The notes under the pieces are model-generated. The model saw nothing but the letters and a program-made list of their open reading frames with translations, had not been told where the DNA came from and did no database searches. Made by a program: the position numbers and the translations under genes. From NCBI RefSeq assembly GCF_000018105.1, contig NC_009933.1, positions 1 to 32,000 on the forward strand: DNA of 32,000 nt, given 5' to 3'. Positions 1 through 32,000 of the stretch are shown here, one piece after another. Numbering within the stretch: position 1 is the stretch's first letter; each line of letters begins with the position of its first letter. This DNA comes from Acaryochloris marina MBIC11017. GTDB taxonomy: Bacteria > Cyanobacteriota > Cyanobacteriia > Thermosynechococcales > Thermosynechococcaceae.

Positions 1-27
1 ATTGATTCCTATCATACTCGTGTTTAT

Positions 28-1722
28 ATGAACGGAAGAGACCTCGGCTTAAAACAAGCTGATGCAGCTTACATTGCCGAAATATCTACAAGAACCGGAC
101 AACGAATTGAGGCCGGCACCCATCAACCTAATCGCGGCCGCCTTCAGGACCAACGCACCGTTCCCGACCCCTTAGCTGATGTGTGGGAAGACGAGCTAGA
201 ACCAATGCTGCGTCGAGACCCACGCCTCAAACCCATGACCCTGTATGAGTACCTGCAGGATAAGTATCCAGGCCAGTATCCCCAAGTCCTGCGGACCCTA
301 CAACGTCGGGTGAGAACGTGGAAAGCCTTACATGGACCAAGCCCTGAAGTGATGTTTGAATTGCGTCATGAACCAGGGGTACAAGGGTTCTCCGATTTTA
401 CAGAACTCAAAGGCATCACGATTACCATTGCCGGCAAACCCTTTGAGCACCTGATTTACCATTACCGTCTGGGATACAGCGGCTGGCGATATGCCCAGAT
501 CATCGAAGGAGGCGAAAGCTTTGTCGCCCTCTCAGAAGGATTGCAAAATGCCTTTGCAGCCTGTGGAGGTGTTCCTACACAGCATCGTACTGATAGTTTG
601 AGTGCAGCCTATCGCAACATGGGCGGCCGCCGGTCCAAAAACCTCACTCGTCTGTACGACGAACTGTGTGACCACTATCGGCTAGAACCCACTCGTAACA
701 ACAAAGGTGTAGCCCATGAGAATGGCTCCATTGAATCTCCCCATGGTCATCTGAAGAACCGAATTAAGCAGGCGATCTATCTGCGCGGCAGTGCAGATTT
801 TACGAGCGTTGCTGAGTATCAAGCCTTAATTGATGCACAGGTTGCCAAGTTGAATCAGCAGTGCCAAACCAAGTATGAGCAAGAGAAAGACCATCTACAA
901 CCACTGCCCAAATATCGAACCCCTGACTATGAAGTGCTCACGGCTAAAGTCAGCAAACGCAGCACCATCGATGTTCGCTGCATTCTATACACCGTCCCTT
1001 CTCGACTGATTGGTCGTCAATTGGAACTGCATCTATACCATGACCGGATTGTCGGCTATCTGGAGCGACACCCGGTGGTGGAATTGCCGAGGAAGCGCGT
1101 CAGTGGCAAAGGCAAACGTCGCGACCGTTGCATCAACTATCGCCATGTTATTGGTTCAATGCGATTGAAGCCTCGTGCTTTTATCTATTGCACCTGGCAA
1201 TCAGACCTACTTCCCAATCCTGAATACCGCCAAATCTGGGAACAGCTCAAAGCCCAATTTGACCTGGAGCAGGCTGCCAAGATCATCGTGGAAGCCCTGT
1301 ATATTGCTGCGGTTCAAGATAAAGAACAGGCCGTAGCAGTGTACTTACAGCAGCAGCTTCGCTCATCCAGCCTTACCCTCAATCGCCTGAAAAAACAGTT
1401 TGAGCCGCCTCAGATGAAGCAGGTTCCTGAACTCAGCATTGAACAACATTCACTTGAACTTTATGACAAACTCCTCCCCTCCTGCTCAGTCCCCGCTGAG
1501 CCCCTACCAGCACCTGAGCCTCTATTTAAAAAAGCTCAGGCTCTCCCACATGTTGACCCATTGGGAATCTATCGAATCCCAAGCCATGCAGGAAAACTGG
1601 TCTTATGCGGAATTCTTACTAGCCTTGTGCGAAACGGAGGCCCAACGAAGAGAACAAGCTCGTCTAAAACGTGCCCTCACCGAAGCCAGGCTCCCAAACG
1701 CAAAAAGTTTTACCAACTTTGA
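28..1722 (+). CDS. istA: IS21-family transposase IstA (possibly 5'-partial; C-terminal ~90 aa overlap istB out of frame)
   Basis: 564-aa ORF with an HTH-like N-terminus (KQADAAYIAEISTRTGQRI) and an integrase-core pattern (HRTDSLSAAY ... NKGVAHENGSIES). The frame is open back to base 1. Confidence 0.85.
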   Translation: MNGRDLGLKQADAAYIAEISTRTGQRIEAGTHQPNRGRLQDQRTVPDPLADVWEDELEPMLRRDPRLKPMTLYEYLQDKYPGQYPQVLRTLQRRVRTWKALHGPSPEVMFELRHEPGVQGFSDFTELKGITITIAGKPFEHLIYHYRLGYSGWRYAQIIEGGESFVALSEGLQNAFAACGGVPTQHRTDSLSAAYRNMGGRRSKNLTRLYDELCDHYRLEPTRNNKGVAHENGSIESPHGHLKNRIKQAIYLRGSADFTSVAEYQALIDAQVAKLNQQCQTKYEQEKDHLQPLPKYRTPDYEVLTAKVSKRSTIDVRCILYTVPSRLIGRQLELHLYHDRIVGYLERHPVVELPRKRVSGKGKRRDRCINYRHVIGSMRLKPRAFIYCTWQSDLLPNPEYRQIWEQLKAQFDLEQAAKIIVEALYIAAVQDKEQAVAVYLQQQLRSSSLTLNRLKKQFEPPQMKQVPELSIEQHSLELYDKLLPSCSVPAEPLPAPEPLFKKAQALPHVDPLGIYRIPSHAGKLVLCGILTSLVRNGGPTKRTSSSKTCPHRSQAPKRKKFYQL

Positions 1723-2281
1723 CTTTAGCCATTGTCCCCAGCTCAATCCAGCTCCCTTGATGCAATTAGCCGCAGATCCGGGTTGGTTGGAGCGCGCCGA
1801 GAATTGCCTTATTCTGGGGCCCTCGGGTGTTGGAAAAACACATCTGGCCACTGGGGTGTCCAAAAAGATGCTGGAATTCGGTAAGCGGGTGAAGTTCTTT
1901 GCAGCCAACGCATTGGTCCAGCAACTGCAACAGGCGAAGCTCCAACTGCAGCTGCATCCAATGCTCAAAAAACTGGACCGCTATGATCTGTTGATCTTGG
2001 ATGACTTGGGCTATTGCAAAAAGTCGGAAGCGGAAACGTCCGTTCTGTTTGAATTAATTGCGCATCGCTATGAACGAAAAAGTTTGTTGATTACAGCGAA
2101 TCAACCCTTCAGCCAATGGGATGACATTTTCACTGATTCGATGATGGCGGTGGCTGCCATTGATCGCTTAATTCATCATGGCTTGATTATCGAAATTCAA
2201 GCCGATAGTTATCGGCGCAAATCAGCGACTCAGAGAACGGCTCAAACTCAGTCTCAACCTCAAAAATCCCAGTCCAAATAA
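1463..2281 (+). CDS. istB: IS21-family helper ATPase IstB
   Basis: Walker A GPSGVGKTHLA, Walker B LLILDDLG, and an IstB-type N-terminus (SYAEFLLALCETEAQRRE...FDF). ATG at 1463 lies within the ORF that opens at TTG 1439. Confidence 0.9.
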   Translation: MTNSSPPAQSPLSPYQHLSLYLKKLRLSHMLTHWESIESQAMQENWSYAEFLLALCETEAQRREQARLKRALTEARLPNAKSFTNFDFSHCPQLNPAPLMQLAADPGWLERAENCLILGPSGVGKTHLATGVSKKMLEFGKRVKFFAANALVQQLQQAKLQLQLHPMLKKLDRYDLLILDDLGYCKKSEAETSVLFELIAHRYERKSLLITANQPFSQWDDIFTDSMMAVAAIDRLIHHGLIIEIQADSYRRKSATQRTAQTQSQPQKSQSK

Positions 2282-2294
2282 TCGAGCGATCACT

Positions 2295-2451
2295 GGTTGT
2301 CATTTCGATCACGGGTTGTCGTTTTGTTCTGAAGGTATCGTATGAGGTCTGAAAAAGAGCTAACGCAAAGGGAGTGTACGCCAAATAATACGGTTCAAAT
2401 TTGGGGGTTGATCCGCCTTGTGGTTGTCGCGACATCGCCTATGGGGTTGAC
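2295..2451 (+). repeat. Subterminal direct repeats of the IS21 right end
   Basis: GGTTGTC at 2295, 2314 and 2422; GGTTGAT at 2406; GGTTGAC at 2445. Confidence 0.55.
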
Positions 2452-3584
2452 ATCCAATATTCCACAAAACCACTGGTCCACCCCTCCAGGAAATAGTTGG
2501 TCATCTCGTCCATCCAATTATTGATAGTGGTCAGAAAACAATCGAATTCCTTGATGTCACTCTTGAGTACTTGTTTACACCAAGCACGGATGGCACATTT
2601 AGCTCCGTGCTTGGTGTACCTGCCCTCAAATATCTGCGTGAGTTTCTCTCGGAGGTTGTACGCCTGTTTCAGTTGTGGAGAATAAGCAAACAATCGCTCA
2701 AGGAGTTGTTGCTCTGACTCTTTCAGATTCTCTGGTCGTTTTCTAAAAGGCCACATCGCGCCTTTGATGCTGTCATACTCTTGCTTAGAGAGCTCTCGTC
2801 GTAGACGTTTGACCTCACGTTTACGAACCGTATCAGCACAATTACGATAGGCTTTGGTCACATGAAAGCGGTCAATGACAATTTTGGCTTGCGGCAATTG
2901 TTCTCGGACTGCACTGACAAATCCTTGGTACATGTCCGTACAGACGCGCTCAATGGTTTGGCGTAAATCAATGGGAATCGATTGAAGGAAATTTGCCACT
3001 GTCTGCTGTTTACGGTCGGCTAGAACTGCCAATATATCCACCCCATCCGTCGTAGGAATCGTGATCAAAACCACAAAATCACGATGGCCTCGTTTGAGAG
3101 AAATCTCATCCATCCCCATAACTTTGAGGTCTGCATATTCGCTCCAGTCAACTTGAGCGGCAATCCAACGATCAATGATTCCACTGACGATATCCTCACT
3201 AACGCCTAGTTTTCTGGCAACATCTGAGACCGTTGAATTGATCAAGATTCGCAGAAGCCAACGCTCATATGCTTTTGTATTGGGACTGCGAGGTTCGTGC
3301 CATTCTAAATGTTGAGTTGTTGTGGGATGGTCATCGCAATACTTGCATCGATAACGCTTGGGCCGAATTTCTAAGTAAACGGGGACTTCAAATAATGGCA
3401 GGTGACGAATCCGAAAAGGCTGATCATGACAATGGAGGTCAGTAATCTCACGTCCGCATTGATGACAGGTTGTTCCTTGAAGCGTACTCTCAATCTTGAT
3501 GAGCCAATCCCCTCTCTCAGTCTTCGATAGCTCTAGAACTCGAATATCAGGAAGGTTGAGCGGGATGCGAATTGAGTTATCCAT
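2439..3584 (-). pseudogene. ISL3-family transposase, 3' end truncated
   Basis: Zinc-finger CHQCG...CKYC N-terminus and a DDE_Tnp_ISL3-like body. Family consensus (..SGFVEG.NNK..) is lost after GFVE at ~2461, leaving the tail YWMSTP*. Confidence 0.8.
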
Positions 3585-3683
3585 TACGCCATTGCTCTGA
3601 AGTACTACCTCAGATCATTCCATAGGGATGAAAAAGGAAACACACTAAATGTAGGACTGCTACACGCTAATTCCCAGAGAGCC
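2461..3683 (-). mobile_element. ISL3-family IS fragment interrupted by the IS21 element
   Basis: The minus-strand terminus GGCTCTCTGGGAATT ends at 3683 and resembles GGCTCTT-type ISL3 inverted repeats. The transposase gene lies inside. Confidence 0.65.
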
Positions 3684-4246
3684 AAAAATGTTGGCAGTTG
3701 TTGCTATTCTTCAACAGAGAAAACTTGCATAAATATTCCATGCAAAAAACGGCCAACTCTCTAACAGAAGTTGATCGACTCCCTGCACTTTACAAGTGTT
3801 GACACAGAGTATTTATATGGGGAAGCTGGAATTAATTTAATTATTATAAAAAGAAAATAAATGAAATACAAGTAAATTTTCTTAAAAAAGAATTTTAATA
3901 AATCACAGCCTAACTGGGTGGAATCTATCAGAGATACTGATCAATCGGTAGTGGGTCAAACAATGTGGGTTTGCTCAACCGATAGGGAGTTGAGTTGTTT
4001 TATTTCTCCCTGCAATGTCCTTTATGTAGTCATCCAAAGATCTAAAAACATGACAAGATCAGCTAAGGTATTCACCGCTAACGCAGCTTGCACTGTCAAC
4101 AAATCTTCAAGTTAGTGGAGCTATACTCCCCGCTGTTTGCGGCGAAGAAATGTGATTGCTATCCAAATCTACGGTTTGGGAGCAAATCGTATTCCATACT
4201 TCGACTGCTTGCAGCAGGGTAGATGATTAAGGATTGCACTTGTTCA

Positions 4247-7200
4247 CTAATACGACTGTCCGATATCAAAATTGATTTGCTCACTCTGTAATGGCGTGGG
4301 CTTTTCTTTGACAATCTGCAACTTGATCCGATTCTGCACCATTTCAGGCATCCGCTGATTGAAGTTAATCGGCTTATCCGAGTTCATCAGCTCTTCATAG
4401 ATAGGTGAGACTTTGTGAATCGCCAGCAGATACAGCCGTTTCTGTTCTGGGGTGGCCGCCCGCATATGATCTGACTCTGAGATGAACCGATAGGCATCAT
4501 TGAGTTCTGCATGTTCCTTGCAGTAGGCGTAAATCTCCAGGTCAACCCGCTCCTTGGGCATCTCACCTAGGCGTTTTTGGACCCGCTTGGCAATGGAATT
4601 ATATTGACCTTTGTAATGGCGTTTGACTTCAGCATCCGGGGAAATTGCATTAGCAATGGCGGCATTGTAATAGCGTGGTCCCACCTTCGCGATCACATCA
4701 TCCAACCCCTTGCCTAACTTCGGATTCCACGGTGCCAATTTGCAGACGACCCCCTCAGCTTGAAGCAGTTCAATGGTGCGGACCAAATCACGACGCACAT
4801 TGAAGATGGCCGATAGCTTGGTATCTTGGTCAAACGCAAAGGTGATTTTCCGTCCTGGTTTGGCTAAGGCTTTGCCATACTCCGTTAGCTCTCTTTGGGG
4901 AAGTCGATTATCGAATTCATCCTTGGCTCGATATAGGGCAGTCACCCCTGGTAATCCTACCGTTAGATGACCCTGACTGAGGGAAGCCCAAGTTTTCTTG
5001 AGTCCTTCCGTCAACACAATCGGTAGGTTGTACTGATCGGCCACATACCAAACCCCCTTGGCCCGCTCCTCTGGGGTCGGACTGATGGCATTACGCTGAT
5101 AAATCAGCTCTGTAATTTCATCCGGGATATGGGGCAAGAATACCTGCTGGTCAACGCCTTTGGGTGTCTCATATTTCACTTCTTCACCATCAAAGATTCG
5201 AGGCGTCTTCGGCTTTACTTGGCAATAGGAAGACGGCTGTGGGTTCCCCTCGATAACAGAGAGTAAATCAGTCCCCCCATAGCCAATCCATCCCCCACCC
5301 TCAGCAATGCGGGTATAGGCTCGTTCAGGATCATCGACCCACTTGCCATTCACTTTGTGGGTTCCATTGAGCTTTCGCTTCATCTCGTTGGTGACTTCTT
5401 GGCCTGCTCCATATTTAGGTTTGGTAAACTCAGCTCCGAGTAACGCCTCTAGCAAAACGTTGTCTCGTATTGACGGTTCAGAACTCCCTGCCTCACTTCT
5501 CAAATGCTCTGGGGTTAACAAGCTGGGATGAATGCCACTGCCCTTCATCTCCGTCCAAGTGTCCGTGTCAAGCTGCCAGGGTTTCTCCACTCCCATATAG
5601 TCTGGTGTCCAGCCTTCGTGGGGGTCGAATAGGGTCTCAATCGCATTCTCTTGGGCGTTGGAGGTGGCGACCCACTCTTTCAAGTCTTCTAGAGATTCTG
5701 TAAACACAGATATATGCTTGGTCCGATGGCGCGAAATACCGACATAGAAAGATTCTCTAGCAGAAGAGGGATTGAGACTGGCAATGTAGATCGTCTCTGA
5801 ATTGGTCCCGCCTTGCGCCCGGTAAGTCGTTGTCGCCCAATCATGGTCAATTTGCTGGGGCTTACTCAAATCAAGCTGATGCAGTTGGCCTTTGTTGCCT
5901 TGAACTGTGGCGATTCCCTCTTGAATATTGATGCACTCTAAATAGGCATGGGTATAGATCCCTTCTTTCTTATTGGTTGAAGTGAATCTGAGCTGATCTC
6001 CTACGGCAATATGATTCTTCTTTGCCGTGTAGACTTCAGTTCTTTCATGTTGAGCGGGGTTAATTTTGAACTGTCTGCCCCCTGGTGACACCACTCGTAG
6101 ATGCTGGCCTTCAACCGCCAAGACTTTATAAGGGACATGGGTTTGCAGTTGGGTATAGGTGCGGTGCTTACGATGGAGGATGAGTAAATCGCCTTTGCGG
6201 TAGTTCTCTGCTCGTTTCTTCTGAACTTTCGTGAGATTGCGATTCTTGAGCTGTGTGAATTCTGTGTTCTGGGTCAGCTTCCCTTCTTCGATCAGTCGAA
6301 CTCTGAGTTGATCCGTGAAGGCTTCTCTCTCGGCATTGGTCCCGATTACCACTAAGGTTTTGTCTCGTCGGCTTTGGGGTAATGAGATGTACTGCTTGAC
6401 TGCCGCTGAGATTTTAGTGTCAGCATCTACGACTTCATGGATGTGACCATGCTTTTCTAGGACAGAGAGCGCTTCAATGCCATGTCCTTCAGCGATGAGT
6501 TTGACTGCCGTTTTCTGCTCTTTATTCTGCTGTCTGATGATCTCACTGAGCTTATGGACAGTGGCCCCACTATGCATGAGCATTCGCACGGGTGCCCCTG
6601 CGGCGATGGCTCCGTTCTGCCCAGTGTCTCCCACGGCCCAGACCCGAGCGCCCACTTTGGCTGCTTTATTCATAACCATCTCAAAGTCTTCAGATCCCAC
6701 CATGCCTGATTCATCGAGAATCCAGAGCTGGTTCGGTTCAGGGGTGGGTTCACTGACGGCAAGTTGAGCGATGGTTGCTCCCTCTAGATCAAAGGATTCA
6801 GCAATGGCATTCTTGGCATTGTGGGTGGCTGCAAAGACTTTGATGACGGTTTCAGGGGGTAGCTGCTCTCTAGCGATACCCATGGCAGTAGTCTTGCCCG
6901 TGCCTGCGAGTCCTTTGAGGATTTGGTACTGATCCGGTGAGCTGAGCAATCGCTTCATGGCTTCCGACTGACCGCTATTGAGCTGGGTATGGCTAAAGTC
7001 AGCGTTAGGGTTGAGGGGGGTAACGCTGTCATTACCTTTGAGCCAGTTATCAATGATGCGAATATCCCGATCCACTGCGGTTTGAGTGGTGTATCGTCCA
7101 TCCCAGGCATCTAATAGATCGGGGTGAGTATCAATCTCTTGGTTCAGGGGCTTTTCATCAAAGCTGCGGAGGTGGGAGAAGACGAACCGCTGAATGTCTT

Positions 7201-8176
7201 CACGGCTGAAAGAGGATTGGCGTTCGGAGAGATGGCCGATGGCAGCATCTAGAAGTTCTCTAGGGGTTTCCTGGTTCTGGGGGGTGATCGGGTGACTGGC
7301 AGGGGTGATGCCATGGAAGCCGACTACTTGCATTTCAGTTCCCCATCGGTCCTGCTTGTCTTCAAGGCTTTCCGTGATATCTTTAGCGATCCGAGTTTCA
7401 AAGACGGCTTTCTGTCTATTCGCTGGGGTATTGCTCCAGCCTTTTACTTTGAGGTAGTCTTCGATCTCCGTGGAGCGCTTACTAAACGCTTCGATTTGCT
7501 CATCCGTTACCCCCGCTAGCTCGAATCCTGTATCTGTTTCACGGATTTCATAGCCCATCTCTTGAATTTTCAGGGCTAGCTTCTGGTGGTAGATATCACC
7601 CAGGACACCGCTTCTCGTCAACAGCTCTTTATAGAGCGCTCGAAATTCACCATCGGGACAAAGGGTGCCGTTGAATAAAACGACATGGGTATGGACATGG
7701 GGGTCACCTGCCCTGGACTCATGATGATGAACGAGGGTGGCAGCAAGACTGCCCGTTTTAATGATTTGCCGATCTCCGCTTTCCATCTTCCTGGCAGCGG
7801 CATATTGGTCTTCGATGATAGTGAGAACTTCCTTGATGGATTCCACATGGGCTTTCCAGAGTCGTTTATCTCCGTTAGGTCCGTGGATTGCCATACTCAA
7901 GGATTTGCCTGGAACCTTAAAAGTGAGGTCATAGGCTAAGCGCTCTTTGCCTTTACCTAGAACCATACCCCTCATGCGTTGACCATTAGGGAGGTCACCG
8001 TAGAACATCTTTGTGAATAGCTCAGGGGAATAGGGTTCATGGGGTGCCATGCTGCCAAACCATTCTGATTCAGTCATTTCTTGGACTTCTTCATTCTGGC
8101 TGTAGTAGCTCTCTTCTTTGGTGTAGTAGCGGGCACCGTCCTTGATGTTGGAGCTGATGGTGGTGATGTCTAGCAT
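4247..8176 (-). CDS. MOBF (TrwC/TraI-type) relaxase fused to a RecD-like helicase and a C-terminal TOPRIM-like (DUF3854-like) domain
   Basis: Start MLDITTIS (ATG 8176). Tyr pairs ARYYTKEESYY, His triad HHHESRAGDPHVHTHVVLFN (~7685-7703), Walker A GLAGTGKTT (~6886-6912), TTYRAQGGT. TOPRIM-like VLTEGLKK (~4994-5014) and FAFDQD (~4823-4840). Confidence 0.85.
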   Translation of the reverse strand: MLDITTISSNIKDGARYYTKEESYYSQNEEVQEMTESEWFGSMAPHEPYSPELFTKMFYGDLPNGQRMRGMVLGKGKERLAYDLTFKVPGKSLSMAIHGPNGDKRLWKAHVESIKEVLTIIEDQYAAARKMESGDRQIIKTGSLAATLVHHHESRAGDPHVHTHVVLFNGTLCPDGEFRALYKELLTRSGVLGDIYHQKLALKIQEMGYEIRETDTGFELAGVTDEQIEAFSKRSTEIEDYLKVKGWSNTPANRQKAVFETRIAKDITESLEDKQDRWGTEMQVVGFHGITPASHPITPQNQETPRELLDAAIGHLSERQSSFSREDIQRFVFSHLRSFDEKPLNQEIDTHPDLLDAWDGRYTTQTAVDRDIRIIDNWLKGNDSVTPLNPNADFSHTQLNSGQSEAMKRLLSSPDQYQILKGLAGTGKTTAMGIAREQLPPETVIKVFAATHNAKNAIAESFDLEGATIAQLAVSEPTPEPNQLWILDESGMVGSEDFEMVMNKAAKVGARVWAVGDTGQNGAIAAGAPVRMLMHSGATVHKLSEIIRQQNKEQKTAVKLIAEGHGIEALSVLEKHGHIHEVVDADTKISAAVKQYISLPQSRRDKTLVVIGTNAEREAFTDQLRVRLIEEGKLTQNTEFTQLKNRNLTKVQKKRAENYRKGDLLILHRKHRTYTQLQTHVPYKVLAVEGQHLRVVSPGGRQFKINPAQHERTEVYTAKKNHIAVGDQLRFTSTNKKEGIYTHAYLECINIQEGIATVQGNKGQLHQLDLSKPQQIDHDWATTTYRAQGGTNSETIYIASLNPSSARESFYVGISRHRTKHISVFTESLEDLKEWVATSNAQENAIETLFDPHEGWTPDYMGVEKPWQLDTDTWTEMKGSGIHPSLLTPEHLRSEAGSSEPSIRDNVLLEALLGAEFTKPKYGAGQEVTNEMKRKLNGTHKVNGKWVDDPERAYTRIAEGGGWIGYGGTDLLSVIEGNPQPSSYCQVKPKTPRIFDGEEVKYETPKGVDQQVFLPHIPDEITELIYQRNAISPTPEERAKGVWYVADQYNLPIVLTEGLKKTWASLSQGHLTVGLPGVTALYRAKDEFDNRLPQRELTEYGKALAKPGRKITFAFDQDTKLSAIFNVRRDLVRTIELLQAEGVVCKLAPWNPKLGKGLDDVIAKVGPRYYNAAIANAISPDAEVKRHYKGQYNSIAKRVQKRLGEMPKERVDLEIYAYCKEHAELNDAYRFISESDHMRAATPEQKRLYLLAIHKVSPIYEELMNSDKPINFNQRMPEMVQNRIKLQIVKEKPTPLQSEQINFDIGQSY

Positions 8177-8321
8177 TTCCCTAGTCCCAAGAAATGGAGG
8201 TTCCAAGTAGAGGATAGGCAGAATGCTATGTGAAGCCCAAATGGAGAAGAGCTAGTAATTGGCAATATGGTTAACGCGCAGAACTACACTGCTAGTATTT
8301 TGTTGTTAACGACTGGCTTTT

Positions 8322-9566
8322 GTGATGGCGAATGAGGAACAGCTTTCTTTGCTCAAGCAGGGGGTTGAAGCGTGGAATAGTTGGCGAGAGGAGAATCTTG
8401 ATGTTGAGATAGACCTCAGCAGTGCCGACCTCCGCAATGCCGACCTCCGCGATGCCGACCTCCGCGATGCCGACCTCTTCAATGCCGACCTCTTCAATGC
8501 CAGCCTCAGCAATGCCAGCCTCAGCGGTGCCGACCTCACCAATGCCAACCTCCGCGATGCCAGCCTCAGTAATGCCGACCTCAGCAAGGCCAACCTCAGA
8601 TTTGCCAGCCTCAGATATGCCGACCTCAGCAAGGCCAACCTCAGCAATGCCAGCCTCTATGAAGCCAAACTCTTTGGAGCCAACCTCAGCAATGCCGACC
8701 TCAGACTTAGCAAAGCAATAAGAACCAACTTCATGGACGCTGACTTATCAGGAACTTGCATTACAGACTGGCATATTATCCGTGGAACTAACTTTGAATG
8801 TGTTAAATGTAGCTACATTTACCTTGGTTATAATTTAGAACAAGAGAAATTCACTGATCGGCTACCAGTAAACCCTGATCAAGAATTCAAGCCAGGGGAA
8901 TTTGAAGAGTGGATCAAAGACAGTGCTGAAGCCCAACAAACTATTGATCTAACCTTTACTGAGGGTATTGACTGGCAAGCTTTCTCTCAATCCTTGCAAG
9001 GAGTTCGTCAGAAATATCCTGACAGTGGAGTTGGCCTACAAGCAATAGAAGAGAAGGGTACAGCATTTGTAATTCGGCTGAAGACATCACTAGATGCAGA
9101 CCAAGGTGTAATTAAATCATCGCAGAAAGAACTGTATGAGACACAGCTACAGCTCCGTGAAGCCCAAGGAGAAAATAGAGTTTTACGAGAAATGTCAGAA
9201 GTCCTCGAAAAACTGGCAAGTCGGCCAACAACAAATGTTGACTTCAATAGAGAAACACAAGGTTCTGATAAGTCAAATCTCCTCATGACTTTCTTGTCAT
9301 GGTTTCAGAATGGTCAAGCGATCATTGCGATCATTGCTTTGGTACTTGGAGTAGCATCAACCTATTTCATCCCCAAAATGTTTCCCAATGGTTTCCCACC
9401 TGTTAATTCTGATCCTCAACCGGAAGTGATCCAAAGCGCACCAAGTTCACCAAGAACTGAAATTGGGATTGGAAAGAGGATGGCTCAGCAGGTGCATCAA
9501 TTTCTACTAACTAGTGAACAGGCAGATCGTCACGTAAATGCTGAGTCCTTGAAGCTAAATCAGTAA
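8322..9566 (+). CDS. Pentapeptide-repeat protein with coiled-coil region and C-terminal transmembrane helix
   Basis: ~25 A(D/N)LxX pentapeptides (SADLRNADLRDADLRDADL...). TM segment AIIAIIALVLGVASTYFIP. ATG at 8325. Confidence 0.85.
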   Translation: MMANEEQLSLLKQGVEAWNSWREENLDVEIDLSSADLRNADLRDADLRDADLFNADLFNASLSNASLSGADLTNANLRDASLSNADLSKANLRFASLRYADLSKANLSNASLYEAKLFGANLSNADLRLSKAIRTNFMDADLSGTCITDWHIIRGTNFECVKCSYIYLGYNLEQEKFTDRLPVNPDQEFKPGEFEEWIKDSAEAQQTIDLTFTEGIDWQAFSQSLQGVRQKYPDSGVGLQAIEEKGTAFVIRLKTSLDADQGVIKSSQKELYETQLQLREAQGENRVLREMSEVLEKLASRPTTNVDFNRETQGSDKSNLLMTFLSWFQNGQAIIAIIALVLGVASTYFIPKMFPNGFPPVNSDPQPEVIQSAPSSPRTEIGIGKRMAQQVHQFLLTSEQADRHVNAESLKLNQ

Positions 9567-9575
9567 AATAATTCT

Positions 9576-9637
9576 TGTAACACAAAAGTTTCAAATACAC
9601 TACAAATTTGTAGTGTAAAAGTTTCAAACGTGTTACA
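9576..9637. repeat. Composite dyad symmetry (perfect 22-bp palindrome flanked by an 8-bp IR and a 12-bp direct repeat)
   Basis: TACACTACAAATTTGTAGTGTA at 9596-9617. TGTAACAC 9576-9583 pairs with GTGTTACA 9630-9637. AAAAGTTTCAAA at 9584 and 9617. Confidence 0.7.
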
Positions 9638-9778
9638 AAAAACCAGAAAAACTGCGTTTGCCCTCAAAGTTGGTACAAACCCAAGTGATGGCGGTTAGCC
9701 GTATCCGGGTGGACTCCCCCCACAGAAGCCTCCAAAAGCCCTCTTAAACCCTCTCCCCGTATAGGTTTCTTGCAGGTT

Positions 9779-9909
9779 GGGTACCAGAAGGGTACCACAG
9801 GGGTGCCAGCCGGGTACCAGCAGGGTACCAACAGGGCAACGTTAGGGTACCAAGGCCAACCAACAGGGTACCACTAGGGCAACGCTTGGGTACCAGAAGG
9901 GTACCAAAA
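9779..9909 (+). promoter_or_regulatory. parC-like centromere: eleven 11-bp phased iterons (GGGTACCA core)
   Basis: Units start at 9779, 9790, 9801, 9812, 9823, 9834, 9845, 9866, 9877, 9888 and 9899. Eight carry GGGTACCA, one GGGTGCCA and two GGGCAACG. The array lies directly upstream of the actin-like ATPase gene. Confidence 0.6.
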
Positions 9910-9923
9910 TCCAAAAGGCCGAT

Positions 9924-9953
9924 TTGGCACTTTTCATGGACCTTGCCTATGTT
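9924..9953 (+). promoter_or_regulatory. Possible sigma70-type promoter of the partition operon
   Basis: TTGGCA (9924-9929), 18-nt spacer, TATGTT (9948-9953); 33 nt upstream of ATG 9986. Confidence 0.3.
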
Positions 9954-9985
9954 CCCAAAAGAGCCATCTTTTTGGAGCAAGTTTT

Positions 9986-11011
9986 ATGGAAACTGAATCA
10001 ATCGAAGCGATCGTGATCGACCTGGGGACATCCCTCACGAAAGTTCTGTACTACCAACAGGGGCAATATCACTTCTTTGCTCAATCGAGTTCCGTCCTAG
10101 AGCTAGACCATCGCAAGTATCAACAACATGCAGCTCACCCCCAGACCAAGACCCATGCCATCTGGACTGAAGGGGCGGGCTATCTCGTGGGGCGAGGGGC
10201 CTCTCAACCCTATGAAGAAGTGGACCTCTCTCAAACCAAAGCCACTTCAGCCATCGCTAAGGTACTCGCCGCAATCGGAGAAATCAAAGACCGGGTGAAC
10301 AGTGACAAGGCCATCAAACTGGAGAACGTCATCCTGTTGCTTCCCCTCAAAGAACGCAAAGAATATGAAACCCTAAAGACTGCCATCGTTAAAGCACTCT
10401 ATGGATTTGGGTTCAACGGCAAGACCACAAAGTTTTGGGTCGGACGGTTCAATATCCAATATGAGGGGTATGGCATCACCACGATTTCAACGGAAGAACG
10501 AGCAGCCTTCGCAGTCTTTGGTCAGAAAGATTTGACCATTGGGGCCATGAATCAGGGAGACTTAACCCCAAATATGAGTCAAACCCTCGTGGGTTGGGGC
10601 ATGTCCAAAGTCCTTGAAGAAGTGCAATACACCTTTGAGTCGGATGTGTATGGGGCCAAGTGCGTCTACTCCTATAACCAACGCCGCACCAACCTCAAGA
10701 AACTGATTCCCGCCGAGAAAGTTGAATTTGTCTCCGCTTCCATAGACCGGGCGTTGTCTTCGTCCTGGTATCAAATTGAGCGTAAATTGGATTCCTCCCA
10801 AGCCCTGATGGATGCCGTCACCATCTACGTCACCGGGGGCAGTTCTCAGCTCTGGCGCAAACAGCTCAAAGGGGTCTATGGTCGGCGGCTGAATTGCCTA
10901 GATGGCATCGCGAGAGAAATCGCAGAGACATTCCCCCAATTGGACAAAGACCCCATGATTCTGAGAATGGCTGATGCCTATCTGACGATTAGAGGAATGG
11001 TGGCCGCATGA
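9986..11011 (+). CDS. Actin-like segregation ATPase (ParM-like)
   Basis: IVIDLGTSLTKV (phosphate-1-like) and YVTGGSSQLW (adenosine-motif-like). Iterons lie upstream, and an ATGA stop/start overlap links it to the small RHH-like gene downstream. Confidence 0.6.
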   Translation: METESIEAIVIDLGTSLTKVLYYQQGQYHFFAQSSSVLELDHRKYQQHAAHPQTKTHAIWTEGAGYLVGRGASQPYEEVDLSQTKATSAIAKVLAAIGEIKDRVNSDKAIKLENVILLLPLKERKEYETLKTAIVKALYGFGFNGKTTKFWVGRFNIQYEGYGITTISTEERAAFAVFGQKDLTIGAMNQGDLTPNMSQTLVGWGMSKVLEEVQYTFESDVYGAKCVYSYNQRRTNLKKLIPAEKVEFVSASIDRALSSSWYQIERKLDSSQALMDAVTIYVTGGSSQLWRKQLKGVYGRRLNCLDGIAREIAETFPQLDKDPMILRMADAYLTIRGMVAA

Positions 11012-11415
11012 GCAATCGCAAAACCTTGAACCTCAATTTCAGCACCAGGCCAACCACTCGATTAGCGGCAACGATTGACACGATGAATGAGCTGTATGGC
11101 ACAGACATCAAAGCAGCGACCGCTAACTTGCTGGAATACATGATGGCTCCAATGACTGCGGCGCTATCAGGTGCATCCAGAAGCGAAGTTGACGCCTTGA
11201 TTGCGAAATCCTTGGCTCGGGCGAGATTGCATCTTGAATCGGCCCGTTTGCATCTGCCCTGTGATGAGCTTCCAGAAAAAGTTGCAGAACCATTTGCCGC
11301 TCAAGAGGCATCTTGCCTATCCTCCCCACAAGAAGACTCTTCACCACCACCACTAGATGAAGATGAAGAGTTTGATTACAGCAAACCCATTGGAGTATTT
11401 GATGATGATTACTAG
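11008..11415 (+). CDS. ParR-like centromere-binding adaptor (RHH-like N-terminus, acidic C-terminal tail)
   Basis: 135 aa. N-terminus KTLNLNFSTRPTTRLAATIDTMNELYG, tail DEDEEFDYSKPIGVFDDDY. Position matches the parC-parM-parR order. Confidence 0.5.
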   Translation: MSNRKTLNLNFSTRPTTRLAATIDTMNELYGTDIKAATANLLEYMMAPMTAALSGASRSEVDALIAKSLARARLHLESARLHLPCDELPEKVAEPFAAQEASCLSSPQEDSSPPPLDEDEEFDYSKPIGVFDDDY

Positions 11416-12091
11416 TGAAATCTTAGACCTACTGAAAGTTGATGATGCTGAACTAGAAGAGATTCTGGAAGCTTGTGACTGGACGGGTACCACTGAGTTC
11501 ACAGATGAGCAATCTGAGACCTTGCTGGTGATGAAAGCTCTCCATGATGAGAAGGGGCATGACTATATTGATGCGTACCTTCGCAGCATCGGCCAGAGAC
11601 TACAAGTGAATGACACACTGTTCAATGAAATTTATGCCGCCATAGAAGCAGCGAATGGATTTCTGATTGACTACCGGGAGCGGTTTGAGGAGATTTGCCA
11701 ACTGGTGAATGATTGTATTTCTCCCGCTGAAGCCATCATCCCCCCTCAGCCCGTGGTCGAGGATACGCCCCCAGAGGTCAAGAATGAGGCTGATCCTGAA
11801 TCAGTCCAGATGGATAGATTCATTGATGAGCAGGCGAACGCTGCCATTGCGACCACGATCTCTCAAATCAAAGGGTTTGCAGATCTGGCCTATGAGGAAC
11901 AGGAACGACTGAAGACTCTATTTATGACCAAGTATCGCCAGGGCTTAGCGAAGGAACTCCTTTCCGAGGAATTCAAAGCTGAATTTATGGCACGGATGAC
12001 CGCTAGCTTGGAGGGCAAGGGAGAAGAAAAAAAGCAGGGAGAACTCACTGGAGTAAAGAACCCTACGCCATTGTTGTCCAGCAGCAACTAA
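11402..12091 (+). CDS. Acidic hypothetical protein
   Basis: ORF opens at 11357. ATG 11402 overlaps the stop of the upstream gene. No recognisable domain. Confidence 0.55.
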   Translation: MMITSEILDLLKVDDAELEEILEACDWTGTTEFTDEQSETLLVMKALHDEKGHDYIDAYLRSIGQRLQVNDTLFNEIYAAIEAANGFLIDYRERFEEICQLVNDCISPAEAIIPPQPVVEDTPPEVKNEADPESVQMDRFIDEQANAAIATTISQIKGFADLAYEEQERLKTLFMTKYRQGLAKELLSEEFKAEFMARMTASLEGKGEEKKQGELTGVKNPTPLLSSSN

Positions 12092-12099
12092 CGGCCCGG

Positions 12100-12366
12100 A
12101 TGGATGGCCTGCTTGCAGAAAACGAGAAGGCTATCAAACAGCGCATTGTTGATTTAAAGCTCAAAGACAAGGAAATCAGTCAGCTTGAAAAGCTCCAGCG
12201 CATTAAGCGGACTGAGAGGGAAATTAAACGGGAAGGGACATGGTTCAAAGTCGCGTTTATTGGCATCGGTATTCTCATTGGCGTCCCCGTTGGGGGCTTC
12301 CTCAATCACTTAGCTGGGCAGAATGCGGCTGTGTCTTCGCCCATTGAGCAGGTTTCAGGGAAGTGA
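12100..12366 (+). CDS. Small coiled-coil protein with C-terminal TM helix
   Basis: 88 aa; KEISQLEKLQRIKRTEREIK followed by VAFIGIGILIGVPVGGFL. Confidence 0.55.
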   Translation: MDGLLAENEKAIKQRIVDLKLKDKEISQLEKLQRIKRTEREIKREGTWFKVAFIGIGILIGVPVGGFLNHLAGQNAAVSSPIEQVSGK

Positions 12367-12454
12367 TTTCGGGGGTGGTGTTGGGGTTTGCGATCGCAAA
12401 TCCTGATACCAATACCCCCAAATCACACCTATTAAATACACTGAGCTTTTCACT

Positions 12455-12489
12455 TTTTCAGTTTCTAGAGAGATTCTATATTGCCTAAC
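12455..12489 (+). promoter_or_regulatory. Conserved promoter-like element, copy a
   Basis: TTTTCAGTTTCTAGAGAGATTCTATATTGCCTAAC: -35-like TTTTCA, 16-nt spacer holding heptads AGTTTCT/AGATTCT 11 bp apart, -10-like TATATT. Lies 16 nt before ATG 12505. Confidence 0.45.
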
Positions 12490-12504
12490 TATTGAGGATT
12501 AATC

Positions 12505-13056
12505 ATGTTCTTTTTTGCCTCTACAAGCCTGGTTTTTGGTCTTATGTCAATGGGTTTTTGCGGGTGGGCTATGAGGAACAATGCAGCTTACAAAAAGATT
12601 GATATCCAACTATTGGGCCTTATGCTTTCCGTGGTTTGCTCCAGTTCCCTTGGAATCGTAGCGGTTCTGTACCCCTACCTCGATAGCAGTGGCAGCGTAG
12701 CGGTCAAGCAGGAATTAATAGGGGAGATAGAACCAAACGACTCATCTGAGAGTTTGCCACTGTACTTGGATGTGTTGAACAAAACAGCTAGCCAAAAATT
12801 CGGTGATGAGCTTGTAACTTTATTCCAAGAGCCAAGCAGGTATGTCATTGTCAAAAAAAACGGACTTTTAAAGTCTGAGAAATCTAAAGACTTAAATACA
12901 CTGGCACAATCTGATTGCGATCAAATTCTTGAGATTGCTGGTAGTAAACGAATTTATATTCGCTATATAGACGTTGGAGCAGCATCAATAAAAGATTTCG
13001 ATTGTGATCTCTTGGCAGAGCTAGAGCGTAATCTCCCCATGAAACTGAGGCGTTAG
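12505..13056 (+). CDS. Membrane protein, paralog 1 (two N-terminal TM helices, Cys-containing C-terminal domain)
   Basis: 183 aa. C-terminal LNTLAQSDCDQILEIAG...FDCDLLAELER is shared with the next gene. Confidence 0.65.
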   Translation: MFFFASTSLVFGLMSMGFCGWAMRNNAAYKKIDIQLLGLMLSVVCSSSLGIVAVLYPYLDSSGSVAVKQELIGEIEPNDSSESLPLYLDVLNKTASQKFGDELVTLFQEPSRYVIVKKNGLLKSEKSKDLNTLAQSDCDQILEIAGSKRIYIRYIDVGAASIKDFDCDLLAELERNLPMKLRR

Positions 13057-13174
13057 CTTTTGATGCTGCTCTGCTTTATGCGATGGTTGTCGCTTGCTAT
13101 CCGTAGGATTTCGAGCATCGCACTCTGATACCAACCCCCAACATCACACCTATTAATTCACCCAGTCTTTCAGC

Positions 13175-13209
13175 TTTTCAGATTCTCGACGGATTTTGTG
13201 TTACTTAAT
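13175..13209 (+). promoter_or_regulatory. Conserved promoter-like element, copy b
   Basis: TTTTCAGATTCTCGACGGATTTTGTGTTACTTAAT; 12 nt before ATG 13221. Confidence 0.4.
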
Positions 13210-13220
13210 TGGTTGCAATT

Positions 13221-13697
13221 ATGAACAATAAATTTCTCAACGGTTTTTTCAGGTGCAGCCTTATTGTTGCAGGGATTAGTGTATGTCAGTGGTTTAATCC
13301 AGTTAATCGCCAACCTTCAAAAGATGCATCAGTTAAGCATCGTACTCCAGCTTTATCAGAACGGGATGAGATTGGTCGATTGAAACGGGCCATTAATATC
13401 AATGGCAAAGATAAACTGGGTGATCAATTCATTGGCGCTTCAAGGGTGAAGGACCGTATTGAGATATGGAAACAGACCGACCTGATTAGATCTGGGAATC
13501 CCAAAAGCCTAAATGCTCTTGCAAAGTCTGATTGCGACAAAGCTCTTAGGATTTTTGGGATTGGTCCGGTCAATATGTTCTCTTTTGATCCAATCGATAT
13601 TGAATATTTCGATGAGCAGGCACCTGATGCGAAGCGGTTTCGGTGTGATCAAATGGCAGCGCTAGAACGTGAGAGCTACATCAGGCCAAAGGAATAA
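13221..13697 (+). CDS. Membrane/secreted protein, paralog 2
   Basis: ATG 13221 within the ORF that opens at TTG 13209. LNALAKSDCDKALRIFG...FRCDQMAALER is paralogous to 12505..13056. Confidence 0.65.
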   Translation: MNNKFLNGFFRCSLIVAGISVCQWFNPVNRQPSKDASVKHRTPALSERDEIGRLKRAININGKDKLGDQFIGASRVKDRIEIWKQTDLIRSGNPKSLNALAKSDCDKALRIFGIGPVNMFSFDPIDIEYFDEQAPDAKRFRCDQMAALERESYIRPKE

Positions 13698-13732
13698 CTT
13701 TCAGAATCTCTATGGATTTTGTGTTGCCAAAC
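13698..13732 (+). promoter_or_regulatory. Conserved promoter-like element, copy c
   Basis: CTTTCAGAATCTCTATGGATTTTGTGTTGCCAAAC. Confidence 0.35.
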
Positions 13733-13769
13733 TCAATTTCTCACTCATCCACCCAAACCAAAACTCAGT

Positions 13770-13804
13770 CTTTTGAAATCCCTACAGAATCTATATTACC
13801 TAGG
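13770..13804 (+). promoter_or_regulatory. Conserved promoter-like element, copy d
   Basis: CTTTTGAAATCCCTACAGAATCTATATTACCTAGG. Confidence 0.35.
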
Positions 13805-13921
13805 CAATTTTTACTCAACCATTCATGAACAAATACCCGACAACAATAAAACGACCTCCCCGATCTTCCAGTCCAAGAGGTCGTTACCAATCCTTTCCCT
13901 AAATTATAACGAGGTCACCCA

Positions 13922-14146
13922 ATGACGACTAACCCCTTTTTCGGCTACTACGAGCAAATCTGGATCGACTACCAGACCGACTATGGCCAGCACCCAGACC
14001 CATGCACAAGACTGCCATCAGACCAAATCTTAGACCGGGTTTCGTCCTGGCTGGCTGAGTTTAACCCGCTGCTTCCACCTGAGTCTCAGCTATCTGAGAG
14101 TATCCAGGTGGGCATTGTCCAGCGATTTTATGGGTGGCAGCTATGA
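13922..14146 (+). CDS. Hypothetical small protein
   Basis: 74-aa ORF starting with ATG; no recognisable motif. Confidence 0.4.
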   Translation: MTTNPFFGYYEQIWIDYQTDYGQHPDPCTRLPSDQILDRVSSWLAEFNPLLPPESQLSESIQVGIVQRFYGWQL

Positions 14147-14311
14147 CAAATACTCAAAACCATGATGACTCTTCAGGTTGGGAGGGGGAGAGTTTTACAA
14201 TTGCATGTATTGATGATGTGCCGTTTTGAGTATTGGGGTTCGTACTGCAGGGATGCGATCGCAACTCGATACTAAAATCCTCGACATTGCACCTAGTTAT
14301 ATGCCTTTATA

Positions 14312-14346
14312 TTCTCAAAATCCGCAGAGAATCTGTATTGCCTAAC
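14312..14346 (+). promoter_or_regulatory. Conserved promoter-like element, copy e
   Basis: TTCTCAAAATCCGCAGAGAATCTGTATTGCCTAAC. Confidence 0.4.
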
Positions 14347-14446
14347 CTATTATTGAATTTTCCTGTAAAGAATTAATGCTTGAACTCATGCATATAGCTG
14401 GCATTTATGGTGGCTTGTGCCTATATACTTTGTTTCTCGGTGTGAT

Positions 14447-14653
14447 ATGCCAAATCCAAACCCCAAACATGCTCACTTGAAACCCCAGCCCAGAGCTGAT
14501 AATTCAACGGGTAAGTTATCTAAATCAATTAGTATTCGTTTGGAGCAAGACGTTTATGAATCGCTCTCCAAGAAGTATTCCGGTAGTGGAGAACTCAGAG
14601 CTTGGCTAAGGAAAGTTACGAGAGAGGCCGCAGAAAAAGAAGGGCTGTTATAG
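14447..14653 (+). CDS. Ribbon-helix-helix (CopG/Arc-like) small DNA-binding protein
   Basis: MPNPNPKH... then KSISIRLEQDVYESLSKK, a strand-helix pattern typical of RHH. ATG 14447 lies inside the ORF that opens at GTG 14417. Confidence 0.5.
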   Translation: MPNPNPKHAHLKPQPRADNSTGKLSKSISIRLEQDVYESLSKKYSGSGELRAWLRKVTREAAEKEGLL

Positions 14654-14661
14654 GGTAAGGA

Positions 14662-14958
14662 ATGATGAATTTCTTTTCTAGGAAAAAAGAGCCGACCTTT
14701 GAAAACTCAATATTTCATTCCATAGAATTCTGCAAGAGAGGGGATGGCTATACTTATTTTTTCCGCTTTTTTGATCCGATCGCAAATGAATATCTAGTAT
14801 CTAGAGTCCACCGTTTAGTGCCATTTGAGATCGATGTTTTGCTACAAGAACAGCTGGGTAAACAAGTTCTATCCTGTGATTTCCTTGAGGGTGGTTCTGT
14901 ATTTCATTTTGAAGGCTACACGTTGAAATTGGGCAGTACGGAATTAAGCCAGAATTGA
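14662..14958 (+). CDS. Hypothetical protein (98 aa), 8 nt downstream of the RHH gene
   Basis: ATG-started ORF tightly linked to the upstream gene; no recognisable domain. Confidence 0.5.
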   Translation: MMNFFSRKKEPTFENSIFHSIEFCKRGDGYTYFFRFFDPIANEYLVSRVHRLVPFEIDVLLQEQLGKQVLSCDFLEGGSVFHFEGYTLKLGSTELSQN

Positions 14959-15049
14959 GAGATCGCACTCCTGATACCAATCCCAAAACCCGCACCCATC
15001 CCGCAAGATTCCGACAATGCAGCATTCCCAAGTAAAGGCAGGGAGCAGA

Positions 15050-15067
15050 GCAAAGCCATTGCTTTGC
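15050..15067. terminator. Hairpin between convergent genes (possible bidirectional terminator)
   Basis: GCAAAGC-catt-GCTTTGC; no clear U-tract. Confidence 0.3.
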
Positions 15068-15133
15068 GAGAGCGACATTGCCGATCTGAGGTACGCTACA
15101 CTCTTGCTCGTTTCGGGGGTGCCCACTTCCGCA

Positions 15134-15628
15134 TCATCTCAGCCTGATCCTCGATCCAATACCAGCCCCCGGAACCTGCCCAGCGGCGAGCGTCTTCTCT
15201 TCTTTTAGCATCGTCACCGATAGACCCGCATTGCCATTCTCAAACTGCTCGGAGACTTCCCGCCAACCTAGCTCCCGGTAAAACCTTGCAGAGCTGACCC
15301 TAGCGTTAGACCAAATCGGCCTTGCTTGATTGGACTCTTGCAAATCCTCAAGCAAGTATCGGATCAGTCCTGTGCCAATGCCCTGATTTCTCCAGCCTGG
15401 AGCTGTCGCCATTGCTCTAAGTCGCCACGCAGGTTCTCCGTGCCAGGTTGAGGGAATGAGGGTAGCGCAGCAGATGATTTCTCCATGCTGGTGTATTGCC
15501 CCATAATGACGGGTTTCCTGGTCTTGGTCTTCTGCAAAGATGACCTCAGCGATAGGCAAACCTGGCCGTAAAACTTGGTGGCGAAGTTTGAGGATATGAT
15601 CTGCGGTCGTCCTGGTGAGGGTGATCAT
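15134..15628 (-). CDS. GNAT-family N-acetyltransferase (intact copy; carries protospacer-like 15494-15525)
   Basis: Motif A RLRAMATAPGWRNQGIGTGLIRYLLE; 164 aa. Confidence 0.85.
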   Translation of the reverse strand: MITLTRTTADHILKLRHQVLRPGLPIAEVIFAEDQDQETRHYGAIHQHGEIICCATLIPSTWHGEPAWRLRAMATAPGWRNQGIGTGLIRYLLEDLQESNQARPIWSNARVSSARFYRELGWREVSEQFENGNAGLSVTMLKEEKTLAAGQVPGAGIGSRIRLR

Positions 15629-15757
15629 GGTGGGTGGGGTTGCGATTCTCGGAGAGCAGTCTAAGTCTTACTGACAGCAAGCAACAGCCATCATAAATTT
15701 TGATGCTAATTTCTTGGACCTCATACCTAAAATTTCGGATTGAGACCAATACTATAA

Positions 15758-15792
15758 TTTTCAAAATCTGCCGAGATTCTGAGTTGCCTATC
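15758..15792 (+). promoter_or_regulatory. Conserved promoter-like element, copy f
   Basis: TTTTCAAAATCTGCCGAGATTCTGAGTTGCCTATC; 64 nt before ATG 15856. Confidence 0.4.
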
Positions 15793-15855
15793 TCAATCAC
15801 AAGACCTGAGAATTATAATGTTTGAGCAGCAATCTTCAATTGAGTGGAGTGTTTG

Positions 15856-16482
15856 ATGCAAAAAACACTAAGGATAATAGCTATACATTCGAGCATAGCA
15901 ATGGCTTTGATGATTCCGCCAAAATGCTTGGTTTCTTCTGCAGCAACTTTAACGACACTTGATCCATCTGATTTTTCTGGAGAACCCCAAATTACTTTTG
16001 ATGCTCTGCCTAATCAGACTTCACTGAATGGAAGGGTAATCAATGGGGTCAGATTTAGCTTTGGAATCGGAACAAGTCCAGGTACAGATGCTCCATTTCA
16101 AGGAGTGGGGAGTGTAGAGTATGGCTTTCAATTTAGTAGACAAAGACATATCACTTCTCCCTATGTTAATTTTGCAGGGCCTTTGATTTTGCAATTCCCC
16201 AAGAAATTAACGCAGTTTGGTTACGGCTTTGCGATAGGTACTAATAGCGATGTTATCCCTTCCCTTACAACTGTTGAGCTTTTTAAAGGGACAACATCTT
16301 TAGGATCTTTAAGTTTCGATGGGAGACGGGATGGACCAAATATCTTCGGAAGCACTAACGGAGGTTTTGCAGGAGTTGCAAGCGATATTCCTTTTGATAG
16401 AGCAAAAATTAAGATAAATGCTCTTTCTCCATATGCTGTAGATAATATTCGCTATGTTTCAGTACCTTTCAAAGGTTTGTGA
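15856..16482 (+). CDS. Secreted hypothetical protein (signal peptide)
   Basis: MQKTLRIIAIHSSIAMALMIPP... Ends ...AVDNIRYVSVPFKGL. ATG 15856 within the ORF that opens at GTG 15844. Confidence 0.6.
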   Translation: MQKTLRIIAIHSSIAMALMIPPKCLVSSAATLTTLDPSDFSGEPQITFDALPNQTSLNGRVINGVRFSFGIGTSPGTDAPFQGVGSVEYGFQFSRQRHITSPYVNFAGPLILQFPKKLTQFGYGFAIGTNSDVIPSLTTVELFKGTTSLGSLSFDGRRDGPNIFGSTNGGFAGVASDIPFDRAKIKINALSPYAVDNIRYVSVPFKGL

Positions 16483-16713
16483 ATAGAGTTTGAACAACTG
16501 GGTGTGCTGAAAGATAACGTTTCAGTTTTGGGGCAGCTTGGGTAATACTTTTCCTTTAATGTGAGTCTTTGAGAAGCATAAATAGGAAGAATTCTATTGA
16601 TAATATACGAACACCTACCTTGTTGGGTGGATCAATAATCCAGATTCAATGAATAGCTTTTTATAAAATTCAAAGAATCTGTTAGCTCATATTTACAGGG
16701 GGGAAATAAGGTT

Positions 16714-17382
16714 ATGATTTGGCGATCAAGATTGCTATTACTCACTTTTAGCAGTATTGTCTTAACTGGCAATATTCAGCTTCAATCAGTCAGAGCCGCC
16801 AACATTAAATATGACTTCACAGTAGATTTTCCACCATTACCTTTCCGACAGCCTTTGCAAGGCCAGAAAGGAGCTGGATTTCTTACCATAGATGATACTT
16901 CTCAGCCGATTTTCTCAGATACTAGGAGTGGTATTCCTCTTGATTTTTATGAAGTTGAGCAGCTAAATTTTAGTCTTCTAGGACAAACATTTACCAAGCA
17001 GGATGACATAGCAGCCAATAGACCATTACAACGCTTTCCACTTGTCGCGTTTCAAGGTGAACGACTTCAAGGTCTTGACTTTGCTGTAAACCGAAAAAGT
17101 CGAACAGGGCTTGGATTCATATTTCAAGTGGACACTTTAAGTTTGTCAGATGAATTTTTCTCACCCTCAGATGGAGATTTTACTGGTAATATCGGCGCTA
17201 TTGTAGGTCCTGGTTTTTCAAGGAGTATTGTTGCTGCTCAAGGTTCTGGACTATCACTTGGGCGCGTAAAATTTAGGCGAGTTCCTCTAGATGATGGTGC
17301 CGTAAGCATTGTTTTAAGTATCTTCCTAAGTTCCCTGATCGTTGTATATAGGCAACGTAAACAACAACAACCATTACCCTGA
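16714..17382 (+). CDS. Secreted protein with C-terminal TM anchor plus basic tail (PEP-CTERM-like sorting-signal shape)
   Basis: Signal peptide MIWRSRLLLLTFSSIVLTG. C-terminus VPLDDGAVSIVLSIFLSSLIVVYRQRKQQ. Purine-rich SD-like stretch upstream (GGGGGGAAATAAGG). Confidence 0.65.
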   Translation: MIWRSRLLLLTFSSIVLTGNIQLQSVRAANIKYDFTVDFPPLPFRQPLQGQKGAGFLTIDDTSQPIFSDTRSGIPLDFYEVEQLNFSLLGQTFTKQDDIAANRPLQRFPLVAFQGERLQGLDFAVNRKSRTGLGFIFQVDTLSLSDEFFSPSDGDFTGNIGAIVGPGFSRSIVAAQGSGLSLGRVKFRRVPLDDGAVSIVLSIFLSSLIVVYRQRKQQQPLP

Positions 17383-17507
17383 TACGCCATGCAACTTCCT
17401 CGTGCCAGGTCGAGGAAATGAGGGTGACGCAGCAAATGATTTCTCCCTGCTGGTTTAATCCCCCATAATGCCGGGTTTCATTGTCCTGGTCTTCTGCAAA
17501 GATGACC
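17377..17507 (-). pseudogene. GNAT acetyltransferase remnant (approx codons 28-72), truncated at 17507 by a transposon end
   Basis: Reads QVIFAEDQDNETRHYGGLNQQGEIICCVTLISSTWHEEVAWRIR versus the intact gene's EVIFAEDQDQETRHYGAIHQHGEIICCATLIPSTWHGEPAWRLR. DNA identity to 15416-15546 stops at 17507. Confidence 0.8.
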
Positions 17508-17635
17508 TGTCCATTATTTCTTTGTGTGCACAGCTTTAAGGAATTAGATGAACAATTTATGAATTTGCGTTGTTTCGATAATTAGCAGATAAAGAAAATA
17601 AAAATCTCCAGTTTTAAAGTTTTATATGCACAGCT
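17508..17635 (+). mobile_element. Tn7-like/CAST-like transposon end, copy 1 (terminus TGTCCATTATTTC)
   Basis: ~91% identical to 22079-22205. Begins exactly where GNAT homology stops. The 13-bp terminus has a perfect inverted copy at 22007-22019. Confidence 0.55.
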
Positions 17636-17673
17636 CCTTAATTTTTCATACCTAAATGAAAGGAACGTCAGCT

Positions 17674-17709
17674 CTTTCAACCCCTAGTACTTGTTGACAG
17701 CCATTGCAA
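17674..17709 (-). repeat. Solitary CRISPR-like repeat (type V-K-like 3' end)
   Basis: Minus strand reads TTGCAATGGCTGTCAACAAGTACTAGGGGTTGAAAG. It shares the GTTGCAATG... start and ...GGGTTGAAAG end with the repeats at 22252-22362. Confidence 0.45.
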
Positions 17710-17737
17710 AAATTACTGAAGTTAATCCAATCAATCC

Positions 17738-18037
17738 AAAAGAATCAGACTTTGACTTGGCCTTGAGGTTCTGGGGTTCCCCCTTGCTCGGGGGCAATTT
17801 AGTAGCTGCCACGACAGGTTTATCCTGTATTCTCAAACTAGACGCGGTGGCCTAGTTTAAGAACATTGCTCCCGGCATAAGGTGCGACCTTACCACCACA
17901 CTCAGACAAGTCCGAGTAGAAGCGGACAACTACTTGCATGTGAACACGAACATTTGTGAAACACATGGGCACTGGAAAGTAATGAAACTGGACCTTCATT
18001 TATCACAAATACTTTGATGCACCTGCGCGCGATAGTT
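17738..18037 (-). ncRNA. Cas12k-type tracrRNA homolog, apparently full length
   Basis: Minus strand holds colinear blocks resembling the ShCAST tracrRNA as I remember it: TAAATGAAGGTCCAGTTTCA, ACTTTCCAGTGCCC, GGTAAGGTCGCACC, and GTCGTGGCAGCTACTAAATTGCCCCCGAGCAAGGGGGAACCCC. AACCCC...CCTCAA is complementary to GGGTT/TTGAGG of the nearby repeats. Confidence 0.55.
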
Positions 18038-18126
18038 TTTATTCTACTCCTGTCGCTAAGACCTTCTCAGGCTATTCATTAAACGAAGTAAATCAAACTT
18101 TGAAAAAGACTTAACTCACCTGCCTA

Positions 18127-21100
18127 TCAACGATTTGATGCCTTTATTGCTTGTCGGCATACATCTAAATTATTTTGAACTGCGGCAGTATCGGGGTGTT
18201 CGTTGCCCAAGAGCTTCTGTGTCATCTCCAAGGCTTGTACATAGAGGGGTTCGGCTTCGCTGTACCGTCTTTGGTAGGCGTAGAGGTATGCCAAGTTATT
18301 AAGGCTTTGAGCGACATCGGGGTGTTTGTTGCCCAAGTGTTTCTGTCTCATCTCCAAGGCTTGTACATAGAGGGGTTCGGCTTCGCTGCACCGTCTTTGG
18401 CAGGCGTAGAGTCCTGCTAGGTTATTGAGGCTACTCGCGAGAAAAGGATGTTCGTTGCCCAAGAGCTTCTGGTTAATCTCTAGGGCTTGTTTGTAGAGGG
18501 GTTCCGCCTCCCTATAACGCCTTTGATTGGAATAGATTAATGCCAAGTTATTGAGGCTACTCGCGACATCAGGGTGTTCATCCCCAAATAGCTGCTGTCT
18601 CATCTCTAAGGCTTGTTTATGGAGGGGTTCCGCCTCCTCATAACGCCTTTGGTTTCTGTAAAGTTCTGCTAGGTTATTGAGGCTATTTGCTACATCGGAG
18701 TGCTCATGGCCCAGTAGCTTTAGTCTCATTTGTAGGGCTTGTTTATAGAGGGGTTCCGCCTCCTCATAACGCCCTTGGTCATCTAAAAGTCCAGCCAAAA
18801 CATTGAGACTTTGAGCGACATCGGGATGTTCATTCCCAAATAGCTTCTTTCTCATCTCTAAGGCTTGGATAAAGAGAGGTTCTGCCTCCGCATAACGTCC
18901 TTGGTTATCGTATAGTGTTGCCAGGTTATTGAGACTTTGAGCGACATCGGGGTGTTCATTCCCAAATAGCTTCTGTCTCATCTCTAAGGCTTGGATAAAG
19001 AGAGGTTCTGCCTCCTCATAACGCCCTTGGTTGTCGTAAAGGTTGGCCAGGCTATTGAGGCCTTGAGCGACATTGGGGTGTTCATTACACAATAATTTCT
19101 GGAATATTTTCAGTGCTTGAGTACAGAGGGGTTCTGCCTCCTTATACCGTCCTTGGTTGCAGTAGAGGTTTGCCAGGTTACTCAGGCTAGCAGCGACATC
19201 GGGATGTTCGTCACCCAATAGTTTATGGAATATTTCCAATGCTCGAGTATAGAGGGGTTCGGCATCCAAATACTGCTCTTGCAAGTAATAGAGAGCTGCT
19301 AAATTATTCAGACTCTTAGCGACATCGGGATGTTCATCACCCAATAGTCTTTGTTTCATTTCCAATGATTGGATAAAGAAGGTTTCAGCCTCTGCATAGC
19401 GTCTTTGATGGCCGTAGATTGTTGCCAGGTTACCAAGGCTTTTTGCGATATTGGGATGTTCATTGCCCAATAGCCTCTTGTACATATTTAGAGCTTGGGT
19501 ATTGAGAGATTCTGCCTCCTCATAACGTCCTTGGTTATCGTATAGTGTTGCCAGGTTATTGAGACTTTGAGCAATATCGGGATGTTCATTGCCCAATAGC
19601 CTCTTGTACATATTTAGAGCTTGGATATTGAGAGATTCTGCCTCCTCATAACGTCCTTGGTTATCGTATAGTGATGCCAGATTCGAGAGGCCAAGAGCGA
19701 AATCGGGGTGTTCGTTGCCCAAGAGCTTCTGATACATCTGCAACGCTTGCAAATAGAGAGGTTCTGCCTCCTTATAACGTCCCTGGTCTGTATAAAGGTT
19801 TGCCAGGTTATTGAGACTTTGAGCAATATCGGGATGTTCATTGCCTAATAGCCTCTTGTACATATTTAGAGCTTGGATATTGAGAGATTCTGCCTCCTCA
19901 TAACGTCCTTGATAGTAATAGAGGGCAGCCAGGTCATTAAGACTAGTAGCAGTATTTTTATGCTCACTACCAAATTTATGTTGACACTGTTTGAGACATC
20001 TTTGCCTCCAAGGCAATGCTAAATCATAATTACCTTGTCCTTCATAAAATCGACCGATACCGACATAAGGCCAAATCAATTCATCATCACTGAGATGGTC
20101 AATCCATTGTCTGATGAGTTCCTCGAGATGAGGAATGCTGCCTTGTATCTCAGCAATTACATCAATCGTTGATCTGCCATCAATCCTCTGAGCAATACCA
20201 ACCATTGCATTGCAATAAGCCGTTTTGAGGGATTCCCCCTTTTCAGTAAGCTCATCCAATTTGAGTCGAAAGAACTCCTGCACAATTTGATGAAGTTGAT
20301 AGGTGCCCTTTCCTATTCGCTTGAGAAGGTTCCGCTTCAATAACCCTTTATTTCTAGCCTTTACGATTTCCCTGACAGATGTCTCTGGCAAACAAGATTC
20401 AACATGCTTCCACGGGATAGGAGCTATAGAAAATATTCCTAACAAACAGGCTAATTCTTTCTCAAAATCCTTAAGTTTCTTCCAACTCAACTCCAATGCT
20501 GCAGCAACTCCAAGTTGGGCTGTCATGCCGTCTTCTCTCTCACATAAAGCTTCAGCATGTAGCCGCATTGATTCGAGTTCTTGGATTAAATCGTGGATGG
20601 TTAGATCTTGGTCGTTAGACAGGTATCGTCCTAATAGTTCCAGGCCTAATGGCAGATTACCCACCCAAGCACACAACGATTTAGCATCCTCTAGTTGAAT
20701 TTGAATTCGATCTTGTCCAACTAAGGATCCCAGTAGTTCTAACGCACTTTCATTATCGAGTTCCTCCAGGCAAAGAGAGCGGACAGACCGACCAAAATCA
20801 AGTCGGGTGGTGATCAGGGCTTTAAACCGTGGGTTCCATAGGGGAAGACAGGAGGCAACAAGCTCATACTCAACTACATCGTCAACAACGATTAAGACCT
20901 CCCCTTTGGGCCATCGTTGCCAAATGAAACTGACCTGGGCCTTTGCTTCGAGATCATCTGGGGGTTTCATTCCCAGATGGCTTTTAGAAAAATCAATGAT
21001 TTGAGTGGCGATTTCTTGATCTCGTGACCGTAGCCAACAAATCCCACCTGGGTAAATCTTCTGGCTTAAGGACCGTTGAGCATATTCCCAGGCCAGCTCA

Positions 21101-21288
21101 GTTTTCCCAATCCCTCCCATCCCTTCAAGAGCAGTGATGGCGATTCGCTGGTTACTTTGCAGTTGCTCATGCAGTTGGTTGATCTGGGAGTCTCGACCAA
21201 CGAAGGCAACAGCGCCACTTGGAGGGAGGTTATTTGGTGTATCAGTTGGGGGATGTAACTTTGTCCGGTCCCAGTCGGACGACTCTAG
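18127..21288 (-). CDS. NB-ARC (STAND) NTPase with ~15 KLC-type TPR repeats; frame open upstream to the in-frame TGA at 21289-21291
   Basis: ...NLPPSGAVAFVGRDSQINQLHEQLQSNQRIAITALEGMGGIGKTELA (P-loop). 42-aa TPR units GNEHPDVAQSLNNLA.LY..QGRYEEAEPL. The first ATG/GTG/TTG after the TGA (21120) falls inside the P-loop. Confidence 0.8.
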   Translation of the reverse strand, partial: LESSDWDRTKLHPPTDTPNNLPPSGAVAFVGRDSQINQLHEQLQSNQRIAITALEGMGGIGKTELAWEYAQRSLSQKIYPGGICWLRSRDQEIATQIIDFSKSHLGMKPPDDLEAKAQVSFIWQRWPKGEVLIVVDDVVEYELVASCLPLWNPRFKALITTRLDFGRSVRSLCLEELDNESALELLGSLVGQDRIQIQLEDAKSLCAWVGNLPLGLELLGRYLSNDQDLTIHDLIQELESMRLHAEALCEREDGMTAQLGVAAALELSWKKLKDFEKELACLLGIFSIAPIPWKHVESCLPETSVREIVKARNKGLLKRNLLKRIGKGTYQLHQIVQEFFRLKLDELTEKGESLKTAYCNAMVGIAQRIDGRSTIDVIAEIQGSIPHLEELIRQWIDHLSDDELIWPYVGIGRFYEGQGNYDLALPWRQRCLKQCQHKFGSEHKNTATSLNDLAALYYYQGRYEEAESLNIQALNMYKRLLGNEHPDIAQSLNNLANLYTDQGRYKEAEPLYLQALQMYQKLLGNEHPDFALGLSNLASLYDNQGRYEEAESLNIQALNMYKRLLGNEHPDIAQSLNNLATLYDNQGRYEEAESLNTQALNMYKRLLGNEHPNIAKSLGNLATIYGHQRRYAEAETFFIQSLEMKQRLLGDEHPDVAKSLNNLAALYYLQEQYLDAEPLYTRALEIFHKLLGDEHPDVAASLSNLANLYCNQGRYKEAEPLCTQALKIFQKLLCNEHPNVAQGLNSLANLYDNQGRYEEAEPLFIQALEMRQKLFGNEHPDVAQSLNNLATLYDNQGRYAEAEPLFIQALEMRKKLFGNEHPDVAQSLNVLAGLLDDQGRYEEAEPLYKQALQMRLKLLGHEHSDVANSLNNLAELYRNQRRYEEAEPLHKQALEMRQQLFGDEHPDVASSLNNLALIYSNQRRYREAEPLYKQALEINQKLLGNEHPFLASSLNNLAGLYACQRRCSEAEPLYVQALEMRQKHLGNKHPDVAQSLNNLAYLYAYQRRYSEAEPLYVQALEMTQKLLGNEHPDTAAVQNNLDVCRQAIKASNR

Positions 21289-21711
21289 TCAATTCTGAAT
21301 ATTGATAGTTTCTGCTTGGTTTACTACTCCACCAGAAATCTTATTTTGATAATTTGTCCCACCATAGTTATTTTGAACCTGGCTACTGTTGTCTTCTATG
21401 ACATGCAAATTGATTTCATGGGCTAACTGCTGAATCTCTTTAGCAAAGTCCTCAGACTCTAACATCTCCACATTCAAATATGAGATGACCGCATTCAAGG
21501 CTTCAGTATTGCCTGCATCTGCTTTTTGGAGAGCGGCTTCAGCTTTCTCTTTCCCTTTGAATTTTGACCATATTTTGGTCCGTAGTTGATCAATTAATGC
21601 ATAAGCTGATGTTGCAAACTTTTTCCCAGTTTCTGAACCAGCGGCTTCAATGGCTTTTTGAAAGGCCAATGAGACAATGGCTGCTGCTGTGAAAGTCAAT
21701 GGTTCAGTCAT
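21289..21711 (-). CDS. N-terminal helical domain plus Q/N/G-rich linker of the STAND protein, ended by an in-frame TGA
   Basis: MTEPLTFTAAAIVSLAFQKAIE...QVQNNYGGTNYQNKISGGVVNQAETINIQN*. Same reading frame as 18127..21288. ATG 21711 lies within the ORF that opens at TTG 21780. Confidence 0.7.
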   Translation of the reverse strand: MTEPLTFTAAAIVSLAFQKAIEAAGSETGKKFATSAYALIDQLRTKIWSKFKGKEKAEAALQKADAGNTEALNAVISYLNVEMLESEDFAKEIQQLAHEINLHVIEDNSSQVQNNYGGTNYQNKISGGVVNQAETINIQN

Positions 21712-21823
21712 AGCACTTAGAATAAAGGCATCCAATAGATTATCAGGTGATTTTCTAGGATTTACGCTCACCTTCAGCAAGTTTTGAGAATCAGTTGATC
21801 AATCGAGAATCGGCTGATGGGAA

Positions 21824-22019
21824 GAAATAGTGCAACTAATTCCTTAAAGAATTTATTTTTCTCTCAGAAATAGTGCATCCATCTCTTGAAAAATCATTCT
21901 TGAGTATCATTACCTATAAATCAGTAAATCACTTTCTGAATATAGTTTATAGCGTTTCAAAGTTGTGCAGCTATTTCTATAAATTGCTCATTCTTGTGCG
22001 TTTAGCGAAATAATGGACA
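21824..22019. mobile_element. Candidate opposite transposon end (terminus ...GAAATAATGGACA at 22019)
   Basis: GAAATAGTGCA-type sites at 21824 and 21867 (+) and 21965 (-). The terminal 13-mer at 22007-22019 is a perfect inverted copy of 17508-17520. CTAATTCCTTAAAG (21836-21849) is inverted relative to 17534-17547. Confidence 0.45.
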
Positions 22020-22078
22020 CTTTTCAAATTCATTAGTTGTTGTACAGTACATCGCTATTTGCACAGATGTACATATTT

Positions 22079-22205
22079 TGTCCATTATTTCTTTATTTGC
22101 ACAGCTTTAAGGAATTAGATGAACAATTAATGAATTTGCGCCGTTTCGTTAATTAGCAGATTAAGAAAATAAAAACCTCCAGTTTTAAAGTTTTAAACGC
22201 ACAAA
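22079..22205 (+). mobile_element. Tn7-like/CAST-like transposon end, copy 2
   Basis: TGTCCATTATTTC... with ~91% identity to 17508-17635. Confidence 0.55.
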
Positions 22206-22251
22206 AGCTCTTCAGAAAATTGAAGAAATCAAAAATTGGGAAGCTGACGTT

Positions 22252-22362
22252 CTTTTCAACCTTTACCAACCCTCAAATGTCATTGCAACCCAGGACCAGG
22301 AAACCCGGCATTATGGGGCATTACTTTCAACCCATACCAACCCTCAAATGTCATTACAACCC
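22252..22362 (-). CRISPR. Mini CRISPR array (repeat-spacer-repeat), type V-K-like repeats; spacer matches the GNAT gene
   Basis: Minus strand: GGGTTGTAATGACATTTGAGGGTTGGTATGGGTTGAAAG / TAATGCCCCATAATGCCGGGTTTCCTGGTCCT (32 nt, 22323-22292) / GGGTTGCAATGACATTTGAGGGTTGGTAAAGGTTGAAAAG. Confidence 0.55.
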
Positions 22363-22520
22363 ACCTTGAAATTAGCCTAGTCCTGGTAAGACTTTGAGCG
22401 ATTAAATTGCGGATCACAATCATATTGAGTGATCTTGGTAAAGAGGCATCCAAAAGCATTAGGGGCTATTTGCCCAAGTCCTTACTCATAGGGGGGGTTG
22501 AAGAATGCGCCAATCCATCT

Positions 22521-22635
22521 AAAGAAATTAGAATTTGATTTGGCCTTGAGGTTCTGGGGTTCCCCCTTGCTCGGGGGCAATTTAAGCGCTGCCACGACAG
22601 GTATTCCTGTATTCTCAAGCTAGTGCAAAAGCCTA
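22521..22635 (-). ncRNA. Cas12k-type tracrRNA homolog, 3' part only (5' part removed at the IS630 junction)
   Basis: ~85-90% identical to 17738-17856. Contains TTGCCCCCGAGCAAGGGGGAACCCCAGAACCTCAAGG on the minus strand. Confidence 0.5.
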
Positions 22636-22732
22636 GTCCTAGATTTTGAAGATAACCCATCAGTTATGCAAAATTGTACAGACATCAGATAGTTTCAGAG
22701 AAACCCTCTTGTTCAAGATCCTTTCTCTGCCA

Positions 22733-23230
22733 ATGCCAACTCCCAAAGCCACTCCTATTGAGCTATCACAGCAACAACACCATTGTTTGCTCCAAATCGT
22801 TCGACAAACCACCAATCCTTATCGCTTGGTGCGTCGAGCGAGCATCATCCTATCAGCCGCCTCAGGCAAAAGTAACACCCAGATTAGCCGTCAATGGCAA
22901 CTCGACCGCAACCAAGTTCGCTATTGGCGTCAGCGCTGGGTAGATAACCAAGAGCGTCTTGCCCTTTGTGAGCAAGTAGACGACAGCAAACCAGCATTGA
23001 ACCAGCAAGTGTTGGCGACCTTAACAGATGCCCCACGTCCAGGTGTCCCACCCACCTTTACCCCAGAGCAGGTGGTCCAAATTGTGGCCATTGCCTGTGA
23101 ATCTCCTCAGAACTCAGCCCGGCCTGTGAGTCAATGGACGCCTGAAGAGATTGCTGATGAAGCGATTAAACGCGGCATCGTCCCTCACCTGTCGGCCAGC
23201 AGTGTGAGACGTTTTTTGGGGAGAGGCTGA
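22733..23230 (+). CDS. IS630 transposase, N-terminal HTH part (orfA)
   Basis: MPTPKATPIELSQQQHHCLLQIVRQTTNPYRLVRRASIIL...; ATG 22733 within the ORF that opens at 22646. Confidence 0.8.
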   Translation: MPTPKATPIELSQQQHHCLLQIVRQTTNPYRLVRRASIILSAASGKSNTQISRQWQLDRNQVRYWRQRWVDNQERLALCEQVDDSKPALNQQVLATLTDAPRPGVPPTFTPEQVVQIVAIACESPQNSARPVSQWTPEEIADEAIKRGIVPHLSASSVRRFLGRG

Positions 23231-23300
23231 GCTGCAGCCTCATCGGAGTCGCTATTGGCTCAATGCTAACCCTGAGGACCCAGAAGCGTTCGAGGCGAAA

Positions 23301-23981
23301 GTGCGCCAGGTTTGCCAACTGTATGAATCAGCAGCTGAACTGGAAGCTCACCAGATTCACCTTGTTAGTACGGATGAAATGACTGGCATTCAGGCGCTTG
23401 AACGACTGCACCCAGACCAAGCTATGCAACCAGGTCAACCGCGTCGTTTGGAATTTGAATATGAGCGGCATGGTACCCTCAGTCTCATCGCCAACTGGCA
23501 TGTGGCTCTGGGAAAGGTGATTGCGCCTTCTATCGGACCCACGCGAAAAGAATTTGACTTTGCCAATCATATTGCCAAGACAGTTGAAACAGCACCGGAC
23601 GATGGGTGGGTTTTTCTGCTCGACCAGCTCAATACCCATCGATCTGCTTCCCTTGTGCGATGGGTCGCTGTCTGTTGCGGTATTGATTCAGATTTAGGCG
23701 TTAAGGGTCAATCTGGTATCCTTCAATCGATGGAAACTCGCACGGCCTTCTTGAGCGACCCCAGCCATCGGATCCGATTTGTTTATATCCCCAAACATAC
23801 CTCCTGGCTCAATCAGATTGAATGCTGGTTTAGTATTTTGGTGCGTCGATTGATTCGTCGAGGAAATTTCACCTCCACGGATGATTTGCAACAGCGCATC
23901 CTCGATTTTATTGAATATTTCAATCACACTATGGCCAAACCTTTCCAGTGGCAATTTAAGGGATTCACGCCGCATGGATAA
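23301..23981 (+). CDS. IS630 transposase, DDE part (orfB; frame open from 23208)
   Basis: The upstream in-frame sequence reads GEAELQPHRSRYWLNANPEDPEAFEAKV. DDE_3-type body (STDEMTGIQ..., LLDQLNTH, NQIECWFS). Needs a +1 shift near T6G4 at 23212-23221. Confidence 0.8.
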   Translation: MRQVCQLYESAAELEAHQIHLVSTDEMTGIQALERLHPDQAMQPGQPRRLEFEYERHGTLSLIANWHVALGKVIAPSIGPTRKEFDFANHIAKTVETAPDDGWVFLLDQLNTHRSASLVRWVAVCCGIDSDLGVKGQSGILQSMETRTAFLSDPSHRIRFVYIPKHTSWLNQIECWFSILVRRLIRRGNFTSTDDLQQRILDFIEYFNHTMAKPFQWQFKGFTPHG

Positions 23982-24011
23982 CTGATGAACTATTTACAGA
24001 TCTATGGACTA

Positions 24012-24462
24012 GGACGCGAGTAGAGTCAGTACGCTGCTGCCCTCTGGCTTTAACCAGTCCTTTGTTCTGACAGCATTGCAGCAATTTGTCTAGTAGTAGA
24101 TGCTCTAGTTCACCAGCCATAAGGCGGTCTCGAAATTCGCTCAGGACGCTGAAGTCAAAGCCTTCGTCAGTTAGATCCAGGCCTAGCAGATATTTCCAAT
24201 CAATGCGAGATCGTACTGCTTCAGCTGCTTGGCGGTCAGATAGGTTTTCCCGAAATTGAAGCACGGTTACCAAAGCCAGTCGCCATGGCGGTAGCCCTGG
24301 CTGACCAGTAACAGAAAACAGGGCTTGGAAGTCAGCATCGTCAAATACTGGGCCGATTTCATCTCGCAACGTCAGGTATGGATTGCCTTTGGGAAAAGCG
24401 GCTTTAGCGACGCGAACCGTTTCTGACGGCACTGGGTTAATGGACTGCGGACTCAGGGACAT
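24012..24462 (-). pseudogene. IS1182/IS5-like transposase N-terminal fragment, truncated by IS630
   Basis: DUF772-type N-terminus (...RIDWKYLLGLDLTDEGFDFSVLSEFRDRL...QQRTDSTRVL) ends at the IS630 right junction. Confidence 0.7.
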
Positions 24463-24620
24463 CGTTCATCGCCTCCAAGTATTGATACACCGCCTTTAGG
24501 CTAGCTCTGGTCCGATACTTTTGAGTTCGCCAACAGTATCCGACCGTTTTCTTTGCACTCTCGTTTTCATGGCATTGGAGCCTTGATTAGCATAAAGAAA
24601 CTCGTCTAAAATTCAAAACT

Positions 24621-24644
24621 AGATAAACCCTTTATGATTTATCT
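24621..24644. promoter_or_regulatory. Inverted repeat upstream of the recombinase gene (candidate recombination/operator site)
   Basis: AGATAAA-ccctttatga-TTTATCT, 26 nt before ATG 24670. Confidence 0.3.
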
Positions 24645-24669
24645 TTCTTAGCTTCCAGCAGGGGACGAT

Positions 24670-25296
24670 ATGCTGATTGGCTACGCACGAGTATCGAAGG
24701 TTGATGGCTCTCAGGTTCTCGATCTGCAGATGGATGCATTGCTTGAAGCCGGTGTGCCAGAAAATAGGATTTACAAGGACAGAGTTTCTGGCAAGACGGC
24801 TCGACGACCAGGGCTAAAGGCTTGTCTCAAGGCGCTGCAACCTGGCAATACGCTGGTGGTTTGGAAGTTAGACCGTTTGGGGCGAGATCTCAAGCATCTC
24901 GTCGATGTTGTTGGTGAGCTACGGCAACGGGAGGTAGGATTTAAGGTACTCGCAGGTGCTGGTGCAGAGATTGATACCACCACTGCCAATGGGCGCTTGT
25001 TCTTTGCGGTCTTTGCGGCGCTGGCAGAGTATGAACGAGAATTAATTGCTGAACGAACACGGGCTGGATTGAAGGCGGCACGAGCGAGAGGGCGGATGGG
25101 CGGACGACCGCGCAAAATGGATGTTGCTACGCTTCAGATGGCGATGAGTGCCATGAGTGACCCAAGAGCGTGTGCTAAGGAGATAGCTCAGAAGCTTGGG
25201 ATGACGACAGCGACGCTTTACACCTATGTCAACGGAGACGGTTCCGCAAAGGCCGCTGGTCTACGTTTGCTTGATAGGTCGCGAGAAGTCCAATAG
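24670..25296 (+). CDS. Serine recombinase (resolvase/invertase family)
   Basis: MLIGYARVSKVDGSQVLDLQ (catalytic Ser motif), VVWKLDRLGRD, ALAEYERELIAERTRAGL, and a C-terminal HTH. Confidence 0.9.
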   Translation: MLIGYARVSKVDGSQVLDLQMDALLEAGVPENRIYKDRVSGKTARRPGLKACLKALQPGNTLVVWKLDRLGRDLKHLVDVVGELRQREVGFKVLAGAGAEIDTTTANGRLFFAVFAALAEYERELIAERTRAGLKAARARGRMGGRPRKMDVATLQMAMSAMSDPRACAKEIAQKLGMTTATLYTYVNGDGSAKAAGLRLLDRSREVQ

Positions 25297-25348
25297 AGAG
25301 GCTTTTTAGCTCACCGTTGCCGACGAATGCCTTGCTGTTTCAACTGTT

Positions 25349-26209
25349 ATGGATAAACAGACGCCACTTTCAATATGGAATCAGCTAAACTCCCGGCAGC
25401 AGAAGTACTTGGAGCTGATTTATCAGGCTGACCAATCGGCTGAGCGGTTTGAAAAGATGAGTTGGAATAACGGTCGGCGTTCTCGACCAGCATCTGTCTG
25501 GCGATGGCTGTACTACGGCGATATCGATGATAGGCCCAGTCCTCTAAAGAGCCGATTGTTAAGAGCTGAGCTGGTTGACAACGGTACTGGCAGTACCCTA
25601 AATGCTTTAGAGCGTCGAACGTTAATTGAGTGTGATGGAACTGTCCCAGAGCTGTACATCAAGGTCACTCGCTTAGGCCGCAAGGCTGTCCGGACGGGAA
25701 CTAATGAGTCTGTTTTTAAAGCACCTAGAACGCCAAAAGGGATGCTTAGTTACAAAGCATGGCAGGCGATGGTCCTTGTCTTCAAAGCAGGGAAAGAAGG
25801 GGTCCAGCATGACGGATATAGCAAATATACCGAAGGCATCCACATGTATACCTGGAGACATTTGGAACAGCTAGCCCCTCCGCTAATACAGGGTTATAGT
25901 TGTTCGCGTTTCACAGCCTTCGGCTTCATTTATTACAGTCGCCATTACGAGCAGTATCGAGAGACTTACCCAGATATAGACACACCTGAGTCACGACTGA
26001 CGATAGATGACATCATTAACAAACTCAGAGCTTTCAGGATGCAGACACTTGTTCAACTGGTGCAGATGAAGCGAGGGGTAAAAGGGATCCAAGAAGCGGC
26101 TGATGAAATCGGTACACCTGTTAGTTTTGCTGCTCTCAGCCAGTTTGAGGACGGACAGACGATTAAGCTTGAACAACTGGAGAAGATAATTGACTGGCTA
26201 GTTCAATGA
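25349..26209 (+). CDS. Hypothetical protein with C-terminal HTH-like segment
   Basis: 286 aa; ...IQEAADEIGTPVSFAALSQFEDGQTIKLEQLEKI. Confidence 0.55.
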   Translation: MDKQTPLSIWNQLNSRQQKYLELIYQADQSAERFEKMSWNNGRRSRPASVWRWLYYGDIDDRPSPLKSRLLRAELVDNGTGSTLNALERRTLIECDGTVPELYIKVTRLGRKAVRTGTNESVFKAPRTPKGMLSYKAWQAMVLVFKAGKEGVQHDGYSKYTEGIHMYTWRHLEQLAPPLIQGYSCSRFTAFGFIYYSRHYEQYRETYPDIDTPESRLTIDDIINKLRAFRMQTLVQLVQMKRGVKGIQEAADEIGTPVSFAALSQFEDGQTIKLEQLEKIIDWLVQ

Positions 26210-27218
26210 AACCACTGGGAAAGTGTTTCAGCCGAAACCGTAACTTTCTGTTCAAATGCCCCCGCTGGTCCAAGTGCTTTGATATCTCAGGGTTGTGCTT
26301 TTCCAGTAGTTCCAGTCGGGAAAAGGTAGAGTTAATTGCAGACTGGTCTTTACTGGTGAGCTTCCCATCAGGGCTAGCACCAAATCGGTCGATCAGGTCA
26401 GCTAGCAGTTCCCAGCCCTCATCCAGGCAAGCCACACGAGACTGTTGCACTGCTTGGGCAATACCATTGAGCATGAGCTGACTGGTTTTGATCCGCTCTT
26501 GAATCTCCTGAGCTTCTTTCTTTTGCTTGGCTGTCAGCCGCTTCTTTTGGGCTAACTCAGCTTGCAAGTCAGCATCGGCCTTGAGCTTATTTTTAAGGGA
26601 GGTGAGCTGGACGGGGCCATCGATAATCACCTGGAGGCTACCTGAGAAATCGTCAATACTGGGGAATTCTCCAGCATAGTAAATCAGGGCTTTTTCAATC
26701 TGCTTCTTTTTTCCGGGAATGGTTTCATTGAGTTTCTGCTCTAGCTCCACTAAGAAGGTTTTGAGCTGATCCGTGTAGGTATCGACTAAGCCTTGGCGCA
26801 AGGATGCCGCTTCCTTCTTGATTTCTTGAGCGAAGTCAACGGCGTCATTGATGATGCTTCCATCAATAAACCGGAAGGGCTTCACGTAGATGGTGAATTT
26901 CTTGTTGAACTTTTTCTGTAGGCCAGAGAGTTGATTTCGAGCCTTAGTGAATGCCTCAGAGAAGGCTTTGCGGTAGCCTCCCGCTAGTTCATCGACAACA
27001 TGAGGATCTAAGCCCAAGTCTTCGGCATCTAAACGGGTTGAGAGCCTTAAGCCTGAATCAATTTCGATGGAGAGCCGATACAGGTCACGATCTGCCAGGG
27101 TATCCCAGATATCTTCAACCGAGAGTTGCGGAGCGGAATCAATCTGGGGATTAGCTGACAAGTCGCCTTGTGGGTCTGAGGTCTTGGCTGAGACTAATCT
27201 GGTGATTAATTTAGTCAT
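26163..27218 (-). CDS. Hypothetical plasmid-type protein (351 aa, helical/coiled-coil rich)
   Basis: Long ATG-started ORF. Its 3' end overlaps the convergent gene by 47 nt. Family not confidently recognised. Confidence 0.6.
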   Translation of the reverse strand: MTKLITRLVSAKTSDPQGDLSANPQIDSAPQLSVEDIWDTLADRDLYRLSIEIDSGLRLSTRLDAEDLGLDPHVVDELAGGYRKAFSEAFTKARNQLSGLQKKFNKKFTIYVKPFRFIDGSIINDAVDFAQEIKKEAASLRQGLVDTYTDQLKTFLVELEQKLNETIPGKKKQIEKALIYYAGEFPSIDDFSGSLQVIIDGPVQLTSLKNKLKADADLQAELAQKKRLTAKQKKEAQEIQERIKTSQLMLNGIAQAVQQSRVACLDEGWELLADLIDRFGASPDGKLTSKDQSAINSTFSRLELLEKHNPEISKHLDQRGHLNRKLRFRLKHFPSGFIELASQLSSPVVQA

Positions 27219-27224
27219 GAGAAA

Positions 27225-27259
27225 TACTCACTTTCTCTATGGATTGTATATTGCCTAGT
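27225..27259 (+). promoter_or_regulatory. Conserved promoter-like element, copy g
   Basis: TACTCACTTTCTCTATGGATTGTATATTGCCTAGT; 66 nt before 27325. Confidence 0.35.
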
Positions 27260-27324
27260 AAAGATTTCGGACAAAGGAGGGCTTGCTATAATTCACCTGG
27301 CTTTGAAACCTTAAAACTCTGGGT

Positions 27325-27750
27325 GTGATGGATTTACGAGATTTTCAGGATAAGAGTTTGGCTGAGCTGGAAGAAATATTTTTAGAACCCCCTGAAACTG
27401 GATCTGATGCTCTGCTGTCTTCTGGGTTGGCGTTGAAAACAATTCAAGACAACAAGTTGTATTTGCCAGACTCCAAGGGCTTCAAGGTCTATGTGGAAGC
27501 GAATCTGGGAGTTACCTACATCCATGCTTTTCGCTGTATTCAAGCGGCTGAACTCGTATTGTTCTTGCAGCAGCATTTTAGTGTGCTGCCTCAGTCTGAG
27601 AGTGCTGCTCGGCCATTGGTGAAACTGTCGAGGGCAAATCAGCTTAAGGCTTGGGGGGAAGTGGTGAGGATTACTGCCGGGGATAAGTGGGCACCGGGGA
27701 AAGACAGGATAAAGAAGACTATTGCGGGGCTGGGGTTGGAGAAGGTCTAG
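27325..27750 (+). CDS. Hypothetical protein (141 aa)
   Basis: GTG 27325 / ATG 27328. The segment VLPQSESAARPLVKLS weakly recalls ParB/KorB-like plasmid proteins. Confidence 0.55.
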   Translation: MMDLRDFQDKSLAELEEIFLEPPETGSDALLSSGLALKTIQDNKLYLPDSKGFKVYVEANLGVTYIHAFRCIQAAELVLFLQQHFSVLPQSESAARPLVKLSRANQLKAWGEVVRITAGDKWAPGKDRIKKTIAGLGLEKV

Positions 27751-27807
27751 TTATCTGATTCTCGATGAATACCGAAAAATTATAATTTCTGATATCTGAA
27801 CTATGGA

Positions 27808-28221
27808 TTACAAGTTGCTAGGCTGAACAAACTGAACATCTACCTCACGTATCCAAACATTACTGAATTGCTTGAAGCTACTCCCTGGAATCATCAGAGA
27901 GTCTATTCCTTCCTCCTTGCGGGCCATAAAACTTCTGCGCCATAGTTCCCAGTCTTCTTGAGTCGGATGGTCAATACCTACACAATATTTCGCCCAGCTC
28001 TCTTGCTGATACTCTGAAGCTCTCAAAAAAGATCCTTTGACCTGTACAGAGATCAAACCTGCATCAATAAGCCCTTGAATCAATGCAGGATGCCCCATCG
28101 GTGACTCTAAGTCATTGTTAACAGGAGATTCATAGGCAAGCTCAAATTCTTCAACAGAATATCGTTTGGCAAGTCTAAGGATTTCTAATTGATCCAGGGA
28201 TAGAGATGGAATACTGATCAT
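27808..28221 (-). CDS. Hypothetical protein (137 aa)
   Basis: ATG-started ORF in a same-strand gene string. Confidence 0.5.
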   Translation of the reverse strand: MISIPSLSLDQLEILRLAKRYSVEEFELAYESPVNNDLESPMGHPALIQGLIDAGLISVQVKGSFLRASEYQQESWAKYCVGIDHPTQEDWELWRRSFMARKEEGIDSLMIPGSSFKQFSNVWIREVDVQFVQPSNL

Positions 28222-28289
28222 CTTAAAAACTCTCTACATGCAGTACAAATTTACTGATTCAAGTAAGTTATAAGGGCATAAACCAGGTT

Positions 28290-28643
28290 CTACCAAGGAT
28301 TTGAATAACTGACTATCTTCTTCCACGTCACTAGCTGATTACTCCAAGATCTCCCTTTGTCACAGGCGGCAACATACGCTTTCTCAGGATCGAAGATGTC
28401 CATGTGGTCAATTGTCAGATCGAGCCAGTCATCGTTTGGCTCACCTCCAGACTTAGCAAAGTCTACGCTGAGGGTATGAGGACGAAAGTCGAGAAAGATA
28501 TGGGATTTCGTCACATGCTTGCAGGCTATGGGAACCTCAAATCTTTGCATCGGTTTGCAGTGTTCATCAATGAGGGTTAATTCTAGGGTATCGCCAACCC
28601 TAAGCTGGTGCGATATTGGTTCTAAATCCTGATTCTTGTCCAT
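28290..28643 (-). CDS. Hypothetical protein (117 aa)
   Basis: ATG-started ORF in a same-strand gene string. Confidence 0.5.
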   Translation of the reverse strand: MDKNQDLEPISHQLRVGDTLELTLIDEHCKPMQRFEVPIACKHVTKSHIFLDFRPHTLSVDFAKSGGEPNDDWLDLTIDHMDIFDPEKAYVAACDKGRSWSNQLVTWKKIVSYSNPW

Positions 28644-28727
28644 AGAAGCTTAAACAAGACTATATACAAGTTTCCACTAATATAAAGGATGAATTATCAC
28701 AAAAAAAGTATCTTTTCAGACCAATCA

Positions 28728-28919
28728 CTACGTTTTTTGTTTACTCACAATCTTGGCATCAGGATATTTTTTGAGAACGGGTGTCCTGCTTTCACCCTGA
28801 CAAATCCACCCTAGCAACCAATCACGCTCATATCGTGGATGATTCTTGCCAGGATCAACCATGACACGAATCGGCTTGCGATAGTAGCGGATGATAATTT
28901 CAACACGTTCCATAGGCAT
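28728..28919 (-). CDS. Hypothetical small basic protein (63 aa)
   Basis: ORF 7 nt downstream of the coiled-coil gene. Confidence 0.4.
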   Translation of the reverse strand: MPMERVEIIIRYYRKPIRVMVDPGKNHPRYERDWLLGWICQGESRTPVLKKYPDAKIVSKQKT

Positions 28920-28926
28920 TACTGCC

Positions 28927-29232
28927 TTATACGCTACTGCTACCGTCTATTGCATCTACACGTCTTTTAAGTGCTTGCAGATCTTCTCGAACAGTCTGGA
29001 TATCGCCTTCTTGATTGATAGAGTATCCCACCAAGTCTGAAGTTATAGATCTTAGATCGGAAACTGTTTGCCCCAATGACGAAATTTGCTCAGCATTCGC
29101 TAAAACAACATCCTTTAGGTCTGCAATATTTGATATGAGCTGCATCTGGCTTTGTTGTAGCTCTTTTTGTCCAGCAAAAAGCTGCTGCATGTTGGCCTCG
29201 AAAGATTGTTGCCAGTTTGATCCGTTGGTCAT
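28927..29232 (-). CDS. Coiled-coil protein (101 aa)
   Basis: Its ATG overlaps the TGA of the XRE gene (ATGA). Heptad-rich Q/L sequence. Confidence 0.55.
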   Translation of the reverse strand: MTNGSNWQQSFEANMQQLFAGQKELQQSQMQLISNIADLKDVVLANAEQISSLGQTVSDLRSITSDLVGYSINQEGDIQTVREDLQALKRRVDAIDGSSSV

Positions 29233-29474
29233 GACTTTCTAGTGTCCTTTTCCCATTTCATTAATAGCCCCGGTTGTATTTCGTATGTATCACAAATCTT
29301 CCTGAGAACGTCCGGGGAAGGCAGTTGATCAGGATTCTTATAGAGAGCGTAAGCGGTTGTCTTAGAGATGCCAGCATCTCCTCCGAGAGCATAGGGAGTT
29401 ATTCCTCGCGAGTCCAAAAACTCCTTCACTGTATTAATCATGGGCATAGTTTCTGGAATTACCACCTTAATCAT
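29229..29474 (-). CDS. XRE/Cro-type HTH transcriptional regulator
   Basis: MINTVKEFLDSRGITPYALGGDAGISKTTAYALYKN... The start is uncertain (TTG 29483, ATG 29474, 29447 or 29441). Confidence 0.7.
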   Translation of the reverse strand: MIKVVIPETMPMINTVKEFLDSRGITPYALGGDAGISKTTAYALYKNPDQLPSPDVLRKICDTYEIQPGLLMKWEKDTRKS

Positions 29475-29484
29475 ACTAACCAAC

Positions 29485-29589
29485 TAGTTGACAATGCCAG
29501 CTAGATAAAACAATTCTATCTCCAAGCGAAGAATGCATAAGTAGTTGTTATTATCAAGTAGTTGAAATGTTGCCATCTAGTTGATATTA
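29485..29589 (+). promoter_or_regulatory. Divergent control region with four TAGTTG(A/T) direct repeats and a candidate promoter
   Basis: TAGTTGACAATG 29485, TAGTTGTTATTA 29542, TAGTTGAAATGT 29559, TAGTTGATATTA 29578. TTGAAA (29562-29567), 17-nt spacer, TATTAT (29585-29590). Confidence 0.45.
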
Positions 29590-29672
29590 TTAATACATAA
29601 AGCAAAGGCACCGCTTCTAACCGTGGAAAGTTCAAGCGATGCCCTAGTTAAAACCCGATAGAGGCCATAACT

Positions 29673-29975
29673 ATGACAACTTTAACCGAAGCACCCACCA
29701 CCGTCACTGAACTGCTTCAGCTTGTTGACTCTCAAGTCACTGATCCCCTTCATCCTGAAGTGATTGCAGTCGAGATGCAGATCGAGAAATATCCCGGTGT
29801 TTGTGAGGGTGGCGATTTGTTTGAAGTCTATGCACCCGTCAAATCTAAGCCAGGTCTGATCCAGCCTCGCCTAGAGAGTTGGGTCAAGACTTTCTATGGT
29901 GATGACCACTGGCTAGCTGATTGGCGCACCATCCCCACCACTCGCCAGATTAAAGCCGAAAACGAAGAATTCTAG
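29673..29975 (+). CDS. Hypothetical protein (100 aa)
   Basis: ATG-started ORF downstream of the control region. Confidence 0.55.
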   Translation: MTTLTEAPTTVTELLQLVDSQVTDPLHPEVIAVEMQIEKYPGVCEGGDLFEVYAPVKSKPGLIQPRLESWVKTFYGDDHWLADWRTIPTTRQIKAENEEF

Positions 29976-30044
29976 AAATGCCCAGGGGCACCCTAGCCCC
30001 TCCCACACCACACATACCCACTCGCTACACAGGGGCTAAATACC

Positions 30045-30422
30045 ATGATTACCGCTGAAGATCTTCAGGCTGAACTCGCGCATTGTCATTGCAGTGAATC
30101 TCACTATCAGCATTGGCTGGGCATCCGATACACAGAAGGCGTCAAAACACTCGCAGAGAAAGGGGAATGTTTCTGGCTCCTCGACGCGATCGCAAGTTAT
30201 CAACGGGTGCGACTCATCAAGTGCAATCCCAACCTCCAAGAATTCCAGCTTTGGTTGCTGACCGTAAACGACGGCCATAGCGCTGTCTTAGCCTGCTACG
30301 AAGACAGCCCCAGCACTTGTAGCCCTGTCATTACCCAAGATATTCCTTTCACTGATTTCGTCCTGCCAGAAATCAAGCTGTATGTGGAATACGGCGTTGT
30401 GCTGCTGCCGTCAGAGCATTAA
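30045..30422 (+). CDS. Conserved plasmid/phage-type small protein (125 aa)
   Basis: The pattern SESHYQHWLGIRYTEGVKTLAEKGECFWLLDAIASYQ resembles a family common in plasmid establishment regions (possibly DUF6876; from memory only). Confidence 0.55.
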   Translation: MITAEDLQAELAHCHCSESHYQHWLGIRYTEGVKTLAEKGECFWLLDAIASYQRVRLIKCNPNLQEFQLWLLTVNDGHSAVLACYEDSPSTCSPVITQDIPFTDFVLPEIKLYVEYGVVLLPSEH

Positions 30423-30487
30423 TCTCCCTGGCCTGGGTGGTGCCTAACCACCCGCCGCTACATTCCAACTTCAACGAGATTTCAACA

Positions 30488-31471
30488 ATGAACCCTAAAG
30501 ACTATGATCGGACGATCATCATGTTCTCTGGTGGCAAAGATTCTTTGGCCTGCATCCTCTGGGCCATCGAGAACAACTGCCCCAAAATTGAGCTTTGGCA
30601 TCACCTTGTAGACGGGTTGCCCGTGCAAGGCCAGACCGCTTCCACCCTAATGGATTGGCCGATCACATCAGGCTACTGCAAGGCTGTGGCCCGTTTGCTT
30701 TCTCTCCCAATATATTTTTCTTGGCTGGAAGGTGGTTTTGAGCGTGAGATGAATCGCTCCAACCAAGCCAAAGCAAAAACTTGGTTTGAAACGCCTGATG
30801 GACTGCACTCTGCTGGGGGCAATGGTGGTAAGCAATCTACTCGCCAGAAATTTCCTCAAATCTCCGCTGATTTAAGCGTCCGTTGGTGTTCGGCATATCT
30901 CAAGGTTGATGTCGGTGCGATCGCAATCCGAAACCAATCCCGATTCAACGATTCCAAAACTTTGGTGATTACTGGGGAACGGGCCGAGGAATCACCCGCA
31001 CGAGCCAATTATGCAGAGTTTGAGCCAGACCGCACAGACAACCGTGATGGTAAATCCAATCGCCATGTGGATCGATTTCGCCCGATCCATGGCTGGAAGG
31101 AATCGGAGGTCTGGGCCATCATCCAACGACATGGCATCATCCCCCATCCTGCCTATCATCTCGGCTGGGGCCGATTGTCCTGTATGAGCTGCATCTTTGG
31201 TAGTCCTAACCAGTGGGCGACCATTCGCAAGATTGCGCCAGCGCATTTTGAGCGGATTGCCAACTATGAGCAGAGATTTTGCACCACGATTCAACGCAAG
31301 CGTTCAGTGCATGAGCTGGCTAATCTGGGCACACCTTACGCCGAAGCCAATAATAGCCAACTCGTGAAAATGGCTCTCTCTAGTGAGTGGGGGGATTATC
31401 CCATCTGGACCCATCCCCAAGCATGGGCTTTGCCTGCCGGGGCTTATGGCGAGAGCAATGGACCGACTTAA
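30488..31471 (+). CDS. PAPS-reductase-like PP-loop ATPase family protein
   Basis: IIMFSGGKDSLACILW (SGGxDS PP-loop), SVRWCSAYLK, RLSCMSCIFGS (CxxC). ATG 30488 within the ORF that opens at GTG 30437. Confidence 0.8.
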   Translation: MNPKDYDRTIIMFSGGKDSLACILWAIENNCPKIELWHHLVDGLPVQGQTASTLMDWPITSGYCKAVARLLSLPIYFSWLEGGFEREMNRSNQAKAKTWFETPDGLHSAGGNGGKQSTRQKFPQISADLSVRWCSAYLKVDVGAIAIRNQSRFNDSKTLVITGERAEESPARANYAEFEPDRTDNRDGKSNRHVDRFRPIHGWKESEVWAIIQRHGIIPHPAYHLGWGRLSCMSCIFGSPNQWATIRKIAPAHFERIANYEQRFCTTIQRKRSVHELANLGTPYAEANNSQLVKMALSSEWGDYPIWTHPQAWALPAGAYGESNGPT

Positions 31472-31477
31472 AGGGCA

Positions 31478-31512
31478 GCTTTGAACGCTTACACAATTCT
31501 CTATTGCCTGAT
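31478..31512 (+). promoter_or_regulatory. Conserved promoter-like element, copy h (degenerate)
   Basis: GCTTTGAACGCTTACACAATTCTCTATTGCCTGAT; 67 nt before ATG 31579. Confidence 0.3.
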
Positions 31513-31578
31513 CGGGCAATCCATCTATTTCTCACTCTTTCTCTATTTCTTCATCCCATTCGCTTCAGAGGGCCAATC

Positions 31579-31908
31579 ATGAACAAACCAACCACGCGAT
31601 ACCAACTCATTCCACGAGTCCAGTTCACCACAACGATTGAACTCCACGACCAGCAGACGGCAATCCTTAACCGCCTGGTGCTGAGTAGCAAAGATTTGAC
31701 CGATGACGAAGCTCTAGACCTGTGGCTGTCAATTAACCCCTATGTCCACACCTTCCAACATTCCACCCCCAGAGATATCTTTTCTTCTTTGAGATATGCA
31801 GCCCTCGCTGCTCTACCAAATAATCCCAAGCCTTCTTACCCCGTGGAGCTACTGAACTCAGTTCGTTCAGAGATTGAGGCCGATGGTCAGGACTTCATTT
31901 GCTGCTAA
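31579..31908 (+). CDS. Hypothetical protein (109 aa)
   Basis: ATG 31579 (MNKPTTRYQL...) within a longer ORF that overlaps the previous gene. Confidence 0.5.
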   Translation: MNKPTTRYQLIPRVQFTTTIELHDQQTAILNRLVLSSKDLTDDEALDLWLSINPYVHTFQHSTPRDIFSSLRYAALAALPNNPKPSYPVELLNSVRSEIEADGQDFICC

Positions 31909-32000
31909 GGGTCAATCTGCCTACGTTTCTTATAGAACCCATTTGAGATCTTTTTATGATGTCGTCAATCCTCTAAAGCCCAGCTAGGAAAGGCATGGAA

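Follow-up and report, generated by a model that had tools for sequence, protein, structure and literature searches.

Type V-K CASTs recognize a GTN/NGTN PAM located 5′ on the non-target strand, and insertion distances of 60–66 bp for ShCAST, 49–56 bp for AcCAST and 46–82 nt for native elements (118 elements) have been published. The target-proximal end of an inserted copy is the array-proximal one, that is, the left end (Ziemann 2023; Hsieh and Peters 2021), and the arrays have on average 37-bp repeats and spacers of about 36 bp (Hsieh and Peters). These arrays rely on host adaptation, probably type I-D, that uses the same GTN PAM. In the laboratory V-K transposons follow any guide, and in genomes nearly all copies sit at tRNA sites, reached via a special truncated guide. 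Of about 219–282 V-K elements, nearly all have an attachment-site guide in the form of a truncated 17-nt unit, made up of about 13 nt of repeat and a 17-nt spacer that mostly matches a chromosomal tRNA gene perfectly; mutS, mutL and a nuclease gene are also known V-K attachment sites. According to reviews, integrated V-K copies are not adjacent to the protospacers of array spacers. Off-target insertion rates are high, and many cas12k loci lack tnsBCQ, which was interpreted as decay (Hsieh and Peters). V-K transposition is replicative and forms cointegrates with no known resolution system, and junctions without a target duplication are therefore plausible.

We analyzed a window of 32,000 nt (positions 1 to 32,000 of contig NC_009933.1, Acaryochloris marina MBIC11017), in which the original prediction, made from the letters alone, had proposed a natural footprint of RNA-guided transposition into a GNAT acetyltransferase gene. 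The window holds an intact GNAT paralog of 164 aa in the ORF list (15134–15628, minus strand), which carries the Pfam domains Acetyltransf_7 and Acetyltransf_1 (E about 1e-10), places the target gene family in Acetyltransf_1/7 and shares 88% identity with its GNAT counterpart on plasmid pREC1 of A. marina MBIC10699. A 137-bp GNAT pseudogene fragment on the same strand (17371–17507), truncated on both sides, retains codons about 27–71, with tblastn coverage confined to aa 27–71, and is 83.2% identical to 15409–15545 and 87.6% identical to the pREC1 gene. Its left boundary overlaps the stop codon of ORF 16714–17382, and the truncation on that side has reasons unrelated to the transposon. On the other side, alignment of remnant and paralog showed that colinearity stops at 17507/17508, in agreement with the predicted breakpoint, which is ambiguous by 1 nt because the T at 17508 is common to both. 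The intact paralog was used as an uninterrupted comparison site at a different locus from the remnant; the predicted contrast of a filled with an empty site is one between paralogs (83% identity) and not between two states of one locus. Two Logan contigs (SRR29694081 and SRR4784084; n=2), both probably from the same strain, are identical to the window across the junction, and the junction is therefore no assembly artefact of this record.

The candidate guide is a 34-nt spacer, TAATGCCCCATAATGCCGGGTTTCCTGGTCCTGG, read from the minus strand of 22290–22323. It matches the plus strand at 17456–17489 in 31 of 34 positions, and in 16 of the 17 PAM-proximal ones, with mismatches at spacer positions 5, 25 and 27, the first of which falls in the seed. 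By direct reading, this protospacer is preceded by a GTT PAM on the plus, non-target strand (17453–17455, within GGTT at 17452–17455). The intact paralog carries the same 34-nt protospacer (15494–15527, plus strand) behind a GTG PAM (15491–15493, within GGTG), with three other mismatches (positions 3, 16 and 31) and no insertion. Both matches had been predicted as 29/32 (17456–17487 after GGTT, and 15494–15525 with GGTG and no insertion), and their coordinates held when the comparison was extended to the full 34 nt. A match of such quality was found in 0 of 100 shuffled sequences, and the analytic chance expectation is 3.6e-11 per window; the spacer-protospacer match is far beyond chance. Under the rule of Hsieh and Peters (17 nt after GAAAG/C), no guide in the window other than this spacer had a flanking protospacer, which shows 1 mismatch in 17 nt and the PAM GGTT.

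The PAM ends at 17455 and the transposon starts at 17508, which leaves 52 nt in between, as predicted. The PAM (GTN/GGTT) and the distances (60–66 bp in ShCAST, 49–56 bp in AcCAST) that the prediction had cited agree with the published rules, and so does the side, as the array-proximal left end faces the target in the published elements and in the native ShCAST locus. The concern that the orientation might be wrong was ruled out by the same comparison (Ziemann 2023; Hsieh and Peters 2021; native ShCAST locus). The native ShCAST locus, measured in the same way, has its parts in the same order: the 17-nt protospacer lies in tRNA-Leu behind GGTT, and the left end follows at a distance of 64 nt. 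The geometry is canonical, with a GTN PAM, 52 nt, target-left-right orientation and an array read toward the left end, and the further coincidence of a left end lying 46–82 nt downstream in the right orientation would amount to about 0.002. Among the other features of a V-K insertion, the 5-bp duplication, cas12k and tnsB-tnsC-tniQ are missing. The flanks of the inserted element are TGACC and CTTTT, so there is no 5-bp target duplication at this copy, and neither this nor the displaced 5′ part of the GNAT gene, which the prediction had proposed to look for, was found within the window, the latter being absent at both the DNA and the protein level. No recombinase site or palindrome was visible at the break, and a tRNA scan found no tRNA genes in the window.

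The element that abuts the target (element 1, 17508–22019) begins with the left end LE1 (17508–17640, plus strand), which consists of the terminus TGTCCATTATTTC and internal TnsB-site-like repeats. The terminus occurs three times in all, with a direct copy at 22079 and an inverted copy at 22007–22019, where the outermost bases GAAATAATGGACA close the right end RE1 (21790–22019, minus strand). LE1 is 92% identical to a second left end, LE2, and 95% identical to the left end of a mini-element on pREC3, and RE1 is 85–92% identical to right ends on three Acaryochloris plasmids, all ending at the same base. The pREC3 mini-element has the same ends and a TTTTT 5-bp duplication on both sides, and this relative indicates that the element termini are real and mobile. 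A 23-nt site motif, TTAAGGAATTAGNTGNACNATTT, is confined to the three ends in the window; with TGT…ACA termini and several putative TnsB-binding repeats, the ends are Tn7-like. Inside LE1, at 166 nt from the end, lies a lone CRISPR repeat (17674–17710, minus strand; …GTACTAGGGGTTGAAAG, with a GGTTGAAAG match), whose 3′ half resembles the ShCAST repeat …GGTACTAGGTGGGTTGAAAG and which is followed toward the end by AGCTGACGTTCCTTTCA, a sequence for which no protospacer was found in the window or the fetched loci. Next to it is a tracrRNA-like 3′ part (copy 1, 17727–17841, minus strand) with the conserved hairpin CCCCCGAGCAAGGGGGAACCC at 17774–17794 and a possible 5′ box at about 17983–18012. In total, the element measures 4.5 kb and contains both ends, one repeat, a tracrRNA remnant and NB-ARC/TPR cargo, with no transposition or Cas genes; element 1 is a non-autonomous derivative.

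Beyond RE1, a 59-bp spacer (22020–22078), which is not GNAT sequence and has no other match, holds a 33-bp TGTACA…TGTACA relic resembling the left-end terminus (22041–22073), followed by 5 bp, TATTT. Element 2 then begins with LE2 (22079–22203, plus strand), a repeat of LE1, and contains a mini CRISPR array (22252–22360, minus strand) with two repeats and one spacer, read toward LE2. A 37-nt repeat (22324–22360) and the 34-nt spacer are followed by a 38-nt repeat (22252–22289) ending GTTGAAAAG, and the 17 nt AACGTCAGCTTCCCAAT come after the array, toward LE2; the end-of-array 17-mers of both copies had no protospacer in the window or the fetched loci. The repeats of 37–38 nt ending GTTGAAAG and the 34-nt spacer conform to V-K arrays, and the first repeat is found 166 nt inward of the left end in element 1 and 173 nt in element 2, versus about 180 nt in ShCAST. 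The second tracrRNA-like 3′ part (copy 2, 22510–22623, minus strand), 89% identical to copy 1, ends at about 22624, where an IS630 has inserted; the ORFs of this IS630 (22646–23981) carry HTH and DDE_3 domains, and it has taken away the tracrRNA 5′ part and occupies the cas12k position. The matching guide is thus in the neighbouring diverged relic, with left ends 92% and tracrRNA parts 89% identical, and not in the target-abutting element.

The assignment of the RNA parts was evaluated with the hairpin motif from the window, which retrieved 38 loci, 35 of them cyanobacterial and including the ShCAST host. In 27 of the 35 cyanobacterial loci, the stretch of 450 nt upstream of the motif holds the end of an ORF; 21 of these 27 ORFs are 590–647 aa long, mostly with the conserved Cas12k N-terminus at their start, and a profile built from the hairpin-upstream ORFs recovered annotated Cas12k proteins. 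The motif is thereby linked to cas12k in most of the cyanobacterial loci. A profile of 34 V-K tracrRNA regions matched copy 1 at 17817–17774 (E=2e-9) and copy 2 at 22600–22557 (E=1.7e-6), extending past the seeded motif in both, and the 5′ box of copy 1 gave a weak collinear match (E=0.014 within 400 nt). A V-K tracrRNA is hence recognizable by its 3′ 44–115 nt in both copies, with weak evidence for the 5′ part in copy 1 only. No Rfam family exists for V-K tracrRNAs, and an Rfam scan of the window gave no matches. By sequence similarity, the RNA module, comprising the array, the tracrRNA-like stretch and the repeat shape, is assigned to type V-K.

The protein machinery was searched for in the window with the ORF list, Pfam and tblastn with ShCas12k, and no cas12k, tnsB, tnsC or tniQ was found. 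At the right end tnsB-tnsC-tniQ are absent and a 163-aa ORF and the TPR gene stand instead, and IS21 IstA/IstB at 28–2281 (IstB_IS21, E=5e-65) was the sole transposase/ATPase pair of the window. A tblastn search of the plasmids in PLSDB with ShCas12k and V-K TnsB gave no Acaryochloris record. The absence of V-K machinery from this and related genomes had been named in advance as evidence against the prediction, and on the window and the Acaryochloris plasmids of PLSDB this objection still stands. The genus has no entry in the supplement of the 118-element V-K catalogue; the exact left-end pattern had 0 matches in genome and metagenome contig collections, and a lineage-specific tracrRNA pattern had 0 matches in metagenomes. 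Among the best 120 of 871 matches to the Cas12k profile, which were mainly from Nostocales and other filamentous cyanobacteria, none was from Acaryochloris, a result that says nothing about the genus.

Many Acaryochloris plasmids carry members of the conserved GNAT family to which the target belongs. The protospacer is kept in at least 7 plasmid GNAT copies, with a GTN PAM in 5 of these, and the spacer has no perfect 34-nt match in any known GNAT copy; it matches the adjacent remnant, the intact window paralog and the remnant on A. marina S15 plasmid unnamed10 equally (31/34 each). The S15 unnamed10 copy is broken within 3 nt of the same position, 52–55 nt from the PAM, and its break adjoins unique DNA, single-copy in PLSDB, and an IS21 fragment. 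Beside it, neither local alignment nor the left-end profile nor the site motif gave a significant sign of a left end. A breakpoint shared with loci that lack the transposon end was the other objection foreseen in the original prediction, and this plasmid provides one such copy. GNAT copies of the genus are also fragmented at several other positions, and the right-end/TPR module adjoins GNAT 3′ flanks in S15 and Moss Beach plasmids.

We consider it quite probable that the locus records an old, genuine V-K RNA-guided insertion into a plasmid GNAT gene, directed by a full-length array-type spacer. The predicted footprint is the best reading on PAM, distance, side and match, and the conserved protospacer and the second GNAT copy truncated 52–55 nt from its PAM speak for it too, but the duplication is missing, the guide is in the neighbour and the machinery is absent. 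In such an event, a Cas12k-tracrRNA-crRNA complex with a guide of the 22290–22323 family would have bound the GTT-flanked protospacer in the plasmid-borne gene, TniQ and TnsC would have set the distance, and TnsB would have attached the element by its array-proximal left end at 52 nt past the PAM, in target-left-right orientation. The missing duplication and GNAT 5′ part are most readily explained by deletion of the adjacent DNA in an intramolecular replicative (copy-in, TnsA-less) event or, alternatively, by an exchange of flanks in later recombination between element copies, and the intact paralog 2 kb away may have escaped insertion because the machinery had been lost, because of a mismatch in the seed or through target immunity. 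Two models were rejected, a simple insertion that leaves a 5-bp duplication and a tandem re-insertion (target-LE1…RE1-LE2), as the flanks differ and the 59 bp past the right end are not GNAT sequence; a truncated attachment-site guide in element 1 or 2 was rejected as well, as no protospacer was found in the window or the fetched loci for the 17-mers that follow the last repeats.

The guide is of the full-length array type and is directed against a family present on many plasmids, and the plasmid-directed (array) pathway therefore fits better than tRNA homing. With the mechanism unchanged, the GNAT gene might nevertheless be the dedicated homing site of a plasmid-resident V-K lineage and the one-spacer array an untruncated homing guide instead of a spacer newly gained against plasmids. 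An array with this spacer alone, a target family conserved across plasmids, two GNAT copies broken at the same PAM-relative position, the right-end/TPR module beside GNAT 3′ flanks in S15 and Moss Beach plasmids, and the known protein-coding attachment sites (mutS, mutL and the nuclease gene) all point in this direction. Known attachment guides, however, are truncated 17-nt units and here 34 nt stand between two full repeats, the spacer has no perfect match in known GNAT copies, and both element copies have, after the last repeat, a separate end-of-array unit, at the position of the ShCAST attachment unit, that could be the real homing guide; we judge a dedicated homing site rather unlikely.

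It is improbable that the break was not made by the transposon, the GNAT gene having a recombination-prone point, the left end having arrived via untargeted V-K insertion or homologous or illegitimate recombination, and the match being an ordinary plasmid-spacer acquisition. The S15 unnamed10 copy, broken within 3 nt with no recognizable end beside it, the other fragmentation points in the genus, the high off-target insertion of V-K elements and the lack of a target duplication here would all suit such a history. Against it, the break is joined base-for-base to a terminus that a target duplication bears out at another locus, the PAM and the distance fit together with the side and the orientation, the geometric coincidence alone being about 0.002, and no recombinase site or palindrome marks the break. 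Still less credible, and in our estimate very improbable, is the reverse order of events, in which the transposon came first, by any route, and host adaptation later took the spacer from the left-end flank. Host adaptation, probably type I-D, does use the same GTN PAM, and plasmid DNA is a usual spacer source, but for a GTN-flanked spacer taken at random from a plasmid of >100 kb, the chance of hitting the one 37-nt stretch on the correct strand is about 1e-3 or less; moreover, the spacer resembles the adjacent remnant no more closely than it does the two other GNAT copies, and the element copy that contains it is not the one at the target site.

Compared with the known systems, the locus has the hallmarks of type V-K CASTs, ShCAST among them: the tracrRNA hairpin motif, 37-nt repeats ending GTTGAAAG, spacers of about 34–36 nt, an array and tracrRNA beside the left end and read toward it, a GTN PAM, a distance of 52 nt that is within both the native range of 46–82 nt and the AcCAST range of 49–56 bp, the target-left-right order, TGT…ACA termini with internal TnsB-site-like repeats, and a cyanobacterial host. 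It departs from them in several respects. Both copies lack cas12k, tnsB, tnsC, tniQ and a regulator gene, and element 1 amounts to a shell of 4.5 kb around an NB-ARC/TPR gene. The guide, encoded in the adjacent copy, has the full length of an array spacer and is no truncated 17-nt unit, and it targets a GNAT gene of a plasmid and not a tRNA gene. No 5-bp duplication exists at this copy, and Acaryochloris lies outside the 118-element catalogue. Insertion into a protein-coding gene and not beside a tRNA gene, as had been predicted, is upheld by the GNAT target but is no novelty, given the known mutS, mutL and nuclease sites. With crRNA homing at V-K attachment sites, the locus shares an element-encoded guide near the left end and a GTN-flanked protospacer just outside that end; nevertheless, full repeats on both sides, a 34-nt spacer, 3 mismatches and a plasmid protein-coding target set it apart, and we do not class it with the attachment-site units. 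It also resembles degraded Cas12k and non-autonomous Tn7-family elements, but here decay is further advanced, and unlike in degraded Cas12k elements, both ends are intact and the RNA parts (repeat and tracrRNA-like) are kept while the proteins are gone. As the pREC3 sister copy has a clean 5-bp duplication, mobilisation in trans is suggested in preference to mere decay.

If the RNA-guided reading holds, the locus would be a natural counter-example to the reviews, since a normal-looking array spacer, the plasmid gene that it targets and a left end on the expected base lie within 5 kb of one another. It would supply field evidence for the proposed plasmid-directed pathway and a natural data point on PAM, spacer and distance for a lineage outside the Nostocales-rich catalogue, and may show a trace of TnsA-less replicative insertion in the missing target duplication and the adjacent deletion. 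What the locus can tell is restricted, as the two relics are dead and no helper machinery has been seen. A wider scenario is conceivable, though we hold it to be doubtful: a plasmid-adapted V-K lineage might use a full-length spacer against GNAT landing pads for inter-plasmid moves, its machinery mobilising in trans protein-less mini-elements (ends, NB-ARC/TPR defence-like cargo and sometimes repeat and tracrRNA), with intramolecular replicative events reshaping the plasmids. Such a lineage would be a natural record of an array-guided pathway that, per the reviews, is almost never seen.

If the insertion is genuine, its cargo would make it a candidate case of trans-mobilised mini-elements with NLR-like genes. 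The NB-ARC/TPR (STAND NTPase) gene (18127–21120, minus strand), with a Pfam NB-ARC domain and 14 TPR repeats, occupies the cas12k position, its stop codon lying about 50–110 nt upstream of the tracrRNA-like region, and its reading frame runs on upstream of the listed ATG. No Cas12k similarity was found in this gene, and PADLOC returned a “TPR” match only for the cargo, with no defence-system assignment. The second cargo gene, encoding a 163-aa protein (21289–21780, minus strand) with no family match, accompanies the TPR gene in all related modules, and its homologues adjoin the right end in L002, L003, L004 and L045.

The GNAT pseudogene at 17371-17507 (the remnant; gene on the minus strand, codons about 27-71) is a paralog of the intact, uninterrupted GNAT gene (15134-15628, minus strand). 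Alignment of 17371-17508 with 15409-15546 gave 83% identity, with colinearity lost at 17507/17508, where the left end LE1 of element 1 (17508-17640, plus strand) starts with TGTCCATTATTTC…; the remnant is truncated on its left side as well, where the stop codon of an unrelated ORF lies. The spacer at 22290-22323 (minus strand) equals the plus strand of the remnant at 17456-17489 with three mismatches, GGTT directly precedes this protospacer, and 52 nt lie between the PAM and the first transposon base. Against the intact paralog (15494-15527), the spacer has three different mismatches, including one at position 3, and GGTG directly precedes. No shuffle reproduced the spacer-protospacer match, of which about 4e-11 per window would be expected analytically; pure chance is ruled out as its source.

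Recheck of the GNAT copies, terminus, array, spacer, PAM and 52-nt distance bore out the coordinates and matches of the original prediction, which had read the two GNAT copies as the filled and empty site of a type V-K CAST. An uninterrupted copy with the same protospacer does exist, but it is an 83% paralog and not the same locus; the closest uninterrupted copy found, on A. marina MBIC10699 pREC1, has 87.6% identity to the remnant. The junction sequence is identical in two independent Logan assemblies (SRR29694081 and SRR4784084), which probably come from the same strain as this record. Two further traces sought in the window, a 5-bp target duplication and the displaced GNAT 5′ part, were not found there: element 1 is flanked by TGACC and CTTTT, and the 84-bp 5′ part is nowhere in the window.

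The V-K assignment was evaluated from the RNA parts. The hairpin motif of the window, CCCCCGANCAAGGGGGAACCC, found 38 loci among contigs of one genome per species, 35 of them cyanobacterial and one the ShCAST host. An ORF ended ≤450 nt upstream of the motif at 27 of these loci, 21 of these ORFs being 590-647 aa long and mostly starting with the conserved Cas12k N-terminus, and a profile from eight upstream ORFs recovered annotated Cas12k proteins. In the ShCAST locus, the motif is located at the tracrRNA 3′ end, between cas12k and the array. A profile of 34 tracrRNA regions matched 44 nt in each window copy (E = 2e-9 and 1.7e-6), the seeded motif being only 21 nt, and a collinear match within 400 nt (E = 0.014) suggests that copy 1, that of element 1, may still keep the conserved tracrRNA 5′ box. 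The repeats of 37-38 nt, the repeat end GTTGAAAG and the 34-nt spacer agree with published V-K averages, and the copy-1 and ShCAST repeats both have GTACTAGG(T)GGGTTGAAAG. Therefore, the RNA module and ends are of type V-K. The protein module is absent: a ShCas12k query matched nothing in the window, where the sole transposase/ATPase pair is that of IS21 (istA 28-1722; istB within ORF 1439-2281), and window scans returned no tRNA gene or Rfam match.

In native V-K elements, the left end adjoins the target, with the attachment-site guide, array, tracrRNA and cas12k on its side and tnsB-tnsC-tniQ at the right end. They use a GTN PAM, and the PAM-to-left-end distance spans 46-82 nt across 118 native elements. 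ShCAST inserts as target-left-right 60-66 bp from its GTN PAM, and AcCAST at 49-56 bp. At the native ShCAST locus, tRNA-Leu (1684-1766) holds GGTT then CAAGTCCTTTTATCCGC, the left end TGTACAG… begins 64 nt past the PAM, and about 180 nt inside stand GGTGGGTTGAAAG and 17 nt identical to the tRNA-Leu protospacer, followed by array, tracrRNA and cas12k, all oriented, like the guide, toward the left end. The window has the same order of parts and the same GGTT, whereas the distance is 52 nt instead of 64 nt; the distance from the left end inward to the first repeat is 166 nt in copy 1 and 173 nt in copy 2, compared with about 180 nt in ShCAST. The GTN/GGTT PAM and both CAST distances given in the original prediction agree with the literature, the PAM also with the ShCAST locus; 52 nt is in range, and the transposon end is on the correct side, the target-proximal end being the array-proximal left end as in ShCAST. 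The opposite orientation, with the array side as right end, was rejected on the native V-K literature and the ShCAST locus, which put the array at the left end. Under the Hsieh and Peters rule (17 nt after GAAAG/C, ≤3 mismatches to sequence outside the end), the array spacer was the only guide with a flanking protospacer in the window, its 17-nt guide having one mismatch to the remnant and two to the intact paralog.

Element 1 (17508-22019) comprises LE1, a lone full CRISPR repeat (17674-17710, minus strand) ending GGTTGAAAG, a tracrRNA-like stretch (17727-17841, minus), an NB-ARC/TPR gene (18127-21120, minus), a 163-aa ORF (21289-21780, minus) and the right end RE1, which reaches 22019; the terminus recurs inverted at 22007-22019 and directly at 22079. 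The two genes look like a STAND/NLR-type two-gene cargo. The NB-ARC/TPR frame (18127-21290) extends 5′ of the listed ATG (…AFVGRDSQINQLHEQLQ…GMGGIGKT) nearly to the stop codon of the 163-aa ORF, and its true start is probably a non-ATG codon. Between RE1 and the left end LE2 of element 2 (22079-22203, 92% identical to LE1) lie 59 bp of non-GNAT sequence. Within them (22041-22078), a 33-bp TGTACA…TGTACA segment that resembles a TnsB site of a left-end terminus and is separated from LE2 by exactly 5 bp (TATTT) may be a relic of a third element or an older terminus. Element 2 has a two-repeat mini-array (22252-22360, minus) with its single 34-nt spacer, and a tracrRNA-like stretch (22510-22623, 89% identical to copy 1) cut by IS630; its interior was erased by nested IS630 and DUF772-transposase insertions. 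At 22624-24462, IS630 (ORFs 22646-23230 and 23301-23981, split) separates the truncated copy 2 of the tracrRNA from an opposite-strand fragment (23965-24462) of a DUF772 (IS5/IS1182-like) transposase. The matching guide thus sits in element 2, not element 1, and the two copies diverge by 8-11%. The 17 nt past the last repeat are partly common to both copies, in inverted form, and may be the real homing guide of the lineage; no protospacer for them was found in the window or the loci retrieved for comparison. Comparing 17657-17682 with 22235-22258, 10 nt past the last repeat are inverted (GAAAG|AGCTGACGTT vs GAAAAG|AACGTCAGCT), and in copy 1 short inverted arms, TGAAAG and CTTTCA, flank this core.

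Related modules of right end, small ORF and TPR gene were found in A. marina S15, A. marina MBIC10699 and Acaryochloris sp. 'Moss Beach', in each case on plasmids. On MBIC10699 pREC3 (11703-15486), a 3.8-kb mini-element that shares its left and its right end (TGAACATTATTTC … GAAATAATGGACA) with the window element is flanked by a 5-bp TTTTT duplication; its sole genes are the TPR gene and the small ORF, and array and tracrRNA are absent. Hence these termini are real and belong to a protein-less element that has moved; this suggests V-K-derived mini-transposons mobilised in trans on Acaryochloris plasmids. On S15 unnamed15 (12683-16508) and Moss Beach pMB04 (830-4318), 17 bp separate the right end from a GNAT 3′ flank; the left end is missing, and the module stands between direct copies, 107-115 nt long, of the GNAT 3′ end. 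Of the V-K machinery on which the prediction had hinged, the RNA module and ends are present, but the protein genes are not in the window, and neither array, tracrRNA, Cas12k nor a close V-K TnsB was found on the related Acaryochloris plasmids carrying these modules.

The LE1 junction is where guide, PAM, distance and orientation converge, and the ends are validated by the target duplication of the pREC3 relative. We consider it probable that this junction is a product of V-K RNA-guided transposition, which would have been made by Cas12k, TniQ, TnsC and TnsB supplied in trans or since lost. A full-length guide and a plasmid gene family as target would place the event in the array (plasmid-directed) pathway. 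V-K elements are without TnsA and form cointegrates; an intramolecular replicative event or later recombination between copies could account for the missing duplication and gene half. The intact paralog may have been spared through target immunity, its position-3 mismatch or loss of the machinery. The GNAT protospacer is present in at least seven plasmid copies, five with a GTN PAM, and GNAT could conceivably serve a plasmid-resident lineage as its dedicated homing site; this is a minority reading in our judgement, which would refine guided transposition without contradicting it, and the guide here lies within an array.

A non-transposon fragile point in GNAT combined with untargeted insertion is unlikely. 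A second GNAT pseudogene, on S15 unnamed10 (23062-24786), is truncated at the same nucleotide as the remnant within 3 nt and 52-55 nt from a GTC PAM. Compared with the intact syntenic copy on S15 unnamed15, its 110-bp 5′ part is swapped for 1444 bp of unique AT-rich DNA, single-copy in PLSDB, and an IS21 istB fragment; no left end is recognisable beside the break. Neither the remnant nor this copy has the other as its closest relative, and the two breaks therefore look independent. A breakpoint shared with a locus lacking the transposon end had been named as evidence against guided insertion and does occur here, but it cuts both ways, a fixed PAM-relative break being also a prediction of RNA guidance. 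Capture of the spacer from the flank after insertion is very improbable. The spacer has 3-4 mismatches to each known GNAT copy, none being a perfect source.

In its workings the locus is like a V-K CAST, and it has V-K RNA and end features. However, it lacks the protein genes and the target duplication; it is therefore no functional member but a relic or non-autonomous derivative. Hundreds of natural V-K footprints are known, and a few of them lie in genes that encode proteins (mutS, mutL and a nuclease); the predicted insertion into a protein-coding gene, probable for GNAT, is thus not new in kind. According to reviews, integrated V-K elements were not found adjoining protospacers of array spacers, and nearly all attachment-site guides are truncated. 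What is unusual here is the full-length guide within an array, the plasmid gene as target, and the host genus with its mini-element context.

The backbone is an Acaryochloris-type MobF plasmid, with the relaxase gene at 4247-8206 (minus strand) adjoined by IS21 and ISL3 (28-3584; ISL3 transposase 2439-3584, minus). A Gloeothece verrucosa PCC 7822 plasmid carries a compact V-K element (16458-22032), tnsB-tnsC-tniQ followed directly by a frameshifted cas12k; thus V-K elements do reside on cyanobacterial MobF plasmids. An 11-bp periodic GGGTACCA(N3) array (9772-9907) and a pair of 32-nt repeats (9575-9639), directly upstream of a ParM-like gene (9986-11011), look like a partition centromere or iterons. 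A 30-nt motif (TCAnnnTCTnnnnnGAnTnTnTnTTGCCTA) recurs at 12458, 13178, 14315, 15761 and 27228, each copy being about 30 nt long. It precedes several small ORFs, one copy standing directly before the intact GNAT gene, and may be a regulatory site common to them.

Follow-up and report, generated by a model that had tools for sequence, protein, structure and literature searches.

Organization of the Locus

The window, by which we mean the whole stretch of DNA that was analyzed (the first 32,000 nucleotides of contig NC_009933.1 of Acaryochloris marina MBIC11017), contains a 4.5-kb segment, here called element A, that is bounded by TGT...ACA inverted termini, TGTCCATTATTTC at 17508 and GAAATAATGGACA ending at 22019. 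Between these termini lie a left end (LE), a spacer-like stretch, a CRISPR-like repeat, a tracrRNA gene, a large NLR-like reading frame, a small ORF, and a right end (RE) (Table 1). A fragment of a GNAT gene abuts the LE on the left, and a second LE, belonging to a neighboring element that we call copy B, follows the RE after a short linker.

Table 1. Features of element A and its surroundings, with coordinates in the window
Feature	Position	Strand	Basis or remark
GNAT gene fragment (about codons 27–71), target DNA, cut on both sides	17371–17507	-	
PAM GGTT, 5'-GTN type, directly 5' of the protospacer	17452–17455	+	Read from the sequence
Protospacer of copy B's array spacer	17456–17489	+	31/34 match
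LE of element A (CRISPR-side, target-proximal end)	17508–17632	+	Terminus TGTCCATTATTTC; YGCACW at 17527 and 17627
Spacer-like stretch after the repeat	17633–17674	-	First 17 nt are AGCTGACGTTCCTTTCA
Single diverged CRISPR repeat (TTGCAATGG...GGGGTTGAAAG)	17675–17712	-	Alignment with full-length loci
tracrRNA gene	17727–18033	-	3' end approximate; homology with other loci reaches 17727
Promoter-like site CTGAGA-18-TAGAAT upstream of the tracrRNA	18041–18070	-	Consensus match; conserved in the S15 locus
14 nt like the last cas12k codons (gcaggtgagttaag vs gcaggttgattag)	18110–18123	-	Compared with L024 11995–12010
NB-ARC + TPR (STAND/NLR-like) reading frame	18127–21288	-	Pfam and ORF list
163-aa ORF	21289–21780	-	No family match; same frame as the NLR gene, one TGA between
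RE of element A	21812–22019	-	Terminus ...GAAATAATGGACA; four inward YGCACW sites
Linker, 59 bp	22020–22078	.	LE-like 26-mer at 22043–22068
LE of copy B	22079–22203	+	Collinear with L013 1731–2494 at 81–82%
Homing crRNA of copy B: repeat and 17-nt spacer GAACGTCAGCTTCCCAA	22236–22292	-	Targets tRNA-Gly(CCC)
Sole array spacer of copy B (34 nt; targets GNAT genes)	22290–22323	-	
Second repeat, leader, and 3' part of copy B's tracrRNA	22324–22636	-	Cut by the IS630-family element
IS630-family element interrupting copy B	about 22637–24013		

Termini and End Architecture

The 13-mer TGTCCATTATTTC has three exact copies in the window, two on the forward strand (17508–17520 and 22079–22091) and one as its reverse complement (22007–22019), so the terminal pair described in the initial annotation is present as claimed. 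When up to two mismatches are allowed, shuffled sequence yields on average 1.0 match, with at least three in 5 of 100 shuffles; what sets the 13-mer beyond chance is not its count but the fact that homologous elements with 5-bp duplications are bounded by the same termini and that YGCACW motifs show a fixed spacing. The subterminal repeats were also found where they had been reported, with TGCACAGCT at 17527 and 17627, GAAATAGTGCA at 21824 and 21867, and TGCAGCTATTTC, inverted, at about 21966. The inverted motif CTTTAAGGAATTAG is even longer than had been stated, extending to 25 nt at 88% identity (17534–17558 versus 21825–21849). YGCACW sites always point inward and lie at offsets of +20 and about +120 in LEs and of +20, +51, +143, and +186 in REs. 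These positions are conserved in all elements examined (five LEs and four REs), and the motifs are putative transposase-binding repeats, arranged differently in the LE and the RE. The terminus sequences of the two ends change jointly between subfamilies, one of the TGTCCATTATTTC type and the other of the TGnnnnTTAAAG type.

The LE of element A is 95% identical to that of a plasmid-borne mini-element (L004) and 89.6% identical to that of a cas12k locus (L013), with which it shares the terminus. It is also 92% identical over 125 nt to 22079–22203, which bears out the second left end noted earlier at 59 bp past the right terminus. The RE is 92% identical to the RE of a half-element (L028) and 86% identical to that of L004, and the homology with L028 stops at 22019. 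The pentamers outside the two termini differ (TGACC before the LE, CTTTT after the RE), so that element A has no 5-bp target duplication, as had been observed.

Cargo and Absence of Transposition Genes

The large reading frame has an NB-ARC NTPase domain (Pfam, E 1e-13) followed by a repeat sensor domain (TPR_10, E 3e-196, 14 matched stretches), which is the STAND/NLR-like layout and agrees with the cargo first proposed. The first ATG, GTG, or TTG of this frame (21120) falls inside the P-loop GMGGIGKT, the frame is open upstream to the in-frame TGA that terminates the 163-aa ORF, and the corresponding protein of a sister element (L018) has a longer N-terminal region. The initial annotation had listed a CRISPR-like repeat, a tracrRNA, and a STAND gene as the only contents of the interior; all three are there, but the list omits the 163-aa ORF, which all sister elements carry together with the NLR gene. 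PADLOC returned just a generic TPR model match for the NLR-like protein and none for the 163-aa ORF, and exact look-ups of the two proteins found no identical sequence.

No cas12k, tnsB, tnsC, or tniQ was found in the window (ORFs of 15844–26209 were compared with Pfam, and the remaining ORFs were judged by reading their translations), which upholds the claim that transposition genes are missing. A tblastn search of the window with the L013 Cas12k gave no match, and the 14 nt resembling the last cas12k codons are the sole remnant of that gene. As no ORF encodes TnsB, TnsC, or TniQ, element A is non-autonomous. It retains the LE, the RE, and the module of promoter, tracrRNA, and one apparently decayed crRNA, whose usual place is between cas12k and the LE, while the small ORF and the NB-ARC/TPR gene occupy the place expected for tnsB-tnsC-tniQ-cargo-cas12k. 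None of the Acaryochloris plasmids in PLSDB encodes Cas12k or an S15-type TnsB.

Sister Mini-Elements and Full-Length Relatives

An Acaryochloris MAG carries a 2,903-bp element (L018) with the same 13-mer termini and the same cargo of a small ORF and an NB-ARC/TPR gene. It is flanked by a perfect ACGGG duplication, and its excision in silico restores an 85-aa GIY-YIG-like ORF. Plasmids in PLSDB hold further mini-elements (L004–L007), for two of which duplications are seen (AAAAC at L005 and TTTTT at L004). Element A belongs to this family of 2.9–4.5-kb, NLR-carrying mini-elements on Acaryochloris plasmids, which make 5-bp duplications. The mini-elements other than A have no tracrRNA or crRNA, and their NLR stop codon is joined directly to about position +125 of the LE. 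Two loci (L028 and L029) are half-elements, and such cassettes recombine.

Full-length relatives give the orientation of these ends. In the MAG that holds L018, a second locus (L013) has the order cas12k, tracrRNA, five-repeat array, 17-nt homing spacer, LE, and tRNA-Gly(CCC). The chromosome of A. marina S15 (L024) has the same order and, at the far end, the 3' part of a tnsB, a fragment that carries the Mu-transposase C-terminal domain. From this gene order it follows that the target-proximal end is the CRISPR-side end, and likewise in the window. The opposite assignment, in which the CRISPR-side end is the "right" end and the insertion orientation is wrong, was rejected, since the homing target tRNA-Gly adjoins that end in L013, L024, and L032. 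The Acaryochloris CASTs in L030 and L032 look intact.

Copy B is a truncated CAST of the full-length type. Its homing spacer is also present in L013 and L024, where it matches the tRNA-Gly adjoining their LEs. A 12-mer of the linker recurs exactly in L013, in the DNA next to the LE at tRNA-Gly, and the LE-like 26-mer in the linker lies 36 bp outside copy B's 13-mer.

A scan of the genome collection with the terminus pattern gave 16 matches, among which only L013 and L018 are relevant; the remainder come from unrelated taxa and look fortuitous. Metagenome scans with the LE core and with the tracrRNA core yielded no match, nor did protein searches with the S15 TnsB C-terminus, and a second copy of the guide-bearing 4.5-kb version was not found in the genome-collection and metagenome scans. 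A look-up of the neighboring ORF at 16714–17382 returned just short contigs that have the window's own sequence and end within the repeated LE and tracrRNA. Logan contigs derive from that sequence too, and the reads SRR29694081 and SRR4784084 contain the locus. The Cas12k-bearing contigs compared (P0002, P0003, P0004, P0005, P0044, and P0045) belong to samples other than that of the window. We found no strain with an empty site among the plasmids of PLSDB, none of which has an unoccupied mobF-parM site.

The Left-End Junction in the GNAT Gene

The GNAT fragment is 83% identical to an intact GNAT gene at 15134–15628 (blastn, 17371–17508 versus 15409–15546; tblastn E 3e-20) and 90% identical to the GNAT gene on pREC1 of A. 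marina MBIC10699. Its homology ends at 17507/17508, exactly at the LE, and the second half is absent at 22020, where the discontinuity had been remarked on before, and everywhere else in the window. With no target duplication and no second GNAT half, only the LE junction is demonstrably new; as the fragment is truncated at its left as well, further rearrangement has occurred.

The fragment contains a protospacer for the sole array spacer of copy B, with one mismatch within the first 24 nt, where shuffles lead us to expect 0 matches. The LE is on the correct side of this protospacer for a type V-K insertion. Taken together, the 31/34 spacer match, the GGTT PAM, and GNAT homology that stops 52 bp after the PAM make the LE junction look RNA-guided. 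The PAM-to-LE distance of 52 nt at the GNAT site compares with 65 bp at both tRNA-Gly homing sites compared (L013 and L024). Simple acquisition of the spacer from neighboring DNA was not accepted as the chief explanation, since it would require PAM, strand, and LE distance all to agree by coincidence. The spacer that explains the site is encoded outside element A, in copy B, so that the claim of an "own" guide is just half correct. The other array spacers of L013 and L024 match none of the loci compared.

The Guide-RNA Module of Element A

The tracrRNA region of element A is 86.5% identical over 363 nt to that of the S15 chromosomal CAST (L024), and the tracrRNA itself is 85%–88% identical to L013 and 89% identical to copy B. 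It is collinear with the full-length loci starting from the 14 nt that resemble the 3' end of cas12k, which begin 3 nt beyond the NLR stop codon. The predicted helices are conserved, including the long-range stem and the CCCCC/GGGGG hairpin, and compensatory changes affect nine of 58 predicted pairs among four homologues. None of the Rfam families reached its gathering threshold anywhere in the window, and scanning for tRNAs found nothing there either. The tracrRNA appears structurally intact and may still be expressed.

The crRNA portion is in a different state. Its repeat has diverged in the middle, and neither leader nor remaining array is present. What persists is the 3' segment of the repeat, GGGGTTGAAAG, which by analogy with ShCAST we take to be the part that pairs with the tracrRNA. 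The calculated tracrRNA-repeat duplex energies are no better than those with shuffled repeats. The start of the spacer-like stretch, AGCTGACGTTCCTTTCA, reads exactly as the end of the canonical repeat joined to the initial 11 nt of the tRNA-Gly homing spacer, in reverse complement; L013 and L024 match it without mismatch, on the reverse strand, where their repeats meet the homing spacer. No PAM-flanked target of the element A crRNA spacer was found in the window or in any Acaryochloris locus compared. On these comparisons, the crRNA is most likely a scrambled, non-functional relic. Of the "own guide-RNA genes" ascribed to the element, then, the tracrRNA looks intact, but the crRNA has a diverged repeat and a scrambled spacer.

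Probable Origin and Mobility of Element A

The LE that is 90% identical to the L013 LE, the tracrRNA homologue, and the 14 nt matching the cas12k 3' end support the CAST-like origin that had been suspected and specify it as type V-K. We consider it probable that 17508–22019 arose from an Acaryochloris type V-K CAST by replacement of its interior, is non-autonomous, and was mobilized in trans, as one of the elements on Acaryochloris-type plasmids that probably hitch-hike on full-length relatives. A helper full-length CAST would have supplied TnsB, TnsC, TniQ, and Cas12k, which would recognize the ends of element A. A crRNA from the array now in copy B would have paired with a plasmid-borne GNAT gene beside GGTT, and the LE would have been joined 52 bp downstream of that PAM. 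If the event was intramolecular (adjacent deletion), or if a cointegrate stayed unresolved or was mis-resolved, the RE would have remained on its old flank, consisting of the linker and copy B, and a replicative outcome of this kind would leave neither a 5-bp duplication nor a second GNAT half. Type V-K CASTs have no TnsA and move by replicative transposition (PMC11406308, PMC9798831). This can account for the absence of a duplication, and an undefined "rearrangement," which had been concluded in part from that absence, is not required.

One alternative denies that 17508 and 22019 delimit anything and holds that the 13-mers are internal transposase-binding repeats of larger ends. It can point to the LE-like 26-mer outside copy B's 13-mer and to TGTACAGT, which stands before the 13-mer in L013. 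Such repeats would not account for the L018 duplication and restored ORF, which put the cut exactly at the 13-mers, for the stop of GNAT homology at 17507/17508, or for the homology among A, B, L013, L018, and L004, which begins at the 13-mer. Moreover, the S15 LE aligns terminus to terminus, and this alignment, with the L018 duplication, is also why TGTACAGT was rejected as the true LE terminus. The 13-mers are true Tn7-like element termini and not internal sites, given the GNAT break, the duplication that lies outside them in L018, and the L013 LE, which ends in the same 13-mer; the internal-repeat reading is very improbable. None of the three observations named at the outset as refuting the element was made. 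Another view is that of a local mosaic, in which a full-length CAST inserted its LE into GNAT and the stretch from the cas12k 3' end to its RE was later replaced or deleted through recombination with a resident NLR mini-element. The two ends, at 17508 and 22019, would then never have moved as a pair. The junction of NLR stop, 3 nt, and cas12k-like 14 nt is unique to element A, there is no target duplication, no second copy was found, and the half-elements L028 and L029 show that cassettes recombine, all of which fit this view. Against it, both ends of element A are complete, belong to one subfamily, are properly inverted, and keep all motif positions, so that the element would still be mobilizable in principle. 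The missing duplication is expected from replicative transposition with no additional steps, and the LE of A is 95% identical to that of the mini-element L004, more than the 92% shared with copy B and the 90% with L013. We regard the mosaic as unlikely, though worth bearing in mind.

A further reading accepts mobilization and goes beyond it, proposing that the element's own functional tracrRNA and crRNA program the helper's Cas12k to choose targets. The promoter-like site and the full set of conserved helices in the tracrRNA speak for this, as does the retained GGGGTTGAAAG, presumably tracrRNA-pairing as in ShCAST; the crRNA also follows the tracrRNA on its strand after about 15–50 nt, much as in a natural single-guide RNA. 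But in its spacer the homing spacer is scrambled into a palindrome, no PAM-flanked target for it was found in the loci compared, the repeat middle has diverged, the leader and array are gone, and the spacer that accounts for the insertion site belongs to copy B. We therefore hold guide function to be doubtful. It is correspondingly improbable that element A is a working CAST parasite that combines its own tracrRNA, possibly as a tracr-crRNA transcript, with a helper's Cas12k and TnsB/TnsC/TniQ to spread an NLR-type gene between plasmids. Were this so, the spacing of 52–53 versus 65 bp would represent a separate state of assembly that is shorter by one turn of TnsC.

Comparison with Known Systems

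If our preferred reading of a derivative mobilized in trans is correct, element A indicates that natural non-autonomous derivatives of type V-K CASTs exist, carrying NLR-like genes on Acaryochloris plasmids; a limited literature search found no description of such derivatives. In this locus a transposon end adjoins the protospacer of an array spacer within a plasmid gene, on the side and at about the distance expected, and this is direct natural evidence for the proposed pathway from array spacer to plasmid. The element also offers a compact natural donor (about 140 bp of LE and about 210 bp of RE) and a defined spacer-target pair for an Acaryochloris CAST, and the difference between GNAT and homing sites (52–53 versus 65 bp) raises the question of what sets insertion distance.

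Element A resembles type V-K CASTs in its Tn7-like TGT...ACA ends, in the tracrRNA and repeat ending in GTTGAAAG beside one end, in the GTN-type PAM, and in an insertion that lies a set few tens of bp beyond this PAM and has its CRISPR-side end closest to the target. The 17-nt tRNA-directed homing spacer is seen in copy B and the full-length relatives, and the replicative mechanism may likewise leave no simple duplication. Unlike those systems, element A lacks cas12k, tnsB, tnsC, and tniQ, has an NLR-like cassette instead, and has a scrambled crRNA; its spacing is 52 bp, compared with 65 bp at the homing sites of its family and 60–66 bp for ShCAST. According to reviews, integrated CASTs are normally not beside protospacers of their own array spacers (PMC11656645), whereas element A adjoins an array-spacer protospacer. 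Trans-mobilization has been proposed for partly degraded Tn7-like elements in a cyanobacterial array-targeting family (PMC11837452). These elements and laboratory mini-Tn7 and mini-CAST donors share with element A intact cis ends and missing or broken transposition genes, and their multiple copies or duplications imply proteins from another element. The natural degraded elements, however, keep damaged tns genes (PMC11837452), of which element A has none at all, and they do not share its recurrent cargo (small ORF plus NB-ARC/TPR gene), its plasmid family, or the guide-RNA genes in copy A. With the mini-elements L018, L004, and L005–L007, element A shares LE/RE architecture and the cargo pair, and it differs from them in having a tracrRNA and crRNA and in lacking the 5-bp duplication seen at L018, L004, and L005.

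Ends and relatives of element A

The initial annotation had proposed that the 4,512 bp from 17508 to 22019 (element A) are a non-autonomous CAST-like element, and its description of the ends was borne out. The 13-mer TGTCCATTATTTC occurs in three exact copies (17508 and 22079 on the plus strand, and the inverse at 22007-22019), the second left end is a direct repeat of the first (17508-17632 and 22079-22203, 125 nt, 92% identical), and the inverted CTTTAAGGAATTAG motif and the GAAATAGTGCA and TGCACAGCT sites are all found as described. With LE denoting the CRISPR-side end and RE the other, a YGCACW motif lies at +20 and about +120 of LE and at +20, +51, +143, and +186 of RE in every element examined, oriented inward without exception (background 1.1 per kb, both strands counted). 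An asymmetric multi-site layout is typical of Tn7-like ends (PMC11406308, section 2.6.1), and judging by sequence these ends appear to share it.

A mini-element of 2,903 bp (L018), from the same Acaryochloris metagenome-assembled genome as the full-length locus L013, has the 13-mer termini and the small-ORF and NB-ARC/TPR pair of A but, unlike A, no guide RNAs. ACGGG is duplicated without mismatch on its two sides, and removing the element with one duplicate restores an 85-aa ORF with a near-threshold GIY-YIG match across the junction (21.7 bits versus a cut-off of 22.6). The relative on pREC3 of strain MBIC10699 has TTTTT on each flank, and that on an S15 plasmid (L005) is bounded by an exact AAAAC duplication and contains an IS630. 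L005 and two further plasmids (L006 and L007) form a second subfamily, with LE TGAAC(G/A)TTAAAGCGC and RE TGTCTATTAAAGCGC; these termini differ jointly and resemble the S15 chromosomal LE TGTACATTAAAGAAT, so LE and RE termini change together between subfamilies. The relatives' termini, their duplications, and the conserved end architecture therefore identify the 13-mers as genuine termini of a non-autonomous element family with CAST-type ends.

The second-subfamily elements occupy one shared place, between mobF and parM (L005 5847-10285, L006 6143-8901, L007 from 6932 onward); no GTN PAM lies 52-65 bp from LE in L005. The NLR cassettes of S15 plasmid unnamed15 (L028) and Moss Beach pMB04 (L029) have RE, lack LE, and lie between two directly repeated copies, each about 112 bp, of the 3' end of a GNAT gene. 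On pREC1 a GNAT gene immediately follows a NACHT gene, and GNAT genes recur as neighbors of NLR cassettes. A genome-collection scan, two metagenome scans, and exact protein look-ups did not find the guide-bearing version anywhere else, and no empty site was found among PLSDB plasmids. Protein searches with the C-terminus of S15 TnsB likewise yielded no RE from a full-length CAST of the subfamily to which A belongs.

Features of element A and of related loci
Feature	Position	Strand	Remarks
RE of A	from 22019 inward, about 208 bp	minus	first part
163-aa ORF of A	second part from 22019	minus	no family match
NB-ARC + TPR frame of A	third part	minus	Pfam NB-ARC E 1e-13; 14 matched TPR_10 stretches
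cas12k 3'-end match, last codons	starts 3 nt past NLR stop codon	minus	14 nt
Promoter-like site, then tracrRNA gene	fifth part from 22019	minus	
Single diverged CRISPR repeat + spacer-like stretch	between tracrRNA and LE	minus	
LE of A	last part from 22019		125 bp
GNAT 3'-end direct repeats, L028	3809-3920, 7317-7430		
GNAT 3'-end direct repeats, L029	2846-2965, 6238-6350		
PAM-to-LE interval, window	17452-17508		
PAM-to-LE interval, L018	5171-5230		
PAM-to-LE interval, L013	2493-2560		
PAM-to-LE interval, L024	12957-13025		

Cargo and guide RNAs

The NLR-like cargo claimed for A was recovered by Pfam as an NB-ARC and TPR frame. This frame and the 163-aa ORF share one reading frame with a single TGA between them (21120-21291), and the earliest NLR start codon falls within the P-loop. 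Possibly the cargo is a pseudogene; otherwise it may depend on read-through or an unusual start. The NLR of L018 has an additional N-terminal region of about 110 aa.

The tracrRNA region of A is collinear with DNA downstream of cas12k in the S15 chromosome (86.5% over 363 nt) and is 85%-88% identical to L013. Its conserved helices are all retained, and compensatory changes are seen in 9 of 58 predicted pairs among four homologs. The crRNA region has lost its leader and array, and its one repeat is diverged in the middle. Next to the repeat come 17 nt, AGCTGACGTTCCTTTCA, that match exactly, on the opposite strand, the canonical TGAAAG/GAACGTCAGCT junction of L013 and the S15 chromosomal locus (L024); here the homing crRNA has been inverted over a short stretch or palindromised. 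Neither the window nor the fetched Acaryochloris loci hold a PAM-flanked target for this spacer-like stretch. The earlier view that A carries its own guide RNAs is thus half right: the tracrRNA looks intact, the crRNA is scrambled, and the guide accounting for the insertion is located outside A, in the neighboring copy B. Most plausibly, the guide module is left over from the event that made copy A, in which an NLR cassette would have been fused to the stretch of a full CAST from the cas12k 3' end to LE.

Full-length relatives and copy B

In L013 (Acaryochloris sp. IP29b_bin.176) cas12k is followed by the tracrRNA, an array of five repeats, the homing spacer, and LE, the last terminating in ...GAAATAATGGACA 12 bp from tRNA-Gly(CCC). 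Its Cas12k is 67% identical to the nearest database relative, itself named Cas12k, and its homing spacer matches the tRNA beside a GGTA PAM. L024 has the same layout, with the 3' part of tnsB (Mu-transposase C-terminal domain) on its far side and defense-like cargo in between. The ORF following tnsB is merely 122 aa and precedes a 442-aa transposase-like ORF (L024 795-2539); the S15 chromosomal CAST may itself be defective. Two loci with the same Cas12k (L030 and L031) carry type I restriction-modification cargo. A third, more distant CAST (L032) lies at tRNA-Gly(TCC).

Copy B, from 22079, represents the LE side of a CAST of the full-length type and is collinear with L013 at 81%-82%. After its LE come a repeat carrying the 17-nt homing spacer GAACGTCAGCTTCCCAA, a single 34-nt array spacer, another repeat, the leader, and a tracrRNA reduced to its 3' part, where an IS630-family element interrupts B at about 22637. 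No cas12k remnant follows B in the window. The IS630-family element (22637-24013) bears CCTAGTCC and GGACTAGG at its two ends and abuts a DUF772 transposase fragment (23965-24462), beyond which lies a resolvase gene (24670-25296). The 59-bp linker between RE of A and LE of B (22020-22078) contains an LE-like 26-mer, TGTACAGTACATCGCTATTTGCACAG, a 17-mer from inside LE in inverted orientation, and a 12-mer, TTGTTGTACAGT, that also abuts LE beside tRNA-Gly in L013; these pieces may be debris from earlier insertions.

The LE junction

LE of A abuts GNAT' (17371-17507), a 138-bp fragment that shares 83% identity with the intact GNAT gene (15134-15628) and 90% with a GNAT gene of pREC1. It is truncated on the left too, at 17371, coinciding with the end of ORF 16714-17382. 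The sole array spacer of B, TAATGCCCCATAATGCCGGGTTTCCTGGTCCTGG (22290-22323), agrees with 17456-17489 in 31 of 34 nt, only one of the mismatches falling within the first 24 nt; the chance expectation is zero. GGTT directly precedes this protospacer, and GNAT homology stops 52 bp past GGTT, exactly at the start of LE. The spacer also matches the intact gene (15494-15527, 31 of 34), where the PAM is GGTG. Because strand, PAM, side, and approximate distance all fit Cas12k-guided insertion, the LE junction of A appears, from its sequence, to be RNA-guided. According to reviews, integrated CASTs are normally not found beside array-spacer protospacers (PMC11656645), which makes this junction unusual; such natural insertions are said to be very rare.

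For ShCAST, insertion occurs 60-66 bp past the PAM (PMC9798831). The PAM-to-LE distance is 52 bp in the window and 53 bp in L018, versus 65 bp at the tRNA-Gly(CCC) homing sites of L013 and L024 and 62 bp for L032. In L018 the candidate PAM is a GGTT with no matching spacer known, and its position is only suggestive of guided insertion. The gap of about 12-13 bp between mini-elements and homing sites would correspond to about one helical turn of TnsC, assuming 2 bp per protomer and six protomers per turn.

Proposed origin, setting, and possible mobilization

As had been claimed, the 5-bp target duplication is missing around A and GNAT does not resume at 22020; no other GNAT piece lies beyond the break within the window. 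V-K CASTs lack TnsA, transpose replicatively, and form cointegrates (PMC11406308, section 3.4; PMC9798831), and we infer that replicative transposition would explain the absent duplication. An intramolecular event could have produced an adjacent deletion, or a cointegrate could have stayed unresolved or been resolved elsewhere; either way LE would join the target, RE would keep its old flank, and the order GNAT', A, 59-bp linker, B would result. The tandem of A and B, with LEs pointing alike, is also expected from repeated insertions at one target.

The window is similar to an Acaryochloris plasmid, with a 1,319-aa relaxase-like ORF (judged by eye), a resolvase, and several IS, among them IS630 and the DUF772 transposase fragment (Pfam); ParM, IS21, and ISL3 were assigned by reading translations only. 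Its DNA matches in PLSDB are exclusively Acaryochloris plasmids. A 414-aa ORF (8322-9566), apparently pentapeptide-repeat-rich by eye, lies between the relaxase-like and ParM-like genes, the position of the NLR mini-element in related plasmids. ORFs 15844-16482 and 16714-17382, between the intact GNAT gene and GNAT', have zero Pfam matches. The Acaryochloris plasmids in PLSDB encode no Cas12k or S15-type TnsB whereas the chromosomal loci examined encode Cas12k, a distribution consistent with mobilization in trans but no proof of it.

Of the original reading, CAST derivation, termini, and NLR cargo stand, and the guide-carrying aspect stands in part: element A is a non-autonomous type V-K CAST derivative with NLR-like cargo. 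In all three V-K CAST loci compared (L013, L024, and L032) the target-proximal end is the guide-RNA-side end, as in the window, where the guide-side end faces the GNAT protospacer.

Follow-up and report, generated by a model that had tools for sequence, protein, structure and literature searches.

Two loci on plasmid pREB8 of Acaryochloris marina MBIC11017 derive, to judge from their sequences, from the tracrRNA of type V-K (Cas12k) CASTs, and neither is accompanied by cas12k. Both lie in the window, i.e., the whole stretch of 32,000 nucleotides of pREB8 that was analyzed. They are probably not free-standing tracrRNA genes but leftover left-end modules of V-K CASTs, one of which would have reached its present site by guided insertion of a small element (element B), and their RNAs are most likely relics.

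Two tracrRNA-derived sequences without cas12k

An earlier note on this DNA had proposed two homologs of the Cas12k tracrRNA in the absence of cas12k. This view agrees with a 21-nt motif shared by both copies and with a tblastn search using 25 Cas12k proteins, which was negative in the window. The features concerned are the following:

17757..17841, minus strand: copy 1, well-supported 3' part of the tracrRNA, common to copy 2, with a motif specific to Cas12k loci in GTDB; small hairpins, CTGTCGTGGCAGCTACTAAATTG (17817 to 17795), CCCCCGAGCAAGGGGGAACCC (17794 to 17774), tail CAGAACCTCAAGGCCAA
17842..18037, minus strand: 5' and central portion proposed for copy 1, tracrRNA homology unproven; blocks GGTAAGGTCGCACC (17894 to 17881), TTACTTTCCAGTGCCC (17982 to 17967), TATCGCGCGCAGG (18034 to 18022)
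18041..18070, minus strand: promoter-like site, CTGAGA and TAGAAT separated by 18 nt, directly preceding the putative 5' end of copy 1
22510..22631, minus strand: copy 2, 3' fragment of the tracrRNA, motif at 22577 to 22557, 5' side cut by IS630
22632..24013, plus strand: IS630-family element truncating copy 2, with terminal inverted repeats and ORFs

The two minus-strand copies have about 115 nt in common (17841 to 17727 versus 22623 to 22510; identities 18/19 and 84/95) and both carry CTGTCGTGGCAGC..AAATTG-CCCCCGAGCAAGGGGGAACCC-CAGAACCTCAAGGCCAA, in which CCCCCGAGCAAGGGGGAACCC is the 21-nt hairpin/anti-repeat core. Across the 3' hairpin and the first part of anti-repeat 2 (CCCCC-loop-GGGGG-AACCC, in the flanking context GUGGCUAC..AAU), both copies match Cas12k-linked tracrRNAs at 21 of 21 positions. 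Compared with tracrRNAs located 3' of cas12k genes, the shared stretch shows 88-91% identity across 33 nt and 78-80% across 54 nt. Copy 2 is indeed cut by IS630 to its 3' ~115 nt, with the break at 22632 according to the terminal inverted repeats (22632-22670 and 24013-23975) rather than at 22636 as had been claimed; beyond IS630 lies an IS5-like fragment, not the remainder of the tracrRNA. The overlapping spurious ORF (22466..22660, minus strand) exists as described.

In 185,579 reference genomes (GTDB), nearly all occurrences of the motif pattern lie some 225 nt 3' of cas12k, that in the tracrRNA of ShCAST among them. Among the GTDB species representatives, CCCCCGANCAAGGGGGAACCC has 38 matches, 35 of them cyanobacterial; three of the 38 are chance matches in high-GC coding DNA, as are both metagenome matches of a 4-C variant. 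At most of the CCCCCGANCAAGGGGGAACCC loci, an ORF of 613-653 aa ends about 225 nt upstream, and these ORFs are Cas12k according to NF038191 (E-values down to 1e-290). Of the cyanobacterial loci with the 21-nt motif, the 31 whose upstream sequence could be used all carry a Cas12k coding sequence there, and the window carries none (best tblastn E-value 0.026), so the absence of cas12k is real and unusual. The upstream neighbor of copy 1 is an NB-ARC/TPR gene and that of copy 2 is IS630. In viral and metagenome contigs, the sole matches to the motif and repeat of the window type were chance ones in coding DNA.

The earlier note had also described copy 1 as colinear with the ShCAST tracrRNA. ShCAST was reportedly described by Strecker in 2019, and its 218-nt scaffold has an exact match in S. 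hofmanni UTEX 2349 (locus L030), 3' of ShCas12k. Likeness at the 3' end is confirmed (the 33 nt mentioned above), but the further blocks at 17842-18037 do not rise above chance. A search with covariance models, which the note had suggested as a check, gave no significant match in the window with any of three models: with R1, the copy 1 site scored 4.9 bits (E = 5.5, rank 7); R2 had no match at E <= 10; and a third, small model of six tracrRNAs from distant clades only reached 8.2 bits (E = 3.7), which ties the likeness to the V1 type in particular. Nor did nhmmer, with tracrRNA profiles that lacked the motif, find anything significant in the window. A block-chain test anchored on the motif gave p = 0.009 for copy 1 with all blocks kept and p = 0.075 with the motif-adjoining block left out, and the pairwise scores (z = 1.6 versus ShCAST; z = 0.4 versus Gloeothece) were low compared with the positive control, Gloeothece versus ShCAST (z = 10.8), which clearly passes both the chain and the pairwise tests. 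Rfam yielded nothing relevant at gathering and E-value thresholds, which is uninformative because it holds no Cas12k tracrRNA family (ShCAST control).

The 5' module of the tracrRNA (P1-P5, anti-repeat 1 CUUUC, and the GGGUUAGUUUGAC pseudoknot region), which contacts the GAAAG of the crRNA and Cas12k, varies hardly at all among 26 diverse, genuine tracrRNAs but was undetected in copy 1. The central GGUaAGGUgCGC..AGCAA block has a possible counterpart in GGTAAGGTCGCACC (17894 to 17881), which is identical at 14/14 positions to a metagenomic Cas12k tracrRNA (L046) and at 13/14 to L040 and L045. A central-block HMM ranked GGTAAGGTCGCACC second in the window (E = 1.9 over 64 kb); if the search space is cut to the 300 nt upstream of the motif, the value is roughly 0.01 by our own arithmetic. 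The identity to L046 and the HMM rank lend modest support to a tracrRNA-like central block. Overall, it is only the 3' ~45-60 nt of copy 1, perhaps together with this 14-nt block, that are demonstrably tracrRNA-like, and copy 1 as a full-length homolog is not supported by these comparisons.

The complementarity of AACCCC-AGAA-CCTCAA to the nearby repeats is present as claimed (AACCC:GGGTT and CCTCAA:TTGAGG), but neither alignment score nor duplex energy, the latter from the co-folding of tracrRNA and repeat that had been suggested, is better than in shuffled controls (p 0.06-0.5). The whole 296-nt stretch of copy 1 folds better than all 200 shuffles (z = -3.6), and its 5' 191 nt fold no better than shuffles (z = -0.8). 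The promoter-like site is the sole sigma-70-like site in 17400-18300 and is to be read as a consensus match only, because shuffles contain 1.6 such sites on average; its TAGAAT hexamer also precedes the tracrRNA of ShCAST. Promoter-like site and predicted fold together suggest that copy 1 could still be an expressed, structured RNA.

Left-end modules and element B

The left-end modules, a spacer matching a GNAT gene, and the non-autonomous element around copy 1 are all missing from the earlier note. They comprise the following features:

17508..17640, plus strand: left end of element B, terminus TGTCCATTATTTCTTTGTGTGCACAG; further subterminal site GAACAATTTATGAATTTG at 17550
17657..17710, minus strand: degenerate 37-nt repeat (17710 to 17674, ending GGGGTTGAAAG) with 17-nt spacer AGCTGACGTTCCTTTCA (17673 to 17657)
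18127..21780, minus strand: cargo of element B; 163-aa N-terminal ORF, in-frame TGA, NB-ARC and 14 TPR repeats (NLR/STAND-like)
21825..22019, minus strand: right end of element B, terminus from 22019 TGTCCATTATTTCGCTAAACGCACAAG, then a second site
22020..22078: junction of 59 bp that joins the right end of element B to the TGTCCA site at the left end of module A
22079..22203, plus strand: left end of module A, TGTCCATTATTTCTTTATTTGCACAG..., 92% identical to 17508-17632
22235..22360, minus strand: mini CRISPR array of module A; R1 (22360 to 22324), 34-nt spacer (22323 to 22290), R2 (22289 to 22252, ending GGTTGAAAAG), then 17-nt spacer AACGTCAGCTTCCCAAT

In V-K CASTs, tracrRNA, array, single repeat, and left end follow each other in this order, and an anchor spacer of 17 nt is part of the known architecture (PMC9938897). 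Both copies show the canonical left-end order of a tracrRNA 3' part, repeats ending in GGGTTGAAAG, and a Tn7-like left end; GGGTTGAAAG occurs just twice in the window, both times at the expected place (expected count 0.09). The V-K arrangement of an array of ~37-nt repeats ending in GGGTTGAAAG and then a single repeat-spacer unit beside the left end is present in the window, and in module A, R1 ends 246 nt from where the motif begins (canonical loci: 244-255 nt). The repeats had been placed at 22252-22362 and were confirmed at 22252-22360, with lengths of 37 and 38 nt and a period of 71 nt; they are not recognized by Rfam CRISPR-DR15, which recognizes those of ShCAST. The unit at 17657..17710 resembles the single repeat plus anchor spacer of V-K CASTs, and neither of the 17-nt spacers (AGCTGACGTTCCTTTCA and AACGTCAGCTTCCCAAT) has a target within the window. 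The end sites of these modules are of the TGTCCATTATTTC and TGTACA types; within the 59-bp junction lie one end site of the TGTACA type (22041-22066) and, in inverted orientation, a copy of an inner left-end site (22025-22041).

Element B spans 4.5 kb (17508-22019) and is bounded by 13-bp terminal repeats, the first 13 nt of the right-end terminus being identical to those of the left; an inverted copy of CTTTAAGGAATTAG lies further inside the right end. The left end shares 92% identity with 22079-22203 and 95% with pREC3 of A. marina MBIC10699. The GNAT homology breaks off precisely at 17508 (TGTCC), and on three other Acaryochloris plasmids, homology to the right end starts exactly at its TGTCC or 8 nt before, with different flanks. 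The copy of MBIC10699 is flanked by AAAAA on both sides, i.e., by a 5-bp duplication, whereas the copy in the window has no target-site duplication (AAAAG versus GGTCA). A 5-bp target duplication is typical of Tn7-like elements. Besides those of element B, there are three more right-end junctions and one more left-end junction with different flanks. The element family has evidently moved, to judge from three or more independent right-end junctions and the 5-bp duplication around one copy. With its two inverted ends, copies at different sites, and no transposition genes, element B corresponds to a non-autonomous Tn7-like/CAST element.

The cargo is a single gene with Pfam domains NB-ARC and TPR_10/TPR_12 and one in-frame stop at codon 164; PADLOC assigned it a generic TPR match only and no named defense system. 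Homologous NB-ARC/TPR genes occupy the same position in L039, L050, and L051, and the relatives from MBIC10699, S15, and Moss Beach have lost tracrRNA and repeat altogether. Between strains, the left end is conserved much better (92-95% identical) than the cargo (71%), a difference that may point to selective pressure on the ends or to exchange among elements in the recent past. A blastn search of the module against PLSDB matched the left end alone, on three Acaryochloris plasmids, and found no tracrRNA homolog.

The window contains no sequence of cas12k, tnsB, tnsC, or tniQ and thus lacks the gene set of an autonomous type V-K CAST. The ORF at 28-1722 was considered as TnsB and rejected, because its match to a "Mu transposase C-terminal" domain is that of an IS21 IstA, with IstB adjoining. 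Neither Cas12k, V-K-like TnsB, nor tnsBCQ was found on any Acaryochloris plasmid in PLSDB, and no cognate TnsB for element B emerged from the searches. A Cas12k profile search of 5.8 billion proteins had 965 matches, of which the best 120 were listed; a Gloeothece-type query had 59 matches, none of them named Acaryochloris. The open-access full-text papers searched contain no link between Acaryochloris and Cas12k.

A probable guided insertion into a GNAT gene

The sole spacer of the module A array (spacer 1) matches the DNA immediately outside the left end of element B, which belongs to a GNAT acetyltransferase gene, and also an intact paralog of this gene:

15134..15628, minus strand: intact GNAT paralog, also carrying the protospacer of spacer 1
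17371..17507, minus strand: GNAT gene fragment (codons ~28-73), 83% identical to the intact gene

On the plus strand of the fragment, a GGTT PAM (17452-17455) precedes the protospacer (17456-17489), to which the spacer aligns without gaps at 31/34 positions (mismatches at positions 5, 25, and 27). The intact gene has the PAM GGTG (15490-15493) and a protospacer at 15494-15527 (plus strand), also with 31/34 identities; the E-values of the spacer for the two targets are 6e-7 and 9e-9. The distance from the PAM of the fragment to the left end of element B is 52 nt, and the published range for V-K CASTs is 46-82 nt, with a GTN PAM (PMC9938897). The matching spacer belongs to module A and not to element B.

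The spacer/target geometry is canonical because the array-proximal end is the left end, as shown both by PMC9938897 and by the CAST of Gloeothece PCC 7822, which has the same orientation and a target about 85 bp from the end. An assignment of the array-proximal end as the right end, with targets at the tnsB end, was rejected because both sources show the opposite. PAM and protospacer, with 52 nt between the PAM and the left end, have the geometry of a Cas12k-guided insertion, and we read them as the footprint of such an RNA-guided event, which argues that the guide system once worked in this lineage. The mismatch of the spacer at position 5 to the adjoining target sits less well with this reading. 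Position 15085, 49 bp past the stop codon of the intact GNAT gene, corresponds to the right-end junction of A. marina S15 and is unoccupied in the window.

Origin of the modules and comparison with known systems

According to the explanation that we consider probable, module A (22040-22631) would have kept the final ~120 nt of its tracrRNA along with the leader, the array of two repeats and one spacer, and the left end, and an IS630-linked rearrangement would have taken away its upstream part, including cas12k. Module B (17508-18037) would be the left-end part of the non-autonomous element B, which, apart from the tracrRNA-derived sequence and a single degenerate repeat-spacer unit, appears to carry only the NB-ARC/TPR gene. 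Together with Cas12k and TnsB/TnsC/TniQ provided in trans, an A-type crRNA may once have steered element B or its ancestor into the GNAT gene. The insertion was probably replicative; a cointegrate would explain why the right flank of element B is not GNAT DNA and why a target-site duplication, whose absence otherwise speaks against this explanation, is missing. With neither cas12k nor a recognizable 5' module of the tracrRNA, the RNAs are most likely non-functional today. Signs of decay are the truncation of copy 2 by IS630, the undetectable 5' module of copy 1, and the sister elements devoid of tracrRNA and repeat; the promoter-like site, the fold of the 296-nt stretch, and the better conservation of the left end relative to the cargo run counter to a relic.

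Some of the same evidence would fit functional orphan guide modules, in which copy 1 is a divergent but complete tracrRNA used in trans, together with the adjoining repeat-spacer unit and the module A array, by Cas12k/TnsB/TnsC/TniQ encoded elsewhere in MBIC11017, on the chromosome or on a different plasmid, so that element B stays mobile and self-guided. The well-placed promoter-like site and the significant predicted structure of the whole copy 1 RNA point this way, as do the identity of the central block to a genuine tracrRNA (L046), the outcome of the motif-anchored chain test with all blocks (p = 0.009), the well-conserved element ends, the junctions and the duplication that document movement of the family, and the footprint of a guide system that once worked. 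We nevertheless regard such use in trans as unlikely, given that a 5' module near-invariant in 26 tracrRNAs is undetected in copy 1, whose 5' 191 nt are no more structured than shuffles, that the Acaryochloris plasmids in PLSDB encode neither Cas12k nor a V-K-like TnsB, that the papers searched do not link Acaryochloris to Cas12k, and that sister elements have lost the guide module.

Co-option of the tracrRNA-derived sequence as a structured 3' UTR, terminator, or regulatory RNA of the upstream NB-ARC/TPR gene would suit its location 90 nt past the stop codon on the same strand and its stable hairpins, but 17400-18300 contains no intrinsic-terminator-like site, and the homologous genes on three other plasmids do without the sequence, which is therefore not needed for this gene; co-option is very improbable. 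A chance match of a G/C-rich hairpin at loci unrelated to CASTs finds some backing in the chance matches among the GTDB and metagenome hits and in the failure of models without the motif, or from distant clades alone, to reach significance in the window. Those chance matches, however, lie in high-GC coding DNA, whereas the window is low-GC cyanobacterial DNA. An exact match of 20 bases is expected about 6e-8 times in 64 kb (our own arithmetic). GGGTTGAAAG repeats at the canonical offset, Tn7-like ends, and spacer, PAM, and target at the canonical distance independently indicate a V-K CAST, and this context refutes coincidence for practical purposes.

The closest known counterpart is the V1-type tracrRNA of V-K CASTs such as ShCAST and AnCAST (Ziemann 2023, PMC9938897; Ziemann 2025, PMC12416283). 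CCCCC-GAGCAA-GGGGG-AACCC is identical, the preceding ~23 nt are similar, and orientation and spacing to a V-K-type array, single repeat-spacer unit, and left end agree, as does the TAGAAT -10-like hexamer upstream of copy 1. By contrast, the window has no cas12k upstream, and the 5' module GCGCC...GGGUUAGUUUGAC...CUUUCUGACCC is undetected in its copies. The tail past AACCC reads CAGAACCUCAA instead of the nCCC of the V1 type, and it is only in their 3' GGGTTGAAAG that the 37-nt repeats agree with known ones.

Like MITE-like or mini elements, laboratory mini-Tn7, and CAST donors, element B has two ends, cargo only, and no transposase, and like other non-autonomous derivatives, its family occupies several insertion sites among related plasmids, with a 5-bp duplication at one copy. 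Unlike the constructs, the family is natural, measures 3.8-4.5 kb, and carries an NLR-like gene and, in one copy, a guide-RNA module. A non-exhaustive search of open-access full text revealed no natural cas12k-less V-K derivative that keeps tracrRNA and crRNA. It is conceivable, if rather doubtful, that Acaryochloris plasmids harbor a family of natural "mini-CASTs" that ride on Cas12k/TnsB/TnsC/TniQ in trans, the member on pREB8 programming its own insertion via its own tracrRNA and crRNA genes; their layout may be right end, NLR-like defense gene, and left end. If the guide module did function in trans, this would represent a new lifestyle for a mobile element, namely to carry only its RNA guide.

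Array-spacer-guided ("horizontal") insertion of CASTs was reportedly described by Saito in 2021. Such insertion into mobile elements is also the subject of a preprint by Hsieh & Peters (10.1101/2021.02.06.429022). Here, too, the spacer that matches a plasmid gene beside the left end, with a GTN PAM, is an ordinary array spacer rather than the anchor spacer; the differences are that spacer and inserted copy reside in two diverged modules (89-92% identical) and that the inserted copy no longer has the spacer. If our preferred reading of a guided insertion by now-decayed modules is true, pREB8 naturally records how a plasmid gene was hit by Cas12k-guided transposition, with guide, PAM, target, and distance still readable, which would support the proposed plasmid-directed pathway of CAST spread and place V-K CAST activity in a genus without a Cas12k link in the papers searched. 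It would also imply that V-K CASTs can decay to small, cargo-only elements that are bounded by internal end sites and recur on related plasmids, with a bearing on CAST end recognition and on the spread of defense-type cargo.

Decay of V-K CASTs as such has precedents. Twelve degenerated Cas12k genes were set aside in PMC9938897, and our own searches found degenerate loci in Nostoc carneum (L002) and in L026, L032, and L033. As in the window, their tracrRNA is truncated or rearranged while array and left end are still there; each of them, however, keeps recognizable cas12k coding sequence, of which the window has none, and in the window one module lies inside a small element with both transposon ends. 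In the locus of N. carneum, a fusion joins codons 1-390 of cas12k to the final ~85 nt of the tracrRNA.

The tracrRNA 3' motif and its extent in copy 1

The earlier note had described two homologs of the Cas12k (type V-K) tracrRNA on the minus strand, of which one (copy 1, about 18037 to 17755) was thought to be colinear with the whole RNA and the other (copy 2, 22521–22635) to be truncated at its 5' end. The core of this finding is real, its extent was overstated, and its context is richer than had been noted. Both loci are best read as relic guide-RNA modules of V-K CRISPR-associated transposons (CASTs), one of them on a non-autonomous, NLR-bearing derivative that owes its position to a past RNA-guided insertion; a current function of the modules is unlikely.

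The copies have ~115 nt in common (minus-strand 17841 to 17727 and 22623 to 22510; 18/19 and 84/95 identical). Each consists of CTGTCGTGGCAGC..AAATTG, the 21-nt hairpin/anti-repeat core CCCCCGAGCAAGGGGGAACCC (17794 to 17774; 22577 to 22557), and CAGAACCTCAAGGCCAA. A scan for CCCCCGANCAAGGGGGAACCC across 185,579 bacterial and archaeal species, with one genome each, returned 38 matches, 35 of them in cyanobacteria; the remaining three are chance matches in high-GC DNA. The matches include S. hofmanni UTEX 2349, where the 218-nt ShCAST tracrRNA scaffold is present exactly, directly 3' of a 643-aa ORF scoring 959 bits against NCBIfam NF038191 (Cas12k). At most other loci, a 613–653-aa ORF ends ~225 nt upstream of the motif. 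Wherever the sequence upstream of a cyanobacterial motif was usable (31 loci), tblastn detected Cas12k coding sequence in it; in low-GC cyanobacterial DNA, the 21-mer is therefore a marker specific to the 3' end of the Cas12k tracrRNA. In the region of the motif, identity of the window copies to Cas12k-linked tracrRNAs is 88–91% over 33 nt and 78–80% over 54 nt.

The colinearity of copy 1 up to 18037 was tested without the motif. It was not matched by a profile of the 5' 195 nt of the tracrRNA (nhmmer), and in a covariance model built on nt 1–128 of 23 Cas12k-linked tracrRNAs the expected site ranked seventh (4.9 bits, E = 5.5). The 5' module is kept in all seven further tracrRNAs (Gloeothece PCC 7822, Crocosphaera, Xenococcus, and metagenomic contigs) that were retrieved via Cas12k proteins and not via the RNA motif, and the invariant positions among 19 diverse tracrRNAs include GCGCC, GG..GUUU, and CUUUC.G..CC; a covariance model from a set including the protein-retrieved tracrRNAs found nothing at the expected site. 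A motif-anchored block-chain test gave p = 0.009 for copy 1 with all blocks but p = 0.075 without the block adjoining the motif; the Gloeothece tracrRNA, as positive control, scored above every null window. In pairwise alignment, 18060 to 17825 scored z = 1.6 with ShCAST and z = 0.4 with Gloeothece, compared with z = 10.8 for the control, Gloeothece against ShCAST. The 5' 191 nt of copy 1 fold no better than shuffles (z = -0.8); for the whole 296 nt, z = -3.6. Colinearity of copy 1 with the whole tracrRNA is thus not supported; its homology is solid for the last ~45–60 nt and possibly extends to ~140 nt. There is some support for one upstream element, GGTAAGGTCGCACC (17894 to 17881), which agrees at 14/14 positions with its counterpart in a metagenomic tracrRNA and ranks second among the matches of a central-block HMM. 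The proposed anti-repeat pairing is present but does not exceed shuffled controls.

Left-end modules and missing machinery

GGGTTGAAAG, the 3' end characteristic of V-K repeats, occurs just twice in the window (0.09 expected), both times on the minus strand and downstream of the two motifs. The repeats form part of two left-end modules, module A around copy 2 and module B around copy 1 (17508–18037):

22360 to 22324 and 22289 to 22252, minus strand: module A repeats, flanking a 34-nt spacer
17710 to 17674, minus strand: degenerate 37-nt repeat of module B, followed by a 17-nt spacer

The first repeat of module A ends 246 nt past the motif start (244–255 nt in canonical loci). After each module comes a 125-nt block (17508–17632 and 22079–22203; 92% identical to each other) with repeated 26-nt sites beginning TGTCCATTATTTC. 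In V-K CASTs, the left end is the one that adjoins the array, with a single truncated repeat and a 17-nt 'anchor' spacer in between, and the matching protospacer is located just outside the left end, with a GTN PAM 46–82 nt from the end (Ziemann et al. 2023, PMC9938897). Likewise, a spacer of the Gloeothece CAST matches DNA just outside the array-adjoining TGTACA end. When 17657–17683 is compared with 22242–22262, the 17-nt spacer of module B, AGCTGACGTTCCTTTCA, proves to be the reverse complement (16/17) of a module A stretch made up of the last bases of repeat 2 and the initial 10 nt of the spacer that follows. The arrangement resembles a small inversion with GAAAG and CTTTC as its arms; the repeat-spacer unit of module B can also form a 6-bp self-hairpin.

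Cas12k-like sequence is absent from the window, as previously noted; TnsB, TnsC, and TniQ are absent as well. A tblastn search of 72,556 plasmids with one Cas12k and one V-K TnsB returned no Acaryochloris record, and full-text searches found no paper linking Acaryochloris with Cas12k. Degenerate V-K loci elsewhere all keep cas12k sequence, so the window, which has none, is more extreme. In Nostoc carneum NIES-2107, cas12k codons 1–390 run directly into the final ~85 nt of the tracrRNA, an internal deletion having joined codon ~390 to the central block; in Scytonema sp. PCC 10023, the tracrRNA is reduced to its 3' hairpin. Both are natural 5'-truncated tracrRNAs with intact arrays and anchor units. 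A metagenomic V-K CAST repeats the last cas12k bases and the tracrRNA after the array (~5060–5450 in locus coordinates, about 700–1090 nt past the cas12k stop at 4360), which suggests tandem or nested CAST copies.

Element B, its insertion site and its relatives

Module B lies at one end of a 4.5-kb non-autonomous derivative, element B (17508–22019). Its inverted terminus at 22019 on the minus strand (TGTCCATTATTTCGCTAAACGCACAAG) is identical (13/13) to the left-end terminus, and the termini enclose nothing but the tracrRNA-like sequence, the repeat-spacer unit, and an NB-ARC/TPR gene. Two GNAT acetyltransferase sequences match the 34-nt module A spacer, each at 31/34 positions: 15494–15527, preceded by GGTG, and plus-strand 17456–17489, preceded by GGTT (17452–17455). 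The former belongs to the intact gene:

15134–15628, minus strand: intact GNAT gene

The latter lies in a GNAT fragment (codons ~28–73, 83% identical to the intact gene) whose homology ends at 17508, the exact start of the module B TGTCCATTATTTC, which sets the distance from PAM to left end at 52 nt. This succession of PAM, protospacer, and left end is the geometry of Cas12k-guided insertion, and the matching guide spacer survives in neighbouring module A.

In the window, element B lacks a target duplication, and the DNA beside its right end does not come from a GNAT gene. V-K CASTs, which have no TnsA, form cointegrates that leave every copy bordered by donor DNA on one side and by target DNA on the other; cointegrate formation would explain both features. 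Beyond the right end, a 59-bp stretch (22020–22078) with a TGTACA-type end site separates element B from the TGTCCA site of the module A left end, so that the two ends nearly abut. The site resembles the inner sites, and the stretch also carries a different left-end site in inverted orientation; it may derive from a longer 'full' left end or from a third end fragment.

Relatives of element B occur in A. marina MBIC10699 pREC3, an A. marina S15 plasmid, and Acaryochloris sp. 'Moss Beach' pMB04. All three become homologous to the window at the right-end TGTCC or 8 nt earlier; their flanks differ, and tracrRNA and repeat are absent. The pREC3 copy also has the left end, with the same end position, and AAAAA flanks the element on both sides. 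[quoted passage not shown] The S15 NLR unit, which lacks a left end, lies between direct repeats (8676–9000 / 12388–12632 of the retrieved locus) that duplicate ~123 bp from the 3' end region of GNAT (window 15207–15085). GNAT genes are repeatedly linked with NLR-bearing units of this type.

In the NB-ARC/TPR gene of the window, a single in-frame TGA (21289–21291) separates a 163-aa N-terminal domain without family match from the NB-ARC/TPR body; this means either a pseudogene or two separate genes, and two genes are also what the annotation of the homologs in other strains shows. Thirteen tandem 126-nt (42-aa) TPR units with 65–79% identity occupy 18190–20001.

Plasmid setting

Exact protein matches assign the window to plasmid pREB8 (AM1_H locus tags; 120,693 bp) of A. 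marina MBIC11017. Mobile elements are abundant in the window, which also encodes plasmid transfer (TrwC relaxase) and partition (ParM-like) functions:

28–2281: IS21 istA/istB
2439–3584: ISL3 transposase
4247–8206: TrwC relaxase/AAA_30 helicase (1319 aa) with C-terminal DUF3854 domain
9986–11011: ParM-like gene
22632–24013: IS630
23965–24462: IS5-like fragment
24670–25296: serine recombinase

Two ORFs (22646–23230 and 23301–23981) make up the split IS630 transposase. The far side of IS630 carries an N-terminal fragment of an IS5-like transposase and not the remainder of the tracrRNA; its flanks therefore stem from different contexts. A 344-aa protein (30437–31471) with weak PAPS-reductase/DndC-like matches may belong to a locus for DNA modification or defence.

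Follow-up and report, generated by a model that had tools for sequence, protein, structure and literature searches.

Two short direct repeats on an Acaryochloris plasmid enclose a single spacer, and that spacer closely resembles part of an acetyltransferase (GNAT) gene. The locus raises a series of questions: whether the arrangement is a CRISPR array at all, to which family its repeats belong, and what its only spacer was for. The first-pass annotation of the window (the whole stretch of DNA that was analysed, 32,000 nucleotides in length) had proposed that it is a CAST mini-array of the Cas12k-dependent, type V-K kind, equipped with a 'homing' spacer against a gene on the same replicon. The features on which the analysis below draws, numbered from the first letter of the window, are collected in Table 1.

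Table 1. Features of the locus and of its surroundings, in order of position; the last four rows list characteristic sequence forms
Feature	Position	Strand	Remarks
Intact GNAT acetyltransferase gene	15134-15628	(-)	164 aa; Pfam Acetyltransf_1/_7; 100% identical to an A. marina protein
Protospacer in intact GNAT	15494-15527	(+)	31/34; GTG PAM 15491-15493
GNAT fragment	about 17371-17507 (138 bp)	(-)	83% identical to 15409-15546; cut after ...GATGACC
Protospacer in GNAT fragment	17456-17489	(+)	31/34; GTT PAM 17453-17455
Mini-element A	17508-22019		two-ended, 4.5 kb, no transposition or Cas genes
A left end	17508-17632	(-)	terminus TGTCCATTATTTC; abuts GNAT fragment
17 nt after solitary repeat	17657-17673	(-)	AGCTGACGTTCCTTTCA
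Degenerate solitary repeat, module A	17674-17710	(-)	TTTGCAATGG...GGGGTTGAAAG; 23/37 identical to R1, 3' end intact
Predicted module A tracrRNA gene, divergent V-K type, full-length	17767-18000	(-)	covariance model and sequence
A cargo	18127-21780	(-)	NB-ARC/TPR protein of 997 aa starting at P-loop; 163-aa ORF
A right end	21790-22019	(+)	terminus ...GAAATAATGGACA, inverted relative to 17508
Module B, left-end module	22041 or 22079 to 22643		array and tracrRNA fragment
Outer end-site TGTACAGTACATCGCTATTTGCACAG	22041-22066	(+)	B only; resembles canonical V-K terminus TGTACAGT
B left-end region common with A	22079-22203	(-)	92% identical to 17508-17632; inner site TGTCCATTATTTCTTTATTTGCACAG
17-nt unit after R2	22235-22251	(-)	AACGTCAGCTTCCCAAT; place typical of canonical truncated att-guide
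Repeat-spacer-repeat array, module B	22252-22360	(-)	repeat family 92% ungapped
CRISPR repeat R2, module B	22252-22289	(-)	38 nt, GTTGCAATGACATTTGAGGGTTGGTAAAGGTTGAAAAG; 3' end GGTTGAAAAG
Spacer	22290-22323	(-)	34 nt, TAATGCCCCATAATGCCGGGTTTCCTGGTCCTGG
CRISPR repeat R1, module B	22324-22360	(-)	37 nt, GTTGTAATGACATTTGAGGGTTGGTATGGGTTGAAAG; 5' end GTTGTAAT, 3' end GGGTTGAAAG, both of V-K family type
Module B leader, tracr remnant to array	22361-22548	(-)	length and position canonical
Predicted module B tracrRNA, 3' fragment	22549-22643	(-)	89% identical to A; ends at about 22643
IS630-family transposase, two ORFs	22646-23981	(+)	HTH_32, DDE_3, NF033545
Array repeat, short form			GTTGYAATGACATTTGAGGGTTGG
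Window tracr tail			AACCCCAGAACCTCAA
Element ends			TGTCCATTATTTC and TGTACAGTACATCGC
GNAT sequence expected after TGACC at a reciprocal junction			TCAGCGATAGGCAAACC...

Architecture of the array

As first annotated, the array consisted of two repeats of 39 and 40 nt, identical at about 35 of 39 positions, on either side of a 32-nt spacer that matched GNAT codons at 29 of 32 positions. When the repeat boundaries were set by comparison with 35 canonical V-K loci, the two direct repeats (R1 and R2) remained in place, with corrected lengths of 37 and 38 nt and an identity of 34 of 38 positions; two G residues formerly counted within R2 are covered by each of the spacer's external matches and were for that reason given to the spacer. 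The spacer, which is indeed a near copy of sequence present twice in the window, is 34 nt long in this arrangement and agrees with each of those two sites at 31 of 34 positions. Matches to the spacer 32-mer expected by chance amounted to 0.00 (100 shuffles), and no ORF of 80 or more amino acids in the window overlaps the array.

The most elementary objection to such an array is that it is not one, and that the locus represents GNAT sequence duplicated locally, or else a dispersed repeat that has nothing to do with cas loci. The window is without cas genes and Rfam matches nothing in it, both of which lend that objection some weight. Against it, the similarity of the spacer to GNAT halts exactly at the repeat borders, from which it follows that the segment is a bounded spacer and not a local duplication; in addition, the repeat core is absent as a dispersed repeat from genome and metagenome collections (the scan of metagenome contigs returned 0 matches). 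The remaining evidence on this point comes from the repeat ends and from the neighbouring tracrRNA, and is taken up in the next section.

Directly after R2 lies a further unit of 17 nt, AACGTCAGCTTCCCAAT, in the position that truncated att guides occupy in a published scheme for V-K elements (bioRxiv 10.1101/2021.02.06.429022); a comparison of canonical V-K loci shows the same placing of the guide that follows the array. No second match to this unit was found anywhere in the window.

Membership of the type V-K family

A reference set was obtained by scanning 185,579 species-representative genomes with the tracr core query CCCCCGANCAAGGGGGAACCC. The scan returned 38 loci, 35 of them cyanobacterial, including that of Scytonema hofmanni UTEX 2349 (ShCAST), where a 639-aa ORF corresponds to Cas12k. 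Repeats of the family are about 37 nt long, begin with GTYGCAAY, end in (G)GGTTGAAAG and are separated by spacers of about 35 nt, and the window array conforms to this description: its repeats have exactly the ends found in 35 reference loci, ShCAST among them, and the published consensus wkrGGyGGGTTGAAAG (PMC12416283) is matched by the window repeat at 14 of 16 positions. Position is equally in keeping with the family, in that the B array and the tracrRNA share one strand, the array lying 3' and behind a leader of canonical length. The GTTGAAAG of R1 lies at +246 from the B tracr core, as compared with +244 to +257 in most reference loci, and GCGCA and CCGC(A/G) motifs of the B leader align weakly with conserved leader motifs.

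To find the guide-RNA partners of these repeats, 29 canonical tracrRNAs were turned into a covariance model. At module A (17767-17979, minus strand) the whole model is spanned, with a score of 35.6 bits and E = 5e-10; both the long-range stem and the 3' hairpin are retained in the candidate tracrRNA, in which a stretch of 80 nt stands in place of 38 in the consensus. The sequence AATGAAGGTCCAGTTTCA at 18000-17983 is similar to the consensus AAATGAGGGTTAGTTTGAC, and a weak promoter-like site, the sole such match, is found upstream at 18070-18041. At module B (22549-22667) the match is confined to the 3' part with its hairpin, at 17.1 bits and E = 3e-4. Rfam at gathering thresholds gave no match in the window and contains no fitting tracrRNA family, and an exact scan of genome contigs for the window's 22-mer tracr core returned 0 matches. 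The crRNA and tracrRNA genes of the window are predicted genes.

Pairing energies were calculated as well. The duplex of tracr tail and repeat has an energy of -14.5 kcal/mol, against a mean of -14.1 for the canonical loci with their own pairs; this value is equalled by 280 of 2000 shuffles. Duplex tests of this kind have little power: the ShCAST control itself stands at z = -0.2, and a test of the full-length tracr-repeat duplex fails even for ShCAST.

Set beside ShCAST and 34 further loci, the array bears out the earlier suggestion of Cas12k-like repeats, and by sequence the window repeats are to be classed as type V-K (Cas12k-type) CAST repeats. The objection that there is no array is refuted by the borders of the spacer similarity, by the V-K motifs and spacing of the repeats and by their canonical distance from a tracrRNA that the covariance model recognises, and we assign it next to no probability.

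Sibling modules and a mini-element with transposon ends

The predicted guide-RNA genes of the window are divided between two modules, A and B, which to judge by their identity of about 90% are old siblings. A diverged solitary repeat, previously noted at 17674-17709 in the other copy, is present (at 17674-17710) and marks the second copy of the module. The 17 nt that follow it, AGCTGACGTTCCTTTCA, are the reverse complement of the end of the B repeat together with the first 10 nt downstream of it, with one mismatch to the plus strand at 22242-22258. Upstream of the array and of the solitary repeat, on the same strand, the copies share a stretch of 93 nt at 89% identity, which contains CCCCCGAGCAAGGGGGAACCCC; a second shared stretch, of 125 bp (17508-17632 and 22079-22203) and 92% identity, lies downstream of each guide module and ends in TGTCCATTATTTC.

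Around module A these parts form an element in the order left end, degenerate repeat, tracrRNA, NB-ARC/TPR gene, 163-aa ORF and right end. The 13-mer TGTCCATTATTTC recurs in inverted orientation at 22007-22019, beside about 230 bp of repeated end-like sites, so that the element has perfect 13-bp terminal inverted repeats as well as internal repeats. These ends are of the Tn7-like character known from V-K CASTs (TGT termini, repeated TnsB sites, 5-bp target-site duplication): a 3.8-kb homologue on pREC3 of A. marina MBIC10699, which has the same ends around the same two genes and is without tracrRNA or repeat, lies between two copies of the 5-bp target sequence AAAAA. Because of that duplication, such ends can be said to transpose in a Tn7-like manner, and the element family of A to be mobile. 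The right end of A is found, with other flanks, on three other Acaryochloris plasmids (two of them beyond pREC3), and the relatives of the window in general are Acaryochloris plasmids.

The copy of A in the window has no target-site duplication (its flanks read TGACC and CTTTT) and has therefore recombined; a model of simple insertion was dropped on the same ground. A tandem arrangement of target, A and B was also considered and set aside, since the interval that separates the two modules (21 or 59 bp) is neither a duplication nor GNAT sequence.

Module B can be followed on one side as far as about 22643, where the similarity of its tracrRNA to that of A stops and where, at 22646 and on the opposite strand, the IS630 gene begins. 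No cas12k gene is found beyond this point, the IS630 transposase being there, and no terminal inverted repeats of that IS630-family element were found. On its other side B has an outer end-site of its own, TGTACAGTACATCGCTATTTGCACAG, which can also be likened to the canonical V-K terminus TGTACAGTGAC... A guide-directed origin for the position of B was rejected: no GTN-flanked match to either B guide occurs 50-66 bp from the B terminus.

The GNAT target and the geometry of insertion

That the spacer is directed against an acetyltransferase gene on the same replicon, as first proposed, holds at both sites (31 of 34 positions each) and is seconded by the Pfam assignment of the gene to GNAT. The spacer has three mismatches to each window site, one of them, at the site that carries an insertion, falling at position 5. 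The protospacer encodes a conserved protein segment, EDQDQETRHYGA.

What makes the second site informative is its neighbour. The terminus of A at 17508 lies 52 bp after the GTT PAM, in an orientation that fits Cas12k-guided insertion, and the junction can be placed to the base by comparing the intact gene (...AAAGATGACC/TCAGCGATAGG) with the fragment (...AAAGATGACC/TGTCCATTATT) or, in shorter form, ...GATGACC/TCAGCG with ...GATGACC/TGTCCATT. The link between the end of A and the GNAT protospacer is, by this distance and orientation, stronger than was first noted.

The corresponding geometry was reproduced on 23 canonical loci, where a guide of 17 nt follows the last, often degenerate, GGGTTGAAAG. 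This guide matches an inverted protospacer just beyond the array-proximal end, with a GTT or GTC PAM; of the 21 loci that have a GTN PAM, 18 show a distance from PAM to terminus of 57-66 bp (median 61), in agreement with the published homing geometry (bioRxiv 10.1101/2021.02.06.429022). The window site shares the GTN PAM, the inverted protospacer and the array-proximal placing, but its 52 bp fall below that range. Between the terminus and the AAATAAT core the window ends have 8 fewer bases (GACAAATAATTAGTCACTGTACA vs AAGAAATAATGGACA), and this shorter spacing would probably account for the difference. In AcCAST, insertion occurs 49-56 bp from the PAM.

Three other Acaryochloris strains also have GNAT copies, at 7 positions spread over at least 5 plasmids, and further homologues exist. 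The eight alleles compared have 2-5 mismatches to the spacer, and six of the eight have a GTN PAM; no perfect allele was found, and a scan of metagenome contigs with the spacer returned 0 matches. A GNAT fragment on an S15 plasmid, with a GTC PAM and 3 mismatches, is broken 2-3 bp past the position of the window junction, with unrelated DNA next to it; this could be a second, eroded footprint of insertion, or it could be unrelated.

Such observations bear directly upon the homing reading, in which a plasmid-living CAST lineage would use GNAT as its att site in the way that tRNA genes are used elsewhere, and the spacer would be a dedicated guide. The array has a single spacer that matches the very site where a sibling copy sits; the target lies in the conserved segment, on at least 5 Acaryochloris plasmids; V-K elements are known to use att sites other than tRNA genes, namely mutS, mutL and a nuclease gene (bioRxiv 10.1101/2021.02.06.429022); and the break in the S15 fragment falls at nearly the same position. 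Known V-K att guides, however, consist of about 13 + 17 nt and are usually perfect, whereas the unit here is a full repeat-spacer-repeat with a 34-nt spacer and 2-5 mismatches, directed at a multi-copy plasmid gene and not at a tRNA; the separate 17-nt unit AACGTCAGCTTCCCAAT already holds the canonical position of an att guide; and only one of the eight GNAT copies examined carries an element, B itself not being at a GNAT site. The claim of a homing guide, in the form in which it was first made, is not upheld by these features, which suit a plasmid-directed (horizontal) pathway better, and the reading behind it now seems unlikely.

A second possibility is that the spacer is of the ordinary, defence type, acquired through a host type I-D adaptation system, and that the transposon end came to lie nearby by coincidence or by unguided insertion. 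GTN is also the acquisition PAM of type I-D (bioRxiv 10.1101/2021.02.06.429022), V-K CASTs can transpose unguided (PMC11300857), and the copy that bears the spacer and the copy that is inserted are different elements. Such a coincidence would nevertheless have to reproduce orientation, PAM side and distance at base resolution, for which the chance is estimated to be on the order of 1%, and we consider it very improbable.

Missing machinery and the context of the window

Despite the presence of these RNA genes and ends, the proteins that would act on them are absent from the window. No cas12k gene is present (tblastn of ShCas12k found nothing below E = 2), and scans of most of the longer ORFs with Pfam and NCBIfam revealed no tnsB, tnsC or tniQ in the 32 kb. 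The place immediately upstream of the tracrRNA, where cas12k was looked for, is occupied by the TPR gene at A and by the IS630 gene at B. The only transposition genes in the window are those of IS21 (IstA/IstB), ISL3 and IS630, an ORF with a DUF772 transposase domain and a resolvase; the plasmid backbone includes a MobF relaxase and a 341-aa ORF with upstream iterons, and there are no tRNA genes.

Searches beyond the window had a similar outcome. With tblastn of ShCas12k against PLSDB, Cas12k was found on 2 plasmids only (Gloeothece and Calothrix), neither of them from Acaryochloris; among the best 120 of 838 homologues of ShCas12k, a set dominated by Nostocales, there is no Acaryochloris entry; and exact scans of contigs found neither a parent CAST nor a second array. 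Of the original description of the locus as a CAST with a homing spacer, the spacer against GNAT on the same replicon can be kept; the description is not supported as given in that the machinery is absent from the window and the B tracrRNA is truncated. Since cas12k, tnsB, tnsC and tniQ are lacking from the window, the locus could be active now only with the help of proteins provided in trans.

A proposed origin for the locus

Taken together, we think it likely that the array is a V-K CAST mini-array whose sole spacer derives from the plasmid GNAT gene, that a sibling element was inserted by Cas12k guidance, and that the locus is now probably a relic. The array stands in the canonical place between tracrRNA gene and left end, within the degraded copy B. 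The comparisons above show that repeats, tracrRNA and ends are of the V-K family, that spacer, protospacer, PAM and junction have the expected geometry, and that the mini-element family is mobile. By analogy with known systems, Cas12k together with the tracrRNA and a processed crRNA would bind the GTN-flanked protospacer in GNAT, TniQ, TnsC and TnsB would then be recruited, and the element would be inserted, left end first, at a fixed distance downstream. The insertion of A was, we infer, guided by this spacer or by an ancestral form of it in the A lineage; a full CAST elsewhere presumably supplied the proteins in trans, and the spacer would have served a plasmid-directed (horizontal) route and not chromosomal homing. 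Today the locus is probably either a relic or a non-autonomous pair that relies upon a helper.

Several observations weigh against this proposal. The 32 kb lack cas12k, tnsB, tnsC and tniQ, and no Acaryochloris plasmid in PLSDB was found to encode Cas12k. The spacer resides in B and the GNAT-adjacent end in A, whose own array is gone; no perfect allele was found, each window site having its 3 mismatches; A has no target-site duplication, and the end sequences are unlike canonical V-K termini; the insertion distance is short (52 bp, below 57-66 bp) and the B tracrRNA truncated; and the duplex energy of -14.5 kcal/mol, while equal to that of canonical pairs, is no better than that of shuffles.

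A bolder version of the proposal is that Acaryochloris plasmids harbour 'self-addressing', protein-less mini-CASTs, composed of RNA genes and ends only, which borrow their proteins from a helper and are directed into GNAT by a spacer in their own array. The two copies would then complement each other, A providing an intact tracrRNA and B an intact crRNA. We regard this version as decidedly unlikely, with a small chance of being correct.

The interest of the locus lies in what has been reported of V-K elements thus far. One review states that integrated CASTs do not lie next to protospacers matching the spacers of their arrays (PMC11656645), and another that little is understood of the horizontal route by which CASTs enter plasmids (PMC11300857). 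In the window, an array spacer has a protospacer whose PAM, orientation and distance fit the insertion of a sibling in a plasmid gene, and the locus would thus be a natural footprint of the proposed plasmid-targeting route. It also documents V-K parts in Acaryochloris, with divergent tracrRNA and ends, and a mobile mini-derivative that keeps its guide-RNA genes; if a cognate Cas12k exists, it would belong to a compact, divergent system worth testing. Among the papers found, none names both Acaryochloris and Cas12k, and the genus does not appear in the available supplementary files of Hsieh & Peters.

Comparison with known systems

Array-targeting Tn7-like elements (PMC11837452) resemble the present case in that cyanobacterial Tn7-like elements, including some on plasmids, are found by CRISPR arrays. 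Their entry is driven by TnsD and occurs at a fixed position inside spacers, whereas the spacer of the window is uninterrupted and its array lies inside the element, beside its own tracrRNA; an assignment to that family was rejected.

The variant V-K_V2 (PMC12416283) resembles the present case as a V-K lineage with an altered tracrRNA, in which stem-loops are inserted relative to V1 and anti-repeat 2 is changed. It is confined to Nostocales, and its anti-repeat is AACUACCACCCCC where the window has the tail AACCCCAGAACCUCAA; its repeats end in GGTGGTGGGTTGAAAG, those of the window in TTGGTATGGGTTGAAAG. Membership of V-K_V2 is not supported.

Delocalized att-targeting crRNAs near the left end were described by Saito et al. 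2021, as summarised in PMC11656645, and the V-K att units consist of about 13 nt of repeat and a 17-nt spacer, directed mostly at tRNA genes and usually perfect (bioRxiv 10.1101/2021.02.06.429022). Common to these and to the window are a guide near the left end and an inverted protospacer just outside it with a GTN PAM. The window guide, by contrast, is a full repeat-spacer-repeat with a 34-nt spacer against a protein gene on a plasmid, and guide and inserted end are in separate sibling copies.

The closest relatives are the canonical V-K CASTs, with which the window shares repeats of 37 nt, a spacer of about 35 nt, the 3' hairpin and long-range stem of the tracrRNA, the order of tracrRNA, leader, array and left end, the GTN PAM, insertion downstream of that PAM and an array-proximal end that faces the target. 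It differs from them in the lack of cas12k and tnsBCQ in the window; in a much more divergent tracrRNA (canonical tracrRNAs have a mean column identity of 88% to each other, and that of A has about 42 nt extra); in its terminus (TGTCCATTATTTC vs TGTACAGTGAC...) and its distance from PAM to end (52 vs 57-66 bp); and in its host, Acaryochloris, where it lies on a plasmid. The V-K CAST is a known kind of element; what is new here is the host lineage, the divergent tracrRNA and ends, the protein-less derivative, and the match between an array spacer and the site of an insertion.

Cargo and possible promoter of element A

The mini-element A (17508-22019), which lacks transposition and Cas genes, carries an NB-ARC/TPR protein that matches the NCBIfam 'FxSxx-COOH system TPR protein' family with 451 bits (cutoff 300), and that is apparently truncated at its N-terminus, because its first residues are those of the P-loop. 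The 163-aa ORF beside it has no family match, and the two genes travel as a pair on four plasmids. For the tracrRNA of the same element, transcription from the promoter-like site (see table) would begin near position 18030, which is close to the 5' end expected for a tracrRNA that includes the 42-nt insertion.

Features of the window and of related Acaryochloris marina plasmids
Feature	Location	Strand	Remark
11-bp iterons GGGTACCAG...	window 9777-9830 and 9886-9906		immediately upstream of 341-aa ORF
341-aa ORF	window 9986-11011		unclassified; iterons just upstream
17-nt unit AGCTGACGTTCCTTTCA	window 17657-17673	-	directly after solitary repeat of A
Promoter-like site CTGAGA-18-TAGAAT	window 18041-18070	-	consensus match only
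Cargo of A: NB-ARC/TPR protein and 163-aa ORF	window 18127-21780	-	
59-bp stretch	window 22020-22078		from A's right terminus to B's shared left-end sequence
Non-autonomous Tn7-like element, 3.8 kb	L003 5341-9124		A. marina MBIC10699 pREC3
Broken GNAT fragment	L043 about 3700-3800		A. marina S15 plasmid CP064925.1

Sequences shared by element A and module B

The 17-nt unit of A is, with one mismatch, the reverse complement of plus-strand positions 22242-22258 in the neighboring two-repeat array module B, which comprise the 3' end of B's last repeat and 10 nt beyond it. As a consequence of this reverse complementarity, A contains a small palindrome (TGAAAG-N11-CTTTCA). The match could reflect an inversion, or the unit could form a hairpin or serve as a guide; at the position in B where a PAM would lie, the sequence is GGA, not GTN. 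Between the two modules, the 59-bp stretch includes an extra end-site, TGTACATCTGTGCAAATAGCGATGTACTGTACA, with TGTACA at both borders, which may be the true terminus of B or the remnant of a third element.

Plasmid backbone motifs

Five dispersed copies of an approximately 30-nt TCAGTTTCTAGAGAGATTCTATATTGCCTA-like motif (at 12458, 13178, 14315, 15761 and 27228) each lie a short way upstream of a plus-strand ORF, and the motif may be a promoter or operator common to plasmid genes. The iterons, in turn, may form a partition (parC-like) site.

Related elements and reference loci

The pREC3 element shares its ends with A and is flanked by a 5-bp target duplication (AAAAA); a small ORF and a TPR gene are all that it carries, and it lacks both a tracrRNA and a repeat. 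On the S15 plasmid, the GNAT fragment displays a GTC PAM and a protospacer with three mismatches to B's spacer, and is broken 2-3 bp past the position of the window's junction (where the left terminus of A abuts the GNAT fragment). The DNA joined to it has no similarity to the window or to the other Acaryochloris loci compared, and the fragment may be a second, eroded footprint.

Among canonical Cas12k reference loci, a few (L012, L037 and L040) show either no more than 23-26 bp between the att protospacer and the closest TGTACA terminus, or another end-like site lying in between, an arrangement pointing to CAST ends that are nested or in tandem at tRNA att sites.
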